In this document: in pieces, positions 1 through 47,726 of the stretch | How positions within the stretch are numbered: the stretch's first letter is position 1 | How the letters are laid out: every line of letters starts with the position of its first letter | Translations under genes and position numbers: made by a program | The notes under the pieces: model-generated | The model's input: only the letters and a program-made list of their open reading frames with translations | Told to the model about the DNA's origin: nothing | The model's database searches: none | DNA from: Escherichia phage HC6 | Strand: one strand, 5' to 3' | DNA length: 47,726 nucleotides | Sequence record: OL362274.1

Positions 1-23
1 CGCCTTTAACCGAGGATTCAATA

Positions 24-536
24 ATGCGACCCTTAAAAGAAGAAAAACTCACGCAAGACAGGCTGAAAGAGTTGCTGCATTATAACCATGATACTGGTAT
101 TTTCACATGGGTTCAGCGCGCCTCAAAAAGCGTAAGAGTTGGTAATTCAGCTGGCAGTAAGAATAAGTCAGGCTATATAGATATACGCATCGATAAGTCT
201 TTACACAAAGCTCATCGGCTTGCGTGGCTTTACATTTATGGTGTGTGGCCCAATGGGAAAATAGATCACATCAATAACGTGAAGACAGATAACAGAATCT
301 GCAACCTGAGAGAAGCAAGCAATAATGAAAACGGATGGAATGCTGGTAAACCATCGACAAATACGTCAGGAGTAAAAGGTGTGAGTTGGGATGCAGAGAA
401 AAATAAATGGAAGGCGCATTGCAGGGTTTTTGGGAAAAAATATACAGTAGGTAGGTTTTCATCAAAAGAATATGCTGAGAGAGCCGTGGCGGAGTTCAGA
501 GAGAAACATCACGGGGAGTTTTTTAATCATGGCTAG
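24..536 (+). CDS. HNH homing endonuclease with AP2-like DNA-binding domain
   Basis: 170 aa; HRLAWLYIYG...IDHIN...DNRICNLR HNH signature then GVKGVSW...KW.A AP2-like motif; clear paralog of 37495..38121; stop overlaps terminase ATG. Confidence 0.8.
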   Translation: MRPLKEEKLTQDRLKELLHYNHDTGIFTWVQRASKSVRVGNSAGSKNKSGYIDIRIDKSLHKAHRLAWLYIYGVWPNGKIDHINNVKTDNRICNLREASNNENGWNAGKPSTNTSGVKGVSWDAEKNKWKAHCRVFGKKYTVGRFSSKEYAERAVAEFREKHHGEFFNHG

Positions 537-1953
537 AAAAAGACTCTCAAGTGTGGCAATCGAAAAACTTGAACAGGCGGTTGGAAACTCAACTTCAAAG
601 CCTGAGTCTGCTGTATTTGGCATTGTTAACAAACTGCTTGCCGATGGTACGCCTAATGTTATAAAGCGCCTAAAAATGACATCAACAGGCGTATCTGAAA
701 CAAACGAAGAACCAACAATCCTCATTCCCGAGAGAATGGAATTACTGCTTTATCCTCGCCGTTTCAAAGTGTTCTATGGAGGTAGGGGCAGCGGAAAGAC
801 GGCTAACGTTGTTTCTTACCTTATAGAAAAGGCAAGATTTCGCAACAGCCGCGTCGGATGTTTCCGTGAGATACAGAACTCAATCAAAGAATCAAGCTAT
901 GCCGAACTGGTTGATGAGATAAACAGAAAAGGCCACGCTCAGGAATACCGTTGCGTGGATGGTGAGATAACACACCACTCAACGAGGTCAAAGTTTGTTT
1001 TCCGTGGCCTTTGGCGAAACATAACCGCAATCAAGGGCATGGCTGGCCTTACAGATGTATTCTGTGAAGAATCAGAAAATATCAGCCAGGTTTCATGGGA
1101 TACGCTAATCCCAACAGTCCGCGCCGCTGGCTCTGAAATTATTATTGTTTTTAACCCAAACAAAGAGACGGACCCGACATGGACTAACTTTGTTGCGCCT
1201 TATATTGACAAGATGGTTGACGGCATATATCAGGATGATGACATCGTTGTTGTTAATGTTAATTACATCCACAACCCGTGGTTCACGGAAGAACTTAAGC
1301 AGCACATGAACCAGATGAAAGCTGTGGATTATGATCGCTACCTTTGGGTGTATGAAGGCTTATTCAACAAGCGGTCTGACGAAGCTGTTCTCGGGGGGAA
1401 ATGGCAAACACTCGACTTTGAACCATCTCCTGAGTGGGGTGGGCCTTACTACGGCATTGACTTTGGTTTTTCTCAGGATGCAACAGCAGCAACTGAATCA
1501 TATGTAGAAGATTTGGGTGATGGACGAAGAAACCTGTATATCTATCGTGACTTTGCAAAGGTTGGCCTTGAGATAACTGACACGCCGGAAGCGATGCGCT
1601 CAGCATTCCCAAATTCAGAGAAGTACAGATGGTATGGGGATTGCGCAAGACCTGAAACAATAAGCCATATACGACGCTCTGGATTCGATATTCATCCGTG
1701 CGCAAAATGGCCGGGGAGCATTGAGGACGGTATTACGTGGCTGCGTGGGTGTGACAGGATTTACGTGCACTCAAGATGCAGGCACGTCATTGAAGAGATG
1801 ACAATGTACAGCTATAAGGTGGACAAATTAACAGGTAACATACTCCCTGATATAGTTGATAAATACAATCACGCGATTGATAGTTTACGCTATGGACTTG
1901 GAGATCACATCGTTCAACGCGGTAGCGGGATGCTAATCCGGCGCAGGCGATAA
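529..1953 (+). CDS. terminase large subunit
   Basis: Walker A YGGRGSGKT about 100 aa in; 475 aa; sits before portal; ATG at 529 in same frame as track ORF 472; roughly 80-aa N-terminal extension makes start uncertain. Confidence 0.85.
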   Translation: MARKRLSSVAIEKLEQAVGNSTSKPESAVFGIVNKLLADGTPNVIKRLKMTSTGVSETNEEPTILIPERMELLLYPRRFKVFYGGRGSGKTANVVSYLIEKARFRNSRVGCFREIQNSIKESSYAELVDEINRKGHAQEYRCVDGEITHHSTRSKFVFRGLWRNITAIKGMAGLTDVFCEESENISQVSWDTLIPTVRAAGSEIIIVFNPNKETDPTWTNFVAPYIDKMVDGIYQDDDIVVVNVNYIHNPWFTEELKQHMNQMKAVDYDRYLWVYEGLFNKRSDEAVLGGKWQTLDFEPSPEWGGPYYGIDFGFSQDATAATESYVEDLGDGRRNLYIYRDFAKVGLEITDTPEAMRSAFPNSEKYRWYGDCARPETISHIRRSGFDIHPCAKWPGSIEDGITWLRGCDRIYVHSRCRHVIEEMTMYSYKVDKLTGNILPDIVDKYNHAIDSLRYGLGDHIVQRGSGMLIRRRR

Positions 1954-1969
1954 ATCCGCATCACCACAC

Positions 1970-2001
1970 TTGACCAATCTACACCGAGCGCATAGTATAA
2001 T
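1970..2001 (+). promoter_or_regulatory. sigma70-like promoter (TTGACC - 17 nt - TAGTAT) overlapping AATCTACAcc motif
   Basis: hexamers read directly; 30 nt upstream of ATG 2030. Confidence 0.4.
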
Positions 2002-2029
2002 CTACATCAGGCTTATCGGAGATATCACT

Positions 2030-2236
2030 ATGCGCAGCTATGCAGGGTTCACACAGGAGGAGAAAGAGCAGGTTTATTCACTGGCTCGGGCTGGTGTGCC
2101 AGATGAGGTGATTTGCCGTCGGTATGACATCGACGAGGATTTCCTGCTGCGCGTTATTGATGATGTCTTCGTTAACCTGCAAGAGAAGCGCGGATATAAA
2201 GGTATCTGCTGCAAGAATGATTTTTTGAGAGGGTGA
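2030..2236 (+). CDS. hypothetical small protein
   Basis: 68 aa from ATG 2030 (MRSYAGFTQEEKEQ...), GGAGA RBS about 8 nt upstream; in frame with track ORF 1970. Confidence 0.45.
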   Translation: MRSYAGFTQEEKEQVYSLARAGVPDEVICRRYDIDEDFLLRVIDDVFVNLQEKRGYKGICCKNDFLRG

Positions 2237-2240
2237 TGTG

Positions 2241-2435
2241 ATGATTAAGATGAGCAAGATGAGCAACAGAAGCAAGGTTTGCAGGATTGCTTTATTGCCA
2301 ATCTTCCTGCCTGTGTGGTTGTTATGGGTTTTATTTTCTGGGGCGAGAAATCTATTTGAGTATCTTGAATTTTGTCAGGCAAAGGTTATACGAAAATTCC
2401 ATGATGTCATTGATAAGTGGTTTCCGCTTGGTTGA
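2241..2435 (+). CDS. small membrane protein
   Basis: 64 aa, hydrophobic LLPIFLPVWLLWVLF; preceded by GAGGGTGATGTG-ATG junction. Confidence 0.5.
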   Translation: MIKMSKMSNRSKVCRIALLPIFLPVWLLWVLFSGARNLFEYLEFCQAKVIRKFHDVIDKWFPLG

Positions 2436-2444
2436 GGTGATGTG

Positions 2445-2612
2445 ATGAAAATTGAAGAAACAGTTAACTGCATGGCGATTAATGTGTTCACGGATTGCGA
2501 TACCATTTGCGTGCAGGATTTCACTGGCGATTATGTCAGGATTGACAAACACCAAGCCGCGCAGCTAATCGAAGTCCTGCAACGCTGGGTTAATGGTGAG
2601 GAAATTGAGTGA
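2445..2612 (+). CDS. hypothetical small protein
   Basis: 55 aa (MKIEETVNCMAINVF...), below track cutoff; GAGGTGATGTG-ATG junction; stop TGA overlaps next ATG. Confidence 0.45.
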   Translation: MKIEETVNCMAINVFTDCDTICVQDFTGDYVRIDKHQAAQLIEVLQRWVNGEEIE

Positions 2613-2797
2613 TGAGTGTTTATTTCATTCATGCTGAAGTGCTTGATGGTGGTGATGTTGTTACCAAGGTTTGCGCGACATCTACGGCATCAAACGCCAG
2701 TGAAGCGTTTGATTGGTTTTTGGGTTGCGAATTGGTTGTAAAGTACGAAATAAAAGGCTACGACGTCATCATTGATAAACTGGAAAAGGTGGAGTGA
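2612..2797 (+). CDS. hypothetical small protein
   Basis: 61 aa; ATG 2612 overlaps upstream TGA; ends ...KVE* within GGTGGAGTGATG junction. Confidence 0.5.
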   Translation: MSVYFIHAEVLDGGDVVTKVCATSTASNASEAFDWFLGCELVVKYEIKGYDVIIDKLEKVE

Positions 2798-3015
2798 TGA
2801 AAGCTGTCAAAACAATCCTGTTCTGCATCATCAACCCGCACCTGATTGTGATGCTAATCTGCGGCGCCATGCTTATTGGCGCGAGAAAGTCGCTTTATTA
2901 TCTTTCCGATAAGCTGGATGACGCGGCGCGTTACATTCAGAAGATTGATCATAAACTCGGGTCGAAGTCATACCCCGCATGGTTCAGATCGCTTGTTGAT
3001 GATGAGGTGGAGTGA
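2797..3015 (+). CDS. small membrane protein
   Basis: 72 aa; TM-like ILFCIINPHLIVMLICGAMLIGA; TGATG overlap at both ends. Confidence 0.5.
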   Translation: MKAVKTILFCIINPHLIVMLICGAMLIGARKSLYYLSDKLDDAARYIQKIDHKLGSKSYPAWFRSLVDDEVE

Positions 3016-3176
3016 TGGCGCTATTCTGGTCGTTCTGGATTCCACTTAATTTTATGTTCTGGTGGTTTATAGCAGCCGGAGTGCAAGAGTCAAGCAAGAT
3101 ACATTTCATGATTAGTTCATTTTTCGCTGTGATGACTGGTGTTGTGCCATGCTTGTTGTATCAATATTTCAAATAG
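3015..3176 (+). CDS. small membrane protein
   Basis: 53 aa (MALFWSFWIPLNFMFWWFIAAG...), below track cutoff; start overlaps upstream stop. Confidence 0.45.
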   Translation: MALFWSFWIPLNFMFWWFIAAGVQESSKIHFMISSFFAVMTGVVPCLLYQYFK

Positions 3177-3186
3177 AGGTGGAGTG

Positions 3187-3384
3187 ATGCATTTCAAATC
3201 ACTAAATACCATAAGGAACGAGATGGTTGGTGGCAAATATAAAAACCACAGAGACGAAGTAGTAACCGTTGTTAATGTTGTTGGCGCTGGCGGTGGTTAT
3301 CAGGTCCATTTTAATTACGGCATGCCATACAATGTGGTTTGCGGACTTGGCAAGTTCAGGCAGCGATACCCGCATAAGGTTTAG
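3187..3384 (+). CDS. hypothetical small protein
   Basis: 65 aa from ATG 3187 after GAGGTGGAGTG; in frame with track ORF 3139. Confidence 0.5.
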   Translation: MHFKSLNTIRNEMVGGKYKNHRDEVVTVVNVVGAGGGYQVHFNYGMPYNVVCGLGKFRQRYPHKV

Positions 3385-3404
3385 CCATATACCATCCATG
3401 CTAT

Positions 3405-3435
3405 AATCCCATCCAACGTGATGGGATTTTTTATT
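3405..3435 (+). terminator. rho-independent terminator
   Basis: ATCCCAT / ATGGGAT 7-bp stem, 8-nt loop, then TTTTTTATT. Confidence 0.6.
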
Positions 3436-3443
3436 GGTGACAT

Positions 3444-4856
3444 ATGTCAAAAATTGATGCACTAAACGCTTATATACGCGACCGCGTAGCGAACAATAAC
3501 CGGGCGATCCAGCAGCAACGGCTTTGCGCTGGCGGGAAGAATCTGGACCAGAAGCGAGAGTTCATGTGGAAGGAACTTGGCTACCCGCAGGAAATCACCG
3601 CCGAGATGTTCCGCTATGCCTATGAGCGACACCCAGCCGCCGCCGCTGGAATTAACCGCATTATTAATAAATGTTGGCAGAAATACCCTGAAGTTGTCGA
3701 AGATGGCGAGGATGACAAGAACTCAACGACATGGGAGCTGTCCATCAACGACATGATGAAGCGCGCCTACCCGTTCATCAAGGAGGCTGATAAGCGCAAC
3801 GCCATCAACCGCTATTCCGCTGTTATCCTGCAAATCCGTGACGGCAAACAGTGGAGTGAGCCTGTAGACATTACAAAAACCCGCCGCATTAAAGATAAAT
3901 CCATCGCTCGCTTTATTCCGGTATGGGAAGAGCAGCTACGCGTTAGCGCATGGAATAACGACGAAACCAGCGAAGACTACGGAATGCCTGAGATGTACGA
4001 ATATCAGGAAAGCGCCGTGGAGGACTTCGATAGCGATGGCAAGCCTGAGCGTTCCGTGCAGATTCACCCTGACCGCATCATCATTCTGGCTGAGGGTAGT
4101 TTTGACGGCAGTATGTTCAGTGGCATCCCGATGTTGCGTGCTGGCTACAATAGCCTTATCGACATGGCTAAGGTTTCAGGTAGTTCAGCAGAAGGATTCC
4201 TGAAGAATGCCAGCCGTCAACTGGCTGTTAACTACACGAAGGACAACGTAACGCCAGCAAGCCTTGCGCAGTCTATGGGTGTCGATATTGAAGAACTCAC
4301 TGACATCATGAATGAGAACATCGAAGCGCTAAACTCAGGCATCGACGCAGCTATGTTCACAATGGGGGCGGATGCAAAGGTGCTTGCCGTAACGCCAGCC
4401 GACCCGAAACCAACATGGGAAGTGGCTGCCAACCAGTTCGCTGCATCAATGGCGCTTCCGTTCACCGTCATTTTTGGTCAGCAAACCGGACGCCTTGCGA
4501 GTGATGAGGACAAGATGCAGGAGGCGATGACAGCCAAGCAGCGCCGCGAAACGTGGGTTGATTATGTCATCTCAATGTTCGTTGAGCGCATGATTCAGTT
4601 CGGCATTGTCGATAAAGCACCGGCAAATGGCTACAAGGTTAAGTGGGATGATCTGCTTGCCCCATCAGAGCTGGATAAAGCTGAATTGCTGTCCAAGCTC
4701 GCCACTGCGAACAAGTCCTTCTTTGATGCTGGTCAATCTGCACTGCTGACCGTCGATGAAGCTCGCGGCATGGTTGGCATGGAGCCAATTGAACTTGACG
4801 AAAGCTATCGCGAAGACACACCGCCGGAAGATGAAAATGAAGATACTCCGGTTTAA
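3444..4856 (+). CDS. portal protein
   Basis: 470 aa; between terminase and Mu F-like gene; acidic C-terminus ([11 protein letters not shown]); assignment by size, position and composition. Confidence 0.7.
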
Positions 4857-5787
4857 CGCCAGACTTCCGCAACCCCGCATATCACAGAGCCTGACAGACC
4901 CGTTAGGCGCTGCAACTCGCCTGTCAAAGATGGACAAGGTGATAACGCGCAAATACAAACAACTCAGGACTCGTTCGCTTGAGTTGTTTCGCACCATTCC
5001 GAGCAGTCAGACCAACGCAGAATCAAGTGGTCTGTATTTCTACGATTTCAGTAGTGCGCGTGCCGCTACGTTCATGGATGAGTTACAGGAGCTGGTTGAC
5101 GAGATTCTGCTGGAAGGTGATGATTTTAGTCATGGCAGGATGTGGGCCAATGTGTTCATTGGTGATGCGTATCAGGCGGGGACGCAGAAGGCTAACTCTG
5201 AGCTGTCAAGTCTTTCTCCGGTTTATGCTGAGCAGAGGCCGATTGCCACGATACTCTACAGTGAGCCTTATCTTAATCGACTGCAACTGGCGCACACAGC
5301 AGGATACTCAGACTGGCGCGGGTTGAGTGATTATTCCCGCCAGCAACTGGCATCTGTCATCATGGAAGGCATTGCGCGTGGTGCCAATCCTCGTGATGTT
5401 GAGGATGATATCGTCAAGCGTGTCGATGTATCTCACAGCTACGCAAAACAGATTGCGCAGACTGAAATAACCGGAACGCTGCGGCAGGCAAACAGACGGG
5501 AGGTTATTGAGGCGCGCGAAGAATTAGGTATTGAAACGGTTATGCTGTGGCAATCAGCATTAATGCGCACAACCCGCCAGACGCACGCGGCGAGACACGG
5601 ACTGTTTTACACGCCAGAAGAGATTGACACATTTTATAGCGAGAATGGCAATAGATATAATTGCCACTGCGCCCAGGTACCAACACTGTTAATGGATGGC
5701 AAGCCAGTCATTCTTGAGTCGTCACAGGAAAGGTTAGACAAGCAACGAGATGCGTGGCAATCGGCAAACAAAAAGCCCTCTAAGTGA
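4831..5787 (+). CDS. head morphogenesis protein (Mu F-like minor capsid protein)
   Basis: about 319 aa, resembles Mu F-like head morphogenesis proteins by recollection; start could be ATG 4831, 4837 (GGAAG RBS 6 nt upstream) or 4930; overlaps portal end. Confidence 0.75.
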
Positions 5788-5799
5788 GGGCTTGGTTTT
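5771..5799. terminator. bidirectional hairpin terminator
   Basis: GCCCTC / GAGGGC stem enclosing the head-morphogenesis stop codon; T-run on minus strand, weaker on plus. Confidence 0.45.
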
Positions 5800-5870
5800 A
5801 TCTTATCAGCATGCACAGAACAAATACTATTATCGCATAGCACAATATCTCTACGACGCTGAATATTGTT

Positions 5871-6521
5871 TTAATCATCAAGTTTCACGCCGGGAATTTT
5901 GCCTGCTGCGATGGCTTCATAAATTAGCTTGGCCCCATCCTCGCGCTTGTAATCTTGCGCCACCATTTCTAATACCGCACAGATAGATTCAAGTACGGCC
6001 TCATGTTTCCTTTCTGCTTCTGTGCGTAGTGGTTTTAGGCTTTCCGGTACGAAGCAGCATGACCGACCAGCACCACCTTCATCCCAATAGCAAACAGCAA
6101 CATCGTTTCCGTCCGTTGTTGTCTTGTGCGCCACAACTTCCATTTCAGTGCCGGCATCAGGAATCCAGGCATTGCGGTATCCTAACTTTGGATTGATGAA
6201 GAATTCTACTTTTGCACCAACTGGAGGTAGGCCTTCGCCGCTCCATGTTGGCTTTTGTGATGCTGCGAGTGCGGATTCGTATTGGCTTCTAGTTACCATT
6301 GCCTTCGTACTGTCGCATGATAAAACAACATCATTATCAACTCGCCAGTATCCAACTAAACCCTTTCCTGTTCTGTGTCTCCAGCCAAATCCATTGTATC
6401 TTGGGTCATCATAACGCCAGCAACAGAAATAGCCGTCGGCATCTTGCGTAACCACCACCCAGTTTTCGTTCCACCCACCACGCTTAGGTAATTCTTGAAC
6501 TAACAGTTCGATAAGTTTCAT
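5871..6521 (-). CDS. hypothetical protein
   Basis: 216 aa; last gene of minus-strand island; no motif recognised. Confidence 0.6.
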   Translation of the reverse strand: MKLIELLVQELPKRGGWNENWVVVTQDADGYFCCWRYDDPRYNGFGWRHRTGKGLVGYWRVDNDVVLSCDSTKAMVTRSQYESALAASQKPTWSGEGLPPVGAKVEFFINPKLGYRNAWIPDAGTEMEVVAHKTTTDGNDVAVCYWDEGGAGRSCCFVPESLKPLRTEAERKHEAVLESICAVLEMVAQDYKREDGAKLIYEAIAAGKIPGVKLDD

Positions 6522-6522
6522 T

Positions 6523-6774
6523 TCATTCTCCTAGCGCTTTGTTGATTGCATCCTGTGCTGATTTAATCACTTCTGGGTATGCGTCATTCCAGTTTTGCTT
6601 ATACGCTTTACTGAGCATTTTCTGCAAAGCCTCCAGAAGCTCAGGTGCTGCAGCGATGACGTTGGCATCATCCTTATTGGTAACATCGCACACGAATTGG
6701 TCGCCATTACTATAGACCCCACCAAGTTCATCATCGTAATGCCACGACCCCGGGATTCCTTTAAATTCTTTCAT
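6523..6774 (-). CDS. hypothetical protein
   Basis: 83 aa from ATG 6774 (MKEFKGIPGSW...), GAGGT RBS; track ORF starts 6786 at GTG. Confidence 0.55.
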   Translation of the reverse strand: MKEFKGIPGSWHYDDELGGVYSNGDQFVCDVTNKDDANVIAAAPELLEALQKMLSKAYKQNWNDAYPEVIKSAQDAINKALGE

Positions 6775-6782
6775 AACCAACC

Positions 6783-6926
6783 TCACTTAATATATTCAAT
6801 GATTTCGCATTCACGCATCTGCACCAGACCAAATGGCGCAACCACTTTACCGCACGGACGAATTTTGATTTGCTCAAGGTTGAACATTCTGCGGCATCCT
6901 GTTTCATTGAATTTGACTATTACCAT
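6783..6926 (-). CDS. hypothetical small protein
   Basis: 47 aa (MVIVKFNETGCRRMF...); AAGGTGA RBS 5 nt before ATG; below track cutoff. Confidence 0.4.
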   Translation of the reverse strand: MVIVKFNETGCRRMFNLEQIKIRPCGKVVAPFGLVQMRECEIIEYIK

Positions 6927-6935
6927 GATTTCACC

Positions 6936-7319
6936 TTAAAAAATAATTAATGTAGGCTGCAATTCTTCTTCATACCAGGTCCAACCAATGCACTGACCTT
7001 CCATTGCGTCAATGTGAGGCTTTACCCAATCCAAAAATGCCTGAATCTCACCGCTATAGTTTTTGATATCGCTACGGCTGAAGATGTATTGCTCTTCGCT
7101 ATAGTCAAATTTTGGGCAACTATTAACTACGGATGGGTGATGGTAAAAGCTACAGCAGTTACCAATAGAATCCCAGCGCGGCAGTGTAAAAAATTCATGG
7201 TCAGGGAGCTTTGCTGGCTTGTCGGCACCAGCAAACATATACCGGATTACATCCATCACTTCCTTTGGCGCATCTCCCTTAATCTGACACTTAAGAACTA
7301 GCTCTGTGTACATTCCCAT
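6936..7319 (-). CDS. hypothetical protein
   Basis: 127 aa; first gene of minus-strand island; no motif recognised. Confidence 0.6.
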   Translation of the reverse strand: MGMYTELVLKCQIKGDAPKEVMDVIRYMFAGADKPAKLPDHEFFTLPRWDSIGNCCSFYHHPSVVNSCPKFDYSEEQYIFSRSDIKNYSGEIQAFLDWVKPHIDAMEGQCIGWTWYEEELQPTLIIF

Positions 7320-7340
7320 CTTTTATTCCTCACTGTTTGG

Positions 7341-7382
7341 TTGATGTAGATAATATGCACCACCACTCAATCTACGTCAACA
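7341..7382. promoter_or_regulatory. divergent promoter region with paired TCTACRYCA motifs
   Basis: TTGATGTAGATAAT (inverted copy) and TCAATCTACGTCAACA between divergent genes 7319 and 7424. Confidence 0.4.
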
Positions 7383-7423
7383 CCATTGTGATAGAATTAA
7401 TTATTATTTGAACAGGAGGCAGA

Positions 7424-7864
7424 ATGAAACTATCGCAACGCGGCAAAGAACTAATCAAGTCGTTCGAGGGTTTTGAGCTTCGTGCTTATCCCGACCCAGC
7501 GACTGGTGGCGCCCCGTGGACCGCTGGTTATGGTCACACTGGTGCAGACGTTAAGCCCGGAATGACAGTGACGCAGGAGATGGCTAATGCATGGCTGGAT
7601 GGTGACGTGAAGAGGTTTGAGGATGGCGTATCGGCGCTGCTAACCGCACCAACCACTCAGTCGCAATTCGATGCAATGGTGTCGTTGGCATACAACATTG
7701 GTCTTGGCAACTTCCGCAAATCAACCCTGCTACGCAAGCATAACGAGAAATGCTACACCTGTGCTGCCAGCCAATTCCTCGTGTGGAATCGCGCCGCTGG
7801 TAAGGTTATGAATGGCCTGACACGGAGGCGTAACGCGGAACGCGCTATGTATATGGGGCAATGA
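7424..7864 (+). CDS. endolysin (GH24 lysozyme)
   Basis: 146 aa; AGGAGG RBS; LRAYPDP, GYGHTG and LAYNIG motifs resemble lambda R / P22 gp19-type lysozymes. Confidence 0.85.
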   Translation: MKLSQRGKELIKSFEGFELRAYPDPATGGAPWTAGYGHTGADVKPGMTVTQEMANAWLDGDVKRFEDGVSALLTAPTTQSQFDAMVSLAYNIGLGNFRKSTLLRKHNEKCYTCAASQFLVWNRAAGKVMNGLTRRRNAERAMYMGQ

Positions 7865-8100
7865 AAAAGCTAAGCAACTGGCTGCTCGGCGCGTGGATTT
7901 CGTTCTGCTCACTGTTGCAGCTGTGGCCTGATGCAATGATGCATGTGTGGGTAATGATGCCTGATGACCTGAAAGCGGCGCTACCGCCAATCGTGGTTAA
8001 AGGTGTAAGCTACTCAATTATGCTTGTCGGCATCCTCGGCAAAATGCACGGCATGAGGAAGGAAAACCGGAGGCTGCGCGATGATGTCGATTCTCGCTAA
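7861..8100 (+). CDS. putative holin
   Basis: 79 aa with two hydrophobic segments and basic C-terminus; ATGA overlap with endolysin stop; function inferred from position. Confidence 0.45.
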   Translation: MKKLSNWLLGAWISFCSLLQLWPDAMMHVWVMMPDDLKAALPPIVVKGVSYSIMLVGILGKMHGMRKENRRLRDDVDSR

Positions 8101-8572
8101 ATACTGGCGACCACTAGTAATTATTATAATTGTTGCTGCTGGCGCGTTGTGGGTAGCAAATAAAGTATCCAGCTATGGCGAGCAGCAATATGCCGCTGGA
8201 TATGCAAAAGCAATCGCAGACCAGAAGGCCGCAGACAAACAAGAGGAGCAACGACGCAATGCAGAACTGCAAAAGATTCAGGCCGACGCACAGCAAAGGA
8301 TTGATGCTGCGCGTAATGATGCTGTTAATGCTGCTGCTAAGTCTGGCAGGTTGCAGCAACAACTCACCAGTATCCGCAAGCAGCTCGTCGGATATTCCAC
8401 CGCTGAGTCCATTGGCAACCCAGCCGCAGATACCGGAGTTTTGCTTGCCGATGTGCTCAGCAAATCTATCGAAAGAAATCGACAACTGGCAGATTATGCT
8501 GACAGGGCAAGAGAAGCGGGATTAGCGTGTGAGGCGCAGTATAATTCGCTGCGCAATAAAAAAGCCCCGTGA
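8081..8572 (+). CDS. i-spanin (Rz-like)
   Basis: 163 aa; N-terminal TM (WRPLVIIIIVAAGALWVA), then Q/A/R-rich coiled-coil-like region; directly after lysin and holin. Confidence 0.7.
   Translation: MMSILAKYWRPLVIIIIVAAGALWVANKVSSYGEQQYAAGYAKAIADQKAADKQEEQRRNAELQKIQADAQQRIDAARNDAVNAAAKSGRLQQQLTSIRKQLVGYSTAESIGNPAADTGVLLADVLSKSIERNRQLADYADRAREAGLACEAQYNSLRNKKAP
8316..8525 (+). CDS. o-spanin (Rz1-like lipoprotein) embedded in i-spanin gene
   Basis: +1 frame inside 8081..8572; MMLLMLLLSLAG-C lipobox; Pro-rich mature part; 69 aa. Confidence 0.65.
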   Translation: MMLLMLLLSLAGCSNNSPVSASSSSDIPPLSPLATQPQIPEFCLPMCSANLSKEIDNWQIMLTGQEKRD

Positions 8573-8590
8573 TGGGGCTTGTGTTTAATT
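8557..8590. terminator. bidirectional rho-independent terminator
   Basis: AAAAAA-GCCCC-gtgat-GGGGC-TTGTGTTT; T-run on both strands; between convergent gene blocks. Confidence 0.6.
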
Positions 8591-8740
8591 GGTTTGCTCA
8601 GACTCTTCTCTCTGCTTCCACATCTGCTTCAGCTGAAAATAAGCATACGCCTCATCTCCATCTTTCGCATTGCGTTCCATTTTCTCACACCATGCCGATG
8701 GTTTTGGCGGCTCATTCTGCTGGCAGTGTTGTTGGCTCAT
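8585..8740 (-). CDS. hypothetical small protein
   Basis: 51 aa from ATG 8740; track ORF extends to 8803; overlapped by plus-strand ORF 8569..8790, so uncertain. Confidence 0.3.
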   Translation of the reverse strand: MSQQHCQQNEPPKPSAWCEKMERNAKDGDEAYAYFQLKQMWKQREESEQTN

Positions 8741-8786
8741 TAACAGATTCCTCGGCCATAGCTTCAACGATGCGTACCAGTGAACA

Positions 8787-9020
8787 CTAAAGATTAGGTG
8801 CATTGTAATTACCCGCCAAAAACAGGACGCTACCCGTGCTAATCAGCACCTGTTTCGCGTTTGCCTGTGACAGATTCTGCACGATGAATTGCGCTGTTTC
8901 TGTGCCGATTTTCAGCACTGCGCTGCCGTCGCTATTCAGTGATACCAGCTGTGCGGACGTGTCAGCAATGTTGGTAAAGTTCGCGTTTCGTTGCGCGATG
9001 GTGATATCGCAGAATGACAT
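8787..9020 (-). CDS. hypothetical protein
   Basis: 77 aa track ORF in minus-strand block. Confidence 0.5.
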   Translation of the reverse strand: MSFCDITIAQRNANFTNIADTSAQLVSLNSDGSAVLKIGTETAQFIVQNLSQANAKQVLISTGSVLFLAGNYNAPNL

Positions 9021-9022
9021 TT

Positions 9023-9235
9023 TTATGCTCCTGTGTTGAAGTGAATTTTGCCGTTTTCGCCATGTGTTGCCGGTTCGATTGTCACTGTGATTGTAGGCTC
9101 TCCAAAAGAAGGGATGTTGAACTGGAAGTCAATTACGCCAGCAACCATGCGTCCATCCTGATCGACAATCATACTTCTGCCATTAACTTGCTCAACATGG
9201 AGATACACTGGCTCGTCATATTTAGGTAGCGACAT
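9023..9235 (-). CDS. hypothetical protein
   Basis: 70 aa track ORF, tightly packed. Confidence 0.5.
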   Translation of the reverse strand: MSLPKYDEPVYLHVEQVNGRSMIVDQDGRMVAGVIDFQFNIPSFGEPTITVTIEPATHGENGKIHFNTGA

Positions 9236-9714
9236 TATTTAATCTCTCCATTCAGCTCATTAACAATTAACGTTGCATAGCCAGCAATATCTTTCCAGCT
9301 GTCATCATAGGTCGGGTCGCCATTCAGAATGCGCCCAATCTTGTGCTGAATCATGTCGAGCGCCTCGCGTTGACTTGGTGTGAGATTGTGCCAGCCATCA
9401 ACTTCGCGCATCACACCTTTCAACTCCTGCATAATTTCAGCGCCGTCCTTGAATTTGCCGTATCGGCTACCGCGTTCGGTGATGAGGGCTTCTGTTGGGG
9501 ATGTAAACCACATTTCCGCGCCGACCTCCGTAACATTCACTGGCTCACGATGGGCGATAACAATATCGCCAGCCTTTTCGATATCCTTCTCTCGCCCCGC
9601 ATAATCCGCGCTGAGGTAGTATATTTTGCCACTGGTTGCTGATTTCACAACAAGAACAGCATCTTCATGACCATTAAAATAATCAGCACTCCCCTTCAGG
9701 TATTTGTATTTCAT
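9235..9714 (-). CDS. hypothetical protein with conserved-looking C-terminal domain
   Basis: 159 aa; C-terminal SRYGKF...LTPSQREALDMIQHKIGRILNGDPTYDDSWKDIAGYA looks like a conserved phage domain I cannot name. Confidence 0.6.
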   Translation of the reverse strand: MKYKYLKGSADYFNGHEDAVLVVKSATSGKIYYLSADYAGREKDIEKAGDIVIAHREPVNVTEVGAEMWFTSPTEALITERGSRYGKFKDGAEIMQELKGVMREVDGWHNLTPSQREALDMIQHKIGRILNGDPTYDDSWKDIAGYATLIVNELNGEIK

Positions 9715-9896
9715 CTCACCACCTCAAATTTAATTTTCACCACCTCATCAGTTGATGCGCCATTCTCAACAACCCATTTATAGGCATCAAACCGGTCTTC
9801 AAAGACAATCATTCTTGACGGGGTGTCATCACCATCCCCATTAACATAAGAGACCGGTGCACCTCTGTCGTTTATTACTGTCCATCTTTCCATCAC
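9711..9896 (-). CDS. hypothetical small protein
   Basis: 61 aa; overlaps neighbours by 4 nt. Confidence 0.45.
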   Translation of the reverse strand: MMERWTVINDRGAPVSYVNGDGDDTPSRMIVFEDRFDAYKWVVENGASTDEVVKIKFEVVR

Positions 9897-10093
9897 TCGC
9901 CTCTCAATGTAACCTTGTTGCTTTCGTCAACATTAAAATTAGCCCGAATCAAATCATACATCTCATCCTTTGGCATATCAGCCAGTGCCACATAGCAACG
10001 GGCAAAGTAGCGAACATCACGGAGTGTCAGTGGCTGACGCTTCTCCACAATGCTGGTGATAATGTCCATCGGCTCGCGTCGTGGTCTTGGCAT
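9893..10093 (-). CDS. hypothetical small protein
   Basis: 66 aa; first gene after divergent promoter region. Confidence 0.5.
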   Translation of the reverse strand: MPRPRREPMDIITSIVEKRQPLTLRDVRYFARCYVALADMPKDEMYDLIRANFNVDESNKVTLRGE

Positions 10094-10120
10094 ATTTACT
10101 ACTCCTTCTCGAAAAACATC

Positions 10121-10165
10121 TTGACGTTTCTACATCACTTAGTCAATACTTATTGACGTAGATTG
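10121..10165. promoter_or_regulatory. divergent promoter region with paired TCTACRYCA motifs
   Basis: TTGACGTTTCTACATCAC and inverted TTGACGTAGATTG between divergent genes 10093 and 10193. Confidence 0.4.
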
Positions 10166-10192
10166 TACCACAACGGAAAAGGTGATGTGGAA

Positions 10193-10390
10193 ATGCGATA
10201 CAAAGAAATAGCAGCGAGATATCAGAAGGAAGTTCGCGAGGTTATGGAAATCCTTAACGTTCGCGAGGATACCATTAAGTTTGTGGAAACTGCCATGTGC
10301 TCACTGGCGCTTGAAGCGGAGGTTGCAGGTCGTGAAAAGGCTGACGAACTTATATCTGCGGTGGTTTATAGTTCAACCAGTAACGGTTGA
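10193..10390 (+). CDS. hypothetical small protein
   Basis: 65 aa from ATG 10193 (MRYKEIAARYQ...); in frame with track ORF 10163. Confidence 0.5.
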   Translation: MRYKEIAARYQKEVREVMEILNVREDTIKFVETAMCSLALEAEVAGREKADELISAVVYSSTSNG

Positions 10391-10450
10391 AGATGAAGGT
10401 TATCTGTGCGTTGAGCACGTTGTTATCAAATTCTACTGGAGAAATTATAA

Positions 10451-10645
10451 ATGGCGCATGACGAGATGTACGAAAAGTCGTTAATCCAGCGACTGAATGA
10501 AGTTGAACGCACTCGCGAATGGCTGGAGTGCGAGTTGCGAGAGGTGCGAAACCGACTGCAACGCAAGCGCAGTCAGCAGAAAGACGTTATCGACTGGTCC
10601 GGTGATGCACCTAAATTTAACAACATTGGAGAATGGTTGAAATGA
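10451..10645 (+). CDS. hypothetical protein
   Basis: 64 aa, charged, helical-looking. Confidence 0.5.
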   Translation: MAHDEMYEKSLIQRLNEVERTREWLECELREVRNRLQRKRSQQKDVIDWSGDAPKFNNIGEWLK

Positions 10646-10893
10646 GCGCACCACACATGCCAGTGATGAATGAGAACGGATTGCTTGAGTGCCCATGCTG
10701 CGCGTCCAGTGAAATTTATCTGGTTAAAACAGTAGGTGGCTGGAGTTATGTTGAGTGCGACTCATGTTTGCTAAAAACAGAGCATGGTAAGTCACCGGAA
10801 TTGGCAATAAAGACATGGAATCGTCGCAACGGGCACCTCTACACCGCAGAAGACTTCAACCAGGCAGCAGAGGACCGTGATTATGGACTATAA
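10633..10893 (+). CDS. Lar-family restriction alleviation protein-like
   Basis: CPCC...SSEIY...CDSC...AIKTWNRR matches my recollection of the Lar zinc-ribbon pattern; start 10633 or 10642. Confidence 0.55.
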   Translation: MVEMSAPHMPVMNENGLLECPCCASSEIYLVKTVGGWSYVECDSCLLKTEHGKSPELAIKTWNRRNGHLYTAEDFNQAAEDRDYGL

Positions 10894-11371
10894 ATCACAA
10901 ATCATGCGCGTGATTATCAATCATCCTGGTGCAACGCGCGCATACATTGAAAAGCATTGCGGAGGGAAGCATTCAAGCACCACGACGCATCGTCTGCATG
11001 AGATGCTTGCGCTTGGCTTCATTCGTCGCGAGAAGTCAGTGATTCGTGGCGGCAAATGGCAATATAAATATTTCATCTCTGATGATGCGGCTGGTATTGA
11101 TGATGCGATTAAGTGCCATTTACTTGATAACTCTGGCGCAGAGGTGAAAGAAATTAGCGCAGCCACTGGCATTGATTACCGAATCGTGAAAAGCCGCATC
11201 CGCATTATGTTTCATAACGGTGATGTGACGCGAAGCTATGACCACCACAAGAAGCTATGGCGCTATTCATGGCGTGAGCAGGAAGTTAACGTCAGCAACC
11301 TGTTCAATTCACTTCTTCGCAACGCAAGAGGTCAGCATGGGAAAAGCAAAACGCAAGAAGCAAGAGTATGA
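10883..11371 (+). CDS. putative DNA-binding protein (tandem winged-helix-like)
   Basis: 162 aa from ATG 10883; two HTH-like segments; inference only. Confidence 0.5.
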   Translation: MDYKSQIMRVIINHPGATRAYIEKHCGGKHSSTTTHRLHEMLALGFIRREKSVIRGGKWQYKYFISDDAAGIDDAIKCHLLDNSGAEVKEISAATGIDYRIVKSRIRIMFHNGDVTRSYDHHKKLWRYSWREQEVNVSNLFNSLLRNARGQHGKSKTQEARV

Positions 11372-11495
11372 ACCATTACCGCCATGCGAAATGTCGGGAA
11401 TTCCGCAGCAGGAGGATGTATTCTCACCGAATCTGAGTGGCGCAAGGTGGCAAGGGTACAAATTATGTTCCGCAAACTCGCTGAGGACGTACTAA
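11337..11495 (+). CDS. hypothetical small protein
   Basis: 52 aa (MGKAKRKKQEYEPLPPCEMS...) between neighbours; weak. Confidence 0.3.
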   Translation: MGKAKRKKQEYEPLPPCEMSGIPQQEDVFSPNLSGARWQGYKLCSANSLRTY

Positions 11496-11855
11496 ATGAG
11501 ATGGGCTATTAAGCATAAATCTGGCAGGACTCTATTTGTAACATCAGATGAATTTATTGCCAATAACCGTGGAAAGATGGGCTGGATAGTGGAGGAAGTG
11601 AAGATGACGAGCAGAGAGCAGTTTAATAAATGGTTTTATGAATACACCGGGTGCGACCCAAAGGATAGCAGATATGTGAATATGGTCGAGATGTATTGGA
11701 TGGCGTGGCAGGCATCGCGCGCAGCAATTGAAGTTGCAACGCCGTGGCTATGCGGAGATGGTGATAACGATAACGAATGGACTGAAGGCTATAACGATGG
11801 CGTCATGGCGACAGAGAAAGCAATTATCAGTGCAGGCTTAAAGGTGAAAAAATGA
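11496..11855 (+). CDS. hypothetical protein
   Basis: 119 aa track ORF. Confidence 0.55.
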   Translation: MRWAIKHKSGRTLFVTSDEFIANNRGKMGWIVEEVKMTSREQFNKWFYEYTGCDPKDSRYVNMVEMYWMAWQASRAAIEVATPWLCGDGDNDNEWTEGYNDGVMATEKAIISAGLKVKK

Positions 11856-12181
11856 TTATCCAACTAAACGACATTATGAAAGCAGACATCATTCAGCTTG
11901 AAGATTATGACGTGCAACTGGCATTTGAAATTGAAACCGTTGAGCGTCAACTGCAATATGCAGATAAGAAGAGTGATCGTATCTGGCACGAGAAAGCACT
12001 TAAGGCACGCGACCACATGAAACGCACACGAGCACTCATTAAAACCCGACTGGATAAGTTGTATTTTGGCGAAGAAAGAATGATTCACGGGGCGATACTG
12101 GCGCAAATCCGTAAGGAAATGCCAATTGGCAAGTTTATGTCATACGTCCACTGGGCGAAGCAGGAGGCTGGATTGGTATGA
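11852..12181 (+). CDS. hypothetical protein
   Basis: 109 aa track ORF; ATGA overlap with upstream gene. Confidence 0.55.
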   Translation: MIIQLNDIMKADIIQLEDYDVQLAFEIETVERQLQYADKKSDRIWHEKALKARDHMKRTRALIKTRLDKLYFGEERMIHGAILAQIRKEMPIGKFMSYVHWAKQEAGLV

Positions 12182-12363
12182 TGCGCATGTATCAGTGCTA
12201 CAGGTGTGGTGAGTCAAAGGATTGGTATAGATTTAATCCTGGTCAAAAATATTGGACCAGAAAGTGTATTCGTTGTGAGCAATCACCAGTTGGTTCAATG
12301 CCGATTAGGGAAGATTCATCTCACGTGTTTCATAGTCGAAAGATAATGAGGGTATGCAAATGA
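12178..12363 (+). CDS. small zinc-ribbon protein
   Basis: 61 aa with CYRCG...CIRCE two CxxC pairs. Confidence 0.5.
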   Translation: MMRMYQCYRCGESKDWYRFNPGQKYWTRKCIRCEQSPVGSMPIREDSSHVFHSRKIMRVCK

Positions 12364-12506
12364 TTCCATTGCTGTGGATATTATCAGCCTACGCATTCGC
12401 GAGAGTATTTGAGGCTGACACTCTGTACCAGATGATTTGCTATGGCTCTCTGTTCTGTCTTTCAGGTGCTGCACTTGCATTTATGGATGATGTGATTTCA
12501 GACTAA
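12360..12506 (+). CDS. small membrane protein
   Basis: 48 aa hydrophobic; ATGA overlap with upstream stop; below track cutoff. Confidence 0.35.
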   Translation: MIPLLWILSAYAFARVFEADTLYQMICYGSLFCLSGAALAFMDDVISD

Positions 12507-12561
12507 CTCCGTATATCTTTTGTTCATCATGGGTTGCTATCATTTAATCAGGAGGTAGCCC

Positions 12562-12684
12562 ATGAACATAATCCCTATCACTTACTTTCTCACGCTATAC
12601 GCGCTCACCAATTCGCCATTGTTTGCACTGGCTACCGCCTCATGGTGGTATATCTCCCTGTGTTATAATTCGACCACAAACTAA
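12562..12684 (+). CDS. small hydrophobic peptide
   Basis: 40 aa; strong AGGAGGT RBS 5 nt upstream of ATG. Confidence 0.3.
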   Translation: MNIIPITYFLTLYALTNSPLFALATASWWYISLCYNSTTN

Positions 12685-12700
12685 CCGTGGAGAGTTAACC

Positions 12701-14583
<1,883 letters not shown>

Positions 14584-14585
14584 TA

Positions 14586-15656
14586 ATGGAAAAGATTATC
14601 TTTACCAAAGATTTGGTAGCCAACTCCGCAGTAGTGGCTGACCAGTGGAAACATCTCACCATCGACCGCAAGGTGTTCTGCAATGCAGAAGCTGAGCTGG
14701 CGAAAACTTACGGTGTTAACGCCACCGCACTGGTAACAAAAGATTACTGGCGCGACGTGGACAACGTCACCACCCGTGTTTTCCGCAACGAAGCTGGTCA
14801 GGACATGATGGCTGACCTGATGGGTATCGCGGCAAACATCAATATCGGTAAGACCGTGGCAATCAGCCGCATTGCTTCCGATGCTGGTAAGGTCGTCCGC
14901 ACTCTGTCTGGTCAGGAGCCGGAGGATTTGGATAAAACTCGCTACGATTACACTGGCGATGTGATTCCAATCTTCAAGACTGGCTACAGCCGCGAATGGC
15001 GCGAACTGCTGGGTATGCAGTCTGAAGGTTTTGACCCACTGCTGGACGATCAGGCTAACGTTACCTTCAACCTGCGTTCCGACATGGCGCAGTACCTGCT
15101 GACTGGCGACCAGACTCTGAACGTGAATGGCGTTTACACTGGCTACGGTATCACCAACCACCCGAACACTGTTCAGGTTAACCTGAAAGCTTCCGGCGGC
15201 CTGAATATCGACCTGCAAACCGCAACGCCAGACGAAATCGTGACCTTCTTTAATCAGGATTTCCAGGCCATTCTGGATGCGCAGAACGTATTTGAGCAGG
15301 TGACTCTGTGGGTTTCCCCGGCAGTACGTCGCAGCTTCATGCGTCCGTATTCTAATGCAGCAGGCTTCAAAGGCGGCACGGTTGAGCAGTACATCACGCA
15401 GTTCGGCAACGGTCGCATCGGCAAGATTGGTACCAACTTCCTGCTGACTGGCAACCATTTCGTTGGCTACGTTCGCAACGACATGTACATCCGTCCGCGT
15501 GTTGCTCAGCCTGTCTCCACCTATGCGGCGGCACGTGTCAACCCGCACGATAACTTCAACTTCCTCGTGTGGTCGGCTTTTGGTCTGCAAATTCGCAAGG
15601 ATGCCACTGGTAAATCCAGAGTATTCAACGGCTACGGCACGCAAACTCCGGTGTAA
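14586..15656 (+). CDS. major capsid protein
   Basis: 356 aa; GGAGAG RBS; strong terminator downstream; highly-expressed-gene codon choice; position in head module. Confidence 0.8.
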   Translation: MEKIIFTKDLVANSAVVADQWKHLTIDRKVFCNAEAELAKTYGVNATALVTKDYWRDVDNVTTRVFRNEAGQDMMADLMGIAANINIGKTVAISRIASDAGKVVRTLSGQEPEDLDKTRYDYTGDVIPIFKTGYSREWRELLGMQSEGFDPLLDDQANVTFNLRSDMAQYLLTGDQTLNVNGVYTGYGITNHPNTVQVNLKASGGLNIDLQTATPDEIVTFFNQDFQAILDAQNVFEQVTLWVSPAVRRSFMRPYSNAAGFKGGTVEQYITQFGNGRIGKIGTNFLLTGNHFVGYVRNDMYIRPRVAQPVSTYAAARVNPHDNFNFLVWSAFGLQIRKDATGKSRVFNGYGTQTPV

Positions 15657-15657
15657 T

Positions 15658-15686
15658 AAAAAGGGGCGAAAGCCCCTTTGTGAATT
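15658..15686 (+). terminator. rho-independent terminator
   Basis: AGGGGC-gaaa-GCCCCT then TTGTGAATTT. Confidence 0.6.
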
Positions 15687-15697
15687 TGAGTTGAATA

Positions 15698-15895
15698 ATG
15701 GCTAAGTACGAAGTGATCGCTCGCGGAATCTTTGTAAAAGAGAAAGGCAAGATTCGTGAATTGCAGCTTGGTGAGGTGATTACCGAACCAGACGAGCATC
15801 TACTGCCAAAACTGCGCATCATGCCAGAGCTGGAAAAGTCTTTCGAAGTCGCAACCCCACAACAAAAGACGACAAAGAAAAAGAAAGCAGAGTAA
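15698..15895 (+). CDS. hypothetical small protein
   Basis: 65 aa with Lys-rich C-terminus. Confidence 0.5.
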   Translation: MAKYEVIARGIFVKEKGKIRELQLGEVITEPDEHLLPKLRIMPELEKSFEVATPQQKTTKKKKAE

Positions 15896-15900
15896 ACTGA

Positions 15901-15926
15901 ACCCGCATAATGCGGGTTTTTTATTG
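15901..15926 (+). terminator. rho-independent terminator
   Basis: ACCCGCA-taa-TGCGGGT then TTTTTTATT. Confidence 0.6.
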
Positions 15927-15936
15927 GGGGGTTATC

Positions 15937-16755
15937 ATGGCTGTCAGGTACGAAATAAACACAACTCCGGATGACGGGGAGGTTTTGCTTAGCGAAACCA
16001 TGTCAGCAGACTGGACTGCATTGCAGGTACAGATTGTGCCATTAAACTCTTCCGGCGGTTACGAGCCATTAACAAGCGGCTCTGTTTCCGTAATGGTATC
16101 TCCGTTCGCGTCTGGTGATTTCTGGATTGACGTCAACAATAATAATTATTATGGCGTGGCGCTGCGACTGAAAGTGATCAAGTCCCAAATGCCTGTTGGC
16201 ATTGCATCTCTGAAAGTCCTGGTATGGCGAGCTGCTACATCAGTGCCATCAAGTCAGGTTGTGGCGCAGTCCTACGCCGAACTTGCCAACAAGCAAGGTA
16301 AGTTATTCACCGCATCGCGTCGCGTGACTGGCGTTGCTGGCGGGGCTAACCTTGACAGCATTTTTATTACCGGTTCAAAGCAGGTCGTGTTTAATCAACG
16401 CATCATCGGATACACTGGCAAAGGTGTTGTAGCGTCAATCTACCGTGGGGCTGTGGTCACTGGAGGCACTGCCGCGGAGATTAATAATCCCAACGACATA
16501 ACGCCTCAGGCAGCTACGGCGCAGTTACTTACTGGTGCTACCGTGACAAACATTGGACAGCTGACGGTGGCAGCAACATACAGTGAGGGTAACGCATCGA
16601 ATCAGGGTCAGGGTAACTCGCAGGCGAAACTCGGCGAGCAGATTATCATGGCACCAAATACGACGTATTTGCTTCGCATAACATCACTGGACACTGCGGT
16701 GCAAAATATCAATGCATATGTGTCATGGTTTGAGGATGATACTTATCTGGCGTGA
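15937..16755 (+). CDS. putative virion structural protein
   Basis: 272 aa from ATG 15937; Gly/Thr/Val-rich beta-like composition; track start 15910 lies inside terminator. Confidence 0.45.
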   Translation: MAVRYEINTTPDDGEVLLSETMSADWTALQVQIVPLNSSGGYEPLTSGSVSVMVSPFASGDFWIDVNNNNYYGVALRLKVIKSQMPVGIASLKVLVWRAATSVPSSQVVAQSYAELANKQGKLFTASRRVTGVAGGANLDSIFITGSKQVVFNQRIIGYTGKGVVASIYRGAVVTGGTAAEINNPNDITPQAATAQLLTGATVTNIGQLTVAATYSEGNASNQGQGNSQAKLGEQIIMAPNTTYLLRITSLDTAVQNINAYVSWFEDDTYLA

Positions 16756-16761
16756 TAAAAC

Positions 16762-16784
16762 AAAGCCCCGTGAAGGGGCTTTGA
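16762..16784. terminator. bidirectional rho-independent terminator
   Basis: AAAGCCCC-gtgaa-GGGGCTTT between convergent genes. Confidence 0.6.
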
Positions 16785-16787
16785 TTG

Positions 16788-17327
16788 CTACAGACGCATA
16801 GGCATAACAACAATCTTCGCAGTCTCGCCAGATGGCGCACTAAGACAGCAAACTGCGGCATTTGTATTTCCATTCAGTTCAAATTTGACACAACAGAATT
16901 TAGGATTAAACAGCTTCGCCACTTTCTCAATATCAACAAGGTATCCAGCATTGAAGCCTATTTCCTCTGCTGCTTTCGTTTCCCTTGGTATAACGTGATC
17001 AATATCAGGGAATCGACCATCAATCTCTTCGCAGATACCAGCACCAACCATTGTGTCCATATGGCCGAAATGATAAGTAACGATTCCAGATTTTGTATCG
17101 ATGATCGCATGGTTATATTTCTTTTTCGGAGACTTGCTCACCTTTACAATCACACTTTCTGTCAGCTTATTGTCATGGCTGCCGCCAATAAATGCGCGAC
17201 GACCGTCAGTTGAGGCAATACGACCATCAGGCATGAAGCAGATGCCATTCAGGTAATACCGCACATCATTGCGAGCCTGAAATATTAATGCTGATTCAAG
17301 TAATAGTTTGCTTATTTTTAGTTTCAT
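16788..17327 (-). CDS. truncated DNA polymerase III beta sliding clamp (DnaN)-like protein
   Basis: 179 aa; DVRYYLNG, STDGRRA, DGRFPD, EIGFN and C-terminal VVMPMRL match E. coli DnaN domains II-III as I recall them; no domain I. Confidence 0.7.
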   Translation of the reverse strand: MKLKISKLLLESALIFQARNDVRYYLNGICFMPDGRIASTDGRRAFIGGSHDNKLTESVIVKVSKSPKKKYNHAIIDTKSGIVTYHFGHMDTMVGAGICEEIDGRFPDIDHVIPRETKAAEEIGFNAGYLVDIEKVAKLFNPKFCCVKFELNGNTNAAVCCLSAPSGETAKIVVMPMRL

Positions 17328-17500
17328 TTGATCACCTCAAATTTATATTTAGGCTCAGGCCATGTCGCGGTTCCGTCTTCCCATCGGACATATACTGGTT
17401 GAATTTTGTCCTCAATATCTACCTTCTCAACTACGCAAGGTAGCGGGTCATATTCTGGAATGATTATCTTATCTCCAACTTTTAAATCAGTTAATTCCAT
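17324..17500 (-). CDS. hypothetical small protein
   Basis: 58 aa (MELTDLKVGDKIIIPEYDPL...); ATGA overlaps at both ends; below track cutoff. Confidence 0.4.
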   Translation of the reverse strand: MELTDLKVGDKIIIPEYDPLPCVVEKVDIEDKIQPVYVRWEDGTATWPEPKYKFEVIK

Positions 17501-17673
17501 CACTTCACCTTAATCATGTGTTGTTTTGCAACCTTCAGGCATTCTTCAAAAATGCCGCCATTCTTAGCGCTCTGATTGCGCTTGTAATACTGAATTGCCA
17601 CATCAATTGCCATCTGGTCGATGTCAGGCAACTTGGTGCGAAGTTGTTTTTCAATGAATTGTTCTGGTGTCAT
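17500..17673 (-). CDS. hypothetical small protein
   Basis: 57 aa (MTPEQFIEKQLRTKLPDIDQ...); TAATG overlap with methyltransferase stop. Confidence 0.4.
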   Translation of the reverse strand: MTPEQFIEKQLRTKLPDIDQMAIDVAIQYYKRNQSAKNGGIFEECLKVAKQHMIKVK

Positions 17674-18473
17674 TAAACGGACCTCATGAATGCTTTAATG
17701 AATTCTTCTGCGACTTGTGGAACTATGGCATTACCATAACCGCGCAATCGTCCCACTCTTGCGGATACCCCATGAGTTGCCTCGCAAAATCCGCCTGGTA
17801 TGACTCTAGTTTCCTTATCTGCTCCATGGTTGGGTTTCCATGAATCCCATAAACATGAAGCCACATCTGGCGATAAAGAGTATCGTTCCTGAATTTCCCG
17901 TCCTTTCTGTAAAATGACTTGCTGAGATTCCCGTAATCCTTCCATCCTCGCGCCGTTGGTGTCGCCCATCCTCGCGCCAAAGATGATTCTTTTCCTTTCC
18001 TGTGGAGAGCCGACGCTGCAAGCTGGCAATACTGACGCCCCGCAGGCGTAGCCTTTGTCTTCCAGGTTAAGGAATACAAAATCGAGCCAGTGCTTCCCAA
18101 TTGCTGCTGCAACCTGCTCTCCAAACAGCAATTCAGGCTTGCACTCTCTGATGAGCCTGAGAAATGCTGGGGCAAGGTGTCGATCGTCGTCAAATCCGAG
18201 AGACTTACCGGCAACGCTAAACGGCTGGCAAGGTGGTGATCCTGTCCAGAGTCGAGTGCTTTCTGGTATTCCTGCCAGCTGGAGTGCAAGGGGCCACCCT
18301 CCGATTCCGGCAAAGAAGTGACACTGTGTAAATCCTTCCAGGTCTGAAGGGGTGACTTCGGTGATTGATCGTTCATCGACATATCCGTAAGGAATTAGTT
18401 TATTGTTAATTAATTCACGCAGCCATGCCGCTGCGCCCTTGTCCCACTCATTGTAATAGTGGACCATCATCAC
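17673..18473 (-). CDS. DNA (cytosine-5)-methyltransferase, compact
   Basis: 266 aa; FFAGIGG (motif I), PPCQPFS (motif IV), GEQV (motif VI), QERKR (motif VIII), GNAIV (motif X); little room for a target-recognition domain. Confidence 0.75.
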   Translation of the reverse strand: MMMVHYYNEWDKGAAAWLRELINNKLIPYGYVDERSITEVTPSDLEGFTQCHFFAGIGGWPLALQLAGIPESTRLWTGSPPCQPFSVAGKSLGFDDDRHLAPAFLRLIRECKPELLFGEQVAAAIGKHWLDFVFLNLEDKGYACGASVLPACSVGSPQERKRIIFGARMGDTNGARMEGLRESQQVILQKGREIQERYSLSPDVASCLWDSWKPNHGADKETRVIPGGFCEATHGVSARVGRLRGYGNAIVPQVAEEFIKAFMRSV

Positions 18474-19279
18474 ATCTTCTCCAGAATTGCCATCACCTCG
18501 TGAATATCAGCAACAGGAATCTTGATAAACTCCTCATTCTCTGCCACTACATGACCAGCAAGAAGAATAACGTGGTCAGCTGGCTTCAGTAACTCAATCA
18601 GTCGGTCTACTGGCTTAATCTTTTTCGACTTAAGCACCTTCGCCGTTACCTTATCCTTGCCTTGCGCCTTCGCTTCTTCGACTGCCTCGTCGATAACTTT
18701 AACCGCATCATCGCCATGTTCGCGAGTTACTGCTACGGCATTTGCATAGCTGATTTGCCCTGCACTGATTCGCGCTTTTACTTCGGCTGGCACATCACCC
18801 AGTGACAGGTGCATCTGCACGTCAGATACTGAACGGCCGACCTTTTTGGCGATTTCCTCATTGGTCCAGCCAAAGCCTTTCAGTCGCGTGTAAGCCTTTG
18901 CGCGCTCAAATGGGTCAAGCTGCTTACCCTGACTGGATGACACCATGAAGGCAATTTTATCGGCCTCATCGCCAGTGAAATCCTTACACTCAATACGAAC
19001 GATTGGTGCGCCGCGCTCAATGGCACGCAATGCGCCTAGATAGCGATGCTGACCATCAAGAATGCGGATTCCCTTCTCATCAGGAATAACTGTTAATGCT
19101 GGTAATGGCTGACCTGATTCCCAGCACTGCGCGAAATACTCCACATGCTGCTCGTCTGCTTCGCGGATGTTGTATCCCGGCTCCAGATAGATTTGCTCCA
19201 CTGGCACGAGATAGGTTTTGTTAACAGCGATTCCGTTGCGCGTTTCTTTGTCTGAATAGATTTTGCTAAGTGTTTTCAT
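18470..19279 (-). CDS. ParB-like nuclease domain protein
   Basis: 269 aa from ATG 19279; ILDGQHRY ParB/sulfiredoxin-type motif plus HTH-like EIAKKVGRSVSDV. Confidence 0.7.
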   Translation of the reverse strand: MKTLSKIYSDKETRNGIAVNKTYLVPVEQIYLEPGYNIREADEQHVEYFAQCWESGQPLPALTVIPDEKGIRILDGQHRYLGALRAIERGAPIVRIECKDFTGDEADKIAFMVSSSQGKQLDPFERAKAYTRLKGFGWTNEEIAKKVGRSVSDVQMHLSLGDVPAEVKARISAGQISYANAVAVTREHGDDAVKVIDEAVEEAKAQGKDKVTAKVLKSKKIKPVDRLIELLKPADHVILLAGHVVAENEEFIKIPVADIHEVMAILEKM

Positions 19280-19280
19280 A

Positions 19281-19472
19281 TCATTCACCACTTTCTTCCA
19301 ATAATTGCTCGTAATATGCGACGTACTCATTAGCAAGATGGTACAGGCGCTCAGCAGACTTGCGTTCTGCATTACTTAAGTCACCAATAGACTCAATGTT
19401 GCCAATTGCATCAACACAATCATTGAAGTCTTGCTCTGTATTACGAAATCGACAGTAGGACATGTTTGCCAT
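19281..19472 (-). CDS. hypothetical small protein
   Basis: 63 aa, acidic. Confidence 0.5.
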   Translation of the reverse strand: MANMSYCRFRNTEQDFNDCVDAIGNIESIGDLSNAERKSAERLYHLANEYVAYYEQLLEESGE

Positions 19473-19474
19473 GA

Positions 19475-20104
19475 TTAATCCTCATCACCAGAATTAGCAA
19501 TATCGTAAAACTGACCGTAGGTTATCTGCTTAAAGTTATCAGGTATCGTTACCTGTCCGTGACCTTCATCTTTTGTATTTGGCACAGCAAAAATCAAACA
19601 ATCATCCTTTTTCGGGTGTTTGCCTCCATAAGTAGAAAGCATTGCAAAACCAAATCCGCGACCAGATTGCTCACCAATGCCGGTACGTGCGATGCCATAA
19701 TGGTTAACAATGTAGTCCTTCCATTCTGGCAATAACTTTAATTTCTCGTTTGCCTCGCGCATCACTGCGTCCAGCTTTTTGTTGTATTCACGACCATCCT
19801 TTGTGTTTCCTTTCCCACGAACAATAACCACGCGCTGACCTTCCCAAAAATCTTCACGTTTTATTGTTACAGGGCATGGAAATTCAAATTTATTGCTCCA
19901 CGCAAAACTCTCAAGCAGGCCACCGCCAACAGCGCCCCAACTGCGCGTTGTGGTAAATGCGACAGCTCCAACCTTTTTCATTGCGTCACCGAGAATTTCA
20001 TTGCGGCGATTCTTGATGTCATCGTATGCGTCGATTAGTTTCTTAACATCATCACCTTCAACCATGTAATAATCATAATGTTTTGCGTTACTACTCATCT
20101 TCAT
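19475..20104 (-). CDS. hypothetical protein
   Basis: about 209 aa; first gene of minus-strand operon; start ATG 20104 or 20098 after GAGGTG; no motif recognised. Confidence 0.55.
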   Translation of the reverse strand: MKMSSNAKHYDYYMVEGDDVKKLIDAYDDIKNRRNEILGDAMKKVGAVAFTTTRSWGAVGGGLLESFAWSNKFEFPCPVTIKREDFWEGQRVVIVRGKGNTKDGREYNKKLDAVMREANEKLKLLPEWKDYIVNHYGIARTGIGEQSGRGFGFAMLSTYGGKHPKKDDCLIFAVPNTKDEGHGQVTIPDNFKQITYGQFYDIANSGDED

Positions 20105-20125
20105 CACCTCTAACATTTATTGTTG

Positions 20126-20185
20126 TTTCTACGTCACTAACTATAAACGCCACATCAATCTACGTCAACAGGAATATGCTAAAAT
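20126..20185. promoter_or_regulatory. divergent promoter region with paired TCTACGTCA motifs
   Basis: TTTCTACGTCAC and TCAATCTACGTCAACA followed by TAAAAT -10-like hexamer; between divergent genes 20104 and 20216. Confidence 0.45.
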
Positions 20186-20215
20186 CATGCTAATCAAACA
20201 ACAGGAGATTTAAAC

Positions 20216-20335
20216 ATGGGTTCAACCAACTCACCATCTCGTTCGCGCGCTACTGGCAACACAAAAACTGGCGGCAAAACTGGCGTGGTGAAGCCAAACG
20301 GCTCTACCCGTTCACCATCGCGCGGTAAAAAATAA
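20216..20335 (+). CDS. small basic peptide
   Basis: 39 aa (MGSTNSPSRSRATGNTKTGGKTGVVKPNGSTRSPSRGKK); AGGAG RBS; stop overlaps next ATG. Confidence 0.35.
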   Translation: MGSTNSPSRSRATGNTKTGGKTGVVKPNGSTRSPSRGKK

Positions 20336-20775
20336 TGTTCGGCGCAGATGTTGCCATCATGATCATGTATGTGCTTGGATTTGCCTGCACGGGCATGGTT
20401 GCGTTTCTGGTGTTCATTCCGGCAATGGTGATGTCTGTGTATCTTGGATGGGTGCTTGTTGATTCATTTCCCGCCGAATATCTGTATTACCTTGCGCAGT
20501 GTATGGTCTGGTTGTTTCCGGCTATTGCGCTGCGTAAAAGTACAAAGATGGCGCTCTGCGTGCTGACGATGAGCCTTTACGAATGGCTGGTTGCGATAGA
20601 GTCATTCGTATGGGAATTTATCACGCCTGTAGAAACGCCGCTTCATGCGCAGTACGCATTTATTATTATCGGCATCCATCTGTTCATCCTTTCCATCACT
20701 TTTAAATGGGGCGGCGAAATTGGACATTATTCTTGGCGTGGTTGCCATCGTTTTTTCGCTGATTCAAATCTATAA
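20335..20775 (+). CDS. polytopic membrane protein
   Basis: 146 aa with several hydrophobic segments. Confidence 0.55.
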   Translation: MFGADVAIMIMYVLGFACTGMVAFLVFIPAMVMSVYLGWVLVDSFPAEYLYYLAQCMVWLFPAIALRKSTKMALCVLTMSLYEWLVAIESFVWEFITPVETPLHAQYAFIIIGIHLFILSITFKWGGEIGHYSWRGCHRFFADSNL

Positions 20776-20807
20776 GTGCTGGAAACATATTATCAGCGAG
20801 ACTCGCA

Positions 20808-21092
20808 ATGAACGAAACACTAAGACAGGCCGCAGAGCAAGTTATAAGCGGGACGACGGGGCAGGTGATTGACAAGGCTGGATATGCCTCCATTGGTACT
20901 GGTATTGGACTGAAAGTTGCAGAGCAAACGCCTGTCACGCAGTCTTATTTTGAGGCTATGATTCCACACAGTCTGACAGAGTGGGCGGCAGTAGCGTCAA
21001 TCCTCGGCGCCCTGTCTCTGGTAATAAAGAACCTCTTTGAAATGTGGTGGAAGGTACGGGAGTCAAAAAAAAATGGCAGCACCAACACCTGA
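20808..21092 (+). CDS. hypothetical protein with C-terminal TM segment
   Basis: 94 aa; hydrophobic WAAVASILGALSLVI; ends in A9 tract. Confidence 0.5.
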   Translation: MNETLRQAAEQVISGTTGQVIDKAGYASIGTGIGLKVAEQTPVTQSYFEAMIPHSLTEWAAVASILGALSLVIKNLFEMWWKVRESKKNGSTNT

Positions 21093-21465
21093 AGAATTAG
21101 TAAGCCAGATGGCATCACGTGGAATGACTATCACCACAACGGATGCGTCTGGTATTCTGTGTCTTGTGGCATCAATCAGTGAATGCCTTGAGCTGAACTA
21201 CCCCAATGATGAATGCCGGCAAAATGCGATCATGCTGTGGGCTTCCATCCTGATTAGCGCAAATACCGCAGGGCGCTACGTCACCAGTCAGAGCGCACCA
21301 TCTGGCGCATCGCAATCATTCGCTTATGGCAGCAAGCCGTGGGTGGCGCTATACAATCAGATGAAACTACTGGATACAGCAGGATGCACTGGCGATTTAG
21401 TGGAAGACCCGGACGGCGGCGGCAAGCCGTGGTTTGCGGTTGTGCGTGGGAGTAAATGCAAATGA
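21073..21465 (+). CDS. putative head-tail connector / adaptor protein
   Basis: 130 aa from ATG 21073; function by position only. Confidence 0.4.
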   Translation: MAAPTPEELVSQMASRGMTITTTDASGILCLVASISECLELNYPNDECRQNAIMLWASILISANTAGRYVTSQSAPSGASQSFAYGSKPWVALYNQMKLLDTAGCTGDLVEDPDGGGKPWFAVVRGSKCK

Positions 21466-21803
21466 CTTCACTGGCTAACTGGAGCTACACGCAACCATGC
21501 ACCATCTGGCACAAAAGAGGCACTGACAAGTACGGCAAGCCAACTTTTGACGCGCCAGTGAGCATCATGTGCGATTATGGCTTTAACGATGATGTATCGA
21601 CCGATGCGAAAGGCAATGAGATTGTGCAGAAAAATACATTCTGGACAGAATACACTGACGCTAATGTTGGTGATTACATCATGATTGGCACGGTGACAGA
21701 AGCTGACCCGCTGGCGGCTGGCGCAAATCAGATTCTGAATGTGATTAACTATGGCTCAACTTTCAACAGGTCAGAGCCACCTGACTTTGCACTGGTGACA
21801 TAA
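21456..21803 (+). CDS. putative head-tail joining protein
   Basis: 115 aa; positional. Confidence 0.4.
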   Translation: MQMTSLANWSYTQPCTIWHKRGTDKYGKPTFDAPVSIMCDYGFNDDVSTDAKGNEIVQKNTFWTEYTDANVGDYIMIGTVTEADPLAAGANQILNVINYGSTFNRSEPPDFALVT

Positions 21804-22201
21804 TGCCAGCGAAATTAAGAGGCGTCCGACAGGCCGTAGAGAGAACATCGCAGATTGTGGATGAGATAATCGCCACGAAAGCTGTGCGTGCAATTAAGTC
21901 AGCGACATACATCATCCGCACCGAATCAGCCACGCTAACGCCAATTGATACATCAACGCTAATTAACAGTCAGTTTGATACCGTGGAAGTTAGCGGAACG
22001 CGAATCACTGGCAAGGTTGGCTACTCTGCAAAATATGCACTGTACGTCCACAATGCCAGCGGTAAACTTGCAGGGAAACCGCGCAGCAACGGCAACGGCA
22101 CGTATTGGTCGCCGGGTGGTGAACCACAATTCCTGACCAAAGCAGCGCAACGCACAAAAGACCTTGTTGATAGCGTGATTAAGAAGGAGATGACACTCTA
22201 A
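21803..22201 (+). CDS. tail completion protein (HK97 gp10-like)
   Basis: 132 aa; TLTPIDTSTL resembles the P(V/I)DTG-L motif of HK97 gp10-family proteins. Confidence 0.5.
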   Translation: MPAKLRGVRQAVERTSQIVDEIIATKAVRAIKSATYIIRTESATLTPIDTSTLINSQFDTVEVSGTRITGKVGYSAKYALYVHNASGKLAGKPRSNGNGTYWSPGGEPQFLTKAAQRTKDLVDSVIKKEMTL

Positions 22202-22575
22202 TGAATATGCTTGAACTGGTTGATGCATATCTTCAGGATGCAGGATTGTACGATGGCTGGACTTCGCAGCTGCAGTTCTGGAATGACACCGGAGATGGAA
22301 GTGAGCAATTTATTGTTCTGCAATCCAACGGTGGCACTCAGGTTATGGATGGCCTCGGCGGTGACTTCTATTTTTCGCTGTATGTTGTTGGCAAACAAGG
22401 CCAATACAATGTTGCTGATGTTGATTCGAAGGCCAATGAGATTATCGAATACATCAAAACACACCCGATTGATTCATGCGTTAACTACATCCAGTTGCAA
22501 GCGCCACTTGGCAGGGCAATGCTGACGGAAGAAAAAAGACCAGTGCATGAACTGCTATTGCGTGTTGTGAAATAA
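22201..22575 (+). CDS. putative tail terminator protein
   Basis: 124 aa; positional, before major tail gene. Confidence 0.4.
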   Translation: MNMLELVDAYLQDAGLYDGWTSQLQFWNDTGDGSEQFIVLQSNGGTQVMDGLGGDFYFSLYVVGKQGQYNVADVDSKANEIIEYIKTHPIDSCVNYIQLQAPLGRAMLTEEKRPVHELLLRVVK

Positions 22576-22577
22576 AT

Positions 22578-22602
22578 AAAGCCGCATGAAGCGGCTTTTA
22601 AT
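22578..22602 (+). terminator. rho-independent terminator
   Basis: AAGCCGC-atga-AGCGGCTT then TTAATTT. Confidence 0.55.
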
Positions 22603-22603
22603 T

Positions 22604-22680
22604 TGGTGGACACGGACGGATTTGAACCTTCAATCAGCCGATTATTAGTCGGTTGCTTTAACCAATTAAGCTACGCGTCC
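22604..22680 (-). tRNA. tRNA, anticodon AAT (Ile-like) by hand fold
   Basis: 77 nt cloverleaf on minus strand: 7-bp acceptor stem, GCTT/AAGC D-stem, GGTTCAAATCC T-arm, encoded CCA; anticodon and isotype need tRNAscan-SE. Confidence 0.6.
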
Positions 22681-22682
22681 AT

Positions 22683-23180
22683 AAGTGCTGGTTTAAGCAT
22701 TGCCAGCGTGCTTTCTTAACATCCAGCCCCGTAACCCATACGTACCCCTACATATGATTGCGATAATGCTGGATATTAAGTGTTGTGGTGGCCGGTGCTG
22801 ATCTCCGGCATAAGGCGCTTATTCGGCGGCGTCGAGCTTGCTTATTCGCTTGAGCCATCCTCGTGAGTCAGCCACGTCCCACTGCGCATCAGCCTGCGCA
22901 TTCACCACAACGGAAAGAGCACTGATGCGCTCACTTGGGACTCCTTAGCCATAACCCACGGGCTTCTGGTACACCAATGCTCTTACCTGTTGTGTTCCCT
23001 GACTTATTAATCACACCTCAGGGACGCAGTGCGCCGAATTTGTTTACAAGGAATCGGAAGACCTTGCTGACTTACAGGCTATTACGCCGCCATCAGAACA
23101 ACATCATCGTTTGCATTTATCTTTGTGGTCAGTTTCTAAAAAGTCCGCAAAGTCGCTCACGAAAACTATCTGAAATACAA
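22683..23180. other. ORF-free structured region, candidate ncRNA or cis element
   Basis: about 500 bp with no convincing ORF; long imperfect hairpin 22876..22941 and hairpin TCCCTGA...TCAGGGA near 22993..23021. Confidence 0.3.
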
Positions 23181-23222
23181 TCTACACCACAAAATAATCG
23201 CTGTCAACACCTGTGATATAAT
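23181..23222 (+). promoter_or_regulatory. promoter with extended -10 (TGaTATAAT) and upstream AATCTACACC / TGTCAACAC elements
   Basis: nearly same architecture as 24554..24603; 37 nt upstream of major tail gene. Confidence 0.45.
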
Positions 23223-23258
23223 CACCACGTTAGCAGCTAACACAATTCGGAGATCGAA

Positions 23259-23975
23259 ATGGCTATTTGTGCAAATGATAAAGGCGTTCTGGTCGGTCGC
23301 ATGACCCGACTGTTCCTTGCTGAAGGGTGCGGCGACGCAGTTCCGGATGCAGGCGACTGGAAGTATTTAGGCTCAACCACCAGTAAAGGCGTTGACTACT
23401 CGCCGCAGACCACTACGTCGGAAGCGGATACCGCTGGCGGCTTTGTTTCTACTCTCGTTACCAGCTCTGATATGACCATCAGTGCAGAGGTAGAAATCCG
23501 CAAGAATGACCCGAGCGATGAGTTTGGTTTTCATCGTCTGGTTGAGATTTACGCCACCGAACTGAAAGCGCGTCGTCAGCCTTCTTTGTGGGTACGTGAG
23601 GTAACTGGTGCAACTATCGTTACCGCGTACTGCAACATCACCAGCATCAGTTATGAAGGCGGCACCAACGACATCGTAACTGGCGGCCTTGAGTTCAAGG
23701 TTTACGATTCTGACAGCGTTACCGTCGAAAGCCTTGAGCCACTGAAGTTCACCACCGACCTGCAATCAACTGGCAGCACTGGCAGCCCGTTAACTGTTGC
23801 TGTTGAAGGTGGCGTCGCTCCTTACACCTACGTGTGGCGCAAAGATGGCGCGGTTGTTGGCGGCGAATCTGGCGCATCACTGGCAAGCCCAACTGCTGGC
23901 GTGTATACCGTTACGGTAACTGATTCATCTACTGACCCGGAAATTATTATCAGCACGGCGTGCACCGTATCCTGA
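23259..23975 (+). CDS. major tail tube protein with C-terminal Ig-like domain
   Basis: 238 aa; own promoter and terminator; Ser/Thr/Gly-rich C-terminal domain like lambda gpV Ig-like extension. Confidence 0.7.
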   Translation: MAICANDKGVLVGRMTRLFLAEGCGDAVPDAGDWKYLGSTTSKGVDYSPQTTTSEADTAGGFVSTLVTSSDMTISAEVEIRKNDPSDEFGFHRLVEIYATELKARRQPSLWVREVTGATIVTAYCNITSISYEGGTNDIVTGGLEFKVYDSDSVTVESLEPLKFTTDLQSTGSTGSPLTVAVEGGVAPYTYVWRKDGAVVGGESGASLASPTAGVYTVTVTDSSTDPEIIISTACTVS

Positions 23976-23980
23976 TAAAG

Positions 23981-24010
23981 AAAAAGCCCCGAAAGGGGCT
24001 TTGTTTTATT
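23981..24010. terminator. bidirectional rho-independent terminator
   Basis: AAAAAGCCCC-gaaa-GGGGCTTTGTTTTATT. Confidence 0.6.
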
Positions 24011-24188
24011 CTAGTGGCGGATCTGGTAACGGCATCCAGTGGGTCACGCACTCAACAAGCACGTTATCGCAGTAGAAATCCCAATATCTGTCGTAAGCCC
24101 CAGACCAAATCTCTCCATACTCATTGAATACCAGAATGGCTTTAAATTGCTCCGGCATCCGCTCACTACACTTAATCCACTGGCTCAT
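24006..24188 (-). CDS. DUF551-like protein
   Basis: 60 aa; W.KCSERMPE ... VTHWMPLPDPP matches DUF551 signature as recalled. Confidence 0.55.
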   Translation of the reverse strand: MSQWIKCSERMPEQFKAILVFNEYGEIWSGAYDRYWDFYCDNVLVECVTHWMPLPDPPLE

Positions 24189-24328
24189 ATCACCTTGTCC
24201 TCATCAAAAATCACGCCAATAACGCGAAGTAAGTCTTTCGCCATGCGTTCCGCTTCCTCGTAGTCGTAACCTGCATCAACATACAAATCAGTGTAGAAAA
24301 TCAGGTCAGCTTTTGTTTGTTCGTTCAT
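24185..24328 (-). CDS. hypothetical small protein
   Basis: 47 aa (MNEQTKADLIFYTDLYVDAGYDYEEAER...); ATGA overlap with DUF551 gene. Confidence 0.35.
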   Translation of the reverse strand: MNEQTKADLIFYTDLYVDAGYDYEEAERMAKDLLRVIGVIFDEDKVI

Positions 24329-24519
24329 TTCTTGTCGCCACTGTTAACTAATGCCCAAACAAGTGCCGCAACCCATCCAATAAAGCTCCACCCGACAAGA
24401 ATATTCAGTACACAGATTGCTGTCGTGTTTGTGTGCTTGCGTTGCAAAGCCACAAATGATGGAAGAAGATAAACAAATATAACCAATCCAGCAAAAAGCA
24501 ACAAAATAACAACATCCAT
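24325..24519 (-). CDS. superinfection immunity (Imm-like) membrane protein
   Basis: 64 aa; YLLPSFVALQRKHTNTTAICVLNILVGWSFIGWVAALVWAL fits Imm-family pattern as recalled. Confidence 0.65.
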   Translation of the reverse strand: MDVVILLLFAGLVIFVYLLPSFVALQRKHTNTTAICVLNILVGWSFIGWVAALVWALVNSGDKK

Positions 24520-24553
24520 AACTCACCTCATTCATATCTCGTTTCGATGATTT

Positions 24554-24603
24554 GAATCTACATCACCACCTCGCAGGTGTCAACACTACTGAGATGATAT
24601 AAT
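24554..24603 (+). promoter_or_regulatory. promoter with extended -10 (TGaTATAAT) and upstream AATCTACATC / TGTCAACAC elements
   Basis: shares element order with 23181..23222; upstream of tail chaperone and tape-measure genes. Confidence 0.45.
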
Positions 24604-24623
24604 CAACATCAGTCAAATTCAGG

Positions 24624-25370
24624 ATGCAAAACATGAGCAATCGCACGCCACTAACAGAAATCGGGGAGATGCGCATCTCGCTTTCTGACAGGAGTTTTTT
24701 CTTTAAGCCATCATTCCGTGCCATGAATGAAATTGGCACGCCAAAAGAAATCGTCGAGGTATACGCTAAGCTCAATGGCATTGATTATATTGCGCCGTTG
24801 CAGCACGTCGAATACCTGCCATTTGGCGCGCAGATGCAGGTTATGAAGACCATCAGCAAACCTGTGTATGGTCGCCATGTACTGAGCGCAGCCTATATCG
24901 TCATGCAATCATGCTGTGAAGATGATATTTCTGTGCTGATTGGTGGATGGAAGCCAACACCGCGCGGTGTGCGATACGTGCCGGGAGTAATGCCAATTGG
25001 CGGCACTGGACATTTGCCAGGTGGAACAGGTGGAATTATTGAGATTGCCCGCTCATTAATGGAGCACGGCATTATTGGCAAATCACCACTCAAAGTGCCT
25101 GAGCGTCTGGAAGAGCAGGGTAAGAAAACCACAAATGAGTTTCATGCGTCGCAATACATCATCTCAGCGCGCACGCATTTCGACATGACGCGTGATGAGG
25201 CCGAAAACCTGTCCATGACAGAGTTTCAGATGATGATTAAAAATAAATATCCAGAGCCGAAAGGGTTAACGAAAGAAGAGCGCGCGGCAGAGTACGATCA
25301 GGCTAAAGCAGACCGTGAGCGCATGAAGGCACTGGCTGAACGCAAAGCGAAAAAAGCGAGGAATACATAA
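24624..25370 (+). CDS. putative tail assembly chaperone
   Basis: about 246 aa directly upstream of tape measure; alternative start ATG 24633; single ORF, no frameshift site evident. Confidence 0.4.
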   Translation: MQNMSNRTPLTEIGEMRISLSDRSFFFKPSFRAMNEIGTPKEIVEVYAKLNGIDYIAPLQHVEYLPFGAQMQVMKTISKPVYGRHVLSAAYIVMQSCCEDDISVLIGGWKPTPRGVRYVPGVMPIGGTGHLPGGTGGIIEIARSLMEHGIIGKSPLKVPERLEEQGKKTTNEFHASQYIISARTHFDMTRDEAENLSMTEFQMMIKNKYPEPKGLTKEERAAEYDQAKADRERMKALAERKAKKARNT

Positions 25371-27744
25371 TGGCTGAAGAAGTCGGCGGAATTGTCTATG
25401 AAGTCGGGATGGATGTTAAAGGCCTGAAGGCTGGCGCGACAACAGCCAATAAGACTTTAGATGACCTTGAATCATCAACCAACAAAACCACAAGCGCCCT
25501 TGGCAAGCTGGATAAAAACGCCAGAAATGCTGGCAGCGGAATGAAAAATGCTGGCGGCGCAGCTTCAGGGCTAAAAACGCGGATGACGGCTCTTGCTGGC
25601 GCAATATCCGTGTCACTGATTATCGAATGGGGAAAGCGATTCCTTGATGTTGCCGATAACATGACACAACTTCAGGCAAGGATTGCTCGCTTGTCAACTG
25701 ATGCGAAAACCGCGAACGAAACATTCAGTACACTGGCAAATATCGCCTCGACCACTGGCGCAAGTCTCAGCGACACCACGAAGCTGTGGGAAACATTGAC
25801 GTCATCACTGAAAGAGGCTGGCGCGACAAATGCGCAGGTTCTTAACCTTACTGACACTCTGCAAAAGATAGGACGAATCGGCGGGTCATCAACAGAAGAA
25901 ATGGCGAACGCCCTGCGTCAGTTCGGTCAGTCAATTGCTTCTGGCACAATCCGCGCCGAAGAATTTAACTCCATCCTTGAACAGATGCCTGAACTTGCGC
26001 GCCAGATTGCAGCTGGACTTGGCATTTCAATGGGCGAACTTCGCGCCAGAATGCTTGACGGAAAGCTGACGGCAGAAGATGCACTGAATGCCATTCAGGA
26101 CAGGACAAGCATCGTCAATGCTGAGTTTGAAAAACTTCCTCGCACAATGGATCAGGCCGTTGGTTCTCTTGAAGTTTCATTCTCCAAACTTGTGGTTGCC
26201 GTTAACGATGCCACTGGCGCATCAAAAACAGCAGTAGAGATTATCGACCAGCTGGCAAAATACATTGATTTCCTCGGCGACAAATCAACCAGCACGAGCG
26301 ACAAGATTCTATCTCTCGCCACGGTTATCTCGAAGCTAAACCCAGGCGCATGGGCACAAATGGGGGTTGATGCGCTTTTCGGTGATGATGATATTGAGAA
26401 GCAAAAACAATATAACGATCAAGTCGAGCGATTCGTTAAGGCTTCAAAAGAAGGTTACGAGCAGACAAAGAAACAGGCTGAAGCAACAAAACACCTGAAG
26501 ATTGCACAAGCACCAACCAAAGACAAGAAAGGCAAAGGAAAGGGCAAAAGCGCCGAAGAACGGCAAGCTGAGTCAGTTGCTGAAAAGCTGGAGAAATTAC
26601 GCCAGCAAACCATGCTTAATGCCACATCTACCAGCGAACTCTCCCGCGAACAAGCTATTCTCAACGCGCAGCAATCGCTTGGCAAAGCTGCCACTCAGGA
26701 GCAAATAAAGCTGGCTGGTGAGTACGCTGCGAAAATTTGGGACCAGAAGAATGCACTGAAGGAGCAGGCAGAAGCGGAGAAGGAAAAGCAGCGCATAGAA
26801 AAATCATATCAGGGGTTGCGCGCTATTGCGTCGCCAACGACTGGCATTGACAGTGAATACCAGCAACGTATGGCTGACCTTGACGCATACGCCGCAGCAT
26901 ATCCACAAAAAATCAAGGAGATTGAGCAGACTCGCGCAGCAATTGAAGCACAATACCGCCAGCAGCGAATGGACGCCATGTGGGCAGAGTGGCAGCAGCA
27001 AAGCCTCGGGGCGCAATTGTTCGGTACGGCGCTTGATTCTGCAATGAGCACGGCATCAAATAGCATCACCGGATTGCTGACAGGAACAATGAGCGTTCAG
27101 GATGCCATGCGCAGTCTCGGCTCTACGGTACTCAACTCTCTGGTAAATAGTTTCGTCGAAATGGGTGTGCAGTGGGTTAAATCTGCTGTTATGGGACAGA
27201 CTGCGCAGGTTGCGGCAACAGCAACCACAACGGCGGCGCAAACAGCAGGGCTGGCAACCACAACAGCAGCATCCACGGCGGCAGCAGCCACTACCACGGC
27301 AGCATGGACTCCTGCAGCAATCGTAGCATCAATCGGCTCATTCGGCGGGGCAGCTGCAATTGGGGTAGGTGCCGTTCTCGGAGCTCTGGCGATGGGCATT
27401 GCTGGCAAGCGTAAAAATGGTGGCCCTGTTAGTGCCGGAAGTATGTACGAAGTGGGCGAAAATGGCTTGCCTGAAATATTCCAGGCGTCCAACGGTCGCC
27501 AGTATATGATTCCCGGTAACGATGGCTCAGTTATCAGCAACAAAGATATTACCGGAAGTGGCAGTGGCGTTGTGGTTTATAATAACGTGATAAATAACAG
27601 CTCAGCGCAGGTTAGCAGCAGCGCCAGAGATAACGGTGATGGCAGTGTGACGATTGAGACTATCGTTAGTGATATTTCGGAAAATGGCCCGATAGGGCAG
27701 GCCATCTCTAGAAACTACAACACCAACAGGAGAGCAACCGAATA

Positions 27745-27745
<1 letters not shown>
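25370..27745 (+). CDS. tail tape measure protein
   Basis: 791 aa, Ala/Gln-rich helical repeats, Gly/Ala/Thr-rich hydrophobic stretch near C-terminus. Confidence 0.9.
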
Positions 27746-31549
<3,804 letters not shown>

Positions 31550-31588
31550 TACAATATACATCAAATTCACAAAGGAGCATTTATTATA

Positions 31589-34168
31589 ATGGCTACCGTA
31601 CCAACAAATAATCCAATCCCAAGCGAAGACCCGCGCGATCTGAAATTTAATGCCGGTAAGATCGACGAGGTAGTGACATCTGATGCACATTACTATACCG
31701 ATCGCTTCGGTGTACGCCGCTGGACAATTGCTGGATTCCAATACACCGCAGAAGAAGCAATCCGTAACTACGGTTACATAACAATGGACAGCTTCGAAGA
31801 TGGCGCGACACTGACGCTTCCCAATCAGACACTGCGTTATGAAGCGAACGGAGAATATTACCGTTGGGATGGGGAGTTTCCAAAAGTAGTGCCCGCTGGT
31901 TCAACTCCAGACAGCACGGGTGAGGTTAAATTAGGAGCGTGGGTTAGTGTTGGTGATGCGTCATTGCGCGCCGATATTGCAAAACCAACCGGAACAAATT
32001 TAATTGGCGCAAAAAACGGGGAAACACTGTCTACAGTCCTGGGTAGTCGTTGGGCTAATTCGGGCGCAGATAAAAAAGAAATTCGTTTTGACCTGCCATT
32101 ACTATTCCCAGATTACGATGCGATTCTGGCGGCACACCCTGACTGGACGTTTATTTATCCAGGGTCATTCTGTATCGGGGATGATGGCAAAATCTATATT
32201 GCATACGGCCCAAGTAATAACGCAGCGACGGAACGTTTCGTTGTAGTTTACTCAGGGGAAGGTGAATACTTAGGGTATCTCCAGACTAATAATGGAGGCA
32301 CCGGGGTAAATGGTTCTGCGGTATCCGAGGGGATTATCGTAACCAATTACTATGGTTCACTTAAGTTATTCCTGGGATCCTACGATGGTAACTTAGCTGA
32401 GTTTGATATCTCAGCGGTGACCTACGGCACCACGATTAGCTATACAGCCTTGCATCAGGTAGGTCTGTATAACCAGTTCTCCTTCCACAATGGAATGTGG
32501 GCAGTTGAACAGGCCATCCCAGCGTTGGGCATTAACCGCCAACGTAATGCTATTGCGTACTTCAACTCCGCATTTGCATTAACTGGCTTCACGGAATTTT
32601 CTCCGTATGACGCTGGATACATCACGGAAACTACTACTGATTATGGGTCACTTCAAACTAAGCGACAAGCAATCTGTTTAGCTCCTGGTGTTTTGATTAT
32701 GGCATTCGGTGGTGTGTACATTACAGGAACAACTGTAGAAGCGCCTACTAATTATCAGGGGGTAAAAGCGTTCAGCACCGATGGGCACAAAATGGTAGAG
32801 GCAGTAATTCCTCCTACTGGTTTTATTAGTGTCCTGGATGCTAAAGGCTTAACGACTTCTCGTATAGAGAATGAGGGCATCTGCTATTCAAATGGTGAAG
32901 TGTTCACCTTATGGATCTATAACGACCGAACCACATCGAATGCGTATACGCATGGAATCCTAATTACCAAAGAGTATTCCAATTTCCCGGACTTGGATTT
33001 TTCTGCGGTGACAACGGTATCCCCAGGTTACGATACCATTCGGATGGCTTCTGGGGTTTATCCACGAATTCTCGCAGGCGACGTACTCTATAACCCTCTG
33101 ACCGGTATTGCCATGACTTCGTTGTCAGCAGTATTGGACTTTATGCGATTGTCCGGGCAGAAGGCAGTTACTATCTATACATCAAGCACCGGTCTTACAG
33201 ACCTGGCTGGAGTTGCCTACCCAATCGGGATAGAGCTTCATATTAGCAACCTGAATAACCAGAGCTTCTCTATAGATCAGACCGGGCCAACTACCCGTAA
33301 AACTGTTCGTGTTACTTATGACACCTCCGGTTACACAGTAGTTACTGCGGCTACTGGTTTGGAGACTTACCGTTTAACTTTAAACAATACTGACTCTGGG
33401 TCTTTAACTCAGGGGCGTATCGCTGCCAGAGCTTTCGGTAACACAACTTTAACCGAAGCAGAACAGATTCTTGTCCTCGATCAACAAAGTTCCGCATCTG
33501 CACATTCTCTTATTTTAGGTGGCGGCTCTTCATTATTTAAGAGTGCTACGACTATTAGTTTTGCTACTAATCCGTCGCCCGCAACCCTAGGTGGCACTAT
33601 TCGATGGCGTTTAGATGATACATCTCTACGTCCATACACAGATAATGCTTACAATTTAGGTAATCCATCATTACGTGTGGCTCAAGTATTCGCGGCAATT
33701 GGTACTATTAATACGTCTGATTCCCGTGAAAAAACTGATCCTTCTGAAATATCGGATGATATCCTTGATGCCTGGGGCGATGTACAGGTGATCACTTATA
33801 AGTGGTTAGCTTCTATCGCATCTAAAGGGGAGGACTCTGCTCGTTGGCATTTTGGGGTAATTGCCCAACAGGTTCGTGACACGTTCATCAAGCATGGATT
33901 GGATGGTACTGCCTTTGGCCTGCTTTGTTACGACGAGTGGGAAGATGAATATGAACCTGAGTTCGTTGATGAGATTGTTACTGTTAATATTGATGGTGTC
34001 GATACCGAAGTTACCCGTCAAGTGGAAACCGGTAATACCCTACTTACTAGAGCTGCCGGTAATCGCTGGGGCATTCGTCCCGATCAGTGTTTCTGGTTGG
34101 AGGCCGCTTATCAGCGACGCCGCTGTGATCGTATTGAAGAGCGATTAAAAAAACTGGAGGCTAAGTAA
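31589..34168 (+). CDS. tail fibre / tailspike with C-terminal intramolecular chaperone (peptidase S74-like)
   Basis: 859 aa; AAGGAG RBS; C-terminal region (DSREKTDP...RWHFGVIAQQV...WGIRPDQC) resembles endosialidase-type self-cleaving chaperone. Confidence 0.75.
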   Translation: MATVPTNNPIPSEDPRDLKFNAGKIDEVVTSDAHYYTDRFGVRRWTIAGFQYTAEEAIRNYGYITMDSFEDGATLTLPNQTLRYEANGEYYRWDGEFPKVVPAGSTPDSTGEVKLGAWVSVGDASLRADIAKPTGTNLIGAKNGETLSTVLGSRWANSGADKKEIRFDLPLLFPDYDAILAAHPDWTFIYPGSFCIGDDGKIYIAYGPSNNAATERFVVVYSGEGEYLGYLQTNNGGTGVNGSAVSEGIIVTNYYGSLKLFLGSYDGNLAEFDISAVTYGTTISYTALHQVGLYNQFSFHNGMWAVEQAIPALGINRQRNAIAYFNSAFALTGFTEFSPYDAGYITETTTDYGSLQTKRQAICLAPGVLIMAFGGVYITGTTVEAPTNYQGVKAFSTDGHKMVEAVIPPTGFISVLDAKGLTTSRIENEGICYSNGEVFTLWIYNDRTTSNAYTHGILITKEYSNFPDLDFSAVTTVSPGYDTIRMASGVYPRILAGDVLYNPLTGIAMTSLSAVLDFMRLSGQKAVTIYTSSTGLTDLAGVAYPIGIELHISNLNNQSFSIDQTGPTTRKTVRVTYDTSGYTVVTAATGLETYRLTLNNTDSGSLTQGRIAARAFGNTTLTEAEQILVLDQQSSASAHSLILGGGSSLFKSATTISFATNPSPATLGGTIRWRLDDTSLRPYTDNAYNLGNPSLRVAQVFAAIGTINTSDSREKTDPSEISDDILDAWGDVQVITYKWLASIASKGEDSARWHFGVIAQQVRDTFIKHGLDGTAFGLLCYDEWEDEYEPEFVDEIVTVNIDGVDTEVTRQVETGNTLLTRAAGNRWGIRPDQCFWLEAAYQRRRCDRIEERLKKLEAK

Positions 34169-34395
34169 TGCATGATTTTCCCCATTATTACATGCGGGGG
34201 CCGCTGTCATTATCCAAAGCGGAATTGGCATTGTGTTAGGTATGTGGGGTGCAGGAGGCGCGCCAATATACCTTGGTGGGGTGGATTCGACTGGCGAGCA
34301 TGGGACTTACCTAGTCTATTGGATTAGTTAGTACCAGTGTTAGCATATACTGTAGTTTGGGTTATTACGGCTTATATTTCCTAACAATAATCACT

Positions 34396-34425
34396 AAACC
34401 CCGCTTCAGCGGGGTTAGTTTTATC
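34396..34425. terminator. bidirectional hairpin terminator
   Basis: AACCCCGC-ttca-GCGGGGTT between convergent tail fibre and SSB genes. Confidence 0.5.
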
Positions 34426-34426
34426 A

Positions 34427-34918
34427 TCAGAAGGGAATGTCATCATCGAAGTCCATCGGAGTCTCATTGCCTCCTTGTTGGCTTTGTTGTTTTGGTTGCT
34501 GCTGTTGTTGTCGTTGCGGTTGTTGGCCTGATTGCTGGCGTGGTTGTTGTTGCCCTGCATCATCCCGCTTTCCACCAAGCATCTGCATAACACCGCCCAT
34601 CTGTGGAATTACAATCTCCGTTGTATATCGGTCAACTCCATTGCTGTCAGTCCACTTACGAGTGCGAAGTTGTCCTTCGATATAAACCTGCGAGCCTTTG
34701 CGAAGGTATTCTCCTGCAACTTCTGCAAGTTTTCCGAAGATGACCACGCGATGCCATTCAGTCTGCTCTTTCTTTTCTCCTGTCTGCTTATCTTTCCACT
34801 GCTCAGATGTTGCAACAGAAAGATTGGCAATTGCAGAGCCTGATGCTGAATATTTAACTTCAGGGTCGTTACCAACTCGACCAAGGATTATGCACTTATT
34901 AATACCAATCGAAGACAT
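34427..34918 (-). CDS. ssb: single-stranded DNA-binding protein
   Basis: 163 aa; OB-fold-like N-terminus, Gln/Gly-rich linker, canonical acidic tail DFDDDIPF. Confidence 0.95.
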
Positions 34919-35436
34919 TACTTGAATCTCCCGTTTTTATCTCTTAATCTGCCATTATGATTCTCTGTGGCGTGTAATGATGCGTGCTCTGACTTCGTCA
35001 TAAGCATTAGGTTACTTGGATGGTTGTTTGTTTTATCATGGTCTATATGATGAACGCATTCATTGTGAAACAACCTCCTCCCAATAATGCCTTCCATAAC
35101 TACGACATGTTCTCCTCTTCCTTTGTTTTCACCCATAGTTATCTCGACATAACCATTCGGTTTTACAGAGCGACCCTTGCCAACTCCTTTCTTTGATTTT
35201 GATATATTTTGCTTCCATTCTTCAGTAAACTTTCGTTTTTTACCCCTAAGTCCTGAACCAAGTCTTCCCTCTGCGGCAGCAATTCTTATTGCATCTCCTC
35301 TGCTTCTCAATATTCCGGCTTTCTTAAATCTAAACCTCAATGTTGACATGGCTATTCCTGTTTCATTGGAGATTTGAGGGATGCTCATGCCAGACAAATA
35401 CATATCAAACTCATTCATATGCACCTCCTTGTGCAA
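34918..35436 (-). CDS. HNH endonuclease
   Basis: [30 protein letters not shown] motif; N-terminal HTH-like region; start 35436 or 35418. Confidence 0.8.
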
Positions 35437-35498
35437 TATAGTAATTTACAACCATTAAGTCAACTTTTAATTACTTTATTTACGCCGCGTGCCATTTA

Positions 35499-36545
35499 TT
35501 AAAATCCTTCAATTGGAGTTGGTTTATGTTCTTGTTTTTCTTCCTGCGGTTCTGGCTGCTGTGGTTGCGGTTTAGCCAGTTTGGCAGGGTTGAAATTATC
35601 CTGAGGAGTGATTACCACAGGGGGTAATTGCTCATCATTGATAAAAGACTCAATGCGATCATATTCAGCAGCAGAAGCAGCGAGAGAAGGCCATATTGCA
35701 CGAATCTTATCTTTCAGGTTATCAGGTATTGATTTCGCCTCTTCCTTCAGTCCTTCCATTCCTTTTGCTGCTGAAAGCTGAAGTCGTGAGCGCCATGATT
35801 CAAACTCTTCGTCAACTTTAACACCAGAGTCCACCCATTTGATGAGTCCTCGACCATGAGCCTCTCCAATATAGCCATGACGAACGCTTTCACGACCAGA
35901 CTCAAAGAAGATGGGGCGTAGCTCTTCTGGTAATTTGGTGAACTCCTGAATTTTTCCTCCATCGTGCATCATCATGCTCACGGTCATCTCGAACATGAAA
36001 TCTTTCTCGCACACTGGCTGTAACCCAAGTGATACAGGTTCCTTCGGGTTTGCGAAGTCAGTTTTCTGGCGAGCGCGAAGACAGACAATGATATGCATAT
36101 TGCTTTGTAGCATGGCATTCATGAACTTCTTGTGTTCAGCTTTGGCGCGCTTCCAGTCAGCCATCTTTTTACCGTTAAGCAGCGGCTTTTCAGCAATCTC
36201 CGTGCAACTGCCTTCACCTTCCCATTCATGCGAACCTGAATCAATAACAAGAACCTTAACGCCGGCAGCCTGAAACTCTTCAATGGCCTGACGGTAACGG
36301 GCCGGGCTGAATGGAGCATACATATCAGCGTGCAGGAATTTGCCATCAAGGATGTTTGAGTACAGGCGACCGCGACCATTTTCAGTATCAAGGAATCCGA
36401 TTTCTTCTGGTGAGTCAACCATCCCGCGAGCCAGCTTAAGTGCGCTGTATGTTTTTCCGCTACCAGACTGGCCTGAAATACCGATGACTACACGAGAACC
36501 TGAACGCTCTGCTGGTTTAATATTGAGAATACCCATTTTCATCAC
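35499..36545 (-). CDS. Sak4-like RecA-fold ATPase
   Basis: Walker A GQSGSGKT near N-terminus; about 346 aa; next to SSB and exonuclease. Confidence 0.65.
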   Translation of the reverse strand: MMKMGILNIKPAERSGSRVVIGISGQSGSGKTYSALKLARGMVDSPEEIGFLDTENGRGRLYSNILDGKFLHADMYAPFSPARYRQAIEEFQAAGVKVLVIDSGSHEWEGEGSCTEIAEKPLLNGKKMADWKRAKAEHKKFMNAMLQSNMHIIVCLRARQKTDFANPKEPVSLGLQPVCEKDFMFEMTVSMMMHDGGKIQEFTKLPEELRPIFFESGRESVRHGYIGEAHGRGLIKWVDSGVKVDEEFESWRSRLQLSAAKGMEGLKEEAKSIPDNLKDKIRAIWPSLAASAAEYDRIESFINDEQLPPVVITPQDNFNPAKLAKPQPQQPEPQEEKQEHKPTPIEGF

Positions 36546-36553
36546 CTCACTAA

Positions 36554-37498
36554 TTATAAATTAAACTGTTTTTTGAACCATTCAGGCGTTTCCATTTCTA
36601 TGACAGGATTACCCATTGAATAACCGGGCCACGAATTGGCTTTTTTGCACGCCTTGTAAATTTCCATAGCGCCATGCAACTGAATTCGACCGATGCGTAA
36701 TTGCTCTTCAGTCAAGCGAATTAACGCAGGAATAAATGGTGCTTTCTTTTCCTGAACGAGAAGATTAACAGAGCGTGGCGCATGACCATATGCCGCAACA
36801 AACATGTCGTGCTGCATCGCCATTTTCATAAAGTACCCAAGTCTCGCAGCATGACGGAAAAACTCTTCTGGCTTGGCGCTCACCGCTGTTTTGTAGTCGA
36901 TGATGTCGCCACCTTTGGTAAGGCAGTCAAAGCGAACTTTTGCCTTCTCTCCGTTAAGTTCACCTAGAATTGACACTTCAGCATAAGCACCAGCGAGAAG
37001 ACTGCTGTAATAGCTGTTTGCGTGGATTACAGCACGCATTTGCTGAATAGCGTCATAATCACCACCTTCCAGCATTTGCTTTCCTACAGCAGCTTTTTCA
37101 GCCTCTTCACGGATGACATCGTAAATTTTCACTGGCTCGCCAGTCGCCTGGATGATTTTGATCACCTCAGCTTTCGACTTTCCTGAAAGTCCTTTGATGC
37201 CTCGTTCTTTTGCCCATGAGTTCATATCACTTACAGTAACAAGCAGGTCATCACCAAAATCTTCTTTGGTTGGCATTCGTGCATATTCAGCATCAAAACG
37301 CTCTGGTTCAAGCAACGCAGTATGGCTACCTGTACCGAATATAAGAGCTTTTGATTGCTCATCCTCTTCGTCTTTGTATCGCCATGCTGCCGGGCATCTG
37401 TCAAGTATATTCCATAATCCAGAACCATTAATGTGCTCTGTGTCAGCATGATAATCCTGATTGCTTAATTCATTGTTGAAATAAACTCTCATCATCAC
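36554..37498 (-). CDS. PD-(D/E)xK family exonuclease
   Basis: 314 aa; D...IIDYKT resembles PD-(D/E)xK core; context with Sak4-like and SSB. Confidence 0.6.
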   Translation of the reverse strand: MMMRVYFNNELSNQDYHADTEHINGSGLWNILDRCPAAWRYKDEEDEQSKALIFGTGSHTALLEPERFDAEYARMPTKEDFGDDLLVTVSDMNSWAKERGIKGLSGKSKAEVIKIIQATGEPVKIYDVIREEAEKAAVGKQMLEGGDYDAIQQMRAVIHANSYYSSLLAGAYAEVSILGELNGEKAKVRFDCLTKGGDIIDYKTAVSAKPEEFFRHAARLGYFMKMAMQHDMFVAAYGHAPRSVNLLVQEKKAPFIPALIRLTEEQLRIGRIQLHGAMEIYKACKKANSWPGYSMGNPVIEMETPEWFKKQFNL

Positions 37499-38121
37499 TC
37501 TCCGTGGTTACAGAATTCTTTATGCATCTTTTCTCTGAATTTCATCACAGACAACCTCGCTCTCTCAATATCATTGAATAACCCAAGATGGTATCTTTTC
37601 CCGTTAACATCACAGTAAGCATGCCACTTTTTAACCTGTTTTTGCCAATACACACCTTTAACTCCTGATGTGTTATTTTTTGGTTTTTTAGCGTTATACT
37701 GGTTCTGCATATTTGTTGCGATTCTTAAGTTGCAAATCCTGTTATCGTCACGCACACCGTTAATGTAATCAATTTGACCTTCAGGCCAGAAACCATAATA
37801 AATCAACCATGCCAAGCGATGCGCGTAGTATCTTTTATTATTTATGCTTATCTCTATGTATCCGTTATGTTTTTTCCTGCCAGCGACAATACCCTTTCTT
37901 ACACCTCCACCCGTCTTATTTCTAATGAAAACCCCTGTTTCATGGTTGTAATTTAAGCTATCCAAAACAACATAACGTGGTATTCTTTTTCTTCTTCCTA
38001 TGGTGTTTGACTCTGCACTTCCCTGAGCAAAATCTTGCTTTTGCAGTTCCGATAAACTCATTTCCACAAACCTCGCACTTCTTAACGGTGATAGCCATTT
38101 CTTACCCTCTATTGTAATCAT
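37495..38121 (-). CDS. HNH homing endonuclease with AP2-like domain
   Basis: AHRLAWLIYYG...IDYIN...DNRICNLR and GVKGVYW...KW.A motifs; paralog of 24..536. Confidence 0.8.
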   Translation of the reverse strand: MITIEGKKWLSPLRSARFVEMSLSELQKQDFAQGSAESNTIGRRKRIPRYVVLDSLNYNHETGVFIRNKTGGGVRKGIVAGRKKHNGYIEISINNKRYYAHRLAWLIYYGFWPEGQIDYINGVRDDNRICNLRIATNMQNQYNAKKPKNNTSGVKGVYWQKQVKKWHAYCDVNGKRYHLGLFNDIERARLSVMKFREKMHKEFCNHGE

Positions 38122-38166
38122 TTTCCGTTACATTGCAAGTAACTTTTATTTGTTACTAACGATACA

Positions 38167-38592
38167 TTAATCTACGTCATCCAGCAAGCCAAAATAGAAA
38201 AGCGTGGCTTTTTTTAATTCATCAAGCCCATAAGCTATGGCAGCATAATGACCAAGCCTGCACATCTCTGTTAGCACTGCTGATTGATCCTTGCTCACCC
38301 TGCTTTTGCTTTTATCGCGGCGCTTTGCTTCAATCATCCCACAACTGTGATTTACCCCCGGAGTCATTATCACATTGTCGCCTATACCAGCCTTAACCCC
38401 CATCTTCTGGCGCTTCAGCACAAACTGCACCCTGCTTGATGTGCCAGTTTCGTTGGGTACATGAAACCACAGAACATCAGGGAAGCGGTGTTGCATCCAT
38501 GTTCCGTAACCCATCTGGTCAGTCTCCTCTTTAGGACACTCACCACGATAACCGCTATCAAATACCCATATGCCGCTATCAAGCTGCTTCAC
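38167..38592 (-). CDS. VRR-NUC domain nuclease
   Basis: 141 aa; GIGDNVIMTPG...IEAKRR...SKDQ fits VRR-NUC pattern as recalled. Confidence 0.6.
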   Translation of the reverse strand: MKQLDSGIWVFDSGYRGECPKEETDQMGYGTWMQHRFPDVLWFHVPNETGTSSRVQFVLKRQKMGVKAGIGDNVIMTPGVNHSCGMIEAKRRDKSKSRVSKDQSAVLTEMCRLGHYAAIAYGLDELKKATLFYFGLLDDVD

Positions 38593-40507
38593 TTTGTTCT
38601 CCTTTAAATTCTTTGCGGTGGATTATGTCTCTGCCTTTATCATTAATTCGATGCGTTATGCGTTTTGGCGCTTTAATTAATCCCGCATACATCATGAATT
38701 GCTTGGCGTTCTGGCATTTCAGTATTTTCCCAGCCATTGACTTATCATCAAGGTGAGGAAAAACCGCCTTTGCCTTGAACATGTTTTTCATGTGAGTTGC
38801 GCCGCCATAAGGGTAGAAAACTTCATTAGCCCAGCCTTCTTTGCCATCACAACGGTTAATCCAGTAGCGATATAAAATCCCCTCTCCGTCCTTCGTTAGT
38901 TGAACCTTGAAATCCATAACATCAGCCCACTCGTTATCTGTATAAGCACGCTCATTCAGTGCCGAATTAGGGTCGCGCAACACGTGATCGCAATGTCTGC
39001 AATAGCGCGCAGTGGGGTCGTTTTTAGTGCCGCAACCATCATCAAAAATCCGGATTCCGTGCTTATCAAAACCGCAACGGATGTAACTGAAAAATTCTTC
39101 GCAGCGACCATCTGGAGATAGCGGGTCTTTCCCTATGCATCGACGCGCATATGGGCTGTTCATTGTTCCACATGTATGACACGGAACTTGTTCGCCACTG
39201 CGTTTTGAACGTTGCGCTTCAGCCTCTTCCAGAATCGGGTCTTCATACAGCTGACCAAGCTCAAACATCGTGCCAGAGAAATCAAGAACCAGATGGTCTT
39301 CTTTATGATACCCGGCATCAATTTGCTCTTTCTTCAGTAGGCGCATTCCGCGACCAAGAAGCTGGACAAGGAGAGTTAGCGACATTATTTTTCGCAATAT
39401 GCAGCTCGTATCCCATAACGGTATATTTACGCCAGTGGTAAGGGCGGCTATCTGGAATGTGAATTTTTTACGCCCGGTGTATGCATCTTTTAGAGCATTC
39501 CTTCTGGCTTTTGACCCCATATCTTCTGTAACTATTGAATAACTTCCTTCGGGTAGGTATTTTGCCGCCTCCTGACAATGTTTTTTACCAGCACATGTAA
39601 TCAGTACGCCGTTTCTGTTTTTAGTCAACTCCATAACCTTGAGCATGATTTTCTGCGTCAACGTACCTTGCTCAAGAATTTCTTTCTGCATCTGCTTGAG
39701 CTGCTCGGCGGTAAAGTCCTGAGTACCATCAACATCTGAACCATGAAAATCCGAAAGGTCATAATGCAGACTATCAACATCATGAAGACCAAAAATTGTT
39801 GGAACAAGAAAACCGTTTTCAACCATGTACTTGGTGTCTATGTTGATAATCTCTTTCTTCCAGAAAGCGCCTTTTATTGATGTAGTTCCGCGAAACGGTG
39901 AGCCTGTATAACCTATTATTCTCAACTCATGGCCATGCTTATCTTTACACCTTTTCATTAGCTCATTAATTATCACTGCATACTGCGTATCACCATTATT
40001 AACAACATCAATGTCATTAACCATATGATTTTCATCGATCAGCAGGAATCTTGGGCAAAAGTCAGAGAGCGCACCTTTTGCAATAACATTCCCATGCTCA
40101 TCTTTTTTATCAAACAAAGCATTTACAACAGTACCCTCAGAACCACAGATTATTGGGTACGTAGAACTTTTCCTACCCAACGAAGCACTGAATAGCGAGT
40201 TTCTAACACCAAGCAACCATAGCTCTTCCGCATCTTGCTCCACTATTTCGCCCTGTCTTGATAAAATCATCCCTGAATAGCCCATCTCCTGAAAACGCTT
40301 TGCTATCATGGCAATCATCAGTGACTTTCCGCTACCGACACTTGCTGTTACATAGCTTGGGCCAACATAATGACGAATCACATCGCCAGTTAACTTATAT
40401 ATCAACCACTGATAGGGTCTTGGCTCGATATCACCAGTATCCAGATAAGATTTCAGCAGATTAATATCAATCTCTGAAATCATTTTGTCGATTTTATGCA
40501 TTACCAA
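38579..40507 (-). CDS. SF2 DNA helicase with C-terminal zinc-ribbon extension
   Basis: Walker A SVGSGKS, motif II LIDENH, motif III TGSP; C-terminal about 200 aa with several Cys pairs. Confidence 0.8.
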   Translation of the reverse strand: MVMHKIDKMISEIDINLLKSYLDTGDIEPRPYQWLIYKLTGDVIRHYVGPSYVTASVGSGKSLMIAMIAKRFQEMGYSGMILSRQGEIVEQDAEELWLLGVRNSLFSASLGRKSSTYPIICGSEGTVVNALFDKKDEHGNVIAKGALSDFCPRFLLIDENHMVNDIDVVNNGDTQYAVIINELMKRCKDKHGHELRIIGYTGSPFRGTTSIKGAFWKKEIINIDTKYMVENGFLVPTIFGLHDVDSLHYDLSDFHGSDVDGTQDFTAEQLKQMQKEILEQGTLTQKIMLKVMELTKNRNGVLITCAGKKHCQEAAKYLPEGSYSIVTEDMGSKARRNALKDAYTGRKKFTFQIAALTTGVNIPLWDTSCILRKIMSLTLLVQLLGRGMRLLKKEQIDAGYHKEDHLVLDFSGTMFELGQLYEDPILEEAEAQRSKRSGEQVPCHTCGTMNSPYARRCIGKDPLSPDGRCEEFFSYIRCGFDKHGIRIFDDGCGTKNDPTARYCRHCDHVLRDPNSALNERAYTDNEWADVMDFKVQLTKDGEGILYRYWINRCDGKEGWANEVFYPYGGATHMKNMFKAKAVFPHLDDKSMAGKILKCQNAKQFMMYAGLIKAPKRITHRINDKGRDIIHRKEFKGEQSEAA

Positions 40508-40764
40508 ATCCTCGCACCAAGACGTTCAATTGTTTGTTTCTTTGTTTCATCATCTATTCCGCTATAAAAATACATATAACTAAGATTCCATAGATAATCT
40601 TCTGGTCGCTCATCGGCAAACAAATCATCCCACTCAAAAATCCATTCTCCAGTTCTCTGTCTTCTGTATATGGTTAGCCATGTATTGCTTCGTGGCGGGT
40701 ATCCGAAGGCAACAGGGATTGGCTTGCCATGAAAAATCCTCTTAAAAATGCTATCAAGGAACAC
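40501..40764 (-). CDS. hypothetical protein
   Basis: 87 aa, Trp/Tyr-rich. Confidence 0.5.
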   Translation of the reverse strand: MFLDSIFKRIFHGKPIPVAFGYPPRSNTWLTIYRRQRTGEWIFEWDDLFADERPEDYLWNLSYMYFYSGIDDETKKQTIERLGARIW

Positions 40765-40786
40765 TGCTATATCCTTTTATTGATGT

Positions 40787-40824
40787 TTCTACGTCAGTTA
40801 GCTTATACTCAATCTACACCAACA
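40787..40824. promoter_or_regulatory. divergent promoter region with paired TCTACRYCA motifs
   Basis: TTTCTACGTCAG and TCAATCTACACCAACA between divergent genes 40764 and 40840. Confidence 0.4.
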
Positions 40825-40839
40825 ATCAAGGGTAAATTT

Positions 40840-41793
40840 ATGAGATACGACTGGAAAGACATTGAGCCAAAAATGATCGGAAATTGGCAAGCTGCCATCA
40901 TGTCTATCGTCAATGTGGATAGCAGAGTTTTCAATGGCAAGCACCAGCCATGCCCGTCATGCTCAGGAAAAGACAGGTATCGCTTTGATGACAACTTCGA
41001 AACAAAAGGCGATGGCGGCGCAATCTGCAATCAGTGCGGTTCCGGCAGCGGCATGAATTGGCTGATGAAACTCTCCGGAATGAGCTTTCCTGAAGCGCTG
41101 GAGGCACTTGGTGGATTCCTGAATATGCACCCGCGTGAAAAGCTGGAGGCAATCAGGAAAGAGCTACCGAAGATAAATCACAGCGATGACTTCATCACCG
41201 AGCAGGAAGTCGCAGCAATCATGGCTAAAACGACTCGTGTCGCGATGAATGAGTGGACTTTGATAAATGGTATTGGTTGCGACGTTAACGTCACCAGAGG
41301 CAAATCTGGAGAACTTATTGCGGTTGAGATGATGCGAGCTGACACAATGAAACTGTGCAACGTGGCATTCATTGGCATGGATGGTGATTCAATCAGAACG
41401 TTTTTCCGCGCAGGATACAACAAGGACTCAGCCATCAACGGCAAACTCACGCGCGGCGCGATAAGCCCAATCGGAGAAGACAACGGGAAGTTCATTTACC
41501 TGGTATCTGATTATGCCGATGCGTGGAAATGCCACTACTTCACTGGCGCTCATGCCTGGTGCTGCTGGTCGCCGGAAAACATGTGGGAGGTTGTGCGCTC
41601 GGTTAGCGATGAAACGAAGGCGAGATTGCGCTGCATAGTTAATTATAAATTCGACGAACTTTGCGCTGCGGAAAATGCAGGGCTTCCGGTGATGCTTCCT
41701 GATGATGCTGAAACAATAAGGATGGCAAAGAGAATCAGGAGAAAGATTTATGACGCTGGCGAGCTGATAGAGAAAATGCCAGTAAGCAGATAA
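40840..41793 (+). CDS. DNA primase (zinc-binding plus Toprim-like)
   Basis: 317 aa from ATG 40840; CPSCSGKDRYRFDD...CNQCGSGSG zinc-binding motif typical of phage primases. Confidence 0.65.
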   Translation: MRYDWKDIEPKMIGNWQAAIMSIVNVDSRVFNGKHQPCPSCSGKDRYRFDDNFETKGDGGAICNQCGSGSGMNWLMKLSGMSFPEALEALGGFLNMHPREKLEAIRKELPKINHSDDFITEQEVAAIMAKTTRVAMNEWTLINGIGCDVNVTRGKSGELIAVEMMRADTMKLCNVAFIGMDGDSIRTFFRAGYNKDSAINGKLTRGAISPIGEDNGKFIYLVSDYADAWKCHYFTGAHAWCCWSPENMWEVVRSVSDETKARLRCIVNYKFDELCAAENAGLPVMLPDDAETIRMAKRIRRKIYDAGELIEKMPVSR

Positions 41794-41797
41794 AATA

Positions 41798-41822
41798 AAC
41801 CCTCCGACTGGAGGGTTTTTGT
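41798..41822. terminator. bidirectional rho-independent terminator
   Basis: AACCCTCC-gact-GGAGGGTTTTTGTT. Confidence 0.6.
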
Positions 41823-42127
41823 TATGCTTTGATGTTAACTTTTATTGCGAACACTTCCACCGGGTCAGGACCGAAGTGTGGGTGGGTGATGGTCTTAACC
41901 GTCCATCCATCGTATGGGATATCAATACGCCTGGATTTATCGTCCTTCTTTGGATATCCTTTTGTGATAATTAACCTTTCGTACTTCCTTCCAATCTGTC
42001 CGCTGTCTTTAAAGTTAATAAGGCGCTTCTTCCAGTAGTCATTAAAAAGGCGATACTCTTCCGTTTTCTCTCCGCGAATCATGGCATCGAAGTATTCACC
42101 TTTGACAGCAAGTTGCAGGTTAGCCAT
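41822..42127 (-). CDS. ASCH domain protein
   Basis: about 101 aa from ATG 42127; GEKTEEYR resembles ASCH pattern. Confidence 0.5.
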   Translation of the reverse strand: MANLQLAVKGEYFDAMIRGEKTEEYRLFNDYWKKRLINFKDSGQIGRKYERLIITKGYPKKDDKSRRIDIPYDGWTVKTITHPHFGPDPVEVFAIKVNIKA

Positions 42128-42384
42128 TACCGCGCCTCCAGTCTCCATACCGCCTGACCAATCCGGCTGGCATAGGTGTCTTTGGATACCGCTCCGTCTT
42201 TAGCCAGCTCCATAAGAATTTTTCGCAAATCTGCCGAACGCCATTCTTCATCAGGAAATTCCTTCTCCATTGCCAACCGCAAATTCCATGTTGCTATCCT
42301 GAATGGATATTCCCCGCCGAGAGCTTTCTCTTGCAGGGCAGCCCGGGAACGCATCACCTGCAAAACCTTCTCTTTTACATCCAT
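42127..42384 (-). CDS. hypothetical protein
   Basis: 85 aa track ORF. Confidence 0.5.
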   Translation of the reverse strand: MDVKEKVLQVMRSRAALQEKALGGEYPFRIATWNLRLAMEKEFPDEEWRSADLRKILMELAKDGAVSKDTYASRIGQAVWRLEAR

Positions 42385-42394
42385 TTCCTTACCC

Positions 42395-42586
42395 TCACTT
42401 AATCATCAATTTTGAAATGTCAACATAACCAACAGAAAATCTGCGCCAGTAATCATCAAGTACGTGGTAATTAGATCGAATCCATACTTTGTTAATCCCA
42501 GACCAGAAAAACCACGTCGAATAACCATACGGTCTGAAATTCCATGAGCCTTCTGAGCGGCAAAGTTCGCCTGATATTGTTATCAT
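42395..42586 (-). CDS. hypothetical small protein
   Basis: 63 aa track ORF. Confidence 0.4.
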   Translation of the reverse strand: MITISGELCRSEGSWNFRPYGYSTWFFWSGINKVWIRSNYHVLDDYWRRFSVGYVDISKLMIK

Positions 42587-44139
42587 TTCAACCTCGGATT
42601 TATGTGAACAGTGTTTCCGATAAATACGCAGTAACCATCCTCTTCAAGTGATGGCAATACACTTGATCTGAGTCGGTCATAAATTTTAGGTATCCCTTTG
42701 AATGGTCGCACGTTTTTAAGTGAATCATAAAGCCACTTCACCGTTACGCTATTTTTCCCTTTCTGAGCGGCGGAGCGTAGTTTTTCGGCAACAACATCAA
42801 ACTCAGATCGTTCACCAGCATACCCATTTGATTCAACAGCATCAGTGAACGTTTTTGTCAGTGCGTCATAAACACTGATGGCGCGACTAATTTCATTTTC
42901 ACCGATAATCTTTGAACGCTTTCCTCCATCGCACCAGTTTTCAGCAGCGTGAAATATTGCTGCCAGACGTATTATTTGCTTATCAGCTTTACCCATCGCG
43001 CCACGAAGAAGAACGTGGTCCCACTTACCGCCGGGAAGGAAGTTTTTCTCCCACTGATTTCGTAACAGGCCGATCATTCTTGCTGAGTCATTGTGAAGCG
43101 TCAGTTTTGTTTTTTCTGCTGACACAACATTATGTATAAATCTTGCATATTCCGACCTCAAGCTGTCTGGCATTGGCTTGCTTACAGGGCAATCATTAAC
43201 CATGTCCCAGTGTTCGCGATAGCCAAGCATTGATTGCTCTCGCAACATCAGGAAACGTTCAGAAAGACCGTTCCCCCTGTCGCCAGCGGCAAGAATGGCA
43301 TCAATACTTTCATCCTGCGCAATCACACTTATGTTTCCAAGCACGTAACCAGATGAAACGCCACGACCAACACGAGCAGAGCCAATGAATCCGCCATCCC
43401 ATCCCTTCAGGATTACTTCGGCGTTTGCCTTTCCACCTTCTTTTCCGTAAGAAAGGCCAAGGCATGTGTTAAGAACGCTTGCCTCGTCACTTATCAGATT
43501 AAAAAAACCACCTTCATGAATGGCCTGATGCTGAACAGCCTCCGGAGTTGCGTCCGTCAGTGGATATGTGATCGTATAAAGCTCCTCCAGCTTCTCCTTT
43601 TCGCGAGCAATATCATCTCCGATTAGTGCCTTTGCATTCTGATTACTGGCCTCTTTGTATGCCTTCATCAGTTCTTCGATGCGAAGATTTATTTTTATGA
43701 TTTGCTTTTCCATCTTTTTAGAAAGGTTGTCATATTCAATCTTCACCGGATTCATGTGCATTGAGTTGATGGCTGTTTTCCCTGCTGATGGAGGCTGAGA
43801 AGTCACCACGTAAAGAGAGACTGGAAGTTCTGAATGGTAATACTCAACGCTAAAGTTTCTCGTCATTGCGCTGGCAACGCACCCAAGTAAATGCATGAAC
43901 GATGTATTTATTGGGAACTGAACTGCGCGAGCTGCAGCGATTGCATAACGAGACAGCAAATCAGTCCGGTGCTCACTGGTCAGTTCTGTTTCTGAGTACG
44001 TTACATCGCGCTCCTTTCCTTCCTTGATGTCAAGCCACATGTTAGAACTTGGTGTCATGCCATGATGGAAGGCAACGCGAGCCGGAGATACTTTTAACTC
44101 CCTTGCTTCGTTGAAGATGTCTTGCGCTGTGATCATCAT
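42583..44139 (-). CDS. putative replication-associated ATPase (DUF3987-like)
   Basis: 518 aa; P-loop-like SQPPSAGKT and DEAS-like LISDEAS; beside candidate origin. Confidence 0.45.
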   Translation of the reverse strand: MMITAQDIFNEARELKVSPARVAFHHGMTPSSNMWLDIKEGKERDVTYSETELTSEHRTDLLSRYAIAAARAVQFPINTSFMHLLGCVASAMTRNFSVEYYHSELPVSLYVVTSQPPSAGKTAINSMHMNPVKIEYDNLSKKMEKQIIKINLRIEELMKAYKEASNQNAKALIGDDIAREKEKLEELYTITYPLTDATPEAVQHQAIHEGGFFNLISDEASVLNTCLGLSYGKEGGKANAEVILKGWDGGFIGSARVGRGVSSGYVLGNISVIAQDESIDAILAAGDRGNGLSERFLMLREQSMLGYREHWDMVNDCPVSKPMPDSLRSEYARFIHNVVSAEKTKLTLHNDSARMIGLLRNQWEKNFLPGGKWDHVLLRGAMGKADKQIIRLAAIFHAAENWCDGGKRSKIIGENEISRAISVYDALTKTFTDAVESNGYAGERSEFDVVAEKLRSAAQKGKNSVTVKWLYDSLKNVRPFKGIPKIYDRLRSSVLPSLEEDGYCVFIGNTVHINPRLK

Positions 44140-44375
44140 GAAATCCTTTTTACGTAAACCATGTCTTTGTCAGGATACCCAACCTTTGTTGAGAATTTCA
44201 TGCCTTCATTCCTGCGCATGAAGTAGTTTAATGCGTTCCTCAGGTTTGCAATGCCTCCAAACCTCTTCGAATTAATCATCACAGTCTCACCTACTGAAAC
44301 CGCCGACAACCCAGAAAGAGCTGCATTCTTTTTGCCGTACTTATCAAGTTTCACAAAAGCCTCCAACAGCAACAA
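44136..44375 (-). CDS. hypothetical protein
   Basis: 79 aa; first gene downstream of candidate origin on minus strand. Confidence 0.45.
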   Translation of the reverse strand: MLLLEAFVKLDKYGKKNAALSGLSAVSVGETVMINSKRFGGIANLRNALNYFMRRNEGMKFSTKVGYPDKDMVYVKRIS

Positions 44376-44430
44376 ATTATGATTGAATCATATCATAAGT
44401 ATTGATTCATGCAACATCAAATACGACTCG

Positions 44431-44730
44431 CGTGGGTAACGTGGGGCAGCCGTGGGGAACATCACCTTCCCCACGAACTTTTACTCTAAGTATATGTAAT
44501 ATAATAAAATTATTATTATTTGGGGTAATGGGTAATATTATTATTCATATTATAGATAGTAATTAACATAATATTAACAAATGGATTATTTGAATATATT
44601 TATAAGGGGATGGGTATGAAATCTGCCCCACTTACCCAAACATGTTAAAAGCCGCATGGCGCAAGGGTTTCCCGTGGGGCATACCACCTTCCCCACGACC
44701 TGCCCCACGGGCAAAAATTTACCCCACGAG
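44431..44730. repeat. iteron cluster flanking AT-rich stretch (candidate replication origin)
   Basis: seven exact CCCCACG/CGTGGGG copies plus two one-mismatch copies, both orientations, flanking about 140 bp of AT-rich DNA. Confidence 0.5.
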
Positions 44731-44750
44731 CACGTTTTTAACGCATTTAT

Positions 44751-44781
44751 GTTGACGTAGAATCATCATTGATGTAGATTG
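44751..44781. promoter_or_regulatory. promoter region with paired inverted TCTACRYCA motifs
   Basis: GTTGACGTAGAATC and TTGATGTAGATTG 30 nt upstream of ATG 44811. Confidence 0.4.
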
Positions 44782-44810
44782 AACTCATCGGAACAAACGA
44801 GAGTGAAGAG

Positions 44811-44957
44811 ATGAAAATCAAAGACCGTGAAGAATTTGAAGATGCACAGGCAATGGCACGCATTGCAGTTGAGCGCACAAACAAAAGCATTCCTGCAGAA
44901 GCATTCTGGAACGCAGCAATGCAGGCTTTAATCTCAGCGTATGGGTTAAGCAAATGA
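44811..44957 (+). CDS. hypothetical small protein
   Basis: 48 aa (MKIKDREEFEDAQAMARIAVERTNK...); first gene after candidate origin. Confidence 0.4.
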   Translation: MKIKDREEFEDAQAMARIAVERTNKSIPAEAFWNAAMQALISAYGLSK

Positions 44958-45137
44958 CAGGCGCAGCATTCGAACTTATTGCCAGTCTTGTTACCGTGGC
45001 ATTCATCATTATCGCAGTGGCAGTTTCCAAATCAGGGTATAAGGAGTAATAAGATGAGCAACTGGCATAACGAACACATCATGCAGCTGTATCGCCGTCG
45101 CATTAAGTCAATCATTAACTCTTGCGAGGTGCAATAA

Positions 45138-45320
45138 ATGGCAAAGACTATCTATCGTCGCGAGAAACTGGAGCAGGAACTCGGTCACGTTGGCGCGCAG
45201 AACTTCATGAGCAAGCAGGCACGCAATGCAATGGAATCTATCCGCGTAAATCGCGTTGTGCGCGTGTTTAATGGTGAAGGAAAGCGAAGAGTAATGGATG
45301 AGCTGATTGTCGTGTTCTGA
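45138..45320 (+). CDS. hypothetical small protein
   Basis: 60 aa track ORF, basic. Confidence 0.4.
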   Translation: MAKTIYRREKLEQELGHVGAQNFMSKQARNAMESIRVNRVVRVFNGEGKRRVMDELIVVF

Positions 45321-45356
45321 CATCGATTCAGCGCTTTTATTTTTAATGGTGATGAC

Positions 45357-45590
45357 ATGGCAAAAGTGAAAACATACGAGTTCTGGTTTGTGCAGAACAA
45401 AATGTATGCGAGCAGGGCAATCAGGCGAGTCCACTGGTGGAATAAGTGGCTAATCCTGTCAGGCTGCATCGTGCTGGCAAAGTGCAAATTCAAAGCAATT
45501 GACATCACAGATGAGGATGCGCTCAAAATCGCAAAGATTGAGTTTGAAGAAGATGGTTATTACGAAGAAATAATGGGGGTTAGGGTATGA
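45357..45590 (+). CDS. hypothetical protein
   Basis: 77 aa track ORF. Confidence 0.5.
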   Translation: MAKVKTYEFWFVQNKMYASRAIRRVHWWNKWLILSGCIVLAKCKFKAIDITDEDALKIAKIEFEEDGYYEEIMGVRV

Positions 45591-45868
45591 GTGAGGTTAA
45601 AACATACGCAGTAAACTGCAACGACGCGTGGCTCAACACAGATGGCGATGACATCTCTGACTCATATGTTAAGTATGCTGATTACGCAGCTCTTCAAACT
45701 AAATGCGATGAGCTACTTAAAGAAATTAAAAACATGCAGGACCAAGCCATTGATGATGGATGCCGAATTGCAGAGCTTGAAGAAGCCTTGCGAGATAAGC
45801 AGGCACTAATTCCTGATGAGCACGACACCACCAACCAGCAATTCGAAAGCCTGGCTAAAAGTGAATAG
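45587..45868 (+). CDS. hypothetical protein
   Basis: 93 aa, acidic; ATGA overlap with upstream gene. Confidence 0.5.
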   Translation: MSEVKTYAVNCNDAWLNTDGDDISDSYVKYADYAALQTKCDELLKEIKNMQDQAIDDGCRIAELEEALRDKQALIPDEHDTTNQQFESLAKSE

Positions 45869-45931
45869 CTACCCGTTCATATTAATTATCAGTGCGCTCT
45901 ATGTTGCGCACGCTTTAGTGGAGATGTATGG

Positions 45932-46153
45932 ATGACAACAAGAAGCGAATATCTTCGTGATATTTCTTATAAACTCGCAGAATGGTCTTCTGTTGTTAAT
46001 GACCGAGAGGCGCTTAGCAGAAAAACCCCAATTGAGCTTGAAAATCTTCTTGATGAAGCATCAAAGGTTATGATGGAGGAGTCTCATCTTCACAAGAGAA
46101 AAGAGATTTCCATTAGGCAGAAGTTTGCATTATGGCTTCTTAAACACAGCTAA
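45932..46153 (+). CDS. hypothetical protein
   Basis: 73 aa track ORF. Confidence 0.5.
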   Translation: MTTRSEYLRDISYKLAEWSSVVNDREALSRKTPIELENLLDEASKVMMEESHLHKRKEISIRQKFALWLLKHS

Positions 46154-46165
46154 CAGGAGATTCTT

Positions 46166-46273
46166 ATGACCAGACACCAACGACGTCGCTACACCGTTGG
46201 CGCTAAAATCTTCCTTGCTGTTTATGCGCTGGCATTGGTAGCAGCTATTGCGGGAGTTTTGCATTATGTTTAA
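46166..46273 (+). CDS. small membrane peptide
   Basis: 35 aa; AGGAG RBS 7 nt upstream. Confidence 0.3.
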   Translation: MTRHQRRRYTVGAKIFLAVYALALVAAIAGVLHYV

Positions 46274-46445
46274 CGATATCAGCGACGCAATGCAGAACAT
46301 GTGGGAACGCTACTGGAACAGCATGAAGACATGTCACTACATGATGGTACAGATAGGTAGTTACATTGAGGTTGTTCCTGACAATGGTGTGCACGACATT
46401 AAGTACATGTGCTCAACGAGGGATTATGCTAATGCAAACCACTAA
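46266..46445 (+). CDS. hypothetical small protein
   Basis: 59 aa from ATG 46266; in frame with track ORF 46248. Confidence 0.45.
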   Translation: MFNDISDAMQNMWERYWNSMKTCHYMMVQIGSYIEVVPDNGVHDIKYMCSTRDYANANH

Positions 46446-46599
46446 ACAGAAAGTCTGGCAACTCGCAAAGCAGCACGAATTAGACGATTTCATCGAGAAG
46501 GTTGCAAAGACATTCCCTGACGCGCTTGAAGTCGTTCATGTGCAGACGCGAAATGAAAATGCATGGTGCTACACAAAAAATCATACAAATGGTAGATGA
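46429..46599 (+). CDS. hypothetical small protein
   Basis: 56 aa; in frame with track ORF 46366. Confidence 0.4.
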   Translation, partial: LMQTTKQKVWQLAKQHELDDFIEKVAKTFPDALEVVHVQTRNENAWCYTKNHTNGR

Positions 46600-47026
46600 A
46601 ATGAAGCTAACAAAAAAACAACGCGAAGAGCTACGCATGAAGTTCGGTGGTCGCTGTGCTTATTGTGGGTGTGAGCTACCCGAGAAAGGTTGGCATGCAG
46701 ACCATGTTGAACCAGTGCTACGTAAATCTGAGCAGTGCATGAAGGCAGCGGCGAAAGGGATTTTCAAGCTGAAGGCAACCGGTGAGCTATATCGACCAGA
46801 AGCCGAGCGACTGGAAAACCTTTACCCTGCGTGCGCCCCCTGCAATCTGATGAAAACTTCCTATTCCCTGGAAATGTTCAGGAAGCAGGTATCTCTTCAG
46901 GTTGCTCGTGGGCGCAAAAGCAGCATGAATTTCCGCACTGCAGAGCGTTTCGGTCTTATCGCCGTGGTGGAGAGGCCAGTTGTTTTCTGGTTTGAGAAAT
47001 ACCAGGAAGAGAACGAAAAAAAATAA
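46589..47026 (+). CDS. HNH endonuclease
   Basis: CAYCG...HADHVEP...NLYPACAPCN HNH motif; about 145 aa from ATG 46589. Confidence 0.8.
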   Translation: MVDEMKLTKKQREELRMKFGGRCAYCGCELPEKGWHADHVEPVLRKSEQCMKAAAKGIFKLKATGELYRPEAERLENLYPACAPCNLMKTSYSLEMFRKQVSLQVARGRKSSMNFRTAERFGLIAVVERPVVFWFEKYQEENEKK

Positions 47027-47122
47027 ATGTGTTTATGATGCTCTGTTGGCAAGCGCGATAATGATGGTGTACAATAAACGCATAACCACCATTGCTTTCA
47101 CTTATATCATCACCCAACCTTT

Positions 47123-47149
47123 AACCCGCCTTGTGCGGGTTCTTTTTTA
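47123..47149 (+). terminator. rho-independent terminator
   Basis: CCCGC-cttgtg-GCGGG then TTCTTTTTT. Confidence 0.6.
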
Positions 47150-47206
47150 TCTACGTCTATGTGTTAAAATTAGCGTATGTGAGTTACTCAAAGAACACAA
47201 AAAGAC

Positions 47207-47647
47207 ATGGCGAATCCAAATCCAAAACACAAGTTTTCCTCTACAAATCAACCGCCTCCGCGCGGTAAGAGTTATCGCACAGTGCTGCTTGAGGCGCTTC
47301 GTGCTGCAAATACACCGATGAATGAGATTGAATTCGTCACGTATTACATCAATAGGGCCATGACATGCGAAGACGCTCAGGCAACTGGTATGCTTCGAGA
47401 GATATTCCTGCGGCTCAACCCAATTCCTAAGCCTGTAGCTCCTCCTGTGGAGTTTGACTTCCCTGCTGACGGAACTCCGGTTCAGAAAATGGATGCAATC
47501 ATCAAGGGTGTCTCCACTGGCGTCGTGCCTGCTGACATCGGCAAGATGATGGCTGACATTATCAAGTCTGGCCTTGATATTCAGGAAATCACCGAACTCG
47601 CAGCGCGACTTGAGCGACTGGAGAAATTGCTGGAACAGCAACAGTAA
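47207..47647 (+). CDS. putative terminase small subunit
   Basis: 146 aa, basic N-terminus, C-terminal coiled-coil-like LAARLERLEKLLEQQQ; would sit upstream of HNH and TerL if genome is circularly joined; weak. Confidence 0.35.
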   Translation: MANPNPKHKFSSTNQPPPRGKSYRTVLLEALRAANTPMNEIEFVTYYINRAMTCEDAQATGMLREIFLRLNPIPKPVAPPVEFDFPADGTPVQKMDAIIKGVSTGVVPADIGKMMADIIKSGLDIQEITELAARLERLEKLLEQQQ

Positions 47648-47663
47648 CTGATTTATAATAATT

Positions 47664-47713
47664 AATGCGGCAAAGGGTAGCTCCCTGCCCGGATTGGTCT
47701 CCGGGCTGCCGCA
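47664..47713 (+). other. nested hairpin structure at window edge
   Basis: TGCGGCA ... TGCCGCA outer stem enclosing AGGG-tagct-CCCT and CCCGGA-ttggtc-TCCGGG; may be cut by window end. Confidence 0.3.
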
Positions 47714-47726
47714 TCCATCCAGTGAC

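Follow-up and report, generated by a model that had tools for sequence, protein, structure and literature searches.

We found that the genes of a small operon between terL (terminase) and portal are joined to one another by a repeated 12-15-nt linker in which a ribosome-binding site, a stop and a start are combined. The window that we analyzed is the whole 47,726-nt sequence of Escherichia phage HC6 (OL362274.1), a siphovirus of the Skatevirus cluster that resembles Escherichia phage 6947/HC8A. The linker has a recognizable motif, is specific to this cassette, stands between many unrelated gene pairs, and contains breakpoints between homologous and non-homologous sequence in related phages. 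From these features we consider it probable that the linker is a translational-coupling junction that doubles as a short-homology joint for modular shuffling of an accessory-gene operon. Comparison of the sequences further suggests that recombination at the linker, and not selection alone, creates the joints.

The operon contains seven small genes (2030-3384). Its first gene, F01 (2030..2236, plus strand; 68 aa), matches phrog_13301 and is the invariant member of the cassette, being present and always first in 45/45 unique relatives. A preliminary description of this DNA, made from the sequence alone, had reported six consecutive small genes of 53-72 aa, and we confirmed these as six successive plus-strand genes of 64, 55, 61, 72, 53 and 65 aa with ATG starts at 2241, 2445, 2612, 2797, 3015 and 3187. 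The extent that it gave for the cassette (2226-3190) holds for these six genes but leaves the seventh gene (2030-2236), the promoter-like site and the terminator outside or at the edge. The six genes are, in order, F11 (2241..2435, 64 aa), a putative membrane protein with a single hydrophobic segment; F03 (2445..2612, 55 aa), whose family is hypervariable in its N-terminal part and conserved at the C-terminus (...QRWVNGEEIE); F02 (2612..2797, 61 aa), whose family has a variable core between conserved ends (MSVYF... and ...DKLEKVE); F08 (2797..3015, 72 aa), a putative membrane protein; F04 (3015..3176, 53 aa), a hydrophobic putative membrane protein; and F09 (3187..3384, 65 aa), which matches phrog_36357. 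As had been proposed, at least three products are predicted membrane proteins, since hydrophobic 19-residue windows with a Kyte-Doolittle mean of at least 1.6 occur in the products of 2241-2435, 2797-3015 and 3015-3176.

Clustering placed the six window proteins that follow F01 in six unrelated families, and we therefore rejected tandem duplication as the origin of the cassette. Scans of the seven window proteins against Pfam, PHROGs and PADLOC gave no functional assignment. A PDB sequence search with F01 returned no significant match, and neither this search nor the Pfam and PHROGs scans detected a DNA-binding or nuclease family match for F01. When ten further cassette families were compared with Pfam, F21 gave an Xre-type HTH and the HNH-like F15 an AP2 domain below threshold; we obtained nothing beyond these two. 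Domain scans found no integrase or recombinase domain in any cassette protein, and the annotated genome has no integrase; the phage does encode AAA_24 (Sak4-like), DUF3799 PDDEXK (PD-(D/E)XK nuclease) and SSB proteins. An Rfam search over 1900-3500 at E <= 1 found no RNA family.

Before the cassette lies a promoter-like site, TTGACC-17 nt-TAGTAT (1970..1998, plus strand), with 9/12 hexamer matches. When conservation was judged over positions -90..-1 across unique cassettes, this site was kept in the Skatevirus-cluster relatives, even in those that carry additional minus-strand genes in the interval from terL to the site; the three Roufvirus-like loci have a different sequence upstream of the cassette. 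We infer that the site acts as the cassette promoter and that the operon is expressed from it. In a promoter scan, promoter-like sites were not enriched in the region relative to shuffles; those on the plus strand were at 1828-1998, 5' of F01, two on the minus strand were away from the junctions, and none was at any of the six junctions. Two copies of AATCTACA (1976-1983 and 1999-2006, plus strand) lie one just 3' of each promoter hexamer. This octamer has 6 copies in the window against an expectation of 1.34, a number that 0/100 shuffles attained. All 6/6 copies are intergenic and at the heads of gene blocks, and the octamer may be a promoter-associated or operator motif.

An intrinsic-terminator-like hairpin with a T-run (3405..3434, plus strand) closes the cassette, and the portal gene starts at 3444. 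The stems of this hairpin in relatives are CCCATC/GATGGG, CCCTC/GAGGG or CCCC/GGGG, which are compensatory changes, and the hairpin after the last gene (3405-3428) is the only terminator with comparative support. Immediately 5' of the hairpin, and overlapping it, is an extended -10-like element, TGcTATAAT (3399..3407, plus strand), which is kept in nearly all relatives and may function as a -10 element. No second copy of this promoter-plus-hairpin composite (3397-3434) was found in the window.

The six plus-strand junctions differ in how stop and start are placed. At junction 1 (GAGAGGGTGATGTGATG, 2227..2243), the F01 stop TGA (2234-2236) precedes the ATG at 2241. Junction 2 (TGAGGTGATGTGATG, 2433..2447) has its stop TGA at 2433-2435 and its ATG at 2445, and, as read from the sequence, carries TGA in all three frames. 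Junction 3 has the core GAGGAAATTGAGTGATG (2598-2614), with a true TGATG overlap, inside a homology island (2590..2625); over 19 dicistrons, identity is 92-97% in this island and 30-55% in the gene bodies. Junctions 4 (2787..2799) and 5 (3005..3017) are the first and second copies of AGGTGGAGTGATG; both encode ...VE followed by the stop, and both have a true TGATG overlap. Junction 6 (3174..3189) consists of TAG and the third copy, here a non-coding linker. AGGTGGAGTGATG is thus an exact repeat at 2787, 3005 and 3177 (three identical 13-mers), and GGTGATGTGATGA is an exact repeat at 2232 and 2436.

All junction strings quoted in the preliminary description were found at their positions, and its reading of them needed correction in three respects. 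A TGATG stop-start overlap, claimed for each junction, exists at 2612, 2797 and 3015 but not at 2241, 2445 and 3187; at these three, the upstream stops are TGA (2234-2236), TGA (2433-2435) and TAG (3174-3176), and the TGA within GTGATG is not the upstream stop because the true stop is 4, 9 or 10 nt upstream. The stop-to-start gaps in the window are therefore -1, -1, -1, 4, 9 and 10 nt. GAGGTG was also claimed for each junction, but junction 3 has no GGTG. Finally, two upstream proteins, not three, end in Val-Glu (...EKVE and ...DDEVE), the third copy of GGTGGAGTGATG (3177-3189) being non-coding.

The motif GGTGNNGTGATG has 6 matches in 47.7 kb, 5 of them at cassette junctions, where 0.10 would be expected; 0/100 shuffles reach 6 matches. 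Expressed per gene, the full motif is present at 5/6 cassette junctions and before 1/76 other genes. We rejected this one extra-cassette copy (17498-17509, minus strand) as kin of the cassette, its gene product being unrelated to any cassette family. GTG immediately precedes the ATG at 6/6 cassette junctions and at 3/76 other ATG-start genes (Fisher p = 2.4e-7), including 2/33 of the other small genes of the phage. In relatives, with junctions collapsed by family pair into 57 junction types, positions -3..-1 are GTG in 74-86% of types (0.8-1.2 bits), while the same positions in the 76 other genes are A-rich and carry at most 0.38 bits. This conservation defeats an explanation by generic ribosome-binding sites only, which had been named as the result that would overturn the preliminary description. 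GAGGTGA alone is a common Shine-Dalgarno sequence elsewhere in the genome, and GAGG/GGAG/GGTG cores lie 5' of 50/76 other genes. The GAGGTG part of the linker is thus a generic extended Shine-Dalgarno sequence, and the RNGTG-ATG part with its fixed spacing is specific to the cassette.

Across relatives the linkers have the consensus GAGGTGGAGTG / GAGGTGATGTG; they form a degenerate class, in which several subtypes can be told apart, and not a single sequence. Junctions with unrelated flanks share a mean of 7.2/14 nt (4.4 for other genes), and an exact shared run of at least 10 nt occurred in only 5% of junction comparisons with unrelated flanks. Exact homology of this extent is very short for efficient recombination, which weighs against a short-homology joint. 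We detected no inverted-repeat symmetry or attC-like structure in the linker, and folds of the junction RNAs showed no common or conserved hairpin. When IMG/VR was scanned for exact matches to GAAAAGGTGGAGTGATG, we obtained 33 stretches, and all those with an F02 context belong to the Skatevirus cluster. Nine stretches with unrelated flanks (L058, L059, L061, L071, L073, L080, L085, L086 and L087) look like chance or unrelated matches and were set aside.

Among 45 unique related cassettes, which span 396-1899 nt and hold 1-8 genes from ~22 recurrent families, the linker class joins 57 distinct neighbor pairs. The distance from the F01 start to portal ranges from ~300 to ~1800 nt in relatives. 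The preliminary description had suggested looking for the same linker around different small genes, and this is what we observed: F01 has 12 different downstream partners, F02 8, F03 5, F04 4 and F08 4, and GAAAAGGTGGAGTG followed by ATG, 3' of the F02 gene ending ...EKVE, alone precedes 8 different gene families. As gene order is permuted in relatives (F02-F12-F03 and F12-F03-F02; F05-F06 and F06-F05), loss from a single ancestral array cannot explain the cassettes. Adjacent genes can also have discordant closest relatives, as window F03 is 94% identical to its Sf11 counterpart and the neighboring F02 75%. F08 is common to Roufvirus-like Klebsiella, Aeromonas and bat-faeces phages at 85-93% nucleotide identity, and the block shared with these distant phages runs exactly from linker to linker, as a single cassette. 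HNH/AP2 genes lie inside some cassettes; in one related locus (L036), such a gene stands between GGAGATTGAGTG direct repeats. The linker is translated in some contexts and not in others: F02, F08, F21 and F22 are unrelated proteins that all end in a linker-encoded -VE, and the same 13-mer is non-coding after F04, F07, F11 and F12 in relatives. Where the last 8 nt of the linker are non-coding, GTG-ATG is kept in 69% of copies.

The ends of homology blocks concentrate at these junctions. Within -25..+10 of a start we found 51% of left and 72% of right block ends, compared with 13% for random positions. Right ends are most frequent at 0..+10, left ends at -25..-5, and homology blocks therefore overlap in the linker. 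Nucleotide identity is 92-99% at junctions and 30-55% within genes, and the conserved islands are 25-40 nt long with third codon positions included. Two arrangements in relatives are the joints expected from crossovers between the identical 13-mers of the window: F02 followed by F04 in ZCEC08/Bas77 (13-mers 2787/3005) and F02 followed by F09 in Skate (2787/3177). Together, the block ends, discordant gene histories and precise deletion and insertion variants support the earlier proposal that the linkers act as homology boundaries for shuffling. Some events bypassed the linker, as scarred joints exist: by hand count, these are ~12/173 listed gene-gene joints (~7%), and among them are remnants of the F03 3' end 5' of F02 where F03 is absent, with gaps of 27-161 nt. 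Two control clusters of small genes without the linker are also mosaic, though less so: query coverage reached at least 80% in 12/177 records for one and 7/133 for the other, compared with 3/172 for the cassette. Mosaicism in these phages thus does not require the linker.

The junctions have the geometry of coupled operons, with a stop/start overlap or a gap of at most ~10 nt and the Shine-Dalgarno sequence inside the upstream ORF. In relatives the gap is -1 in 67/160 junctions and at most 10 nt in 135/160. The mean Shine-Dalgarno duplex energy is -10.4 kcal/mol for the cassette and -7.7 kcal/mol for other genes (p = 0.03), and Shine-Dalgarno accessibility is 0.37 and 0.48, respectively (p = 0.05); both differences are marginal. 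Translational coupling is consistent with this junction anatomy.

We propose that this hyperplastic operon of Skatevirus-cluster siphoviruses is laid out as one promoter-like site, the invariant F01, 1-7 further small genes head to tail and a hairpin terminator. Each linker has three elements ahead of the next ATG: GAGGTG, an extended Shine-Dalgarno sequence that is complementary to the 3' end of 16S rRNA; a stop that ends the upstream frame and is frequently a TGA of the linker itself; and GTG. In the mRNA, the start that it provides would lie at the preceding stop or no more than 10 nt from it, the Shine-Dalgarno sequence would fall within the upstream ORF, and the small genes of a single transcript would be translated in a coupled series. 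In the DNA, linkers with 10-25 conserved bases on each side would form short direct repeats in one genome and common homology between co-infecting genomes. Crossovers from linker to linker could then delete, insert, replace or reorder whole genes, each regenerating a working stop/Shine-Dalgarno/start joint. The machinery might be the annealing module of the phage (AAA_24/Sak4-like, PD-(D/E)XK nuclease, SSB) or host functions.

Other explanations of the linker can be weighed against the same data. It could be purely a cassette-specific translation signal, kept by selection for expression, that marks joints and does not make them: a strong extended Shine-Dalgarno sequence, tandem in-frame GTG-ATG starts and a nearby stop would be maintained while illegitimate recombination occurred anywhere and only gene-boundary products survived. 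Selection for intact genes after random illegitimate recombination also leaves breakpoints at gene boundaries, a point against reading such breakpoints as the product of linker recombination. This account fits the GAGGTGA core, which is a normal Shine-Dalgarno sequence in this genome, the stronger-than-average Shine-Dalgarno sequences of the cassette, as well as the degeneracy of the linker class (exact shared runs are mostly below 10 nt), the scarred joints, the mosaic linker-free clusters and the precedent of mycobacteriophage SAS, conserved 13-bp start-associated repeats with a proposed translational role (PMC3203893). We nonetheless consider it unlikely, as it does not readily accommodate 25-40-nt islands of 92-99% identity, third codon positions included, between alleles that are otherwise 30-55% identical; left and right block ends that overlap in the linker without a single meeting point; insertions flanked by direct linker repeats; or variants that match predicted repeat-to-repeat deletions. 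Moreover, the other genes, including 33 small ones, do without GTG-ATG (2/33). Chance resemblance among ordinary ribosome-binding sites has a negligible probability. The cores before 50/76 other genes would suit it, but the motif counts (6 matches to GGTGNNGTGATG, 0.10 expected), the comparison with the 76 other genes (Fisher p = 2.4e-7 for GTG-ATG) and conservation of the junctions over 45 unique cassettes, distant Roufvirus-like phages included, already refute it. A coding constraint, by which upstream proteins need a -VE or -IE tail and the nucleotide repeat is a by-product, would agree with -VE at the ends of F02, F08, F21 and F22 and -IE at the end of F03. Non-coding copies of the 13-mer (at 3177-3189, and after F04, F07, F11 and F12 in relatives), which keep GTG-ATG in 69%, refute it as the sole cause; that unrelated proteins have the same two-residue tail is more readily attributed to translation of the linker than to a common function, and we hold this account to be highly improbable.

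It is also conceivable that the exchange is actively directed. We regard as quite improbable the proposal that this virulent-type siphovirus has a programmed system for cassette exchange, with the linker as the site that is recognized or where crossover takes place. The system could be driven by the F01 product, by the cassette-borne HNH/AP2 endonucleases or by the Sak4-like/PD-(D/E)XK module, and it would cut out and take up small genes one at a time, possibly in circular form. Very improbable, in our judgment, is dedicated machinery resembling integrons or PeSL mini-circles, in which a phage protein (F01 or the HNH endonucleases) recognizes or cuts the linker. Such machinery would be in keeping with an invariant F01 heading every cassette, HNH/AP2 genes inside some cassettes with linker repeats on both sides, the movement of a single cassette (F08) between distant phages from linker to linker, and PeSL mini-circles as a precedent (PMC2839356). 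Against it, cassette proteins have no integrase or recombinase domain and the annotated genome no integrase, the linker is degenerate and without an inverted repeat or attC-like structure, and F01 has no detectable match to a DNA-binding or nuclease family. If programmed exchange were true, phages of different genera, from Skatevirus to Roufvirus, would have in common a pool of membrane and host-interaction genes that is rapidly reshuffled.

Our preferred reading, a translational joint that is also a site of homology, makes the linker a novel variation on Botstein-type linkers, T4 PeSLs and mycobacteriophage SAS; a literature search for a linker model of the ribosome-binding-site type returned no paper that contained all five terms of the query. 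In the Botstein/Susskind linker model, with its short conserved boundary sequences at lambdoid gene boundaries (PMC2839356, PMC3029335), such sequences flank non-homologous modules, and exchanges regenerate a correctly placed and regulated module. Here, too, conserved sequence lies on both sides of non-homologous modules and breakpoints coincide with it. Our linker differs in being the translational joint itself (Shine-Dalgarno, stop and start), 12-15 nt long and partly coding, and it separates single genes of 50-170 aa in one operon of a virulent-type siphovirus, whereas the Botstein case concerns multi-gene functional blocks in temperate lambdoid phages. PeSL (promoter-early stem-loop) cassettes of the hyperplastic regions of T4-type phages (Arbiol et al. 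2010, PMC2839356; PMC4122927) likewise place repeated regulatory motifs between small ORFan genes, with insertions, deletions and replacements between close relatives ending in the repeats. A PeSL, however, is a ~70-bp transcriptional unit, and each cassette is transcriptionally insulated because it has its own sigma70-like promoter and terminator. The repeats of our cassette contain no promoter or hairpin, one promoter-like site and one terminator being common to all genes; insulation here would be translational, and the lone promoter-plus-hairpin composite at the cassette 3' end (3399-3434) is unrepeated.

Start-Associated Sequences (SAS) of Cluster K mycobacteriophages (Pope et al. 2011, PMC3203893) are similarly ~13-bp asymmetric repeats in one orientation that overlap the ribosome-binding site just 5' of the ATG, are conserved beyond the needs of 16S pairing, precede genes of different families and sometimes hold the upstream stop. 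Their consensus is GGGATAGGAGCCC, compared with RGGTGRNGTG for the linker, a gap of 3-7 bp separates them from the start, and they are dispersed across the half of the genome that holds non-structural genes, whereas the linker abuts the ATG within one 1.2-kb operon; SAS have not been linked to mosaic joints (PMC3203893). Morons (Hendrix/Juhala; PMC2839356, PMC3029335) resemble the cassette as extra DNA present in some genomes and absent in relatives, and in the site between two conserved head genes, with a promoter-like site and a hairpin that may be its own promoter and terminator. A moron is typically one gene, acquired in an undefined and presumably illegitimate event, in contrast to a multi-gene array with internal linkers, combinatorial content and a first gene (F01) that is never absent. 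Integron arrays also hold promoterless small genes in one orientation behind a common upstream promoter, with a repeated boundary element and combinatorial content, and the PeSL authors draw the integron analogy too (PMC2839356). As our cassette has no integrase and no attC-type imperfect inverted repeat, and its repeat is a translation signal, the resemblance to integrons is one of analogy only.

Whether mosaic joints arise by homologous exchange at short linkers or by random illegitimate recombination followed by selection has long been debated, and this locus offers a compact natural example that is relevant to the debate. The linker is seen at more than 90% of joints, among more than 20 interchangeable gene families, and culturable members of the cluster exist in the BASEL phages Bas77-80 (PMC11990801). 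With linker-rich joints, three identical 13-mers and relatives that carry the predicted products, the question is directly testable here. The locus suggests how, through a translation signal, each recombinant joint can be a functional one, as stop, Shine-Dalgarno sequence and start are regenerated, an idea that could be useful for engineering phage accessory-gene arrays. It also flags a pool of uncharacterized small membrane and cytoplasmic proteins under rapid turnover, and these cassette proteins are candidates for roles in host takeover, exclusion or anti-defence.

The linker that joins neighbouring genes in the small-gene cassette between terL and the portal gene, a 12-15-nt joint of Shine-Dalgarno sequence, stop codon and GTG-ATG, is real, non-random and specific to the cassette. 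GGTGNNGTGATG matched the window six times, five of them at cassette junctions (0.10 expected; no shuffle reached six), AGGTGGAGTGATG is an exact triple repeat (starts at 2787, 3005 and 3177), and GGTGATGTGATGA is a double repeat (starts at 2232 and 2436). GTG abuts ATG at all six cassette junctions compared with 3 of the 76 other annotated genes (p = 2.4e-7), and the full motif is present at five of six junctions compared with 1/76. The GAGGTGA(T) half is generic, being complementary to the 3' end of 16S rRNA and a frequent Shine-Dalgarno sequence in the rest of the genome; the remainder is cassette-specific. With junctions of the cassette and its relatives collapsed to 57 distinct neighbour pairs, positions -3 to -1 read GTG in 74-86% (0.8-1.2 bits), whereas in the other 76 genes these positions are A-rich (<=0.38 bits) and most stops that overlap a start do so as TAATG. 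The conservation noticed in the preliminary description therefore extends past a generic ribosome-binding site. The sole full-motif copy outside the cassette, GGTGAAGTGATG at 17498-17509 (-), lies upstream of a 58-aa gene that belongs to a different head-to-tail series of small genes and whose product has no relation to the cassette families.

The preliminary description had placed six small genes, at least three encoding membrane proteins, and their near-identical junctions at 2226-3190. The genes and junction strings are where it put them, and hydropathy agrees with the membrane assignments. The near-identity holds as GGTGNNGTGATG at five junctions, with junction 3 lacking GGTG. A TGATG stop-start overlap, claimed throughout, is present at 2612, 2797 and 3015, while at 2241, 2445 and 3187 the upstream gene ends 4, 9 and 10 nt, respectively, before the ATG. 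Two of three proteins said to end in Val-Glu do so; at the third the 13-mer copy is non-coding. At junction 1 (2236-2241), the stop of the upstream gene overlaps an out-of-frame ATG followed directly by TGA (ATGTGA), a one-codon ORF before the start of the next gene, F11. Across the cassettes, the linker can encode the end of a protein (...VE*, ...IE*), but after families F01, F04, F07, F11 and F12 it is non-coding; of the copies with a non-coding final 8 nt, 69% retain GTG-ATG, indicating conservation at the DNA/RNA level. The -VE tails of the unrelated proteins F02, F08, F21 and F22 reflect translation of the linker.

The cassette unit extends beyond 2226-3190. The six genes follow a 68-aa gene, F01 (2030-2236), which every relative has. 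In front of F01 lies a promoter-like TTGACC-17-TAGTAT (1970-1998), kept in Skatevirus-cluster relatives even when additional minus-strand genes come between this site and terL; the upstream sequence differs in three Roufvirus-like loci. Between the last cassette gene and the portal start is a hairpin with a T-run (3405-3434), whose stems in relatives are CCCATC/GATGGG, CCCTC/GAGGG or CCCC/GGGG, compensatory changes that argue for a real structure. With F01 and these two elements, the cassette has the look of a transcription unit in its own right, lodged within the head-gene block. At 3397-3434, an extended -10-like TGcTATAAT leads straight into the hairpin; this composite, reminiscent of a PeSL, is shared by almost all relatives, their stem variants being compensatory, and has no second copy elsewhere in the window. 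In addition, AATCTACA (extended AATCTACAYCA) occurs six times in the window (1.3 expected; 0/100 shuffles reached six), at 1976-1983, 1999-2006, 23179-23186, 24555-24562 and 40811-40818 (+) and 44773-44780 (-). All copies are intergenic at the heads of gene blocks, two flank the cassette promoter hexamers, and AATCTACG occurs twice at the corresponding place in Roufvirus-like relatives; AATCTACA may act as a promoter or operator motif of the phage.

The region is a 100% match to Escherichia phage HC8A and a 99.9% match to phage 6947 (ON637251.1; record coordinate + 23 = window coordinate). Both belong to the 46-48 kb siphoviruses of the Skatevirus cluster, for which Roufvirus is the outgroup (PMC11990801). 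The flanking core genes, terL (472-1953) and portal (3444-4856), are also mosaic: among the related loci, classes of the last 120 aa of TerL (~99% and ~71% identical to the window) and of the first 120 aa of portal (~99/93% and ~66%) combine independently. A second variable slot, from the terL stop to the cassette promoter, holds 1-5 minus-strand genes in many relatives (L002, L006, L008, L011, L014, L015 and L017-L019) and none in the window; one of those in a bat-faeces Roufvirus-like phage encodes a putative vitamin uptake transporter.

We compared 53 terL-portal cassettes (18 GenBank phages, 34 from IMG/VR and the window; 45 unique). Measured between the starts of F01 and portal, they span roughly 300 to roughly 1800 nt, or 1-8 genes, and clustering gave ~22 recurrent small-gene families, with the window's six genes in six different families. 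The linker surrounds different small genes in these relatives, as 57 different neighbour pairs over 160 well-defined junctions, counts of sequences and arrangements rather than of independent events on a tree. Directly after F01 we found 12 families, after F02 (...EKVE*) 8, after F03 (...GEEIE*) 5, and after F04 and F08 4 each; 8 precede F02 and 7 precede F05. Order is also permuted (F02-F12-F03 and F12-F03-F02; F05-F06 and F06-F05). Some relatives' cassettes contain an Xre/HigA-like HTH protein (F21; Pfam HTH_3, E = 8e-8; cassette coordinates L025 1334-1645 and L044 776-1042), and others a 162-166-aa protein beginning MTTIAWDG (F12) that had no family match. HNH-type endonuclease genes (F15; with an AP2-like domain that scored below the Pfam cut-off) lie within some cassettes (cassette coordinates L036 468-971, L023 615-1091 and L026 1119-1595), and in the window HNH genes adjoin terL (24-536) and the SSB/recombination module (34918-35418); such homing endonucleases could make an extra contribution to local recombination.

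Using blastn of all unique cassettes against all, we observed that 72% of right and 51% of left homology block ends fall within -25 to +10 of a start codon, where random positions would fall in 13% of cases. The peak for right ends is at 0 to +10 and that for left ends at -25 to -5, so ending and beginning blocks share the linker. The 5' part of a junction tracks the upstream gene and its final bases sometimes track the downstream gene (GAGCG before F14, GTGTTA before F16), placing exchange points within the linker. Adjoining genes differ in closest relative: the window F03 is 94% identical to Sf11 and the adjacent F02 75%, while F02 is 94% identical to L024, F04 99% to ZCEC08, and F08 93% to the bat-faeces phage, whose F01 has 34% nucleotide and 54% protein identity to the window. 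When 19 F03-F02 dicistrons are compared pairwise, identity averages 92-97% at 2590-2625 and 83-99% at 2776-2799, compared with 30-55% within genes. The joints in ZCEC08 and Bas77 (F02>F04) and Skate (F02>F09) are exactly those expected from crossover between copies of the window 13-mer. In the alignment with three Roufvirus-like phages, F08 is shared between a left-hand GAGTGATG and a right-hand GAGGTG(G/A)AGTGATG, the genes beyond them being unrelated, and in L036 the HNH/AP2-like gene sits between F03 and F02 with GGAGATTGAGTG on either side. F03 and F02 (window 2445-2797) have strongly conserved termini (...HQAAQLIEVLQRWVNGEEIE and MSVYF...DKLEKVE) and cores falling to 30-55% nucleotide identity between phages, a pattern that could come from allele replacement via the conserved ends or from cores under diversifying selection.

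If selection favoured intact genes, the breakpoints that survive would likewise be concentrated where genes meet. The linkers form a degenerate class: when their flanks are wholly unrelated, junctions share a mean of 7.2/14 nt and only 5% share at least 10 exact nt. Some joints are scarred by gene remnants. Two linker-free small-gene clusters in the same phages are also mosaic, but less so than the cassette: at least 80% coverage was found in 12/177 and 7/133 records, compared with 3/172 for the cassette, and in Skate one such cluster is 100% covered at 96% identity while the cassette is 38% covered.

We propose two roles for the linker. In translation, the stop is at or <=10 nt from the next start and the Shine-Dalgarno sequence is inside the upstream frame, an anatomy typical of coupling. 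The Shine-Dalgarno duplex is stronger in the cassette (-10.4 compared with an average of -7.7 kcal/mol; p = 0.03) and its site slightly less accessible (0.37 compared with 0.48; p = 0.05), both of them weak hints. TGAGGTGATGTGATG at 2433-2447 carries TGA in all three frames, so any incoming frame would close before the start. In recombination, linkers with flanking islands would offer homologous stretches of 13-40 nt, both inside one genome and from one genome to another. Among the phage's own products are an AAA_24 (Sak4-like) protein, a DUF3799 PD-(D/E)XK protein and an SSB; recombinase modules of this kind, Sak4 and Rad52-like ones, are known to anneal short or diverged homologies.

The papers retrieved on these phages do not describe this locus. 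Cassette shuffling works like that of T4-type PeSLs, but fails their definition because the repeats lack a promoter or hairpin. Cluster K mycobacteriophage SAS resemble the linker in position and in conservation beyond 16S pairing; they differ in sequence and distribution and were not associated with mosaic joints. The cassette is placed as a moron is, and its likeness to an integron is analogy only, as it has no integrase or attC. The observed behaviour agrees with Botstein's linker model and with the idea of boundary sequences (PMC2839356, PMC3029335). From these sequence comparisons, we conclude that the cassette linker marks, and probably mediates, the shuffling of single genes in a hyperplastic operon.

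Follow-up and report, generated by a model that had tools for sequence, protein, structure and literature searches.

A leftward gene island of variable content between head and lysis genes in a Skatevirus-like siphovirus, and its possible accessory role

Morons of lambdoid phages are independent promoter–gene–terminator units, a concept of Hendrix and colleagues. Variable accessory regions are also already known as a kind: they hold variable, small, fast-evolving genes, mostly without a function by annotation, between conserved flanks (Silas et al., bioRxiv 10.1101/2023.04.06.535777). The locus described here, an island of four genes that lies between the head and lysis genes of an Escherichia phage, is likewise built of such genes between such flanks, and a public genome already lists its four genes as hypothetical proteins. 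What is new is, firstly and descriptively, the architecture of a constant frame with exchangeable cassettes in about 35 genomes, with junctions that are conserved at synonymous sites and, secondly, the assignment of the 127-residue island protein to a very large cross-phylum phage family whose genes recur in a promoter-proximal, head-adjacent position in enterobacterial siphoviruses. New phage–host conflict genes usually come from variable accessory operons. In addition, the junctions conserved at synonymous sites provide a concrete example of how the exchange of phage gene modules may be channelled.

The window (the whole stretch of DNA that was analysed, 47,726 nucleotides) is 100% identical to the genome of Escherichia phage 6947 from Houston wastewater (ON637251.1, 47,726 bp), a window coordinate being the record coordinate plus 23. 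Its closest relatives are siphoviruses of 45–48 kb from Salmonella, Escherichia and Klebsiella, including the BASEL phages Bas77–81, which have been grouped as the Skatevirus cluster of O-antigen-dependent small siphoviruses, a Skatevirus-like clade that is handled as lytic isolates (PMC11990801). The window phage is a Skatevirus-like, presumably lytic siphovirus. Profile searches identified, on the plus strand, the portal gene (3444–4856) and the Mu-F head morphogenesis gene (ending at 5787) on one side of the island and, on its lysis side, the genes for an endolysin (7424–7864), a holin (DUF7940) and an Rz-like spanin (DUF2514). The four island genes are on the minus strand; the earlier note's description of them as opposed to the portal and head genes and to the lysis cassette is therefore correct, the flanks now being identified by profiles. 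The coat gene starts only at about 12.6 kb (GenBank annotation), so that about 6.8 kb of non-structural genes interrupt the head module, and the island is the first block of this interruption.

The genes of the island, in the order in which they would be transcribed, are g127 (6936–7319; 127 aa), g47 (6783–6926; 47 aa; phrog_21280), g83 (6523–6774; 83 aa from an ATG; phrog_1273, PF27050) and g216 (5871–6521; 216 aa), which is the last gene of the operon. All four open reading frames coincide with CDS features of ON637251.1, where they are labelled hypothetical proteins. The gaps between them are 9, 8 and 1 nt, and a ribosome-binding site (GAGG, AGGAG or AAGGTG) can be read ahead of all four starts. 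A version of g83 with 87 aa, starting at a GTG four codons upstream, was ruled out, as that GTG falls within the Shine–Dalgarno region of the ATG. All four proteins belong to PHROG families (E values from 1e-20 to 1e-64); this membership and the many homologues indicate that the four genes, which the earlier note had read from the sequence, are real and not chance open reading frames. The GC content of the island is 45.1%, compared with a genome mean of 46.6% and with 50–54% in the adjacent structural and lysis genes. At 10642–10893, 3.3 kb from the island and in the next operon, which is preceded by the motif TTGAYGTAGAT, is a restriction-alleviation gene of the Lar family (PF14354; 36.5 bits against a cut-off of 28.6 bits). 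Thus, a recognised anti-restriction family has at least one gene in the stretch between the head genes; however, this true member lies outside the island, and the four island proteins are unlike Lar.

Transcription of the island can be described in terms of two signals. At the downstream end a terminator scan predicted a bidirectional intrinsic terminator (5773–5793, both strands), a hairpin of the form AAGCCCTC-TAAGT-GAGGGCTT, with an 8-bp stem, a 5-nt loop enclosing the TAA stop codon of the Mu-F gene, and T-runs on both strands; its folding energy is −15.4 kcal/mol on the minus strand (z = −4.05) and −15.0 kcal/mol on the plus strand. The hairpin that the earlier note had seen overlapping the head-morphogenesis stop codon is this structure, and as predicted it closes both the head-gene and the island transcripts. 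At the upstream end the sole good sigma-70-type match found by a promoter scan is TTGACG-17-CATATT (7380..7352, minus strand), which matches the consensus at nine of 12 positions; the ATG of g127, with a GAGGA ribosome-binding site, is 61 nt downstream of the start of this motif. The promoter-like sequence is contained in an inverted repeat, GTTGATGTAGAT-N18-ATCTACGTCAAC (7340–7381, both strands), whose 12-nt arms are two copies of TTGAYGTAGAT and which is a candidate operator common to the island and the lysis cassette.

The window contains 13 copies of TTGAYGTAGAT where 1.8 would be expected, and none of the shuffled sequences attained 13; most copies precede the first start codon of an operon by 40–60 nt, and several are paired. 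The earlier note had proposed a divergent promoter bearing this motif, and its minus-strand half is upheld by TTGACG-17-CATATT, but the plus-strand copy of the motif in the inverted repeat has no acceptable −10 hexamer. The likelier rightward promoter of the lysis genes, as judged from sequence, is an extended −10 element, TGaTAGAAT, at 7389–7397. As a usable −10 hexamer at the correct distance is missing from some copies, TTGAYGTAGAT may be a regulator binding site that overlaps promoters, rather than a simple −35 box. A candidate winged-helix protein, which might bind the inverted repeat, is encoded at 10883–11371. A scan of the locus against Rfam gave no match above threshold.

The island was compared across 35 related loci, 31 from IMG/VR (with the Mu-F protein as query) and four from GenBank relatives, all anchored on the Mu-F and holin genes. 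The flanks are conserved (90–96% amino-acid identity for Mu-F and about 97% for holin), whereas the content between them varies from none to seven genes, 138 open reading frames falling into 24 protein clusters. One locus (L010) has no island gene, only a gap of 267 nt, two (L027 and L031) have one gene each, and the largest (L013) has seven. Conserved flanks around variable content make this locus a true variable hot spot, which supports the accessory nature suggested for the island earlier. Genes for homing endonucleases (HNH) populate its neighbourhood in relatives. Ten other accessory genes of the hot spot in relatives were scanned and every one belonged to the unknown-function class, so that guilt by association gives nothing. 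No match to the island was obtained by megablast in 5,426 E. coli genomes; thus, it is not a recent acquisition from a host or a prophage.

What surrounds the variable genes is much more stable. The pair of motif copies, with an identical 29-nt spacing, is found in about 31 of the 35 loci, the aligned sequences do not vary in the control region as far as the start of the endolysin gene, and nearly all loci have kept the terminator hairpin around the stop codon of the Mu-F gene. The promoter/operator and the terminator are a conserved backbone frame around a gene set that varies from phage to phage. The four genes and their signals had been regarded as one island; this does not hold, the promoter/operator, the terminator and g47 being backbone features of nearly all relatives. 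The description as a moron is accordingly true in part. Like the morons of lambdoid phages, the island has a promoter and a terminator of its own and forms a separate transcription unit in a late-gene region, and g127 is found in some close relatives and missing from others; unlike them, its promoter and terminator are backbone rather than imported, g47 (31 of the 35 loci) is near-core, and its base composition is not foreign. Furthermore, expression from a prophage to the benefit of the host, the classical logic of a prophage moron, would not apply in a group that is handled as lytic isolates.

The reading we favour, and to which we give a little better than an even chance, is that of an accessory operon that reads leftward and occupies a recombination hot spot between head and lysis genes, with a cytoplasmic role directed at the host or at competitors. 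In outline, the host RNA polymerase would read the operon from the sigma-70-type promoter, probably early in infection (the suggested timing being based on the nine-of-12 promoter match); four soluble cytoplasmic proteins would be made that are dispensable for the building of virions; these would act on targets in the host or in competitors, i.e., in host takeover, in counter-defence or in competition between phages; and the constant junctions within the genes would give homologous recombination its handles when relatives co-infect a cell, resulting in module swapping.

A gene that fits this reading less comfortably is g47. Its product is small and basic (pI 9.0), has a clear conservation pattern, resembles no solved structure and has homologues in 145 phage records. 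It is present, at 64–94% identity, in 31 of the 35 loci, in some of them as the sole island gene, and is a stable, near-core member of the island in this clade. A gene so nearly universal is at least as readily explained by housekeeping as by an arms race. According to a housekeeping explanation, g47, perhaps together with the constant modules of g83 and g216, would serve the phage itself, for example in regulating the switch at the shared operator or the timing of lysis, or as assembly or packaging chaperones that happen to be encoded on the opposite strand. The clear purifying selection on g47, its persistence when the other genes are lost, the strictly conserved inverted-repeat control region that the operon shares with the lysis cassette, and the position of the island between head genes are all consistent with this; but the contig whose locus has no island, of 45 kb, still has the look of a complete phage, relatives can do without g127, g83 and the internal modules of g216, and matches to DNA-binding, membrane, chaperone or structural families were not found. 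Housekeeping is considered unlikely, though it is an alternative of some weight, above all for g47.

The two genes downstream of g47 are mosaics. The exact g83 protein and all 120 of its listed homologues are annotated (precomputed annotation) as PF27050 (Phage_P22_Y8K6), an uncharacterised family; the homologues are found in P22-like, Klebsiella and other phages and in enterobacterial genomes. The N-terminal part of g83 is, in this clade, one of several modules placed on a clade-specific C-terminal module: in relatives, the g83 slot is occupied by a gene of 83–122 aa, with at least four unrelated classes of N-terminal module, followed by about 36 constant C-terminal residues (...LLSALQQLLEIYDDxSGKVWTTSSKRRALDNARAAVNKALGE), of which the version in phage 6947 has diverged. 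A terminal gene of the g216 type, of about 180–230 aa in relatives, is present in most of the 35 loci. It has a constant N-terminus (MKLIxLLVQELPKRGGW), hypervariable residues from about 19 to 72, a conserved linker (75–102), then an exchangeable Tudor/SH3-like barrel (about 103–163), which in g216-type genes of relatives is replaced by alternative beta-domains, and a C-terminal helical hairpin with the constant end IY(D/E)AIAAGKIPGVKL(D/E)D. Thus, g83 and g216 are each composed of interchangeable modules joined by constant segments. In one of the single-gene loci (L031), a deletion has left a 36-codon remnant in which the start of the slot-2 gene is fused to the C-terminus of g216.

The constant segments are conserved as DNA. 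By approximate, ungapped comparison, the first 18 codons of g216-type genes have 93% nucleotide identity and 88% third-position identity, compared with third-position identities of 57% in the Mu-F gene and 75% in the holin gene, and identity in the adjacent variable segment falls to about 33–38%. In synonymous-site conservation, the DNA of the constant segments therefore exceeds the backbone genes. The constant junctions could additionally encode a common docking surface.

A constant N-terminus of about 18 residues ahead of a hypervariable domain also brings to mind proteins that are packaged in the head and injected, like the internal proteins of T4, the N-terminus of g216 being the capsid-targeting tag. 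The adjacent portal and Mu-F genes are in keeping with this idea, as is the recurrence, in several siphovirus lineages, of g127-family genes beside those for portal and Mu-F proteins. However, the operon reads away from the head genes and has a sigma-70-type promoter, the conservation of the g216 N-terminus extends to synonymous sites, which indicates constraint at the level of DNA, and the mycobacteriophage homologues of g127 are found among replication genes. Of all the explanations considered, packaging and injection is the least probable, and very improbable indeed.

The first gene, g127, behaves differently from the others. It was found in only two of the 35 loci, and also in phages HC8A, NX263 and LPST10, and is promoter-proximal every time. 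The insertion falls precisely between the conserved leader and the start of g47, and the 3′ end of g127 provides a new ribosome-binding site for g47. Thus, g127 is a sporadic mobile cassette and the sole island gene that behaves like an inserted moron.

Homologues of g127 are present in 82 phage records, and the hosts include Mycobacterium, Microbacterium, Bacillus (SPbeta-like phages), Clostridioides, Clostridium, Caulobacter, Cellulophaga, Vibrio, Synechococcus and Myxococcus. An exhaustive profile search gave 2,055 representatives of clusters built at 50% identity, of which 1,365 had E ≤ 1e-10. The family is large, unnamed and phage-only, is absent from Pfam, occurs in phages of at least five bacterial phyla and also in jumbo phages, and has the conserved N-terminus MGMYTE; almost all members are stand-alone proteins of 125–145 aa that match from residue 1, and the longer relatives that were checked for domain fusions included no informative one. 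In mycobacteriophage Lockley, the homologue (gp58) is located among the replication genes, and copies of it with 77–100% identity are found in several otherwise unrelated mycobacteriophages of 51–112 kb and in a prophage of M. abscessus, a distribution characteristic of horizontal mobility. In Bas82 (Nonanavirus), Klebsiella phage MK54 and the Jerseyvirus SETP13, the homologue is on the opposite strand, adjoining portal or Mu-F genes, and, where these phages have a cassette, it is the promoter-proximal gene.

The structural model of g127 (pLDDT 94) is a ferredoxin-like beta-alpha-beta-beta-alpha-beta domain with an insertion. In topology the modelled fold resembles the ferredoxin-like folds of ACT domains, of the NikR C-domain and of dimeric alpha+beta barrels, the best solved matches being NikR and ACT-type domains, and in a viral structure library it matched only uncharacterised proteins of jumbo phages. 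Near-invariant in the family are G2, Y4, T5, H41, F44, R48, W49, S57, Y59, K86, N87, Y88, E91, F95, W98, G112, E117 and P122. The modelled fold is compact, and these approximately 18 residues are mostly polar or aromatic. The most likely role of g127 is to bind or to modify either a small ligand or a target shared by widely different bacteria.

The same observations bear on the view that the island is neutral mosaic filler, i.e., that its open reading frames hitch-hike at a recombination-permissive gap and have no selectable function. A content that is highly variable, down to zero, and the assignment of every family to the unknown-function class are what this view would lead one to expect. 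They have to be set against open reading frames that are intact and equipped with ribosome-binding sites, residues of g47 and g127 that are strongly conserved over large evolutionary distances, and a confident, well-packed model of g127. Neutral filler is highly doubtful, being only slightly more credible than packaging in the head.

Searches for function covered all four proteins. Profiles of NCBIfam, PADLOC, PHROGs and a Pfam copy that lacks the PF27050 model gave matches only to PHROGs of unknown function, with no match to PADLOC defence-system profiles at E values up to 1, and nothing in the PDB was significant, either for the single sequences or for family profiles; the products are thus as unrecognisable as the earlier note had reported. 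Among Pfam, NCBIfam, PHROGs and solved structures there was no likeness, in sequence or in fold, to known anti-defence, host-takeover or toxin families. Head, tail, scaffold, chaperone, packaging and lysis families were not matched either, and the structural or assembly homology that would have spoken against an accessory locus was therefore not found. The products have pI values of 4.8 (g127), 4.6 (g83) and 5.2 (g216), apart from the basic g47; no transmembrane segment, and no hydrophobic segment comparable to that of holin, was detected in any of them, and all four are predicted to be soluble. Protein motifs, PHROG identifiers and PF27050 were absent from the full-text papers that were searched and from the text supplements of the accessory-gene screen and of the Acb4 sponge paper; the locus differs in this respect from the regions of Silas et al., whose text supplementary files contain none of its genes.

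One further candidate was considered and rejected, namely a SUKH immunity protein (PF09346, SUKH-1 / SMI1-KNR4) paired with a polymorphic toxin of the Mu-F type. The SUKH match is below the gathering score, and a SUKH fold was not found. In addition, the Pfam match of the Mu-F protein ends at residue 307 of 343, and the approximately 35 residues that are left are too few for a toxin domain.

Within the favoured reading of an accessory operon directed at the host or at competitors, counter-defence is a plausible and leading guess at the role, although searches of sequence, fold and family found no link between any island product and anti-defence. Related phages, one of them with a 127-aa homologue, are still sensitive to restriction–modification systems, so a broad anti-restriction activity is unlikely. 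A rival explanation, superinfection exclusion, would have the products block co-infecting related phages or satellites, and the diversification of the modules would then reflect conflict between phages. Module swapping and a hot-spot location are typical of exclusion genes too, and the HNH genes nearby would suit such a conflict; on the other hand, the membrane or periplasmic signals that are common in exclusion proteins were not found, and the very wide host range of g127 favours a target common to many hosts rather than a phage-specific one. Exclusion is improbable, clearly more so than housekeeping, and only marginally less so than neutral filler.

A more specific proposal can be made: that the MGMYTE family is a new counter-defence or host-manipulation protein spanning many phage groups, with g83 and g216 as a cassette-shuffling array whose junctions, conserved as DNA, would allow effector modules to pass between phages by recombination. 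This is tentative, and we regard it as rather unlikely in this full form. An example of what g127 would be in such a case is a small-ligand binder or an enzyme, often encoded by the first gene after an early promoter. The locus itself is of an ordinary kind and, if nothing holds up, it is another set of hypothetical early genes; the g127 family is a reasonable experimental target that would not surprise specialists, and one functional result on g127 would annotate thousands of proteins. The phages also provide a natural experiment: at this locus, the main difference between 6947 and HC8A on one side and ST1UNAM and ZCEC08 on the other is g127, which only the former pair has, and alternative modules occupy the same regulatory frame in dozens of relatives.

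In L031, one of the related loci compared with phage 6947, a 36-codon open reading frame (6571-6681) joins the start (MTKREVYQLF) of the slot-2 gene, i.e., the gene at the position of the 83-aa g83 in the minus-strand island, to the constant C-terminus (IYDAIAAGKIPGVKLDD) of the family of g216, the 216-aa last gene of the island. This fusion is a deletion scar; therefore, recombination takes place between the constant segments.

The lysis cassette beside the island is variable too, as seen when 7424-7864 of the window is compared with 3539-4271 of the related locus L002. Phage 6947, HC8A and Bas81 have a single 146-aa endolysin of the Phage_lysozyme family; at the endolysin position, most relatives have a neighbouring pair of genes of the lysozyme type, one of about 92 aa and the other of about 154 aa. 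Many related loci (L007-L035) carry, about 3-5 kb upstream of the stop codon of the Mu-F head-morphogenesis gene, a second exact copy of the terminator hairpin that lies at that stop codon (AAGCCCTC...GAGGGCTT), but phage 6947 has no such second copy in its first 14 kb. Directly after the lysis cassette, six small genes form a second block on the minus strand (8585-10093); one has a weak match to DUF6378 (27.0 bits, against a cut-off of 27.1 bits) and another is assigned to DUF8272 in precomputed annotation. Because relatives hold different genes at this position, HNH endonucleases among them, the block looks like a further variable accessory region.

Genes of the family of g127, the 127-aa promoter-proximal gene of the island, also adjoin portal or Mu-F head genes, on the opposite strand, in Bas82 (Nonanavirus; L042 3501-3884), SETP13 (Jerseyvirus; L043 3001-3369) and the Klebsiella siphovirus MK54 (L044 629-1012). 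Despite this common placement, their identity is only 37-70%. The recurrence may stem either from a permissive site that these phages have in common or from a functional connection with Mu-F.

The 11-mer TTGAYGTAGAT occurs 13 times in the window, where 1.8 copies are expected (positions include 2000, 7341, 7370, 10153, 20158, 24556, 38170, 40812, 44752, 44769 and 47149). The copies are frequently paired, in direct or inverted orientation, and most have the first gene of an operon 40-60 nt downstream; a plausible -10 at 17 nt is present for some copies only. The motif may thus be where a phage regulator binds, rather than a plain -35 box. A candidate for the regulator binding this motif is the 162-aa protein encoded on the plus strand at 10883-11371, which has a weak MarR-type winged-helix match, under the cut-off (E 0.002).

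The plus-strand operon that begins downstream of the copy at 10153 includes a gene (10642-10893) for an 83-aa zinc-ribbon protein, labelled only as hypothetical in GenBank, which matches Pfam Lar_restr_allev (PF14354), a recognised restriction-alleviation family, above threshold (36.5 bits, against a cut-off of 28.6 bits).

Follow-up and report, generated by a model that had tools for sequence, protein, structure and literature searches.

Lar from the Rac prophage in E. coli K-12 (also called RalR; b1348, 64 aa) reportedly relieves restriction by type I enzymes of the EcoKI family and raises the modification that they perform, as King and Murray are said to have described in 1995, and to our knowledge a single member of the Lar family has ever been tested. 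In phage lambda, ral mutants are modified less well. Free-standing homing endonucleases, such as those encoded by the mob and seg genes of T-even phages and that of the Aeh1 nrdA “genes in pieces”, split or abut their target genes and co-convert the flanks. Lambda Ral, a functional analogue of Lar, eases restriction by type IA enzymes and strengthens modification; both proteins are believed to stimulate de novo methylation by EcoKI, and the mechanism of Lar is unknown (PMC3177214). The same Lar/RalR protein has been reported as a DNase toxin that cleaves both methylated and unmethylated DNA (Guo et al. 2014, PMC4041452). In the lytic phage Bas63 (Felixounavirus), PhageMaP showed that the Lar-like gene 32 is conditionally essential in a host-dependent manner and matters on hosts without an intact type I system (PMC11482910).

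The window analysed here, the 47,726 nucleotides of Escherichia phage HC6 (OL362274.1), carries a gene of this family. Like Lar, its product belongs to PF14354, has a CxxC...CxxC ribbon and a WNxR helix, and is small, single-domain and encoded by a mobile element. It exceeds Lar by 19 aa, having an N-terminal lead of 8 aa and a conserved acidic tail of 21 aa, and differs further in that its core is a swappable hypervariable cassette; the gene lies in a virulent siphovirus, whereas the Rac gene adjoins recET, recT and ralA. Lambda Ral shares the activity proposed for the protein, but the Pfam, PHROG and NCBIfam scans returned no Ral family and no relation in sequence or fold was detected. Bas63 gene 32 is likewise the Lar gene of a virulent phage with a host-dependent fitness effect; it belongs to another phage family, the hypervariable-core pattern is unreported there, and its reported 90% homology to Lar places it much nearer to Lar than the protein studied here is. 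The Lar-like proteins of the Skatevirus cluster and its Klebsiella relatives (Skate gp029, seszw gene 6, Bas79_0028, Bas81_0033 and Klebsiella KP591P1 gp53) share the lead, zinc ribbon, WNTR and acidic tail, as well as the slot and neighbours; the window's allele differs in having CPCC for CPFC and WNRR for WNTR.

Results

The original prediction placed a Lar-like gene in the ORF at 10633..10893 on the plus strand. The ORF is present, its translation includes ECPCCASSEIYLVKTVGGWSYVECDSCLLKTEHGKSPELAIKTWNRRNGHLY, and the strings CPCC, SEIY, CDSC and AIKTWNRR, which had been read in it, are all found there. The gene is real, but its start needs correction: the second ATG, at 10642, is most likely the true start, giving 83 aa, and 10633 is an in-frame ATG upstream. 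We prefer 10642 because its ATGA overlaps the stop codon of the upstream ORF, because GGAG stands 10 nt before the ATG, because the GenBank annotation agrees (ON637251.1, Escherichia phage 6947, CDS 10619-10870, equal to the window coordinate minus 23), and because the homologues in our alignments all start at the equivalent Met. The ATGA also suggests that the upstream ORF and the Lar-like gene are translationally coupled.

The phage is a member of the Skatevirus cluster; membership of the Guernseyvirinae was rejected. The Lar-like gene, which overlaps the downstream winged-helix ORF by 11 nt, belongs to a dense cluster of same-strand genes that lies between the lysis and head genes. Its slot, with phrog_15697 on one side and the winged-helix gene on the other, is fixed in all counted Skatevirus-cluster phages and their Klebsiella relatives, and the Lar-like gene occupied it in 201 records, compared with 163 for the coat gene of the cluster. 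In a promoter and terminator scan, TTGACG-18-AATACT (10121-10150) preceded the cluster, with matches no more numerous than in shuffled sequences. PADLOC defence models gave 0 matches for the Lar-like protein or for either neighbour. A chance ORF or decayed remnant might be suspected from the bare “hypothetical protein” of the source record, the name that ON637251.1 gives to this CDS; with the profile matches described below, synteny conserved in approximately 200 phages, purifying selection on this frame among homologues overall (pN/pS 0.16-0.26), a confident fold prediction, and start and stop codons coupled to those of the neighbours, we regard this as practically dismissed. The features are collected in Table 1.

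Table 1. Positions of the features of the Lar-like locus, and of the methyltransferase gene, in the window
Feature	Position	Strand	Basis or values
Upstream ORF, 64 aa, coiled-coil-like, phrog_15697; putatively coupled	10451..10645	+	87-98% aa conserved in close clade
Translation-start context: GGAG 10628-10631, ATGA 10642-10645	10628..10645	+	sequence
Lar-family zinc-ribbon gene, 83 codons + TAA stop	10642..10893	+	ORF; GenBank CDS; PF14354 36.3 bits; phrog_599 3e-15
Constant N-terminal lead, codons 1-20, MSAPHMPVMNENGLLECPCC	10642..10701	+	alignments; pN 0.103 / pS 0.511
Segment equivalent to the L063/L064 exchanged tract (gene nt 22-188)	10663..10832	+	alignment
Stretch matched by PF14354	10681..10830	+	aa 14-63 of the 83-aa protein
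First zinc knuckle, C17-P-C-C20, within lead	10690-10701	+	alignments
Hypervariable core, codons 21-58	10702..10815	+	pN 0.479 / pS 0.727 between types
Second zinc knuckle, C39-D-S-C42, within core	10756-10767	+	alignments
WNRR (Lar-family signature WNxR), W59-N60-R61-R62	10816..10827	+	alignments; end of predicted helix
Position equivalent to HNH cassette insertion point	10822..10834	+	alignment with Bas78, L058, L059, KpnS_VR6602
Constant acidic C-terminal tail, NGHLYTAEDFNQAAEDRDYGL, beyond Lar domain	10828..10890	+	pN 0.067 / pS 0.416
Downstream two-domain winged-helix ORF	10883..11371	+	phrog_1687 MarR-like 1.9e-58; weak Ren-like match
C5-cytosine methyltransferase gene	17673-18470	-	PF00145 79.6 bits; phrog_363 1e-74

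The assignment of the 83-aa protein to the Lar family was supported. The profile search that the original prediction had proposed as its check bore it out, since PF14354 (Lar_restr_allev) matched above its gathering score (36.3 versus 28.6 bits, E 6.6e-9, profile positions 3-58 of 58). PHROG 599, “Lar-like restriction alleviation protein”, matched at 3e-15, and E. coli K-12 Lar/RalR aligned with 30% identity over 54 aa (E 2e-9). Within PHROG 599 the protein falls into the Skatevirus-type subset, having the lead PMMN.EGLLECP.C, the tail NGHLYTA[DE]DF... and a position flanked by phrog_15697 and phrog_1687. The cysteines C17/C20 and C39/C42 were invariant in 60/60 homologues and in E. coli Lar, and the W, N and second R of WNRR were invariant in all homologues, again including E. 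coli Lar. The AF2 model (pLDDT 90-94 over residues 11-60) showed a beta-hairpin zinc ribbon, putatively zinc-binding, followed by a helix (residues 52-60) ending in WNxR. The top BFVD Foldseek match was “Restriction alleviation protein, Lar family” (E 3.1e-4, prob 1.0), and the majority of the top 25 were Lar-annotated viral proteins. The fold itself offers no functional clue, since the PDB sequence profile search gave generic zinc ribbons alone (best E 0.018) and Foldseek against the PDB gave nothing at E <= 1e-3.

The protein missed the cut-off of the NCBIfam subfamily TIGR03655 anti_R_Lar (30.0 versus 39.6 bits) and missed that of the RalR equivalog NF007260 by far (21.5 versus 113 bits). 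The weak RalR match, together with the reported DNase activity of E. coli RalR, could point to a non-specific DNase toxin that damages host DNA or forms part of a toxin–antitoxin pair. However, the score falls far below the cut-off, no acidic or histidine catalytic constellation is conserved across the core types described below, no nuclease was among the fold-search matches, and a zinc ribbon of 83 aa whose core is hypervariable is unlikely to be an enzyme. Nor, unlike at the Rac locus, was a RalA-like RNA found near the gene: a tRNA was the single Rfam match in the whole window, which therefore showed no antisense or antitoxin RNA of a family modelled in Rfam. We therefore consider a DNase toxin very improbable.

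Comparison of homologues divided the gene into constant ends and a hypervariable core (Table 1). The pN of the core was 0.479, compared with 0.04-0.10 in the gene ends and neighbour genes, and only the four Cys, T/S46 and WNxR were conserved across core types. At least 20 core types were found among 60 sequences, and different cores were 57-65% identical at the nucleotide level, which is the level of shuffled sequences (58.5 +/- 2.3). Among 28 close relatives, the flanking genes were 87-98% identical in amino acid sequence and the Lar-like gene 48-60%. Relaxed constraint as the source of this variability was ruled out by the pooled within-type pN/pS of 0.26; in the positive-selection test between core types, the synonymous sites were saturated (pS 0.73). 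A diversity-generating retroelement was also rejected, as the window held no second copy of the gene (DNA or protein) and no reverse transcriptase among its 89 annotated features. The window's core type is rare, occurring only in phages 6947, HC8A and HC6 and in the IMG/VR locus L003; it was 29-39% identical to the common core types, and a relative 71% identical to it (P0002) stands in a Klebsiella-type frame. Cys19 is extra in the window's allele type, most relatives having Phe.

The acidic tail was covered by only approximately 8 of the best 150 family representatives, and related tails were found in P0012, P0014 and P0016. The tail, which lies beyond the Lar domain, is probably an interaction motif, since it was modelled with low confidence (pLDDT 57 and 45).

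The cores are exchanged between phages. In a pair of loci from a Salmonella and a Klebsiella phage (L063/L064), a tract of approximately 170 bp was 97.6% identical between flanks of 30-60%, with 4 mismatches in gene nt 22-188 followed by 13 in nt 189-249. The window's core was 100% identical at the nucleotide level to that of L003, with flanks at 88%, and in a further pair (L020 and L045) the core was 95% identical and the flanking genes 61-68%. A 37-aa core was identical in Klebsiella phages KP591P1/P3 and VLCpiS13f, and that of Salmonella phage vB_CECAV_048 was 97% identical to it. These alignments show cores travelling between phages, including across host genera, as conversion tracts of less than 200 bp whose breakpoints fall within the constant ends. 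At the level of sequence, constant ends combined with discrete, individually constrained cores shared across host genera are the signature that would be expected of an arms-race specificity determinant. The literature searched held no description of this pattern of constant ends and a swappable core.

An HNH homing-endonuclease cassette was inserted in the Lar-like gene of Bas78, L058, L059 and KpnS_VR6602, while the window's allele is uninterrupted and without the endonuclease. Bas78 and L058/L059 carried the same cassette at the same codon, each followed by the tail remnant of its own lineage, and the same HNH (at least 90% identical) occurred in phages of E. coli, Salmonella and Klebsiella. 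In the one well-resolved pair, the 3' boundary of the L063/L064 tract lay within approximately 10 nt of the insertion site. The conserved tail-coding DNA may be the HNH cleavage target. As with mob/seg of the T-even phages and Aeh1 nrdA, an HNH gene stands at a single defined codon within a conserved target, the same cassette recurs in divergent genomes, and a short high-identity tract lies beside the site. The Lar-locus cassette differs in bringing its own diverged copy of the tail and fusing the old tail to the endonuclease ORF, and here the co-converted marker is the hypervariable core, the cleavage is putative and the window's phage lacks the cassette. The insertion provides a tangible mechanism by which very short mosaic tracts could arise in phage genomes. 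A group I or II intron was rejected as the nature of the insert, as Rfam gave nothing real at E <= 1 and the insert of approximately 490 bp is almost all ORF; an intein was ruled out because the Lar ORF reaches a stop codon before the HNH ORF. Recombination driven by the homing endonuclease could by itself explain the exchange without selection on specificity.

Relief of host restriction, the function originally predicted, was partly contradicted. The genome carries 4 EcoKI and 18 EcoBI sites, and no avoidance of these sites was found in the window, so that, judged by its sites, the phage is a substrate of type I restriction. Skatevirus isolates with other core alleles are still restricted by both of the type I systems assayed, 10- to 50-fold by EcoKI, for which they have one site and plate at 0.02-0.2, and 10^3- to 10^4-fold by EcoCFT_I, with plating at 1e-4 to 1e-3, in both cases with no knock-out control (PMC11990801 S1 Data), and we confirmed the Lar-like gene in the restricted isolates Bas78, Bas79 and Bas81. 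The original prediction had also joined the gene to a methyltransferase operon in a layered protection. A C5-cytosine methyltransferase gene does exist, but 7 kb away, on the opposite strand and in another gene cluster; it does not adjoin the Lar-like gene or share its transcription unit. Pharokka and RefSeq already call homologues “Lar-like restriction alleviation protein”. This label is weaker than it appears, because one family member has been tested, the mechanism is unknown, the same protein has been reported as a DNase, and relatives carrying the gene are sensitive to restriction–modification systems; “layered anti-restriction” is therefore unjustified.

The simplest interpretation would be a plain Lar orthologue that alleviates restriction and enhances EcoKI-family (type IA) modification as Rac Lar does, with core variation being functionally meaningless. 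The Pfam and PHROG matches, the 30% identity to Lar including the four Cys and WNxR, and the belief that Lar and Ral raise de novo methylation by EcoKI agree with this, and a genome that keeps its EcoKI and EcoBI sites would benefit. However, the protein scores under the TIGR03655 cut-off and far under that of the RalR equivalog, Skatevirus relatives carrying the gene are restricted by EcoKI and strongly by EcoCFT_I, and the Bas63 gene matters where no intact type I system is present. Moreover, at least 20 individually constrained cores are hard to square with one conserved target surface. We judge a plain orthologue to be distinctly unlikely.

Evidence on the contribution of the gene to fitness comes from the Skatevirus phage seszw. 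Of the records with at least 99% identity to seszw, 75 contained the Lar gene, 72 the coat gene and 32 the winged-helix gene beside the Lar gene. As inferred from the deposited mutant genomes, the Lar-like gene was kept in all counted genome-reduced seszw mutants, in which neighbouring genes were deleted; the smallest mutant kept gene 6 (Lar-like) and lost genes 1, 3, 4, 7 and 9 (PMC9825161). The gene survived 300 passages on one host by a phage already host-modified, which would not be expected of an accessory gene with a purely anti-restriction role, although the poorer modification of lambda ral mutants tempers this point. This retention is paralleled by the host-dependent fitness effect of Bas63 gene 32.

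Such retention would suit a housekeeping or regulatory zinc ribbon internal to the phage, for example a partner in transcription, replication or packaging, whose function resides in the lead, WNxR helix and tail; the core would then be no more than a scaffold with many “fold solutions”, all co-adapted, and homing-endonuclease recombination would produce its diversity and exchange as by-products. Consistent with this are the fixed slot (201 records versus 163 for the coat gene), the sensitivity of relatives to restriction–modification systems, the strongest constraint being in the constant parts, and the presence of HNH genes at most approximately 1 kb away in approximately 14/59 loci, one of them inside the gene itself. 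However, the translationally linked winged-helix neighbour is dispensable in seszw and shows no co-variation with core type. Nearby genes that undergo the same recombination are approximately 90% identical, while cores are at the random level, which requires long-term upkeep of many types at this one spot, and such family members as have been tested point to host-dependent roles. Thus, a purely phage-internal role seems to us unlikely, if still a serious contender.

Discussion

We suggest, while stopping somewhat short of calling it probable, that the product of 10642-10893 is a small zinc-stabilised Lar-family protein that acts as an allele-specific counter-defence binding factor. The protein would bind a polymorphic host target, for which type I restriction–modification enzymes are the sole precedent, through Lar. 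The variable core would set the target specificity, and the constant WNxR helix and tail would carry out a common step, in which the protein may bind a conserved partner or tip the enzyme towards methylation. The diversity would be kept by selection that favours rare or matching alleles, and homing-endonuclease breaks in the tail-coding DNA would help to spread cores between co-infecting phages.

A broader and more doubtful possibility is that the Skatevirus-type Lar-like locus constitutes a specificity-cassette system. The zinc-ribbon cores, of which there are at least 20, would each be adapted to its own variant of a polymorphic host defence (such as type I restriction–modification families or subunits, or a sensor to evade). 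Mounted on a constant effector frame, they would be traded among E. coli, Salmonella and Klebsiella phages as tracts of less than 200 bp, mobilised with the help of a homing endonuclease directed at the constant tail-coding sequence. If this is true, the alleles would form a ready toolkit for finding the binding partners of Lar and Ral and their mode of action. This allelic series and its tractable relatives make the mode of action of Lar and Ral testable through core swapping: E. coli K-12 is a host for the BASEL phages Bas77-81, and a gene-essentiality map exists for seszw.

Gene model and family membership

The 47,726-bp window is the complete genome of Escherichia phage 6947 (ON637251.1; window coordinate = record coordinate + 23), a virulent siphovirus in the Skatevirus cluster. 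This phage was given as the nearest relative of Bas78, a phage of the BASEL collection (PMC11990801, supplementary file 2). The original prediction of a Lar-like frame at 10633-10893 (+) was correct in its motifs, CPCC, SEIY, CDSC, and AIKTWNRR all being present, but very probably not in its start. Translation almost certainly begins at the second ATG, 10642, because this ATG shares bases with the upstream ORF's stop codon (ATGA), GGAG precedes it by 10 nt, GenBank annotates the start there, and the equivalent methionine begins every homologue. The product has 83 aa, and the gene overlaps the downstream gene by 11 nt. The source record labels it “hypothetical protein”; RefSeq and BASEL homologues are already labelled “Lar-like restriction alleviation protein”. 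The annotation itself is routine.

Coordinates of features in the window and in related phage loci
Feature	Coordinates	Strand	Remark
Lar-like gene	10642-10893	+	lead, codons 1-20; core, codons 21-58
EcoBI site in Lar-like gene	10671-10685		one site
CPCC motif	10690-10701		CPFC in nearly all relatives
Equivalent of HNH insertion site	about 10822-10834		uninterrupted
Tail-coding segment	10828-10890		after WNRR
Winged-helix gene	10883-11371	+	phrog_1687, MarR-like, 1.9e-58
Next gene	11496-11855	+	phrog_343, unknown function
NinD-like ORF	12178-12363	+	PF17466
Annotated CDS	12360-12506
RusA-like gene	16788-17327	-	phrog_3007, 4.5e-58
C5-cytosine methyltransferase	17673-18470	-	PF00145; directly downstream of ParB-like HTH gene
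ParB-like HTH protein	18470-19279	-
Region with HNH cassette, L068 (Bas78)	2465-3206		in Lar-like gene, after ...WNTRGG
Region with HNH cassette, L058	3001-3760		in Lar-like gene, after ...WNTRGG
HNH cassette, L059			in Lar-like gene, after ...WNTRGG
HNH cassette, KpnS_VR6602			in Lar-like gene, after ...WNTRGG
Extra ORF, L065 (seszw gene 5)	1212-1430
Extra ORF, many IMG/VR loci	about 2784-3000

The predicted match to the Lar profile was confirmed: Pfam PF14354 (Lar_restr_allev) scored 36.3 bits against a gathering score of 28.6, with the profile covered almost end to end, and PHROG 599, “Lar-like restriction alleviation protein”, matched at 3e-15. BLASTP against E. coli K-12 Lar/RalR aligned 54 aa at 30% identity (E 2e-9), with the four cysteines and the W-N-x-R motif all matched. 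Orthology to Lar/RalR was rejected, since the scores for NCBIfam TIGR03655 (Lar subfamily; 30.0 bits, cut-off 39.6) and NF007260 (RalR equivalog; 21.5 bits, cut-off 113) fell below the cut-offs. The AlphaFold2 model shows two beta-hairpins plus one helix over the confident residues 11-60 (pLDDT 90-94) and is weak for the tail. Foldseek against viral predicted structures gave mostly Lar-annotated matches (best E 3.1e-4), while PDB sequence and fold searches returned generic zinc ribbons only and no solved structure for any family member. These family tests and structure searches place the protein, by sequence and prediction, in the broad Lar family as a predicted zinc ribbon, and not as a Lar/RalR orthologue.

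An exhaustive profile search collected 3,991 representatives of the family, a good number of them with Lar domains in tandem; the C-terminal tail is covered by only ~8 of the best 150. Many polypeptides of the wider family consist of two to five such domains, for example the homologues P0011 (295 aa), P0015 (431 aa), and P0021 (223 aa), an architecture for which we found no discussion in the literature searched. CPCC is a feature of the window's core type, and an extra cysteine adjoining the first zinc knuckle, C19, is common to the related alleles P0002, P0003, and P0010.

A hypervariable core in a constant frame

The few word-sharing homologues found among 5.8 billion proteins have near-invariant ends and a scrambled middle when aligned, and the same pattern is seen in 59 related IMG/VR loci, every one from a phage genome of about 45-49 kb. 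Among 28 close relatives, the upstream and downstream genes are 87-98% and 87-97% identical in amino acids and the Lar-like gene 48-60%, with one exception at 96%. Nei-Gojobori estimates of pN and pS were 0.479 and 0.727 (saturated) for the core, 0.103 and 0.511 for the N-terminal lead, 0.067 and 0.416 for the tail, 0.044 and 0.456 for the upstream neighbour, and 0.048 and 0.356 for the downstream neighbour. Lead and tail thus have pN/pS of 0.16-0.20, and are therefore functional peptide segments, beyond mere DNA conservation.

Different cores share 57-65% nucleotide identity, against 58.5 +/- 2.3 for shuffled sequence, and single-linkage clustering at 60% amino acid identity resolved 20 core types in 60 sequences. 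Within types, where synonymous sites are unsaturated, the pooled pN/pS of 0.26 indicates purifying selection; decay was rejected on this ground as the source of the variability. Because purifying selection acts within them, the core types are functional alternatives. The window's own allele is rare, occurring only in phages 6947, HC8A, and HC6 and in the IMG/VR contig L003.

Exchange of cores and a homing endonuclease

The Lar-like gene occupies the same slot in two phage lineages, a Salmonella/E. coli type with a tail ending ...DDFNQAAEERDYGL and a Klebsiella type with a tail ending ...DDYKQDAMERANGL, whose flanking genes are only 36-53% identical in amino acids. A 71%-identical relative of the window's allele occurs in the Klebsiella-type frame. 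One core type can be present in both lineages: in L020 and L045 the cores share 95% nucleotide identity and the flanking genes 61-68%. Between the window and L003 the cores share 100% nucleotide identity and the flanks 88%. Among cultured phages of known host, an identical 37-aa core occurs in the Klebsiella pneumoniae phages KP591P1, KP591P3, and VLCpiS13f, and the core of Salmonella Skatevirus vB_CECAV_048 is 97% identical to it. A sliding identity plot of the Salmonella against the Klebsiella locus shows a 96-100% patch in a 30-60% background; 4 mismatches fall within gene nt 22-188 and another 13 within nt 189-249. As judged from these alignments, cores have been exchanged across lineages and host genera in tracts under 200 bp, and the tract patterns indicate that the constant ends are where the crossovers of short conversion tracts take place.

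The Lar ORF of Bas78 has a diverged tail (GGFVYSNADYEDINNEVRS) at its end, followed directly by an HNH endonuclease ORF whose C-terminus is the canonical Lar tail (...NHGHLYTAEDFNQAAEERDL). The cassette thus carries a substitute tail, and the original becomes fused to the endonuclease. The Klebsiella-type loci L058 and L059 carry the same cassette (88% amino acid identity) at the same codon, where its fusion partner is the Klebsiella-type tail. This HNH, at 90% identity or more, is shared by E. coli phage Bas78, Salmonella phage 64795_sal3, and Klebsiella phages MK54 and KpnS_VR6602, in the last immediately adjoining the Lar-like gene. An intron was rejected, as there was no real Rfam match and the ~490-bp insert is nearly all ORF. 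The insertion point, gene nt ~179-185, is at most about 10 nt from the 3' boundary of the tract exchanged between Salmonella and Klebsiella loci (first mismatch nt 189), and other HNH genes lie no more than about 1 kb from the Lar-like gene in roughly 14 of the 59 loci. We infer that homing would target the conserved tail-coding DNA and that repair of the break would co-convert the adjacent core. Phage 6947 has an uninterrupted allele.

Retention under genome reduction

A published study of CRISPR-based genome reduction in Skatevirus seszw, with deposited mutant genomes, takes “non-essential” to mean absent from isolated mutants and mentions a rare deletion of genes 3-10 in seszw populations (PMC9825161). 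A count over records at least 99% identical to seszw gave 72 with the major coat gene, 75 with gene 6, the Lar-like gene, and only 32 with the adjoining winged-helix gene 7. In the smallest mutant examined, seszw_300S (36,991 bp), 53 of 81 genes remain; genes 80, 1, 3, 4, 7, and 9 are gone, and genes 5, 6, 8, and 10 are still there. Gene 6 falls outside the authors' “non-essential” class.

The constant ends may contain a cis-acting element that accounts for this retention. Being kept on one host under genome reduction also fits a phage-internal housekeeping protein, its core only a scaffold whose shuffling is a side effect of recombination driven by the endonuclease; we consider this explanation somewhat doubtful. 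By analogy, retention would likewise be compatible with a modification-enhancing role, since lambda ral mutants are less efficiently modified.

Restriction and modification

To our knowledge, Rac Lar is the only family member studied; King and Murray reportedly found in 1995 that EcoKI restriction is alleviated, and modification enhanced, by this protein. A later EcoKI paper states that Lar and Ral “are believed” to raise the level of de novo methylation, “but the mechanism is unknown” (PMC3177214). Non-specific DNase toxin activity has been reported for the same protein as Lar (PMC4041452), and a Lar-like gene of virulent phage Bas63 is essential under some conditions, among them growth on hosts without intact type I systems (PMC11482910). 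Taken together, these reports make the family name a weak guide to function. Despite the toxin report, it is highly improbable that the window protein is a RalR-like DNase.

No avoidance of the type I targets EcoKI and EcoBI was seen in the genome, which has 4 EcoKI sites where 7.0 +/- 2.6 would be expected. EcoBI sites (TGAN8TGCT) number 18, somewhat above the 10.8 +/- 3.5 of shuffled sequence, with only 4 of 100 shuffles reaching 18. In raw plating data, Bas78 had EOP of 0.02-0.03 on EcoKI (one site) and 2-6e-4 on EcoCFT_I (3 sites), and Bas77, Bas79, and Bas80 had 0.03-0.2 (one site each) and 1e-4 to 1e-3. Lar-like genes were confirmed in Bas78, Bas79, and Bas81. These low values exclude the predicted relief of restriction as strong, general type I protection. 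Partial or allele-specific alleviation may still occur, because the plated phages have core alleles differing from the window's and the data are without Lar-like knock-outs. A plain EcoKI-type Lar orthologue, as originally proposed, is unlikely.

The methyltransferase thought to form layered protection with the Lar-like gene is real, but it belongs to a different gene cluster, 7 kb distant and on the minus strand. It looks like an insertion in phage 6947, because seszw has the ParB-like gene and no methylase at the corresponding position. Its 265 aa are short for the family, with PF00145 matching residues 69-171 only.

Proposed function

Our analysis has shown a real Lar-family gene with constant lead and tail, hypervariable cores constrained type by type, and retention; that it is not a gene is scarcely conceivable. 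We tentatively favour a small counter-defence binding protein, without rating this above even probability. The core would determine which variant of a polymorphic host target is recognised, and the WNxR helix and tail would perform a common step. Core diversity would be kept by selection and spread by homing-endonuclease-assisted conversion. In the full-text literature searched on Lar-like proteins, PF14354, Skatevirus, and Guernseyvirinae, we came across no account of the tail, the swappable hypervariable core, the homing site, or the mismatch of the Lar-like gene with the relatives' restriction sensitivity. The natural allelic series in phages growing on E. coli K-12 makes the Lar/Ral mechanism open to experiment.

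Neighbouring genes

The two-domain winged-helix protein has a weaker match to “Ren-like exclusion protein” (phrog_142) at residues 65-137, and its seszw homologue has been deleted from over half of the mutants with reduced genomes. The next gene is strongly mosaic (35-94% amino acid identity among close relatives); the whole small-gene cluster around the Lar-like gene is recombination-rich. In many relatives, an additional ORF of about 72 aa separates the upstream ORF from the Lar-like gene. Phage 6947 is without this ORF, whose presence does not track core type, as L003 shares the window's core yet carries it. One ORF of 61 aa, strongly matched to NinD (74.4 bits, cut-off 35), is missing from the GenBank annotation, which instead gives only the CDS at 12360-12506. 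The record's label “DNA polymerase III beta subunit” is probably wrong, because PHROGs and the seszw RefSeq homologue both indicate a RusA-like Holliday junction resolvase.

Follow-up and report, generated by a model that had tools for sequence, protein, structure and literature searches.

Escherichia phage HC6 encodes a 179-residue relative of the bacterial beta sliding clamp (DnaN), hereafter the mini-clamp, which appears from its sequence to hold every element that builds the partner-binding pocket of the clamp and to omit most of the remaining protein. We lean toward the view that it acts as a ring-less pocket module, which would bind the clamp-binding motifs of host proteins off DNA. The window referred to below is the whole stretch of HC6 DNA that was analysed (OL362274.1; 47,726 nt).

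The mini-clamp gene and its operon

The mini-clamp is encoded by the last of seven co-directional genes that make up an early-type minus-strand operon, upstream of which lies a putative promoter. The features of the region are the following:

16788..17327, minus strand: mini-clamp coding sequence, 179 codons (ATG 17327-17325, TAG 16790-16788)
17333..17338, minus strand: Shine-Dalgarno sequence GAGGTG, 5 nt 5' of the mini-clamp ATG, read directly from the sequence
16761..16783, minus strand: intrinsic-terminator-like hairpin of 9 bp (6 GC) with a T-run, immediately 3' of the mini-clamp stop
17324..20116, minus strand: co-directional upstream genes of the operon
17673-18473, minus strand: C5 cytosine methyltransferase gene of the operon
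18470-19372, minus strand: ParB-like HTH protein gene of the operon
20140..20168, minus strand: best sigma-70-like promoter of the region (TTGACG-17-TATAGT, 10/12), a consensus match only

The other members of the operon, also on the minus strand, encode proteins of 213 aa (phrog_2260), 63 aa, 57 aa (phrog_4439) and 59 aa. The ATG of the mini-clamp overlaps the stop of the preceding 59-aa ORF (ATGA, as read from the sequence), an arrangement that suggests translational coupling. The hairpin closes the operon, which converges on the plus-strand capsid operon. The same region is found in close relatives: Escherichia phage 6947 (ON637251.1, 47,726 bp) differs from the window by 6 mismatches and a 23-nt rotation (window 1-23 versus 47704-47726), and phage HC8A (PQ280049.1, 47,750 bp) is identical to the window over 16000-18600. 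The sole tRNA gene of the window (tRNA-Ile, anticodon AAT, 22604-22680, minus strand) lies between the head-tail connector and the tail genes.

Homology to the beta clamp

A phmmer search against PDB sequences matched the mini-clamp to E. coli beta (1mmi) with E=4.6e-9. The alignment pairs mini-clamp residues 7-154 with beta 136-288, and a second alignment pairs residues 119-179 with beta 313-366. When a profile built from 99 family members was used instead, the E-values ranged from 5e-26 to 7.6e-26 and the 42 significant matches were all beta clamps (42/42). The likeness to DnaN is far above chance, and the initial annotation was right to describe the protein as a half-length homologue: its 179 residues represent 49% of the 366 of E. 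coli beta, and 53 of the 167 aligned positions are identical (32%). The strings from which that relationship had been proposed are all present and in the same order as in the clamp, namely DVRYYLNG (residues 21-28), ASTDGRRA (38-45), DGRFPD (103-108), EIGFN (122-126) and VVMPMRL (173-179).

The mini-clamp is nevertheless a relative of DnaN that lies outside the DnaN equivalog family, since it departs from that family, whose members have three tandem clamp-fold domains and about 360-390 aa, in domain number, model cutoffs and interface, and agrees with it in fold and pocket only. The dnaN equivalog model TIGR00663 gave 31.2 bits against a cutoff of 137.65, and the only Pfam model matched was PF02768 (DNA_pol3_beta_3), with 15.5 bits against a cutoff of 27.

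Architecture and predicted fold

Residues 1-118 correspond to domain II of beta (segment scores of 85 for II-1 and 51 for II-2, and at most 24 against the other half-domains), and residues 118-179 to the C-terminal half of domain III, which scores 69 where the N-terminal half scores 25. This third motif starts directly after the interdomain connector, DGRFPD..V.P. Segment and profile comparisons with beta revealed no counterpart of domain I, and by sequence there is none of the N-terminal half of domain III (beta ~254-311). The domain assignment first proposed, domain II plus the end of domain III without domain I, is therefore the one that phmmer, the segment scores and the profile all return.

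The structure of the mini-clamp alone, predicted with AlphaFold2 from an alignment of the same 99 family members, is a confident clamp fold (pLDDT 96.2, pTM 0.90). The model has beta-alpha-beta-beta-beta repeats that can be superposed on known clamps, as in the DNA clamp fold superfamily. Only two long helices are left in it (7-16 and 127-140); residues 64-72 are modeled as a loop where domain II of beta has its second helix, and one helix of the DNA-channel lining of the clamp is thus predicted to be replaced by a loop. The best 50 Foldseek matches in the PDB are all beta clamps, with alignments of about 260 columns that span an internal gap of about 80 residues, and among PDB structures Foldseek found no solved chain of about 180 residues closer to the model than the full clamps.

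The dimer interface of beta is made up of I78 and F106 in domain I, which pack with I272 and L273, and of K74, R96, R103 and R105, which pair with E298-E304 (PMC11139829). The former member of each pair (I78/F106/K74/R96/R103/R105) falls in domain I, which the mini-clamp lacks. The latter (I272/L273 and E298-E304) falls in the N-terminal half of domain III, without a sequence counterpart in the mini-clamp, and in the colinear profile alignment the acidic cluster E298-E304 sits opposite APSGETAK. Since domain I and the interface residues are missing, the mini-clamp is predicted to be unable to close the canonical head-to-tail ring, which agrees with the loss of the ring-dimer surface supposed at the outset.

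The partner-binding pocket

The clamp-binding motifs (Q-phi-x-L-(x)-F) of polymerases, the clamp-loader subunit delta, Hda, MutS/MutL and other proteins dock in a pocket of beta. Subsite I of this pocket comprises R152, L155, T172, G174, H175, R176, L177, P242, R246, V247, V360 and M362, and subsite II comprises H175, N320, Y323, V344, M362, P363, M364 and R365 (PMC11139829). All 18 residues map to parts of beta that the mini-clamp retains, and 14 of the 18 are identical to those of E. coli beta. The segments that carry them are:

17244..17267, minus strand: codons 21-28, DVRYYLNG, equivalent to E. coli beta 150-157; pocket residues R152 and L155
17193..17210, minus strand: codons 40-45, TDGRRA, equivalent to beta 172-177 (TDGHRL); subsite I and the bridging His175, here Arg
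16992..17021, minus strand: codons 103-112, DGRFPDIDHV, equivalent to beta 238-247 (DGRFPDYRRV); interdomain connector with pocket residues P242, R246 and V247
16941..16961, minus strand: codons 123-129, IGFNAGY, equivalent to beta 317-323; subsite II residues N320 and Y323
16791..16811, minus strand: codons 173-179, VVMPMRL, identical to the E. coli beta C-terminus 360-366; pocket residues V360, M362, P363, M364 and R365

The four differences are H175->R, L177->A, R246->H and a non-conserved V344. Because of the first three of these, the specificity of the mini-clamp pocket may be altered.

Conservation was evaluated on an alignment of 129 family members, down to about 30% identity. Positions D21, R23, Y25, L26 and G28 are at least 93% conserved, T40 and G42 reach 91% and 99%, the consensus at position 43 is His (91%), P107 is invariant, and N126 and Y129 reach 78% and 92%. 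In beta numbering, the pocket values are 97% for R152, 93% for L155, 91% for T172, 99% for G174, 91% for H175, 100% for P242, 92% for Y323, 96% for M362, 91% for P363 and 87% for R365. Conservation is 85% or higher at D21, R23, Y25, L26, G28, T40, G42, H/R43, I60, G104, P107, Y129, M175, P176 and R178, and the conserved positions map to beta D150, R152, Y154, L155, G157, T172, G174, H175, G239, P242, Y323, M362, P363 and R365. Pocket residues take up ten of the 15 positions with the highest conservation (Fisher p=1.5e-8), and the commonest residue has an average frequency of 0.73 at the pocket versus 0.36 elsewhere (Mann-Whitney p=7e-7). Conservation centres on the pocket and on no interface-like edge. 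These figures point to strong selection on the pocket residues throughout the family, and the initial suggestion that the partner-binding cleft was kept fits the family's most conserved feature. Nevertheless, the same residues are also the best conserved in genuine clamps, and their retention could partly be a structural or homology-sampling effect. The argument from the pocket thus rests on its retention by a lineage in which the ring function is gone and identity has otherwise fallen to about 30%.

Distribution and annotation of the family

The best PHROG match of the mini-clamp is PHROG 3007 (E=4.5e-58, residues 1-179), whose features it shares: a length of 170-215 aa and the signature DvRYYLNG...TdGH...P...Y...MPxR. 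In tblastn searches the mini-clamp was found in 237 deposited phage genomes, with 233 of the matches covering at least 80% of it; many of the carriers are coliphages, and the hosts include Salmonella, Escherichia, Klebsiella, Shigella, Vibrio, Proteus, Burkholderia and others. An exhaustive search of 1.84 billion cluster representatives gave 1,192 matches at E<=1e-3 and 119 at E<=1e-10. Since the best 150 representatives are almost all 170-215 aa long, the short form is a discrete and old family. When grouped at 50% identity it forms more than 100 clusters, carried by siphoviruses, myoviruses and podoviruses that infect many hosts, and BFVD models of its members (163-210 aa) reach TM values of 0.65-0.90 to the mini-clamp model. 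One 1004-aa representative (P0267, E=6e-10, 10 stretches) was discarded as spurious, its WD40-type repeat SVCFSPDGRYALSGS mimicking ICFMPDGRIASTDG. No match to an anti-phage defence system was found for the mini-clamp (0 PADLOC-DB families at E<=1).

The labels of these genes vary among records: 'DNA polymerase III beta subunit' (as in Escherichia phage 6947, ON637251.1), 'beta clamp domain protein', 'DNA polymerase', 'hypothetical protein' or 'RusA-like Holliday junction resolvase'. The gp15 of Burkholderia phage Bcep781, 31% identical over 98% of the length, is noted as 'DNA Pol III b subunit fragment'. With 237 phage records and the 'fragment' label of gp15, the existence of a short beta-like phage gene is old annotation knowledge. 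The statement of the initial annotation that no such mini-clamp had been described must accordingly be divided: the gene has been recorded as Pol III beta or as a fragment in deposited phages, and a full-text search, outside which much of the subscription literature lies, turned up no paper on the function or structure of short phage clamps. The gene family was already recognized in annotation; what seems new here is the pocket-only architecture and the mode of action that it would imply.

The RusA label of PHROG 3007 is an annotation error, and the protein is a beta-clamp derivative. A resolvase identity was considered and rejected, as the mini-clamp has no RusA similarity in sequence (Pfam) or in fold (Foldseek). 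This label has spread to many RefSeq and Pharokka-style annotations (NC_054651, NC_054636, NC_054649 and NC_054654 among others).

Genomic context in HC6 and other carriers

The replication and recombination genes of HC6 lie apart from the mini-clamp operon:

34427-34918, minus strand: SSB
34918-35436, minus strand: HNH endonuclease
35499-36545, minus strand: Sak4-like AAA_24 ATPase
36554-37498, minus strand: PD-(D/E)XK exonuclease
38579-40507, minus strand: SNF2-type helicase with zinc ribbons
40729-41793, plus strand: primase (DnaG-type)
42583-44139, minus strand: DUF3987 helicase

No gene for a DNA polymerase or a clamp loader was found in the whole 47,726-nt window, so HC6 presumably replicates with the host Pol III and the host beta. 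The idea that mini-clamps are confined to polymerase-less phages, in which they would be Pol III adaptors, was discarded, since the carriers EP23 and Bcep781 encode family-A polymerases. No canonical clamp-binding motif is present in the Pol A of either phage.

The HC6 proteome contains two strings of the form Q-phi-x-[LM]-(x)-[FL], both internal, where 3.9 would be expected by chance, and this low count suggests that the pocket is more likely to receive a host ligand than a phage one. The string QMHLSL of the ParB-like protein (18470-19372) fits the hexameric clamp-binding pattern. It is probably a coincidence, given its location inside the predicted HTH region and the proteome count below expectation. 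Among the replication proteins of EP23 and Bcep781 that were checked, the only such match is the pentameric QLALL near the N-terminus of the Bcep781 helicase gp52 (residues 23-27; locus L009, 21958-24579), which might be a ligand of the Bcep781 mini-clamp.

Nine carriers were surveyed for gene placement. In six of the nine, all distantly related (EP23, Bcep781, Escherichia phage 26, Shewanella 1/41, Proteus Isfahan and Morganella Henu15), the gene is found inside a head or tail cluster, in antisense orientation, and stands alone in five of the six. Its positions in the loci of these antisense carriers are:

L002: 3998-4510
L003: 3998-4579
L004: 3962-4483
L005: 4004-4552
L006: 3998-4495
L011: 3498-3998

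There the gene resembles an autonomous cassette of the moron type, which would carry transcription signals of its own. In the other three (HC6, Erwinia Gungnir39 and Vibrio 1.246.O) it belongs to an early or replication-type operon near a DNA methyltransferase gene. The methyltransferase (window 17673-18473; L012 4078-5193; L010 1695-2243) is of the C5 type in HC6 and Erwinia Gungnir39 and of the N6-adenine type in Vibrio 1.246.O; this proximity, within a few genes, could be meaningful or could reflect a mere shared placement among early genes. No partner gene is conserved beside the mini-clamp across the surveyed carriers. A placement as movable and autonomous as this would suit accessory genes for host interaction better than core subunits of the replisome.

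A proposed ring-less pocket module

The features above can be assembled into a mechanism. The retained domain II, the single beta-alpha-beta-beta-beta motif of domain III and the interdomain connector would together build the hydrophobic pocket. The discarding of domain I, with its half of the dimer interface and one channel-lining helix, would prevent a normal head-to-tail dimer around DNA. Produced from the early-type operon, the mini-clamp would bind the clamp-binding motif of at least one host protein, off DNA, and this protein would then be either withheld from the host clamp (a decoy) or tethered to a phage process (an adaptor). Peptide binding, the identity of the ligand, the monomeric state and the effect on the host are what we infer for the mini-clamp.

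The decoy idea of the initial annotation is compatible with a ring-less pocket module by analogy with a monomeric variant of beta, which binds the clamp-loader subunit delta about 50-fold more tightly than dimeric beta does (PMC11139829). Nevertheless, HC6 appears to need the host Pol III and beta, and an indiscriminate decoy would therefore be self-defeating, so that either selectivity or an adaptor role must be assumed. Selectivity could be directed at partners that depend solely on the motif, such as Hda, the translesion polymerases or MutS/MutL. An adaptor could bring a host factor to the phage helicase-primase.

A more ambitious reading, which is possible but which we hold with some doubt, is that mini-clamps are widespread and unrecognized takeover factors that mimic the docking site of a hub and selectively strip or redirect proteins with clamp-binding motifs, by which the phage would monopolize or rewire the host replisome. 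The candidate targets would be the clamp-loader subunit delta, Hda, MutS/MutL and the translesion polymerases; in polymerase-less phages such as HC6, the mini-clamp might instead tether Pol III to the phage helicase-primase.

Alternative explanations

Some of the same observations could be accommodated by a protein that acts on DNA as a replication accessory, either as a homo-oligomeric ring or arc formed through its exposed sheet edges or as a monomeric or dimeric non-ring tether of the herpesvirus UL42/UL44 kind that holds a polymerase (the host Pol III here, a phage Pol A elsewhere) through the pocket. Four protomers of 1.5 domains would give the 12 motifs of a clamp, and the family has a pI shifted to neutral or basic values (8.7 for the mini-clamp, a median of 8.0 for the family and 5.25 for E. 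coli beta). The support from the pI is weak. The shift is modest, and the basic character of the Lys-rich loop KVSKSPKKK (codons 62-70, window 17117-17143), which occupies the place of the second, channel-lining helix of beta domain II, is not conserved in the family consensus. The lack of a clamp loader and a polymerase in HC6, the loss of the known interface residues and of one DNA-channel helix, the lack of a canonical clamp-binding motif in the Pol A of EP23 and Bcep781, and the antisense location of the gene in a structural rather than a replication module in six of nine carriers all make this explanation unlikely. The interface also bears on the poison or hijack subunit imagined by the initial annotation, which would pair with host beta at the ring interface and form dead-end heterodimers. 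A clamp homologue is expressed in a beta-filled cell, and heteromeric poisoning is a known general strategy, which speaks for the idea by inference only. Yet both halves of the beta dimer interface are missing and the family conserves its pocket, not an interface-like edge, so this reading is disfavored and appears highly improbable.

The pocket could also have been re-purposed for a phage-encoded or non-canonical ligand and a role that has nothing to do with host replication proteins, for instance linking DNA to late transcription, to packaging or to some other late event. Time and again the gene sits within the head or tail clusters of unrelated phages, and clamps are known to activate late transcription in phages, T4 gp45 and, in phage Mu with MuC, the host beta reportedly serving in this way. 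The H175R, L177A and R246H substitutions and the QLALL of gp52 would also fit such a change of ligand. Nevertheless, a gene that is antisense to the structural genes does not share their transcript, no conserved partner gene adjoins it across carriers, and the clamp-binding-like strings of the HC6 proteome are neither enriched nor terminal. Moreover, both subsites keep their canonical residues family-wide, which argues for canonical motifs as ligands, and re-purposing seems quite improbable. That the gene is a decaying remnant of a captured dnaN, or a RusA-like resolvase, has in its favor the word 'fragment' in the Bcep781 annotation and the PHROG 3007 label, matched with a very low E-value and used in many RefSeq records. 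The Pfam scan, the family search with its conservation and the AlphaFold2 model effectively exclude both.

Comparison with known systems

The ring-less pocket module that we favor can be placed among known clamps and clamp-directed proteins. Relative to E. coli DnaN (1mmi/2pol), the mini-clamp is without domain I, the N-terminal half of domain III and the dimer-interface residues, and a channel helix has become a loop. With Bcep781 gp15 and the other PHROG 3007 or short 'Pol III beta' phage proteins it shares family and architecture; the HC6 protein is the member found in E. coli and Jersey-like phages and does not differ from them in kind, but its gene ends an early-type operon, and in other carriers the gene often stands alone and antisense amid the structural genes. 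Full-length phage DnaN proteins (phrog_947; Ralstonia phage Heva, Caulobacter phage Sansa) are also phage-borne beta homologues, with a weak profile match (E=6.3e-8) and a fold match to the mini-clamp. Unlike it, they are three-domain proteins of 337-461 aa that presumably assemble into rings, and their TM to the mini-clamp model is 0.45-0.55 (query-normalised).

The engineered monomeric beta (I272A/L273A; 1jqj/1jql) resembles the mini-clamp in that its ring cannot close and its pocket is open, and by analogy it may be regarded as a functional precedent for a ring-less pocket module as a high-affinity competitor. It is, however, a laboratory mutant with all three domains, while the mini-clamp is natural and much smaller. 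The herpesvirus factors UL42 (HSV-1), UL44 (HCMV), PF-8 (KSHV) and BMRF1 (EBV) consist of two complete domains, bind DNA through a strongly basic face and each work with a polymerase encoded by the virus itself, of which HC6 has none; the likeness of the mini-clamp to them is far weaker than to beta. Gp168 of Twort-like phages (PDB 7evp) is small and unrelated and binds to the clamp of the host, whereas the mini-clamp imitates the docking site of the clamp. Neither small anti-clamp binders nor factors of the UL42/UL44 type match its case.

Significance

The beta clamp is the hub through which the traffic of bacterial replication and repair passes, and antibiotics are directed at it: griselimycins and peptide mimetics bind its pocket. 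The mini-clamp family forms part of the core genome in a common group of phages that infect E. coli, Salmonella and Klebsiella and are used in therapy collections. The annotation of the family is inconsistent and partly wrong, and its correction should be broadly useful. If the mini-clamp proves to be a mere odd processivity factor, the significance of the finding would be more modest and taxonomic. If the favored reading is true, a minimal scaffold would be at hand for the study and screening of pocket ligands, as well as a probe for the clamp partners that are important in infection. In that case, a stable, natural, pocket-only module of 179 residues would give phages a novel kind of weapon against the clamp hub, or of handle on it.

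What the first reader, a model, noticed from the sequence alone, without database searches (positions are those of the whole stretch)
16788..20104. Seven-gene minus-strand accessory operon inserted in the virion structural region
Seven tightly coupled genes (ATGA or TAATG overlaps at most junctions) run opposite to the flanking late genes, between a bidirectional terminator and a motif-bearing divergent promoter. They encode an unknown 209-aa protein, a 63-aa protein, a ParB-like nuclease-domain protein, a compact C5-methyltransferase, two tiny proteins and the DnaN-like mini-clamp. The combination suggests a DNA modification, anti-restriction or host-replication takeover module, but that is inference.
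Basis: partly seen in the sequence, partly recalled or inferred. Interest (0 to 1): 0.7.

Follow-up and report, generated by a model that had tools for sequence, protein, structure and literature searches.

The report
Phage accessory operon with hidden gene
The seven tightly packed opposite-strand genes are real, but they are a fixed three-gene backbone (a ParB-like DNA-binding protein, a tiny protein and a cut-down copy of the bacterial DNA sliding clamp) plus swappable cargo, and the DNA methylase among the cargo hides an eighth, overlapping gene.

Summary
The window is Escherichia phage 6947, a Skatevirus-like siphovirus. The seven minus-strand genes exist as described: junctions of +2 to -4 nt, a Shine-Dalgarno site before each, one sigma-70-like promoter and one terminator hairpin.

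They are not a seven-gene module. In about 50 relatives only ParB-like, the 57-aa g5 and the mini-clamp recur at this position. Eac/DUF5420, the 63-aa and 58-aa proteins and the methylase are sporadic cargo that occurs elsewhere in unrelated contexts.

Three points go beyond the annotation.
- The 179-aa mini-clamp is DnaN domain II plus the last half of domain III. It lacks domain I and the ring interface but keeps the partner-binding pocket. It belongs to a large ~180-aa phage family. About 26 of 70 viable genome-reduced seszw mutants have lost it, while all keep ParB.
- The methylase alpha chain lacks motif IX. A conserved +1-frame ORF inside it supplies that motif, as in M.EcoHK31I. This beta chain is unannotated.
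- A 9-bp box, TGAYGTAGA, occurs 12 times (0.57 expected), at cluster boundaries.

Functions of the backbone genes are inferred, not shown. Relatives with this methylase remain sensitive to restriction systems.

The parts
16761..16783 (.). Terminator hairpin CAAAGCCCC-loop-GGGGCTTTG between the convergent 281-aa plus-strand gene and g7
   Evidence: The stem has 9 bp (6 GC) and a T-run follows on the minus strand. The plus-strand tail is weaker.
16788..17327 (-). g7, a 179-aa mini beta-clamp: DnaN domain II joined to the second half of domain III. The partner-binding pocket is kept; domain I and the dimer interface are absent.
17324..17500 (-). g6, a 58-aa cargo protein of unknown function, found at this position only in phages 6947 and HC8A
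17500..17673 (-). g5, a 57-aa protein (phrog_4439). It is the conserved upstream partner of the mini-clamp in Skatevirus-like phages.
17673..18470 (-). g4, the C5-cytosine methyltransferase alpha chain (265 aa). It carries motifs II, I, IV (PPCQPFS), VI (GEQV), VIII (QERKR) and X (GNAIVPQV), but not motif IX.
17723..18382 (-). Unannotated +1-frame ORF inside g4, the putative methyltransferase beta chain. It holds the variable W-x-T-P region and motif IX (ARQLMGYPQEW). The start is uncertain: ATG 18382, or TTG 18289 with GGAGG 8 nt upstream.
   Evidence: precedent
18470..19279 (-). g3, a 269-aa ParB-like DNA-binding protein: ParB/Srx N-domain with a DGQHR (GxxR) motif plus a ParB/KorB-type HTH
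19281..19472 (-). g2, a 63-aa acidic cargo protein (phrog_8760) of unknown function
19475..20098 (-). g1, a 207-aa Eac/DUF5420-family cargo protein. The predicted fold has no close solved relative.
20140..20168 (-). Sigma-70-type promoter TTGACG-17 nt-TATAGT that drives the operon
20159..20167 (-). TGACGTAGA box 1, overlapping the -35 element
20128..20136 (-). TGACGTAGA box 2, just downstream of the -10 element and about 29 nt before the g1 start codon

Best explanation
This is one polycistronic operon, read by host RNA polymerase from a consensus-like sigma-70 promoter and closed by a hairpin terminator. It sits antisense between the capsid and head-tail genes of a Skatevirus-like virulent phage.

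It is a conserved slot rather than a module. The backbone runs: promoter with two TGACGTAGA boxes, then the ParB-like protein, then g5, then the mini-clamp, then the terminator. Variable cargo is inserted at two hot spots, one promoter-proximal and one between ParB and g5/mini-clamp. In this phage the cargo is Eac/DUF5420, a 63-aa protein, a two-chain C5-methyltransferase and a 58-aa protein.

Proposed mechanisms (inferred).
1. The methyltransferase works as an alpha/beta heterodimer. Its beta chain (variable region plus motif IX) is translated from the +1 frame inside the alpha gene, as in M.EcoHK31I. It methylates phage DNA at one sequence and so gives only narrow protection.
2. The mini-clamp cannot form a ring but keeps the clamp-binding-motif pocket. 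It therefore binds, off DNA, host proteins that normally dock on the beta clamp (Pol III alpha or delta, Hda, MutS/L, translesion polymerases). It would act as an adaptor or a decoy for a phage that has no DNA polymerase of its own.
3. The ParB-like protein binds phage DNA as a regulator or organiser and is the indispensable member.
For: Operon anatomy (shown).
- Gene junctions and Shine-Dalgarno sites.
- Promoter and terminator.

Slot model (shown).
- Synteny in 80 loci.
- Cargo catalogue of more than 25 gene clusters in 50 relatives. It includes a PHROG-labelled anti-restriction protein, an HNH endonuclease and endonuclease VII.
- The two boxes are conserved upstream of whichever gene comes first in 41 of 50 relatives.

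Methyltransferase alpha/beta.
- Frame A lacks motif IX, and frame B carries ARQLMGYPQEW.
- The +1 frame stays open for 223-306 codons in six diverged homologues. Only 0-9 of 5000 codon shuffles reach this, and the +2 frame has 10-23 stops.
- Window versus L094: frame A identity is 64/44/70% across the N-terminal, middle and C-terminal parts; frame B identity is 42/67/44%. The substitution phase switches accordingly (chi-square p = 0.0026).
- 200 database proteins match frame B.
- The M.EcoHK31I precedent.

Mini-clamp.
- It aligns with E. coli DnaN 136-~250 and 314-366.
- 1192 cluster representatives match at E <= 1e-3, and the listed best 150 are mostly 170-220 aa.
- The family consensus equals the E. 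coli residue at 17 of 18 pocket positions (pocket list).
- Pocket columns have mean conservation 0.73 against 0.37 elsewhere (Mann-Whitney p = 8e-7), and 10 of the 20 most conserved columns are pocket residues.
- No DNA polymerase was found among the ten replication-module proteins scanned, and none is annotated in the record.
- In lambdoid prophages the gene lies between cII and the replication genes.

ParB-like protein.
- 95-99% aa identity in 133 phage records.
- Retained in 70 of 70 seszw-derived genomes, whereas the mini-clamp is missing from 26.
Against: - No experiment bears on any of the three mechanisms in this phage.
- Pocket residues are also the most conserved part of full-length DnaN, so their retention could partly reflect fold constraints.
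- The AlphaFold model is only moderate (pLDDT 68.6) and poor in the pocket-forming linker 107-131.
- The mini-clamp and g5 are dispensable for plaque formation.
- Some phages that carry the mini-clamp have their own polymerase, for example the Kagunavirus group.
- No phage protein has a terminal clamp-binding motif, so no partner is identified.
- The start of the beta chain is unresolved: ATG 18382 has no Shine-Dalgarno site.
- Pfam and PDB sequence searches do not recognise frame B.
- ParB retention in the mutants may reflect that the gene was not targeted rather than that it is essential.
- The box is not palindromic, which is unusual for a ParB or HTH-dimer site.
Confidence: 0.6

Rival explanations
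1. One reading: the seven genes form one co-inherited module for DNA modification, anti-restriction or host-replication takeover.
For: The genes are tightly translationally coupled under one promoter. DNA-related functions are present: MTase, ParB-like protein and a DnaN fragment. Relatives carry a PHROG-labelled anti-restriction protein in the same slot.
Against: Only three of the seven genes co-occur across relatives. The MTase, Eac and the mini-clamp are each found in unrelated contexts. Bas77-80 carry the MTase, but the group is reported as markedly RM-sensitive.
Confidence: 0.08
2. The ParB-like protein and the methyltransferase work as a pair. ParB loads onto or spreads along phage DNA and activates or targets the MTase, as ParB176 does for a phage thymine dioxygenase and as the ParB-MTase fusions suggest.
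For: g3 and g4 overlap (TGATG). Wherever relatives have an MTase of this family, it lies directly downstream of ParB. Published precedents exist: a ParB-dependent 5mYOX, and ParB-methyltransferase fusions enriched in phages.
Against: Most relatives have ParB without any MTase (46 of 53). The 97%-identical MTase in Bas71 has no ParB neighbour. In P2-like and Mu-like elements the MTase family also stands alone.
Confidence: 0.15
3. The ParB-like protein is a KorB-like global regulator. Its operators would be the TGAYGTAGA boxes at the boundaries of the non-structural gene clusters, including its own promoter (autoregulation).
For: The protein hits HTH_ParB and the KorB domain. There are 12 boxes against 0.57 expected, at cluster boundaries. 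Two boxes cover the -35 and +1 regions of the operon promoter and are conserved in 41 of 50 relatives. The protein is highly conserved and retained in all reduced genomes.
Against: The box is asymmetric and occurs in both orientations relative to promoters. It overlaps a TTGACG -35 element, so it may simply be a promoter element. Other small DNA-binding proteins of the phage were not examined. No binding data exist.
Confidence: 0.25
4. The mini-clamp is a genuine ring-forming processivity factor for phage replication.
For: It is homologous to DnaN. It is annotated as 'DNA polymerase III beta subunit'. It lies next to replication genes in lambdoid prophages.
Against: It has only 1.5 domains. 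Domain I and residues 251-313, which carry the interface residues I272/L273 and E298/E304, are absent. It scores 31 bits against the TIGR00663 cut-off of 137.65. It is dispensable.
Confidence: 0.07
5. The mini-clamp is a decaying fragment of a captured host dnaN gene with no function.
For: It is non-essential in the laboratory.
Against: More than a thousand 50%-identity clusters match, and the listed ones share the same ~180-aa architecture. Conservation is selective for the pocket. The protein is 80-90% conserved within the phage group. It has intact translational coupling and a Shine-Dalgarno site.
Confidence: 0.03

Closest known systems
E. coli beta sliding clamp DnaN (e.g. PDB 1MMI, 2POL)
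   Same: Clear sequence homology (E = 3e-9). The hallmark segments DVRYYLNG, TDGxR, DGRFPD, EIGFNxxY and VVMPMRL are all present. The family consensus keeps 17 of 18 residues of the clamp-binding-motif pocket.
   Different: 179 aa against 366 aa. There is no domain I and no first half of domain III, so no dimer interface and presumably no ring. It falls below the NCBIfam and Pfam cut-offs. It forms its own large family of ~180-aa phage proteins.
M.EcoHK31I heterodimeric C5-methyltransferase
   Same: The beta chain is encoded in another reading frame inside the alpha gene. [quoted passage not shown]
   Different: Here the variable W-x-T-P region that lies under purifying selection is in the beta frame, whereas the TRD of M.EcoHK31I is described as part of alpha. 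The N-terminal motif order is II then I. Sequence relatedness to M.EcoHK31I itself could not be tested, and activity is untested.
ParB/Spo0J, Noc and KorB proteins, and orphan phage ParB-like proteins such as ParB176
   Same: ParB/Srx N-domain with a GxxR motif plus a ParB-type HTH. It is an orphan ParB on a phage, next to a DNA-modifying enzyme, like the cases.
   Different: The motif is DGQHR instead of GERR. The box III residues E and N are replaced by S. It scores below the TIGR00180 cut-off. No ParA is annotated in the record, no palindromic parS was identified, and no C-terminal dimerisation domain was detected.
Skatevirus seszw genes 16-19 (genome-reduction study, NAR 2022)
   Same: The same slot and backbone: ParB-like protein, g5-like protein and mini-clamp between the capsid and head-tail genes.
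   Different: seszw carries a PHROG-labelled anti-restriction protein instead of Eac, g2, the MTase and g6. It supplies the only experimental data: mini-clamp and g5 can be deleted, and ParB is retained.
P22 EaC / DUF5420 proteins of enterobacterial prophages
   Same: g1 is 51-73% identical over its full length to proteins named Eac or DUF5420.
   Different: Here the gene is in a virulent siphovirus operon. Its function is unknown in every context. The Pfam score is below the cut-off.

Membership tests
Bacterial beta sliding clamp (DnaN, TIGR00663 / PF00712+PF02767+PF02768) | Three-domain protomer that reaches the curated family score | tested here: not met
   TIGR00663 scores 31.2 bits against a cut-off of 137.65. 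PF02768 scores 15.5 against 27. Only DnaN 136-~250 and 314-366 are represented.
Bacterial beta sliding clamp (DnaN) | Head-to-tail dimer interface (I78/F106 with I272/L273, E298, E304) that closes a ring | tested here: not met
   Both halves of the interface lie in segments that are absent from g7 (alignment; interface residues).
Bacterial beta sliding clamp (DnaN) | Hydrophobic pocket that binds clamp-binding motifs (subsites I and II) | tested here: met
   14 of 18 pocket residues are identical in g7, and 17 of 18 in the consensus of 130 diverse family members. Pocket columns are far more conserved than the rest (p = 8e-7). Actual peptide binding is not testable here.
RusA-like Holliday junction resolvase (the PHROG 3007 and RefSeq label for g7 homologues) | Sequence or fold relationship to RusA | tested here: not met
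   No RusA family appears in the Pfam or NCBIfam results. The best PDB sequence and fold matches are all beta clamps.
ParB/Spo0J partition protein (TIGR00180) | ParB N-domain with a GxxR nucleotide-binding motif plus an HTH | tested here: met
   HTH_ParB scores 43.9 bits against a cut-off of 22.6. The protein aligns with Spo0J 1VZ0 at E = 6e-13. The motif DGQHR aligns with GERR.
ParB/Spo0J partition protein (TIGR00180) | Curated family score, catalytic E of GERR and N of ENLQR, a ParA partner and a parS site | tested here: not met
   TIGR00180 scores 38.9 against 58.45. E is replaced by Q and the box III E/N by S/S. No ParA is annotated in the genome. No palindromic site was identified.
C5-cytosine DNA methyltransferase (PF00145) | Family score and the catalytic motifs I, IV (PCQ), VI (ENV), VIII (QxRxR) and X (GNxxxP) | tested here: met
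   PF00145 scores 79.6 bits against 22. The motifs are located by alignment with M.HhaI and with family members.
C5-cytosine DNA methyltransferase (PF00145) | Motif IX in the same polypeptide | tested here: not met
   Frame A has no motif IX between motifs VIII and X. The sequence ARQLMGYPQEW is found only in the +1 frame.
M.EcoHK31I-type two-chain methyltransferase | Beta chain encoded in another frame inside the alpha gene and under selection; alpha holds I-VIII and X, beta holds IX | tested here: met
   The +1 frame is open in 6 of 6 diverged homologues (0-9 of 5000 shuffles reach this). The substitution phase and the identity profile switch A-B-A (p = 0.0026).
M.EcoHK31I-type two-chain methyltransferase | Both chains are required for methylation; beta is translated in vivo | not testable with these tools
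   This needs expression of alpha, beta and alpha+beta, and proteomics.
Eac / DUF5420 (PF17457) | Family membership by sequence | tested here: inconclusive
   The direct Pfam score is 15.3 against a cut-off of 26. However, full-length homologues at E down to 1e-100 are named Eac or DUF5420, and one carries PF17457.
Bacterial or phage operon | Co-directional genes with minimal spacing, one upstream promoter and one downstream terminator | tested here: met
   A common transcript has not been shown.
Anti-restriction module | Confers resistance to restriction-modification systems | tested here: inconclusive
   There are no data for this phage. Relatives Bas77-80 carry the same MTase, and the group is reported as markedly sensitive to the RM systems tested. 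No PADLOC or anti-defence match exists beyond the MTase.

The most novel reading that the evidence does not exclude
The ~180-aa 'pocket-only' half beta-clamps form a widespread, uncharacterised class of phage proteins. They occur in Skatevirus-like, Dhillonvirus, Guernseyvirinae, Hungariovirus and Naesvirus phages, Vibrio and Proteus phages, and lambdoid prophages. The proposal is that they act as soluble receptors for clamp-binding motifs. They would either divert host replisome or repair proteins to the phage, or act as decoys that titrate clamp-targeting factors. That would be a new way for viruses to manipulate the bacterial sliding-clamp interaction hub.
Probability: 0.35. Interest if true: 0.75.

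Novelty: new variant of a known kind. Interest (0 to 1): 0.5.

Why it matters
The beta clamp is the central docking hub of bacterial replication and repair and is a drug target. A large phage family that keeps only its docking pocket would be a natural tool for probing or blocking that hub. It would also show how polymerase-less phages engage the host replisome.

The overlapping alpha/beta methyltransferase matters for annotation. An architecture treated as a curiosity of M.EcoHK31I appears to be conserved in a phage and prophage methylase family found in Skatevirus-like, Kagunavirus, Mu-like and P2-like elements, and it is not annotated in the records examined here (ON637251, Bas79, KpV2811). 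Methylome predictions based on the alpha chain alone would then be wrong.

The slot-plus-cargo anatomy, together with the public seszw deletion genomes, gives a ready system for testing accessory genes. It also marks the ParB-like protein as the member worth deleting first.

Tried and rejected
- Mini-clamp structure. Only near relatives could be used for the alignment, and the model is moderate (pLDDT 68.6). Foldseek still returns only beta clamps, but with poor TM-scores, so no structural detail is claimed.
- Search for a phage-encoded client. No protein of the phage has a clamp-binding-like motif at either terminus. The strict pattern hit only an internal QMHLSL in the ParB HTH. Both were rejected as evidence.
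- PADLOC. Only generic MTase models matched.
- Pfam and PDB sequence searches with the frame-B product found nothing. The case for beta rests on comparative evidence.
- I first treated frame B as a shadow ORF and phrog_1008 as an artefact family. I dropped that view after the shuffle and substitution-phase tests.
- TAGATT within the box as a -10 element. No acceptable -35 lies at 17 nt, so this was not adopted. The TTGACG-17-TATAGT reading was kept.
- ParB and g5 profile searches in distant mini-clamp loci. ParB is adjacent in only two further loci, and g5 in none. The ParB-clamp linkage is therefore confined to this phage group.
- The supplementary gene table of the seszw paper is not held. 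Deposited mutant genomes were counted instead.
- Literature searches found no paper that characterises phage half-clamps or this operon.

Full report
**What the window is.** The region is 100% identical to Escherichia phage 6947 (ON637251.1, 47,726 bp). Window coordinates are record coordinates plus 23. Its relatives are Salmonella, Escherichia, Shigella and Klebsiella siphoviruses of the cluster that the BASEL authors group as Skatevirus, Bas77-81. Ten proteins of the replication module were scanned. They include a DUF3987 protein, a zinc-ribbon primase, an SNF2-type helicase, an AAA_24 protein, a PDDEXK-like protein, SSB and an HNH endonuclease. None is a DNA polymerase, and none is annotated in the record.

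Seven minus-strand ORFs fill 16788-20098.
- The junctions are +2, +1, -1, -1, -1 and -4 nt, and each start has a Shine-Dalgarno-like sequence.
- The most likely g1 start is ATG 20098 (207 aa).
- A 9-bp GC-rich hairpin at 16761-16783 separates g7 from the convergent upstream gene. The scan scores it as a terminator on the minus strand only.
- A TTGACG-17-TATAGT promoter (10 of 12 matches) at 20168..20140 faces the operon.
- The 'motif' is TGAYGTAGA. It occurs 12 times in the genome against 0.57 expected, at boundaries of gene clusters.
- Two copies lie here, one over the -35 element and one just after the -10 element.
- This tandem pair is conserved upstream of the first gene of the operon in 41 of 50 relatives, whichever gene comes first.

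**What the genes are.**
- g2 (63 aa) belongs to phrog_8760 and g5 (57 aa) to phrog_4439. Both are of unknown function.
- g6 (58 aa) has one 60%-identical homologue in a Klebsiella phage.
- g3 is ParB-like. It hits HTH_ParB (2.9e-11) and the KorB domain, and it aligns with T. thermophilus Spo0J at 6e-13. It carries DGQHR in place of GERR and lacks the box III E/N residues. It scores below the TIGR00180 cut-off.
- g4 is a C5-methyltransferase (PF00145, 3.8e-22; M.HhaI, 4.5e-12). Its motif II precedes motif I.
- g7 is homologous to E. coli DnaN residues 136-~250 (domain II) and 314-366 (the last beta-alpha-beta-beta-beta unit of domain III). The PHROG and RefSeq label 'RusA-like Holliday junction resolvase' has no support.

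**The seven genes do not travel together.** I collected 80 IMG/VR loci that encode the mini-clamp and searched them for all seven proteins and the flanking genes.
- In the roughly 55 Skatevirus-like loci the cluster always lies between the capsid and head-tail genes. It always contains ParB-like, g5 and the mini-clamp (53 loci).
- The MTase appears in 7 loci, g2 in 15, Eac in 10 and g6 in none.
- Cataloguing the ORFs of 50 such clusters gave more than 25 different cargo families. They include a PHROG 'anti-restriction protein', an HNH endonuclease, endonuclease VII and many unknown small proteins.
- Cargo sits at two places, promoter-proximal and between ParB and g5/mini-clamp.
- The MTase is 97% identical to that of Kagunavirus Bas71. 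There it lies between a Holliday junction resolvase and a helicase gene.

So this is a conserved slot with a fixed backbone and exchangeable cargo. It is not a module and not a recent insertion.

**Public experimental evidence.** The Skatevirus seszw was subjected to CRISPR-based genome reduction, and many mutant genomes were deposited. I counted records at >=99% identity.
- The capsid gene is present in 72 records (70 without a host entry, which are the mutants).
- The ParB-like gene is present in 70 records (70 without a host entry).
- The mini-clamp is present in 47 records (44 without a host entry).
- The smallest mutant (36,975 bp) lacks the g5-like gene and the mini-clamp but keeps ParB and the gene upstream of it.

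The mini-clamp and g5 are therefore dispensable for growth in the laboratory. ParB was never lost. That is consistent with essentiality but does not prove it. ParB is also as conserved as the capsid protein, at 95-99% in 133 records. [quoted passage not shown] Bas77-80 carry this MTase.

**The mini-clamp.**
- A search of 1.84 billion cluster representatives found 1192 relatives at E <= 1e-3. The best 150 are mostly 170-220 aa. This is a distinct family, not a one-off truncation.
- It occurs in many phage genera. It is often a lone antisense gene inside the head-gene cluster, as in Bcep43, Guernseyvirinae SE1 and Dhillonvirus 'rolling', where it lies next to an Nmad5 protein.
- In Hungariovirus C130_2 it lies between a Dam methylase and a second gene annotated as a DNA methyltransferase that has no Pfam match.
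- In lambdoid prophages it lies directly after cII and before the replication genes.
- I used the published list of pocket residues. g7 keeps 14 of 18, and the consensus of 130 diverse members keeps 17 of 18. The exception, V344, is itself variable in clamps.
- Pocket columns are far more conserved than the rest (0.73 against 0.37, p = 8e-7). Ten of the 20 most conserved columns are pocket residues.
- The segments that carry the dimer interface (I78/F106, I272/L273, E298/E304) are absent.

My inference is a non-ring protein that still binds clamp-binding motifs and acts as an adaptor or a decoy. No phage protein has a terminal motif of this kind, so a host partner is more likely. All of this is inference.

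**A hidden eighth gene.** Inside g4 the +1 frame is open from 18382 to 17723 (219 codons) and matches phrog_1008 at 8e-20.
- Frame A contains motifs II, I, IV, VI, VIII and X but no motif IX. Frame B contains ARQLMGYPQEW, which resembles RECARVMGYPDSY of M.HhaI, and W-x-T-P repeats.
- The +1 frame is open for 223-306 codons in all six diverged homologues examined, including Mu-like and P2-like elements. Only 0-9 of 5000 codon shuffles reach this, and the +2 frame has 10-23 stops.
- Between the window and the P2-like homologue, frame A identity is 64/44/70% across the N-terminal, middle and C-terminal parts. Frame B identity is 42/67/44%.
- Substitutions peak at the frame-A wobble position in the N-terminal and C-terminal parts. 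They peak at the frame-B wobble position in the middle (chi-square p = 0.0026).
- Two hundred database proteins match frame B, down to about 31% identity at 95% coverage.
- This is the architecture described for M.EcoHK31I, where beta is encoded in another frame within alpha, alpha carries I-VIII and X, and beta carries IX.
- The start of beta is unresolved. The candidates are ATG 18382 without an SD, or TTG 18289 with GGAGG 8 nt upstream, a position that is ATG in a Mu-like homologue.
- The ORF is not annotated in ON637251, Bas79 or KpV2811.

**How it most likely works.**
- Shown: the operon anatomy, the gene identities, the slot-and-cargo pattern, the dispensability of the mini-clamp and g5, and dual-frame selection in the MTase.
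- Inferred: host RNA polymerase transcribes the operon from the sigma-70-like promoter.
- Inferred: the alpha/beta enzyme methylates one sequence on phage DNA and protects only against matching restriction enzymes.
- Inferred: the mini-clamp binds clients of the host clamp off DNA.
- Inferred: the ParB-like protein binds phage DNA as a regulator or organiser. It may act at the TGAYGTAGA boxes, and where an MTase is present it may assist it, given the precedents for phage ParB proteins that partner DNA-modifying enzymes.

**Verdict.** The cluster as such is an ordinary, already annotated accessory region of a known phage group. The pocket-only half-clamp family and the overlapping alpha/beta methylase are the parts that deserve follow-up.

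Noticed in passing
window 17723-18382 (-), inside g4: An unannotated +1-frame ORF carries C5-methyltransferase motif IX and W-x-T-P repeats. It is conserved and under selection in diverged homologues, which fits an M.EcoHK31I-like beta chain.
   Followed up: yes
window 2001, 7342, 7371, 10129, 10154, 20128, 20159, 24557, 38171, 40788, 44753, 44770: The 9-bp box TGAYGTAGA occurs 12 times against 0.57 expected, at boundaries of gene clusters. It appears singly, in tandem (17 or 31 bp apart) or as inverted or everted pairs (7342/7371, 10129/10154). Whether it is a promoter element or an operator is undecided.
   Followed up: partly
g7 homologues in RefSeq phage records (e.g. NC_054642.1 gp17, L090 2156-2692): PHROG 3007 and many RefSeq records label this DnaN-derived protein 'RusA-like Holliday junction resolvase'. 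No search supports that name.
   Followed up: yes
L087 3998-4579 (Bcep43 gp15); L088 3968-4483; L086 3998-4510; L075, L077, L081 at ~7001-7537: The mini-clamp gene recurs as a lone antisense gene inside head-gene clusters of unrelated phage genera. In lambdoid prophages it lies directly between cII and the replication genes. In Dhillonvirus 'rolling' its neighbour is an Nmad5 (nucleotide-modification-associated) protein.
   Followed up: partly
window 17673-18470 (-), residues 5-60 of g4: Motif II (YYNEWDK) precedes motif I (FFAGIGGW). This is an N-terminal permutation relative to M.HhaI and is shared by the whole phage and prophage MTase family.
   Followed up: partly
window 34427-44136: The ten replication-module proteins scanned include helicases, a primase, SSB, a recombinase-like AAA_24 protein and a PDDEXK nuclease, but no DNA polymerase. 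The phage presumably depends on host Pol III.
   Followed up: partly
P0432 (289-aa metagenomic protein): This protein reads MTase frame A up to about residue 103 and frame B afterwards. It is either a natural frameshift variant or an assembly error of the same gene family.
   Followed up: no
L089 3480-3938 (KpV2811 gp34); L028 6347-6841: In Klebsiella relatives an endonuclease VII gene follows the MTase in the frame-B register, which makes one 449-codon open frame. In another relative an HNH endonuclease occupies the same cargo site.
   Followed up: no
window 22607-22680 (-) (record 22584-22657): The GenBank record annotates a tRNA-Ile on the minus strand within the head-tail gene region. I did not check it with ARAGORN.
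   Followed up: no
window 20216-20775 (+): The first plus-strand genes across the divergent region encode a 39-aa basic S/T/G-rich peptide and a 146-aa membrane protein labelled lipoprotein. The lipoprotein-like gene is deleted in the smallest seszw mutant, so these may be accessory rather than structural genes.
   Followed up: no

What the first reader, a model, noticed from the sequence alone, without database searches (positions are those of the whole stretch)
17673..18473. Unusually compact C5-cytosine methyltransferase
Motifs I (FFAGIGG), IV (PPCQPFS), VI (GEQV), VIII (QERKR) and X (GNAIV) appear in canonical order, but the protein is only 266 aa. Fewer than about 70 residues lie between motifs VIII and X, where the target-recognition domain normally sits, and there is a 45-aa N-terminal extension. 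Specificity may be very short, or may be supplied by a partner such as the adjacent ParB-like protein.
Basis: partly seen in the sequence, partly recalled or inferred. Interest (0 to 1): 0.5.

Follow-up and report, generated by a model that had tools for sequence, protein, structure and literature searches.

The report
Two-frame phage cytosine methylase gene
The "too small" DNA cytosine methylase of this coliphage is only half the story: the same DNA, read one base out of step, holds a second conserved protein-coding frame that probably supplies the missing DNA-recognition part, and thousands of phage methylase genes share this layout.

Summary
ORF 17673-18470(-) is a 265-aa C5-cytosine methyltransferase chain (Escherichia phage 6947) with motifs I, IV, VI, VIII and X and only 84 residues between VIII and X.

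The gene also contains a second ORF, 17723-18382(-), 219 aa, in the +1 frame. It covers 660 of the 798 nt.

In about 150 related genes this +1 ORF is kept open far beyond chance. It is conserved as protein where it overlaps motifs VII-VIII and the segment before motif X. Often it has its own GGAG + ATG start.

Between motifs VIII and X, substitutions fall on the wobble position of the +1 frame, not of the annotated frame (192/71/59 in 12 independent pairs). The real variable region is therefore encoded in the hidden frame. The annotated "short TRD" is a passenger linker that is only kept stop-free.

Gene length tracks the number of WxTP modules in the hidden protein. The window gene has one, which is why it looks compact.

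Best reading: a two-polypeptide methylase. Alpha is the catalytic core. Beta carries the recognition modules and a motif-IX-like element. M.EcoHK31I is the experimental precedent. ParB is not the partner. Assembly and activity are inferred, not shown.

The parts
17673..18470 (-). alpha ORF (annotated 'putative C-specific methylase', 265 aa; an in-frame GTG lies at 18473). Catalytic chain with motifs I, IV, VI, VIII and X.
   Evidence: phrog_363, E 1e-74; aligns with HhaI 76-171. Its start overlaps the ParB-like stop (ATGTGATG) and its stop overlaps the next start (TAATG).
17723..18382 (-). beta ORF in the +1 frame of alpha, 219 aa. ATG at 18382 and a second ATG at 18376. It overlaps 660 of alpha's 798 nt.
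   Evidence: tblastn hits in 164 phage records; phrog_1008, E 8e-20; 29,427 cluster representatives. The ORF is longer than in all 200 synonymous shuffles. It is the top outlier among the 41 long ORFs of the window.
18324..18470 (-). alpha residues 1-49: family-specific N-terminal segment with motif II-like YYNEWDKGAAAW and motif III-like DERSITEV, placed before motif I.
   Evidence: TIGR00675 aligns residues 5-182 to profile positions 25-175. BLASTP against HhaI shows a 36-residue gap at the canonical II-III position. This is suggestive only: a profile of the segment finds no methylase in the PDB.
18294..18323 (-). alpha motif I (CHFFAGIGGW)
18216..18242 (-). alpha motif IV (GSPPCQPFS, catalytic Cys81)
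18108..18128 (-). alpha motif VI (LFGEQVA; EQV in place of ENV)
17973..18011 (-). alpha motif VIII (GSPQERKRIIFGA). The same DNA encodes the end of the beta hairpin, so this stretch is dual-coded.
   Evidence: Frame-B identity over VII-VIII is 1.84 times what frame A alone would give.
17853..17972 (-). alpha 'passenger' linker (residues 167-206), equal to beta's variable WxTP region. The selected frame here is +1.
   Evidence: Substitution phase in 12 disjoint pairs is 192/71/59 at alpha codon positions 1/2/3, p = 1e-22. Alpha is nevertheless kept stop-free.
17736..17852 (-). alpha pre-X segment (LWDSW...RVGRLRGY), dual-coded with the beta motif-IX-like segment.
   Evidence: Both frames show about 0.52 identity against about 0.25 expected as a by-product. 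Frame-A position-3 entropy falls to 0.80-1.07. Substitution phase is 58/19/40.
17715..17735 (-). alpha motif X (GNAIVPQ). The beta stop codon (TAG, 17723-17725) lies inside it.
18152..18382 (-). beta 'passenger' N-terminus (residues 1 to about 77). It is not conserved as protein and is predicted disordered, but is kept stop-free.
   Evidence: In 75 genes there are 8 +1-frame stops against 127.5 expected.
18008..18142 (-). beta conserved helix (ASLNCCLESRLQQQL) and beta-hairpin (GSILYSLTWKTKATPAGRQYCQLAASA).
   Evidence: AF2 pLDDT is 76-88 over the hairpin. G99, T112 and S124 are invariant.
17861..17968 (-). beta single WxTP module (WATPTARGWKD...RKDGKFRNDTLYRQMW).
   Evidence: The module count of 1 to 5 scales with the length of the variable region.
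17753..17836 (-). beta motif-IX-like end (NPTMEQ...ARQLMGYPQEW).
   Evidence: L203, M204, G205, P207 and W210 are nearly invariant. The profile lands on HhaI MGYP 283-286, but the score is not significant.

Best explanation
The locus encodes two polypeptides from one stretch of DNA, read in two frames on the same strand.

Alpha (frame A, 265 aa) is the catalytic large domain of a C5-cytosine methyltransferase. It holds a motif II/III-like N-terminus, motifs I, IV (Pro-Cys), VI and VIII, then a linker of no selected sequence, then a conserved pre-X segment and motif X.

Beta (frame +1, 219 aa) starts about 30 codons into alpha at its own ATG. It runs through a disordered stretch that is merely the out-of-frame reading of alpha's motifs I-VI. 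It then forms a conserved helix and hairpin, one WxTP module and a motif-IX-like LMGYPxxW end.

Inferred steps: alpha and beta assemble into one enzyme, with beta acting as the small (target-recognition) domain that alpha lacks. The enzyme methylates phage DNA against host restriction.

Shown here: both frames are under selection, and each is selected where the other is only a passenger. Not shown: translation of beta in this phage, alpha-beta binding, and activity.
For: 1. Homology of frame B. The frame-B peptide has tblastn hits in 164 phage records, always inside methylase genes and in their +1 frame.

2. The +1 frame is kept open. In 80 IMG/VR loci found through frame A, the +1 frame is open for 218-376 codons against 30-160 for the +2 frame. 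Against synonymous shuffles, +1 stops number 316 versus 571 expected, while +2 stops number 1194 versus 1159. Depletion holds in every region, including over motifs I-VI (8 versus 127.5).

3. Protein-level conservation of frame B. It exceeds what frame A alone imposes only where expected: 1.06-1.13 times in the N-terminal part, 1.84 times over VII-VIII and 2.16 times before X. Frame-A position-3 entropy drops there.

4. Substitution phase in 12 disjoint pairs. N-terminal region 92/68/278 (frame-A wobble). Variable region 192/71/59 (frame-B wobble, p = 1e-22). X to the end 24/21/47.

5. Frame A is still kept open through the variable region. There are 0 stops against 260 expected, although observing 0 is partly by construction. 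In loci found through frame B, alpha reaches motif X in 70 of 73.

6. An internal start for frame B. Its ATG sits at a few fixed places. GGAG is written into the Arg-Ser codons 7 nt upstream in 61 of 87 genes that have that ATG, against 3 of 30 without it; the background rate is 0.15 and p = 6e-9.

7. Modularity. The length of the variable region tracks the WxTP module count: 44, 84, 115, 152 and 206 codons for 1 to 5 modules.

8. Precedent. M.EcoHK31I needs alpha (motifs I-VIII and X) plus a beta (motif IX) encoded in another frame inside alpha (PMC2836561; PMC3404938).

9. The close relatives Bas77-80, ZCEC08 and ST1UNAM keep both ORFs.
Against: There is no expression or activity data.

In the window gene itself, beta's ATGs (18382, 18376) have only a weak Shine-Dalgarno (ACGGAT).

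Beta alone folds poorly in AF2 (mean pLDDT 57), and fold search gave nothing.

The beta profile has no PDB or Pfam hit. Its motif-IX resemblance to HhaI is limited to MGYP and is not significant.

The alpha model failed (pLDDT 36), so neither the alpha fold nor the alpha-beta fit could be examined.

Within the window's own subfamily there are few substitutions: 4 variable sites among the closest relatives, and 15/10/8 against L017.

The family tests use related sequences, so the p-values are not exact.
Confidence: 0.65

Rival explanations
1. Programmed double frameshifting. Ribosomes read alpha through motif VIII, slip +1 into the WxTP and motif-IX-like region, then slip -1 back before motif X. 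This would make one canonical chain: I-VIII, TRD, IX, X.
For: It would restore the textbook motif order. The variable region is selected in frame B, while the N-terminus and motif X are selected in frame A. One database protein (P0042) is an A-to-B hybrid.
Against: It does not explain several findings. Frame B is kept stop-free over motifs I-VI (8 stops versus 127.5 expected). Frame A is kept stop-free through the variable region. Frame B's conserved hairpin overlaps motif VIII, and frame A's conserved pre-X segment overlaps the motif-IX-like part. An ATG covaries with an upstream GGAG. No slippery heptamer was seen by eye at either junction in the window, though this was not searched systematically. 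P0042 comes from a single contig and its junction lies at a T-run.
Confidence: 0.12
2. Beta is a real overprinted protein with a job unrelated to target recognition, for example a regulator, an anti-defence factor or a DNA-binding accessory. Alpha alone is a minimal methylase of low or relaxed specificity.
For: Beta has no detectable homology to any solved structure or Pfam family. Its motif-IX likeness is not significant. Alpha has its own conserved pre-X element with an R-x-V-x-P...G-x-P pattern.
Against: Beta was found only inside methylase genes, across proteobacterial, cyanobacterial, actinobacterial and Firmicute phages. Alpha lacks both a selected TRD and a motif IX. Beta carries a variable number of modules exactly where a TRD belongs. 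Some beta ORFs are fused in frame to a Dam methylase. The EcoHK31I precedent also argues against it.
Confidence: 0.15
3. This is an ordinary single-chain compact methylase. The +1 ORF is an untranslated by-product of alpha's conserved sequence or of codon bias.
For: Most records, this phage included, annotate only alpha. Conserved P and G runs (CCC, GGG) do read alike in two frames.
Against: The synonymous-shuffle tests, the frame-B wobble in the variable region, the region-specific excess conservation and the SD-ATG covariation all contradict a by-product. The +2 frame behaves as expected by chance.
Confidence: 0.04
4. The gene is a decaying or frameshifted pseudogene, or the second frame is a sequencing artefact.
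For: Two long frames in one gene is what an uncorrected indel looks like.
Against: The same layout occurs in two 100%-identical phage records and in six relatives. It also occurs in about 150 independent metagenomic loci and many GenBank phages, with both frames intact.
Confidence: 0.01

Closest known systems
M.EcoHK31I (YGGCCR), a two-polypeptide C5-methyltransferase
   Same: Beta is encoded entirely in another reading frame inside the alpha gene. [quoted passage not shown] Both are needed for activity, and the N-terminal part of beta is dispensable (PMC2836561; PMC3404938).
   Different: In M.EcoHK31I the TRD is assigned to alpha and only motif IX to beta. Here the variable region is selected in beta's frame, and beta spans 83% of alpha.
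M.AquI (CYCGRG), a split C5-methyltransferase
   Same: The enzyme is assembled from two chains, with the break in the variable region (PMC3404938).
   Different: In M.AquI the small subunit carries motifs IX and X. That its two genes are adjacent and not overprinted is my recollection; the paper read does not say so. Here motif X stays on alpha and the two genes overlap out of frame.
Multispecific Bacillus phage methyltransferases (SPR, phi3T, rho11s) with tandem TRDs (established knowledge, not checked here)
   Same: They are phage C5-methylases whose variable region consists of a variable number of tandem modules.
   Different: Those are single chains read in one frame. Whether each WxTP module here recognises a separate target is untested.
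Overprinted phage genes such as embedded Rz/Rz1 spanins and phiX174 B-in-A or E-in-D (established knowledge)
   Same: A same-strand, out-of-frame ORF lies wholly inside another gene and has its own start. The window itself seems to hold an embedded spanin pair at 8081-8572 / 8175-8525.
   Different: Here the two products appear to be parts of one enzyme, and each frame has a passenger segment where the other frame is the selected one.
[quoted passage not shown]
   Same: It is a phage methylase gene in which one stretch is open in two frames and the functional reading is not the methylase frame. One relative of beta (P0319) carries an HNH domain in frame with beta.
   Different: That element is a sporadic mobile insertion. 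Its authors do not describe a conserved second ORF spanning the methylase gene. Whether ShiLan gp65 belongs to this clade was not tested.

Membership tests
C5-cytosine DNA methyltransferase (Pfam PF00145 / TIGR00675) | Score above the curated threshold | tested here: met
   PF00145 scores 79.6 bits against a cut-off of 22. TIGR00675 scores 64.6, below its cut-off of 100.65.
C5-cytosine DNA methyltransferase (Pfam PF00145 / TIGR00675) | Motif I FxGxG, motif IV Pro-Cys, motif VI ENV, motif VIII QxRxR, motif X GN(A/S)V | tested here: met
   FFAGIGG, PPCQ, GEQV (Q in place of N), PQERKR and GNAIV are present. Residues 75-167 align with HhaI 76-171.
C5-cytosine DNA methyltransferase (Pfam PF00145 / TIGR00675) | Motifs II-III between I and IV | tested here: not met
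   Only 20 residues lie between GIGG and PPCQ, and BLASTP shows a 36-residue gap against HhaI. II/III-like strings lie upstream of motif I instead, which is suggestive only.
C5-cytosine DNA methyltransferase (Pfam PF00145 / TIGR00675) | TRD and motif IX between VIII and X in the same chain | tested here: not met
   Pfam matches only residues 69-172. The VIII-X stretch of alpha shows no frame-A selection.
M.EcoHK31I-type two-polypeptide methylase | Beta ORF in another frame inside the alpha gene, conserved and with its own start | tested here: met
M.EcoHK31I-type two-polypeptide methylase | Alpha carries motifs I-VIII and X; beta carries motif IX | tested here: inconclusive
   The alpha motifs are present. 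Beta ends in a conserved LMG[YF]PxxW, but the match to HhaI motif IX is not significant.
M.EcoHK31I-type two-polypeptide methylase | Both chains are required for methylation | not testable with these tools
   This needs expression of alpha, of beta and of both together.
M.EcoHK31I-type two-polypeptide methylase | Sequence homology to M.EcoHK31I alpha and beta | not tested
PHROG phrog_363 (alpha) and phrog_1008 (beta) | Significant profile match | tested here: met
   phrog_363 E 1e-74 for alpha and phrog_1008 E 8.4e-20 for beta.
Programmed ribosomal frameshift gene | A conserved slippery site at the frame junction, with the non-used frame free to accumulate stops | tested here: not met
   Both frames are kept open across their passenger segments. 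Slippery sites were looked for by eye only.

The most novel reading that the evidence does not exclude
A whole clade of short phage and prophage C5-methyltransferases would be obligate alpha/beta enzymes made by reciprocal overprinting. This includes the proteobacterial phrog_363 type and the canonical-order type of mycobacteriophages and Lactobacillus phages. One DNA stretch of 0.6-1 kb is read in two frames. Each frame carries function where the other is a passenger, and target specificity lies in tandem WxTP modules of the hidden chain. Tens of thousands of 'hypothetical proteins' (phrog_1008 and relatives) would then be the missing recognition subunits.
Probability: 0.55. Interest if true: 0.85.

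Novelty: new variant of a known kind. Interest (0 to 1): 0.75.

Why it matters
If the reading is right, four things follow.

1. Annotation. A very large set of phage methylases is mis-annotated as single, unusually small enzymes. Their recognition subunits sit in databases as unnamed proteins: the beta profile alone finds 29,427 clusters.

2. Prediction and cloning. Specificity prediction and heterologous expression of these methylases would fail unless both frames are kept. Codon optimisation of alpha would destroy beta.

3. Overlapping genes. This would be one of the longest and most widespread out-of-frame overlaps in dsDNA phages. It has a clear functional logic, one enzyme in two frames, and would be a clean natural system for studying how two proteins share sequence space.

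4. M.EcoHK31I. A single 1995 curiosity would become the type example of a common design.

The module count in beta also gives a testable handle on how phage methylase specificity evolves.

Tried and rejected
- ParB-like neighbour as partner: rejected, because adjacency is not conserved in the family.
- AF2 of alpha with a 53-sequence alignment failed (pLDDT 35.6).
- AF2 of beta was only partly confident. Foldseek against the PDB gave meaningless hits.
- The beta profile against PDB sequences and Pfam found nothing.
- The N-terminal-segment profile against the PDB found no methylase.
- The beta motif-IX profile against HhaI landed on MGYP, but the score was not significant.
- A BLAST comparison of the variable region across all pairs could not separate frames A and B (695 versus 761 significant pairs). 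The substitution-phase test on close pairs did separate them.
- A search for single-chain relatives that carry beta's modules in frame with motifs I-VIII found none. Rhodobacter, cyanophage, Edwardsiella, Mycobacterium and Lactobacillus phage genes all turned out to be two-frame as well.
- Eight literature searches found no description of this overlap beyond M.EcoHK31I and a bare 'Mte8-like' ORF annotation in the K1 phages.
- An antisense ORF as the cause of the wobble pattern: rejected, because no long ORF lies on the opposite strand over 17760-17975.

Full report
**What the window is.** The window is the complete genome of Escherichia phage 6947 (ON637251.1, rotated by 23 nt). It is a Skatevirus-like siphovirus. 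HC8A is identical over the 2.5-kb region compared, and Bas77-80, ZCEC08 and ST1UNAM are close relatives (PMC11990801).

**The observation.** ORF 17673-18470(-) is annotated 'putative C-specific methylase', 265 aa. Pfam PF00145 matches at 79.6 bits but only over residues 69-172. A family profile aligns residues 75-167 with M.HhaI 76-171. 84 residues separate QERKR from GNAIV, against 137 in HhaI, and 51 residues precede FFAGIGG. The short form is conserved in the close relatives.

**The hidden feature.** One search also lists a 219-aa ORF at 17723-18382 on the same strand, in the +1 frame, covering 660 of the 798 nt. Among the 41 ORFs of at least 150 codons in the window, this gene is the top outlier for the length of an alternative-frame ORF.

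The frame-B peptide gives tblastn hits in 164 phage records (Klebsiella phage SBP 57%, E 1e-42; K1ind1 and K1H 41%; also Vibrio, Xanthomonas, Rhodobacter, a cyanophage and Edwardsiella phages). The hits always lie under a methylase gene. In SBP, K1ind1, Marilyn, ORH_001, RcPeripeteia, Cy-LDV1 and eiAU-183 the match is in the +1 frame of the methylase reading frame. K1ind1 carries both ORFs as annotated features ('C-specific methylase' and 'Mte8-like'). In Xanthomonas FoX4 the annotators picked frame B as the methylase. PHROGs holds the two frames as separate families, phrog_363 and phrog_1008.

**Is frame B selected or a by-product?** I call the annotated frame A and the +1 frame B. Seven tests bear on this.

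1. Open frame. In 80 IMG/VR loci found through frame A (41-71% identity), frame B is open for 218-376 codons, and the +2 frame for 30-160.

2. Synonymous-codon shuffling of frame A. This predicts 571 +1 stops; 316 are seen, and these lie at the gene ends. The +2 frame shows 1194 against 1159 expected. The +1 ORF beats all 200 shuffles in 47 of 81 genes.

3. Depletion by region in 75 genes. Motif I to VI shows 8 stops against 127.5 expected. VI to VIII shows 0 against 60. The remainder shows 9 against 121.

4. Protein-level conservation of frame B relative to what frame A alone imposes. It is 1.06-1.13 times over the N-terminal part, 1.84 times over motifs VII-VIII, 2.16 times over the 38 codons before motif X, and 1.28 times after the beta stop. 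In the pre-X stretch both frames keep about 0.52 identity, against about 0.25 expected as a by-product of the other frame. Frame-A third-position entropy falls from 1.3-1.8 to 0.8-1.1 in exactly these stretches.

5. Phase of substitutions in 12 phylogenetically disjoint close pairs. Counts are differences at frame-A codon positions 1/2/3.

| Region | Pos 1 / 2 / 3 | Reading |
|---|---|---|
| N-terminal | 92 / 68 / 278 | frame A coding |
| Motif VI to VIII | 30 / 14 / 56 | mostly frame A |
| Variable region (after VIII up to the pre-X segment) | 192 / 71 / 59, p = 1e-22 | wobble of frame B |
| Pre-X | 58 / 19 / 40 | dual |
| Motif X to end | 24 / 21 / 47 | frame A coding |

The single pair L056/L066 gives 36/6/3 in the variable region. 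So where the TRD belongs, the protein under selection is the hidden one.

6. Frame A stays open through the variable region. There are 0 stops against 260 expected under frame-B-synonymous shuffling, and only 24 of 126 genes would be stop-free by chance. Because that set was partly defined by frame A, I checked loci found through frame B. There, alpha reaches motif X in 70 of 73.

7. A start site for frame B. Its first ATG sits at a few fixed places relative to alpha's conserved VDERSI.DV. One place is the GAT-GAA of Asp-Glu. Another is the GAT-GTN of Asp-Val, seven codons on. When the second ATG is present, the Arg-Ser codons 7 nt upstream are AGG-AGY or CGG-AGY, which spell GGAG, in 61 of 87 distinct contexts. 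Without that ATG the figure is 3 of 30. The background expectation is 0.15, and Fisher p = 6e-9. This is the signature of a ribosome-binding site written into alpha's codons.

**Anatomy that follows.** Each ORF has a functional part and a passenger part.

- Alpha: an N-terminal segment, motifs I, IV, VI and VIII, then a G/A/R/S/D/E-rich linker with no selected sequence, then a conserved pre-X element and motif X.
- Beta: about 77 residues that are the out-of-frame reading of alpha's motifs I-VI. They are S/A/L-rich, not conserved and predicted disordered. Next come a helix and a confidently predicted hairpin (YSLTWK..TPAGRQYCQLAAS). Last come WxTP modules and a conserved LMG[YF]PxxW end.

The length of the variable region scales with the number of WxTP modules: medians of 44, 84, 115, 152 and 206 codons for 1 to 5 modules. 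The window gene is in the one-module class, along with 21 of 130 genes. This is the plain reason it looks 'unusually compact'.

**Mechanism.** The best-supported reading is a two-polypeptide methylase. Alpha is the catalytic large domain. Beta is the small domain, holding the recognition modules and a motif-IX-like element. The experimental precedent is M.EcoHK31I. Its beta chain (motif IX) is encoded in another frame inside alpha (motifs I-VIII, X). Both chains are required, and internal Met codons in beta's frame can act as start sites (PMC2836561; PMC3404938).

A double-frameshift model (A to B to A) would give the textbook motif order. It fails to explain why both passenger segments are kept open. 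It also fails to explain why conserved parts of each frame overlap conserved parts of the other, and why an ATG covaries with a GGAG. A likely origin, by inference, is a compensated pair of frameshifts in a single-chain ancestor, followed by capture of an upstream start.

**What is not shown.** There are no expression, binding or activity data. In the window gene the beta ATGs have only a weak Shine-Dalgarno. The beta profile has no PDB or Pfam match. Its resemblance to HhaI motif IX is confined to MGYP and is not significant. The alpha structure prediction failed. Calling beta 'the TRD' therefore rests on position, modularity, selection pattern and precedent.

**The N-terminal 'extension'.** Alpha has only 20 residues between motif I and Pro-Cys (55 in HhaI), and BLASTP shows a 36-residue gap where HhaI has motifs II-III. 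The family-specific N-terminus reads YYNEWDKGAAAW...DERSITEV. HhaI, as I recall it, reads YSNEWDKYAQEV...GDITQV. TIGR00675 aligns residues 5-182 to profile positions 25-175. This suggests that motifs II-III are permuted to lie in front of motif I. The evidence is weak, because a profile of the segment finds no methylase in the PDB, and no structure was obtained.

**Breadth.** The beta profile finds 29,427 cluster representatives at E of 1e-3 or better and 8,374 at 1e-30 or better. Alpha has more than 8,000 90%-identity clusters at E of 1e-10 or better, which is the tool's candidate cap. Short methylases with the canonical motif order carry a beta-like +1 ORF too. Examples are Mycobacterium phage Royals2015 gp75 and its relatives, and Lactobacillus phage Lc-Nu ORF40. 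Their +1 ORF ends in NPxWxEWLMGFPxxWT. It runs 175-320 codons, and in 17 of 19 genes at most 4 of 200 shuffles reach that length. The design is therefore wider than this phage's family.

**Novelty.** The kind (a beta chain overprinted inside alpha) has been known since M.EcoHK31I. I found no paper describing it for this phage clade. Nor did I find one describing the reciprocal-passenger layout or the variable region residing in beta. The library is incomplete and REBASE could not be consulted, so prior description cannot be excluded.

**Verdict.** This is a new variant of a known kind. I put dual coding at about 0.9 and the full alpha/beta enzyme model at about 0.65.

Noticed in passing
window 18324-18470 (-), alpha residues 1-49: The N-terminal 'extension' reads like motifs II and III (YYNEWDK..A, RSITEV) placed before motif I, while the canonical II-III position is deleted. 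This may be a strand permutation of the AdoMet-binding fold across the whole phrog_363 family.
   Followed up: partly
L003 2521-3946 (Klebsiella phage ZX4); L015, L016: In ZX4 and YX3973 the frame-B ORF has no stop before the downstream 'endonuclease VII' gene and runs into it in frame (...WLMGFPAEW...CSECAEEKPISEF...). This could be a beta-EndoVII fusion or simply a shared frame.
   Followed up: no
P0241, P0289, P0319 (one search hits): Some beta ORFs continue in frame into a Dam adenine methylase (PF05869) or a DUF2800/PD-(D/E)XK nuclease. One has an HNH endonuclease inserted in frame B between the passenger and the conserved domain. This recalls the out-of-frame 'ShiLan' HNH of mycobacteriophage methylases (PMC11855218).
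   Followed up: partly
L177 700-1413 (Mycobacterium phage Royals2015 gp75); L178 727-1512 (Lactobacillus phage Lc-Nu ORF40); L179-L203: Short C5-methylases with the normal motif order (I, II, III, IV...) also keep a long +1 ORF. It carries SGxMRNG, W/LxTPxAxD and EWLMGFPxxWT motifs.
   Followed up: partly
P0042 (single Logan contig): A 289-aa protein that follows frame A up to ...DDERHLAPAF and then frame B (SGSSESASL...). The junction lies at a T-run, so it is probably an indel. It would be worth checking as a possible frameshift product.
   Followed up: no
window 8081-8572 (+) and 8175-8525 (+): This is the second-strongest two-frame ORF pair in the window. A 163-aa protein with an N-terminal membrane helix and a coiled-coil-like body contains a +1 ORF with a lipobox (LLLSLAGCSNN). 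It looks like an embedded Rz/Rz1 spanin pair.
   Followed up: no
window 16788-17327 (-): The 179-aa ORF three genes downstream of the methylase (two small ORFs lie between) is annotated 'DNA polymerase III beta subunit' in some records and 'RusA-like Holliday junction resolvase' in others. Pfam gives only a weak DNA_pol3_beta_3 hit (E 0.015).
   Followed up: no
window 18467-18476 and 17671-17675 (-): The methylase is tightly coupled to its neighbours. The ParB-like stop overlaps the alpha start (ATGTGATG), and the alpha stop overlaps the next start (TAATG). Many related Salmonella phages keep the flanking genes but lack the methylase, so it behaves as an accessory gene.
   Followed up: partly
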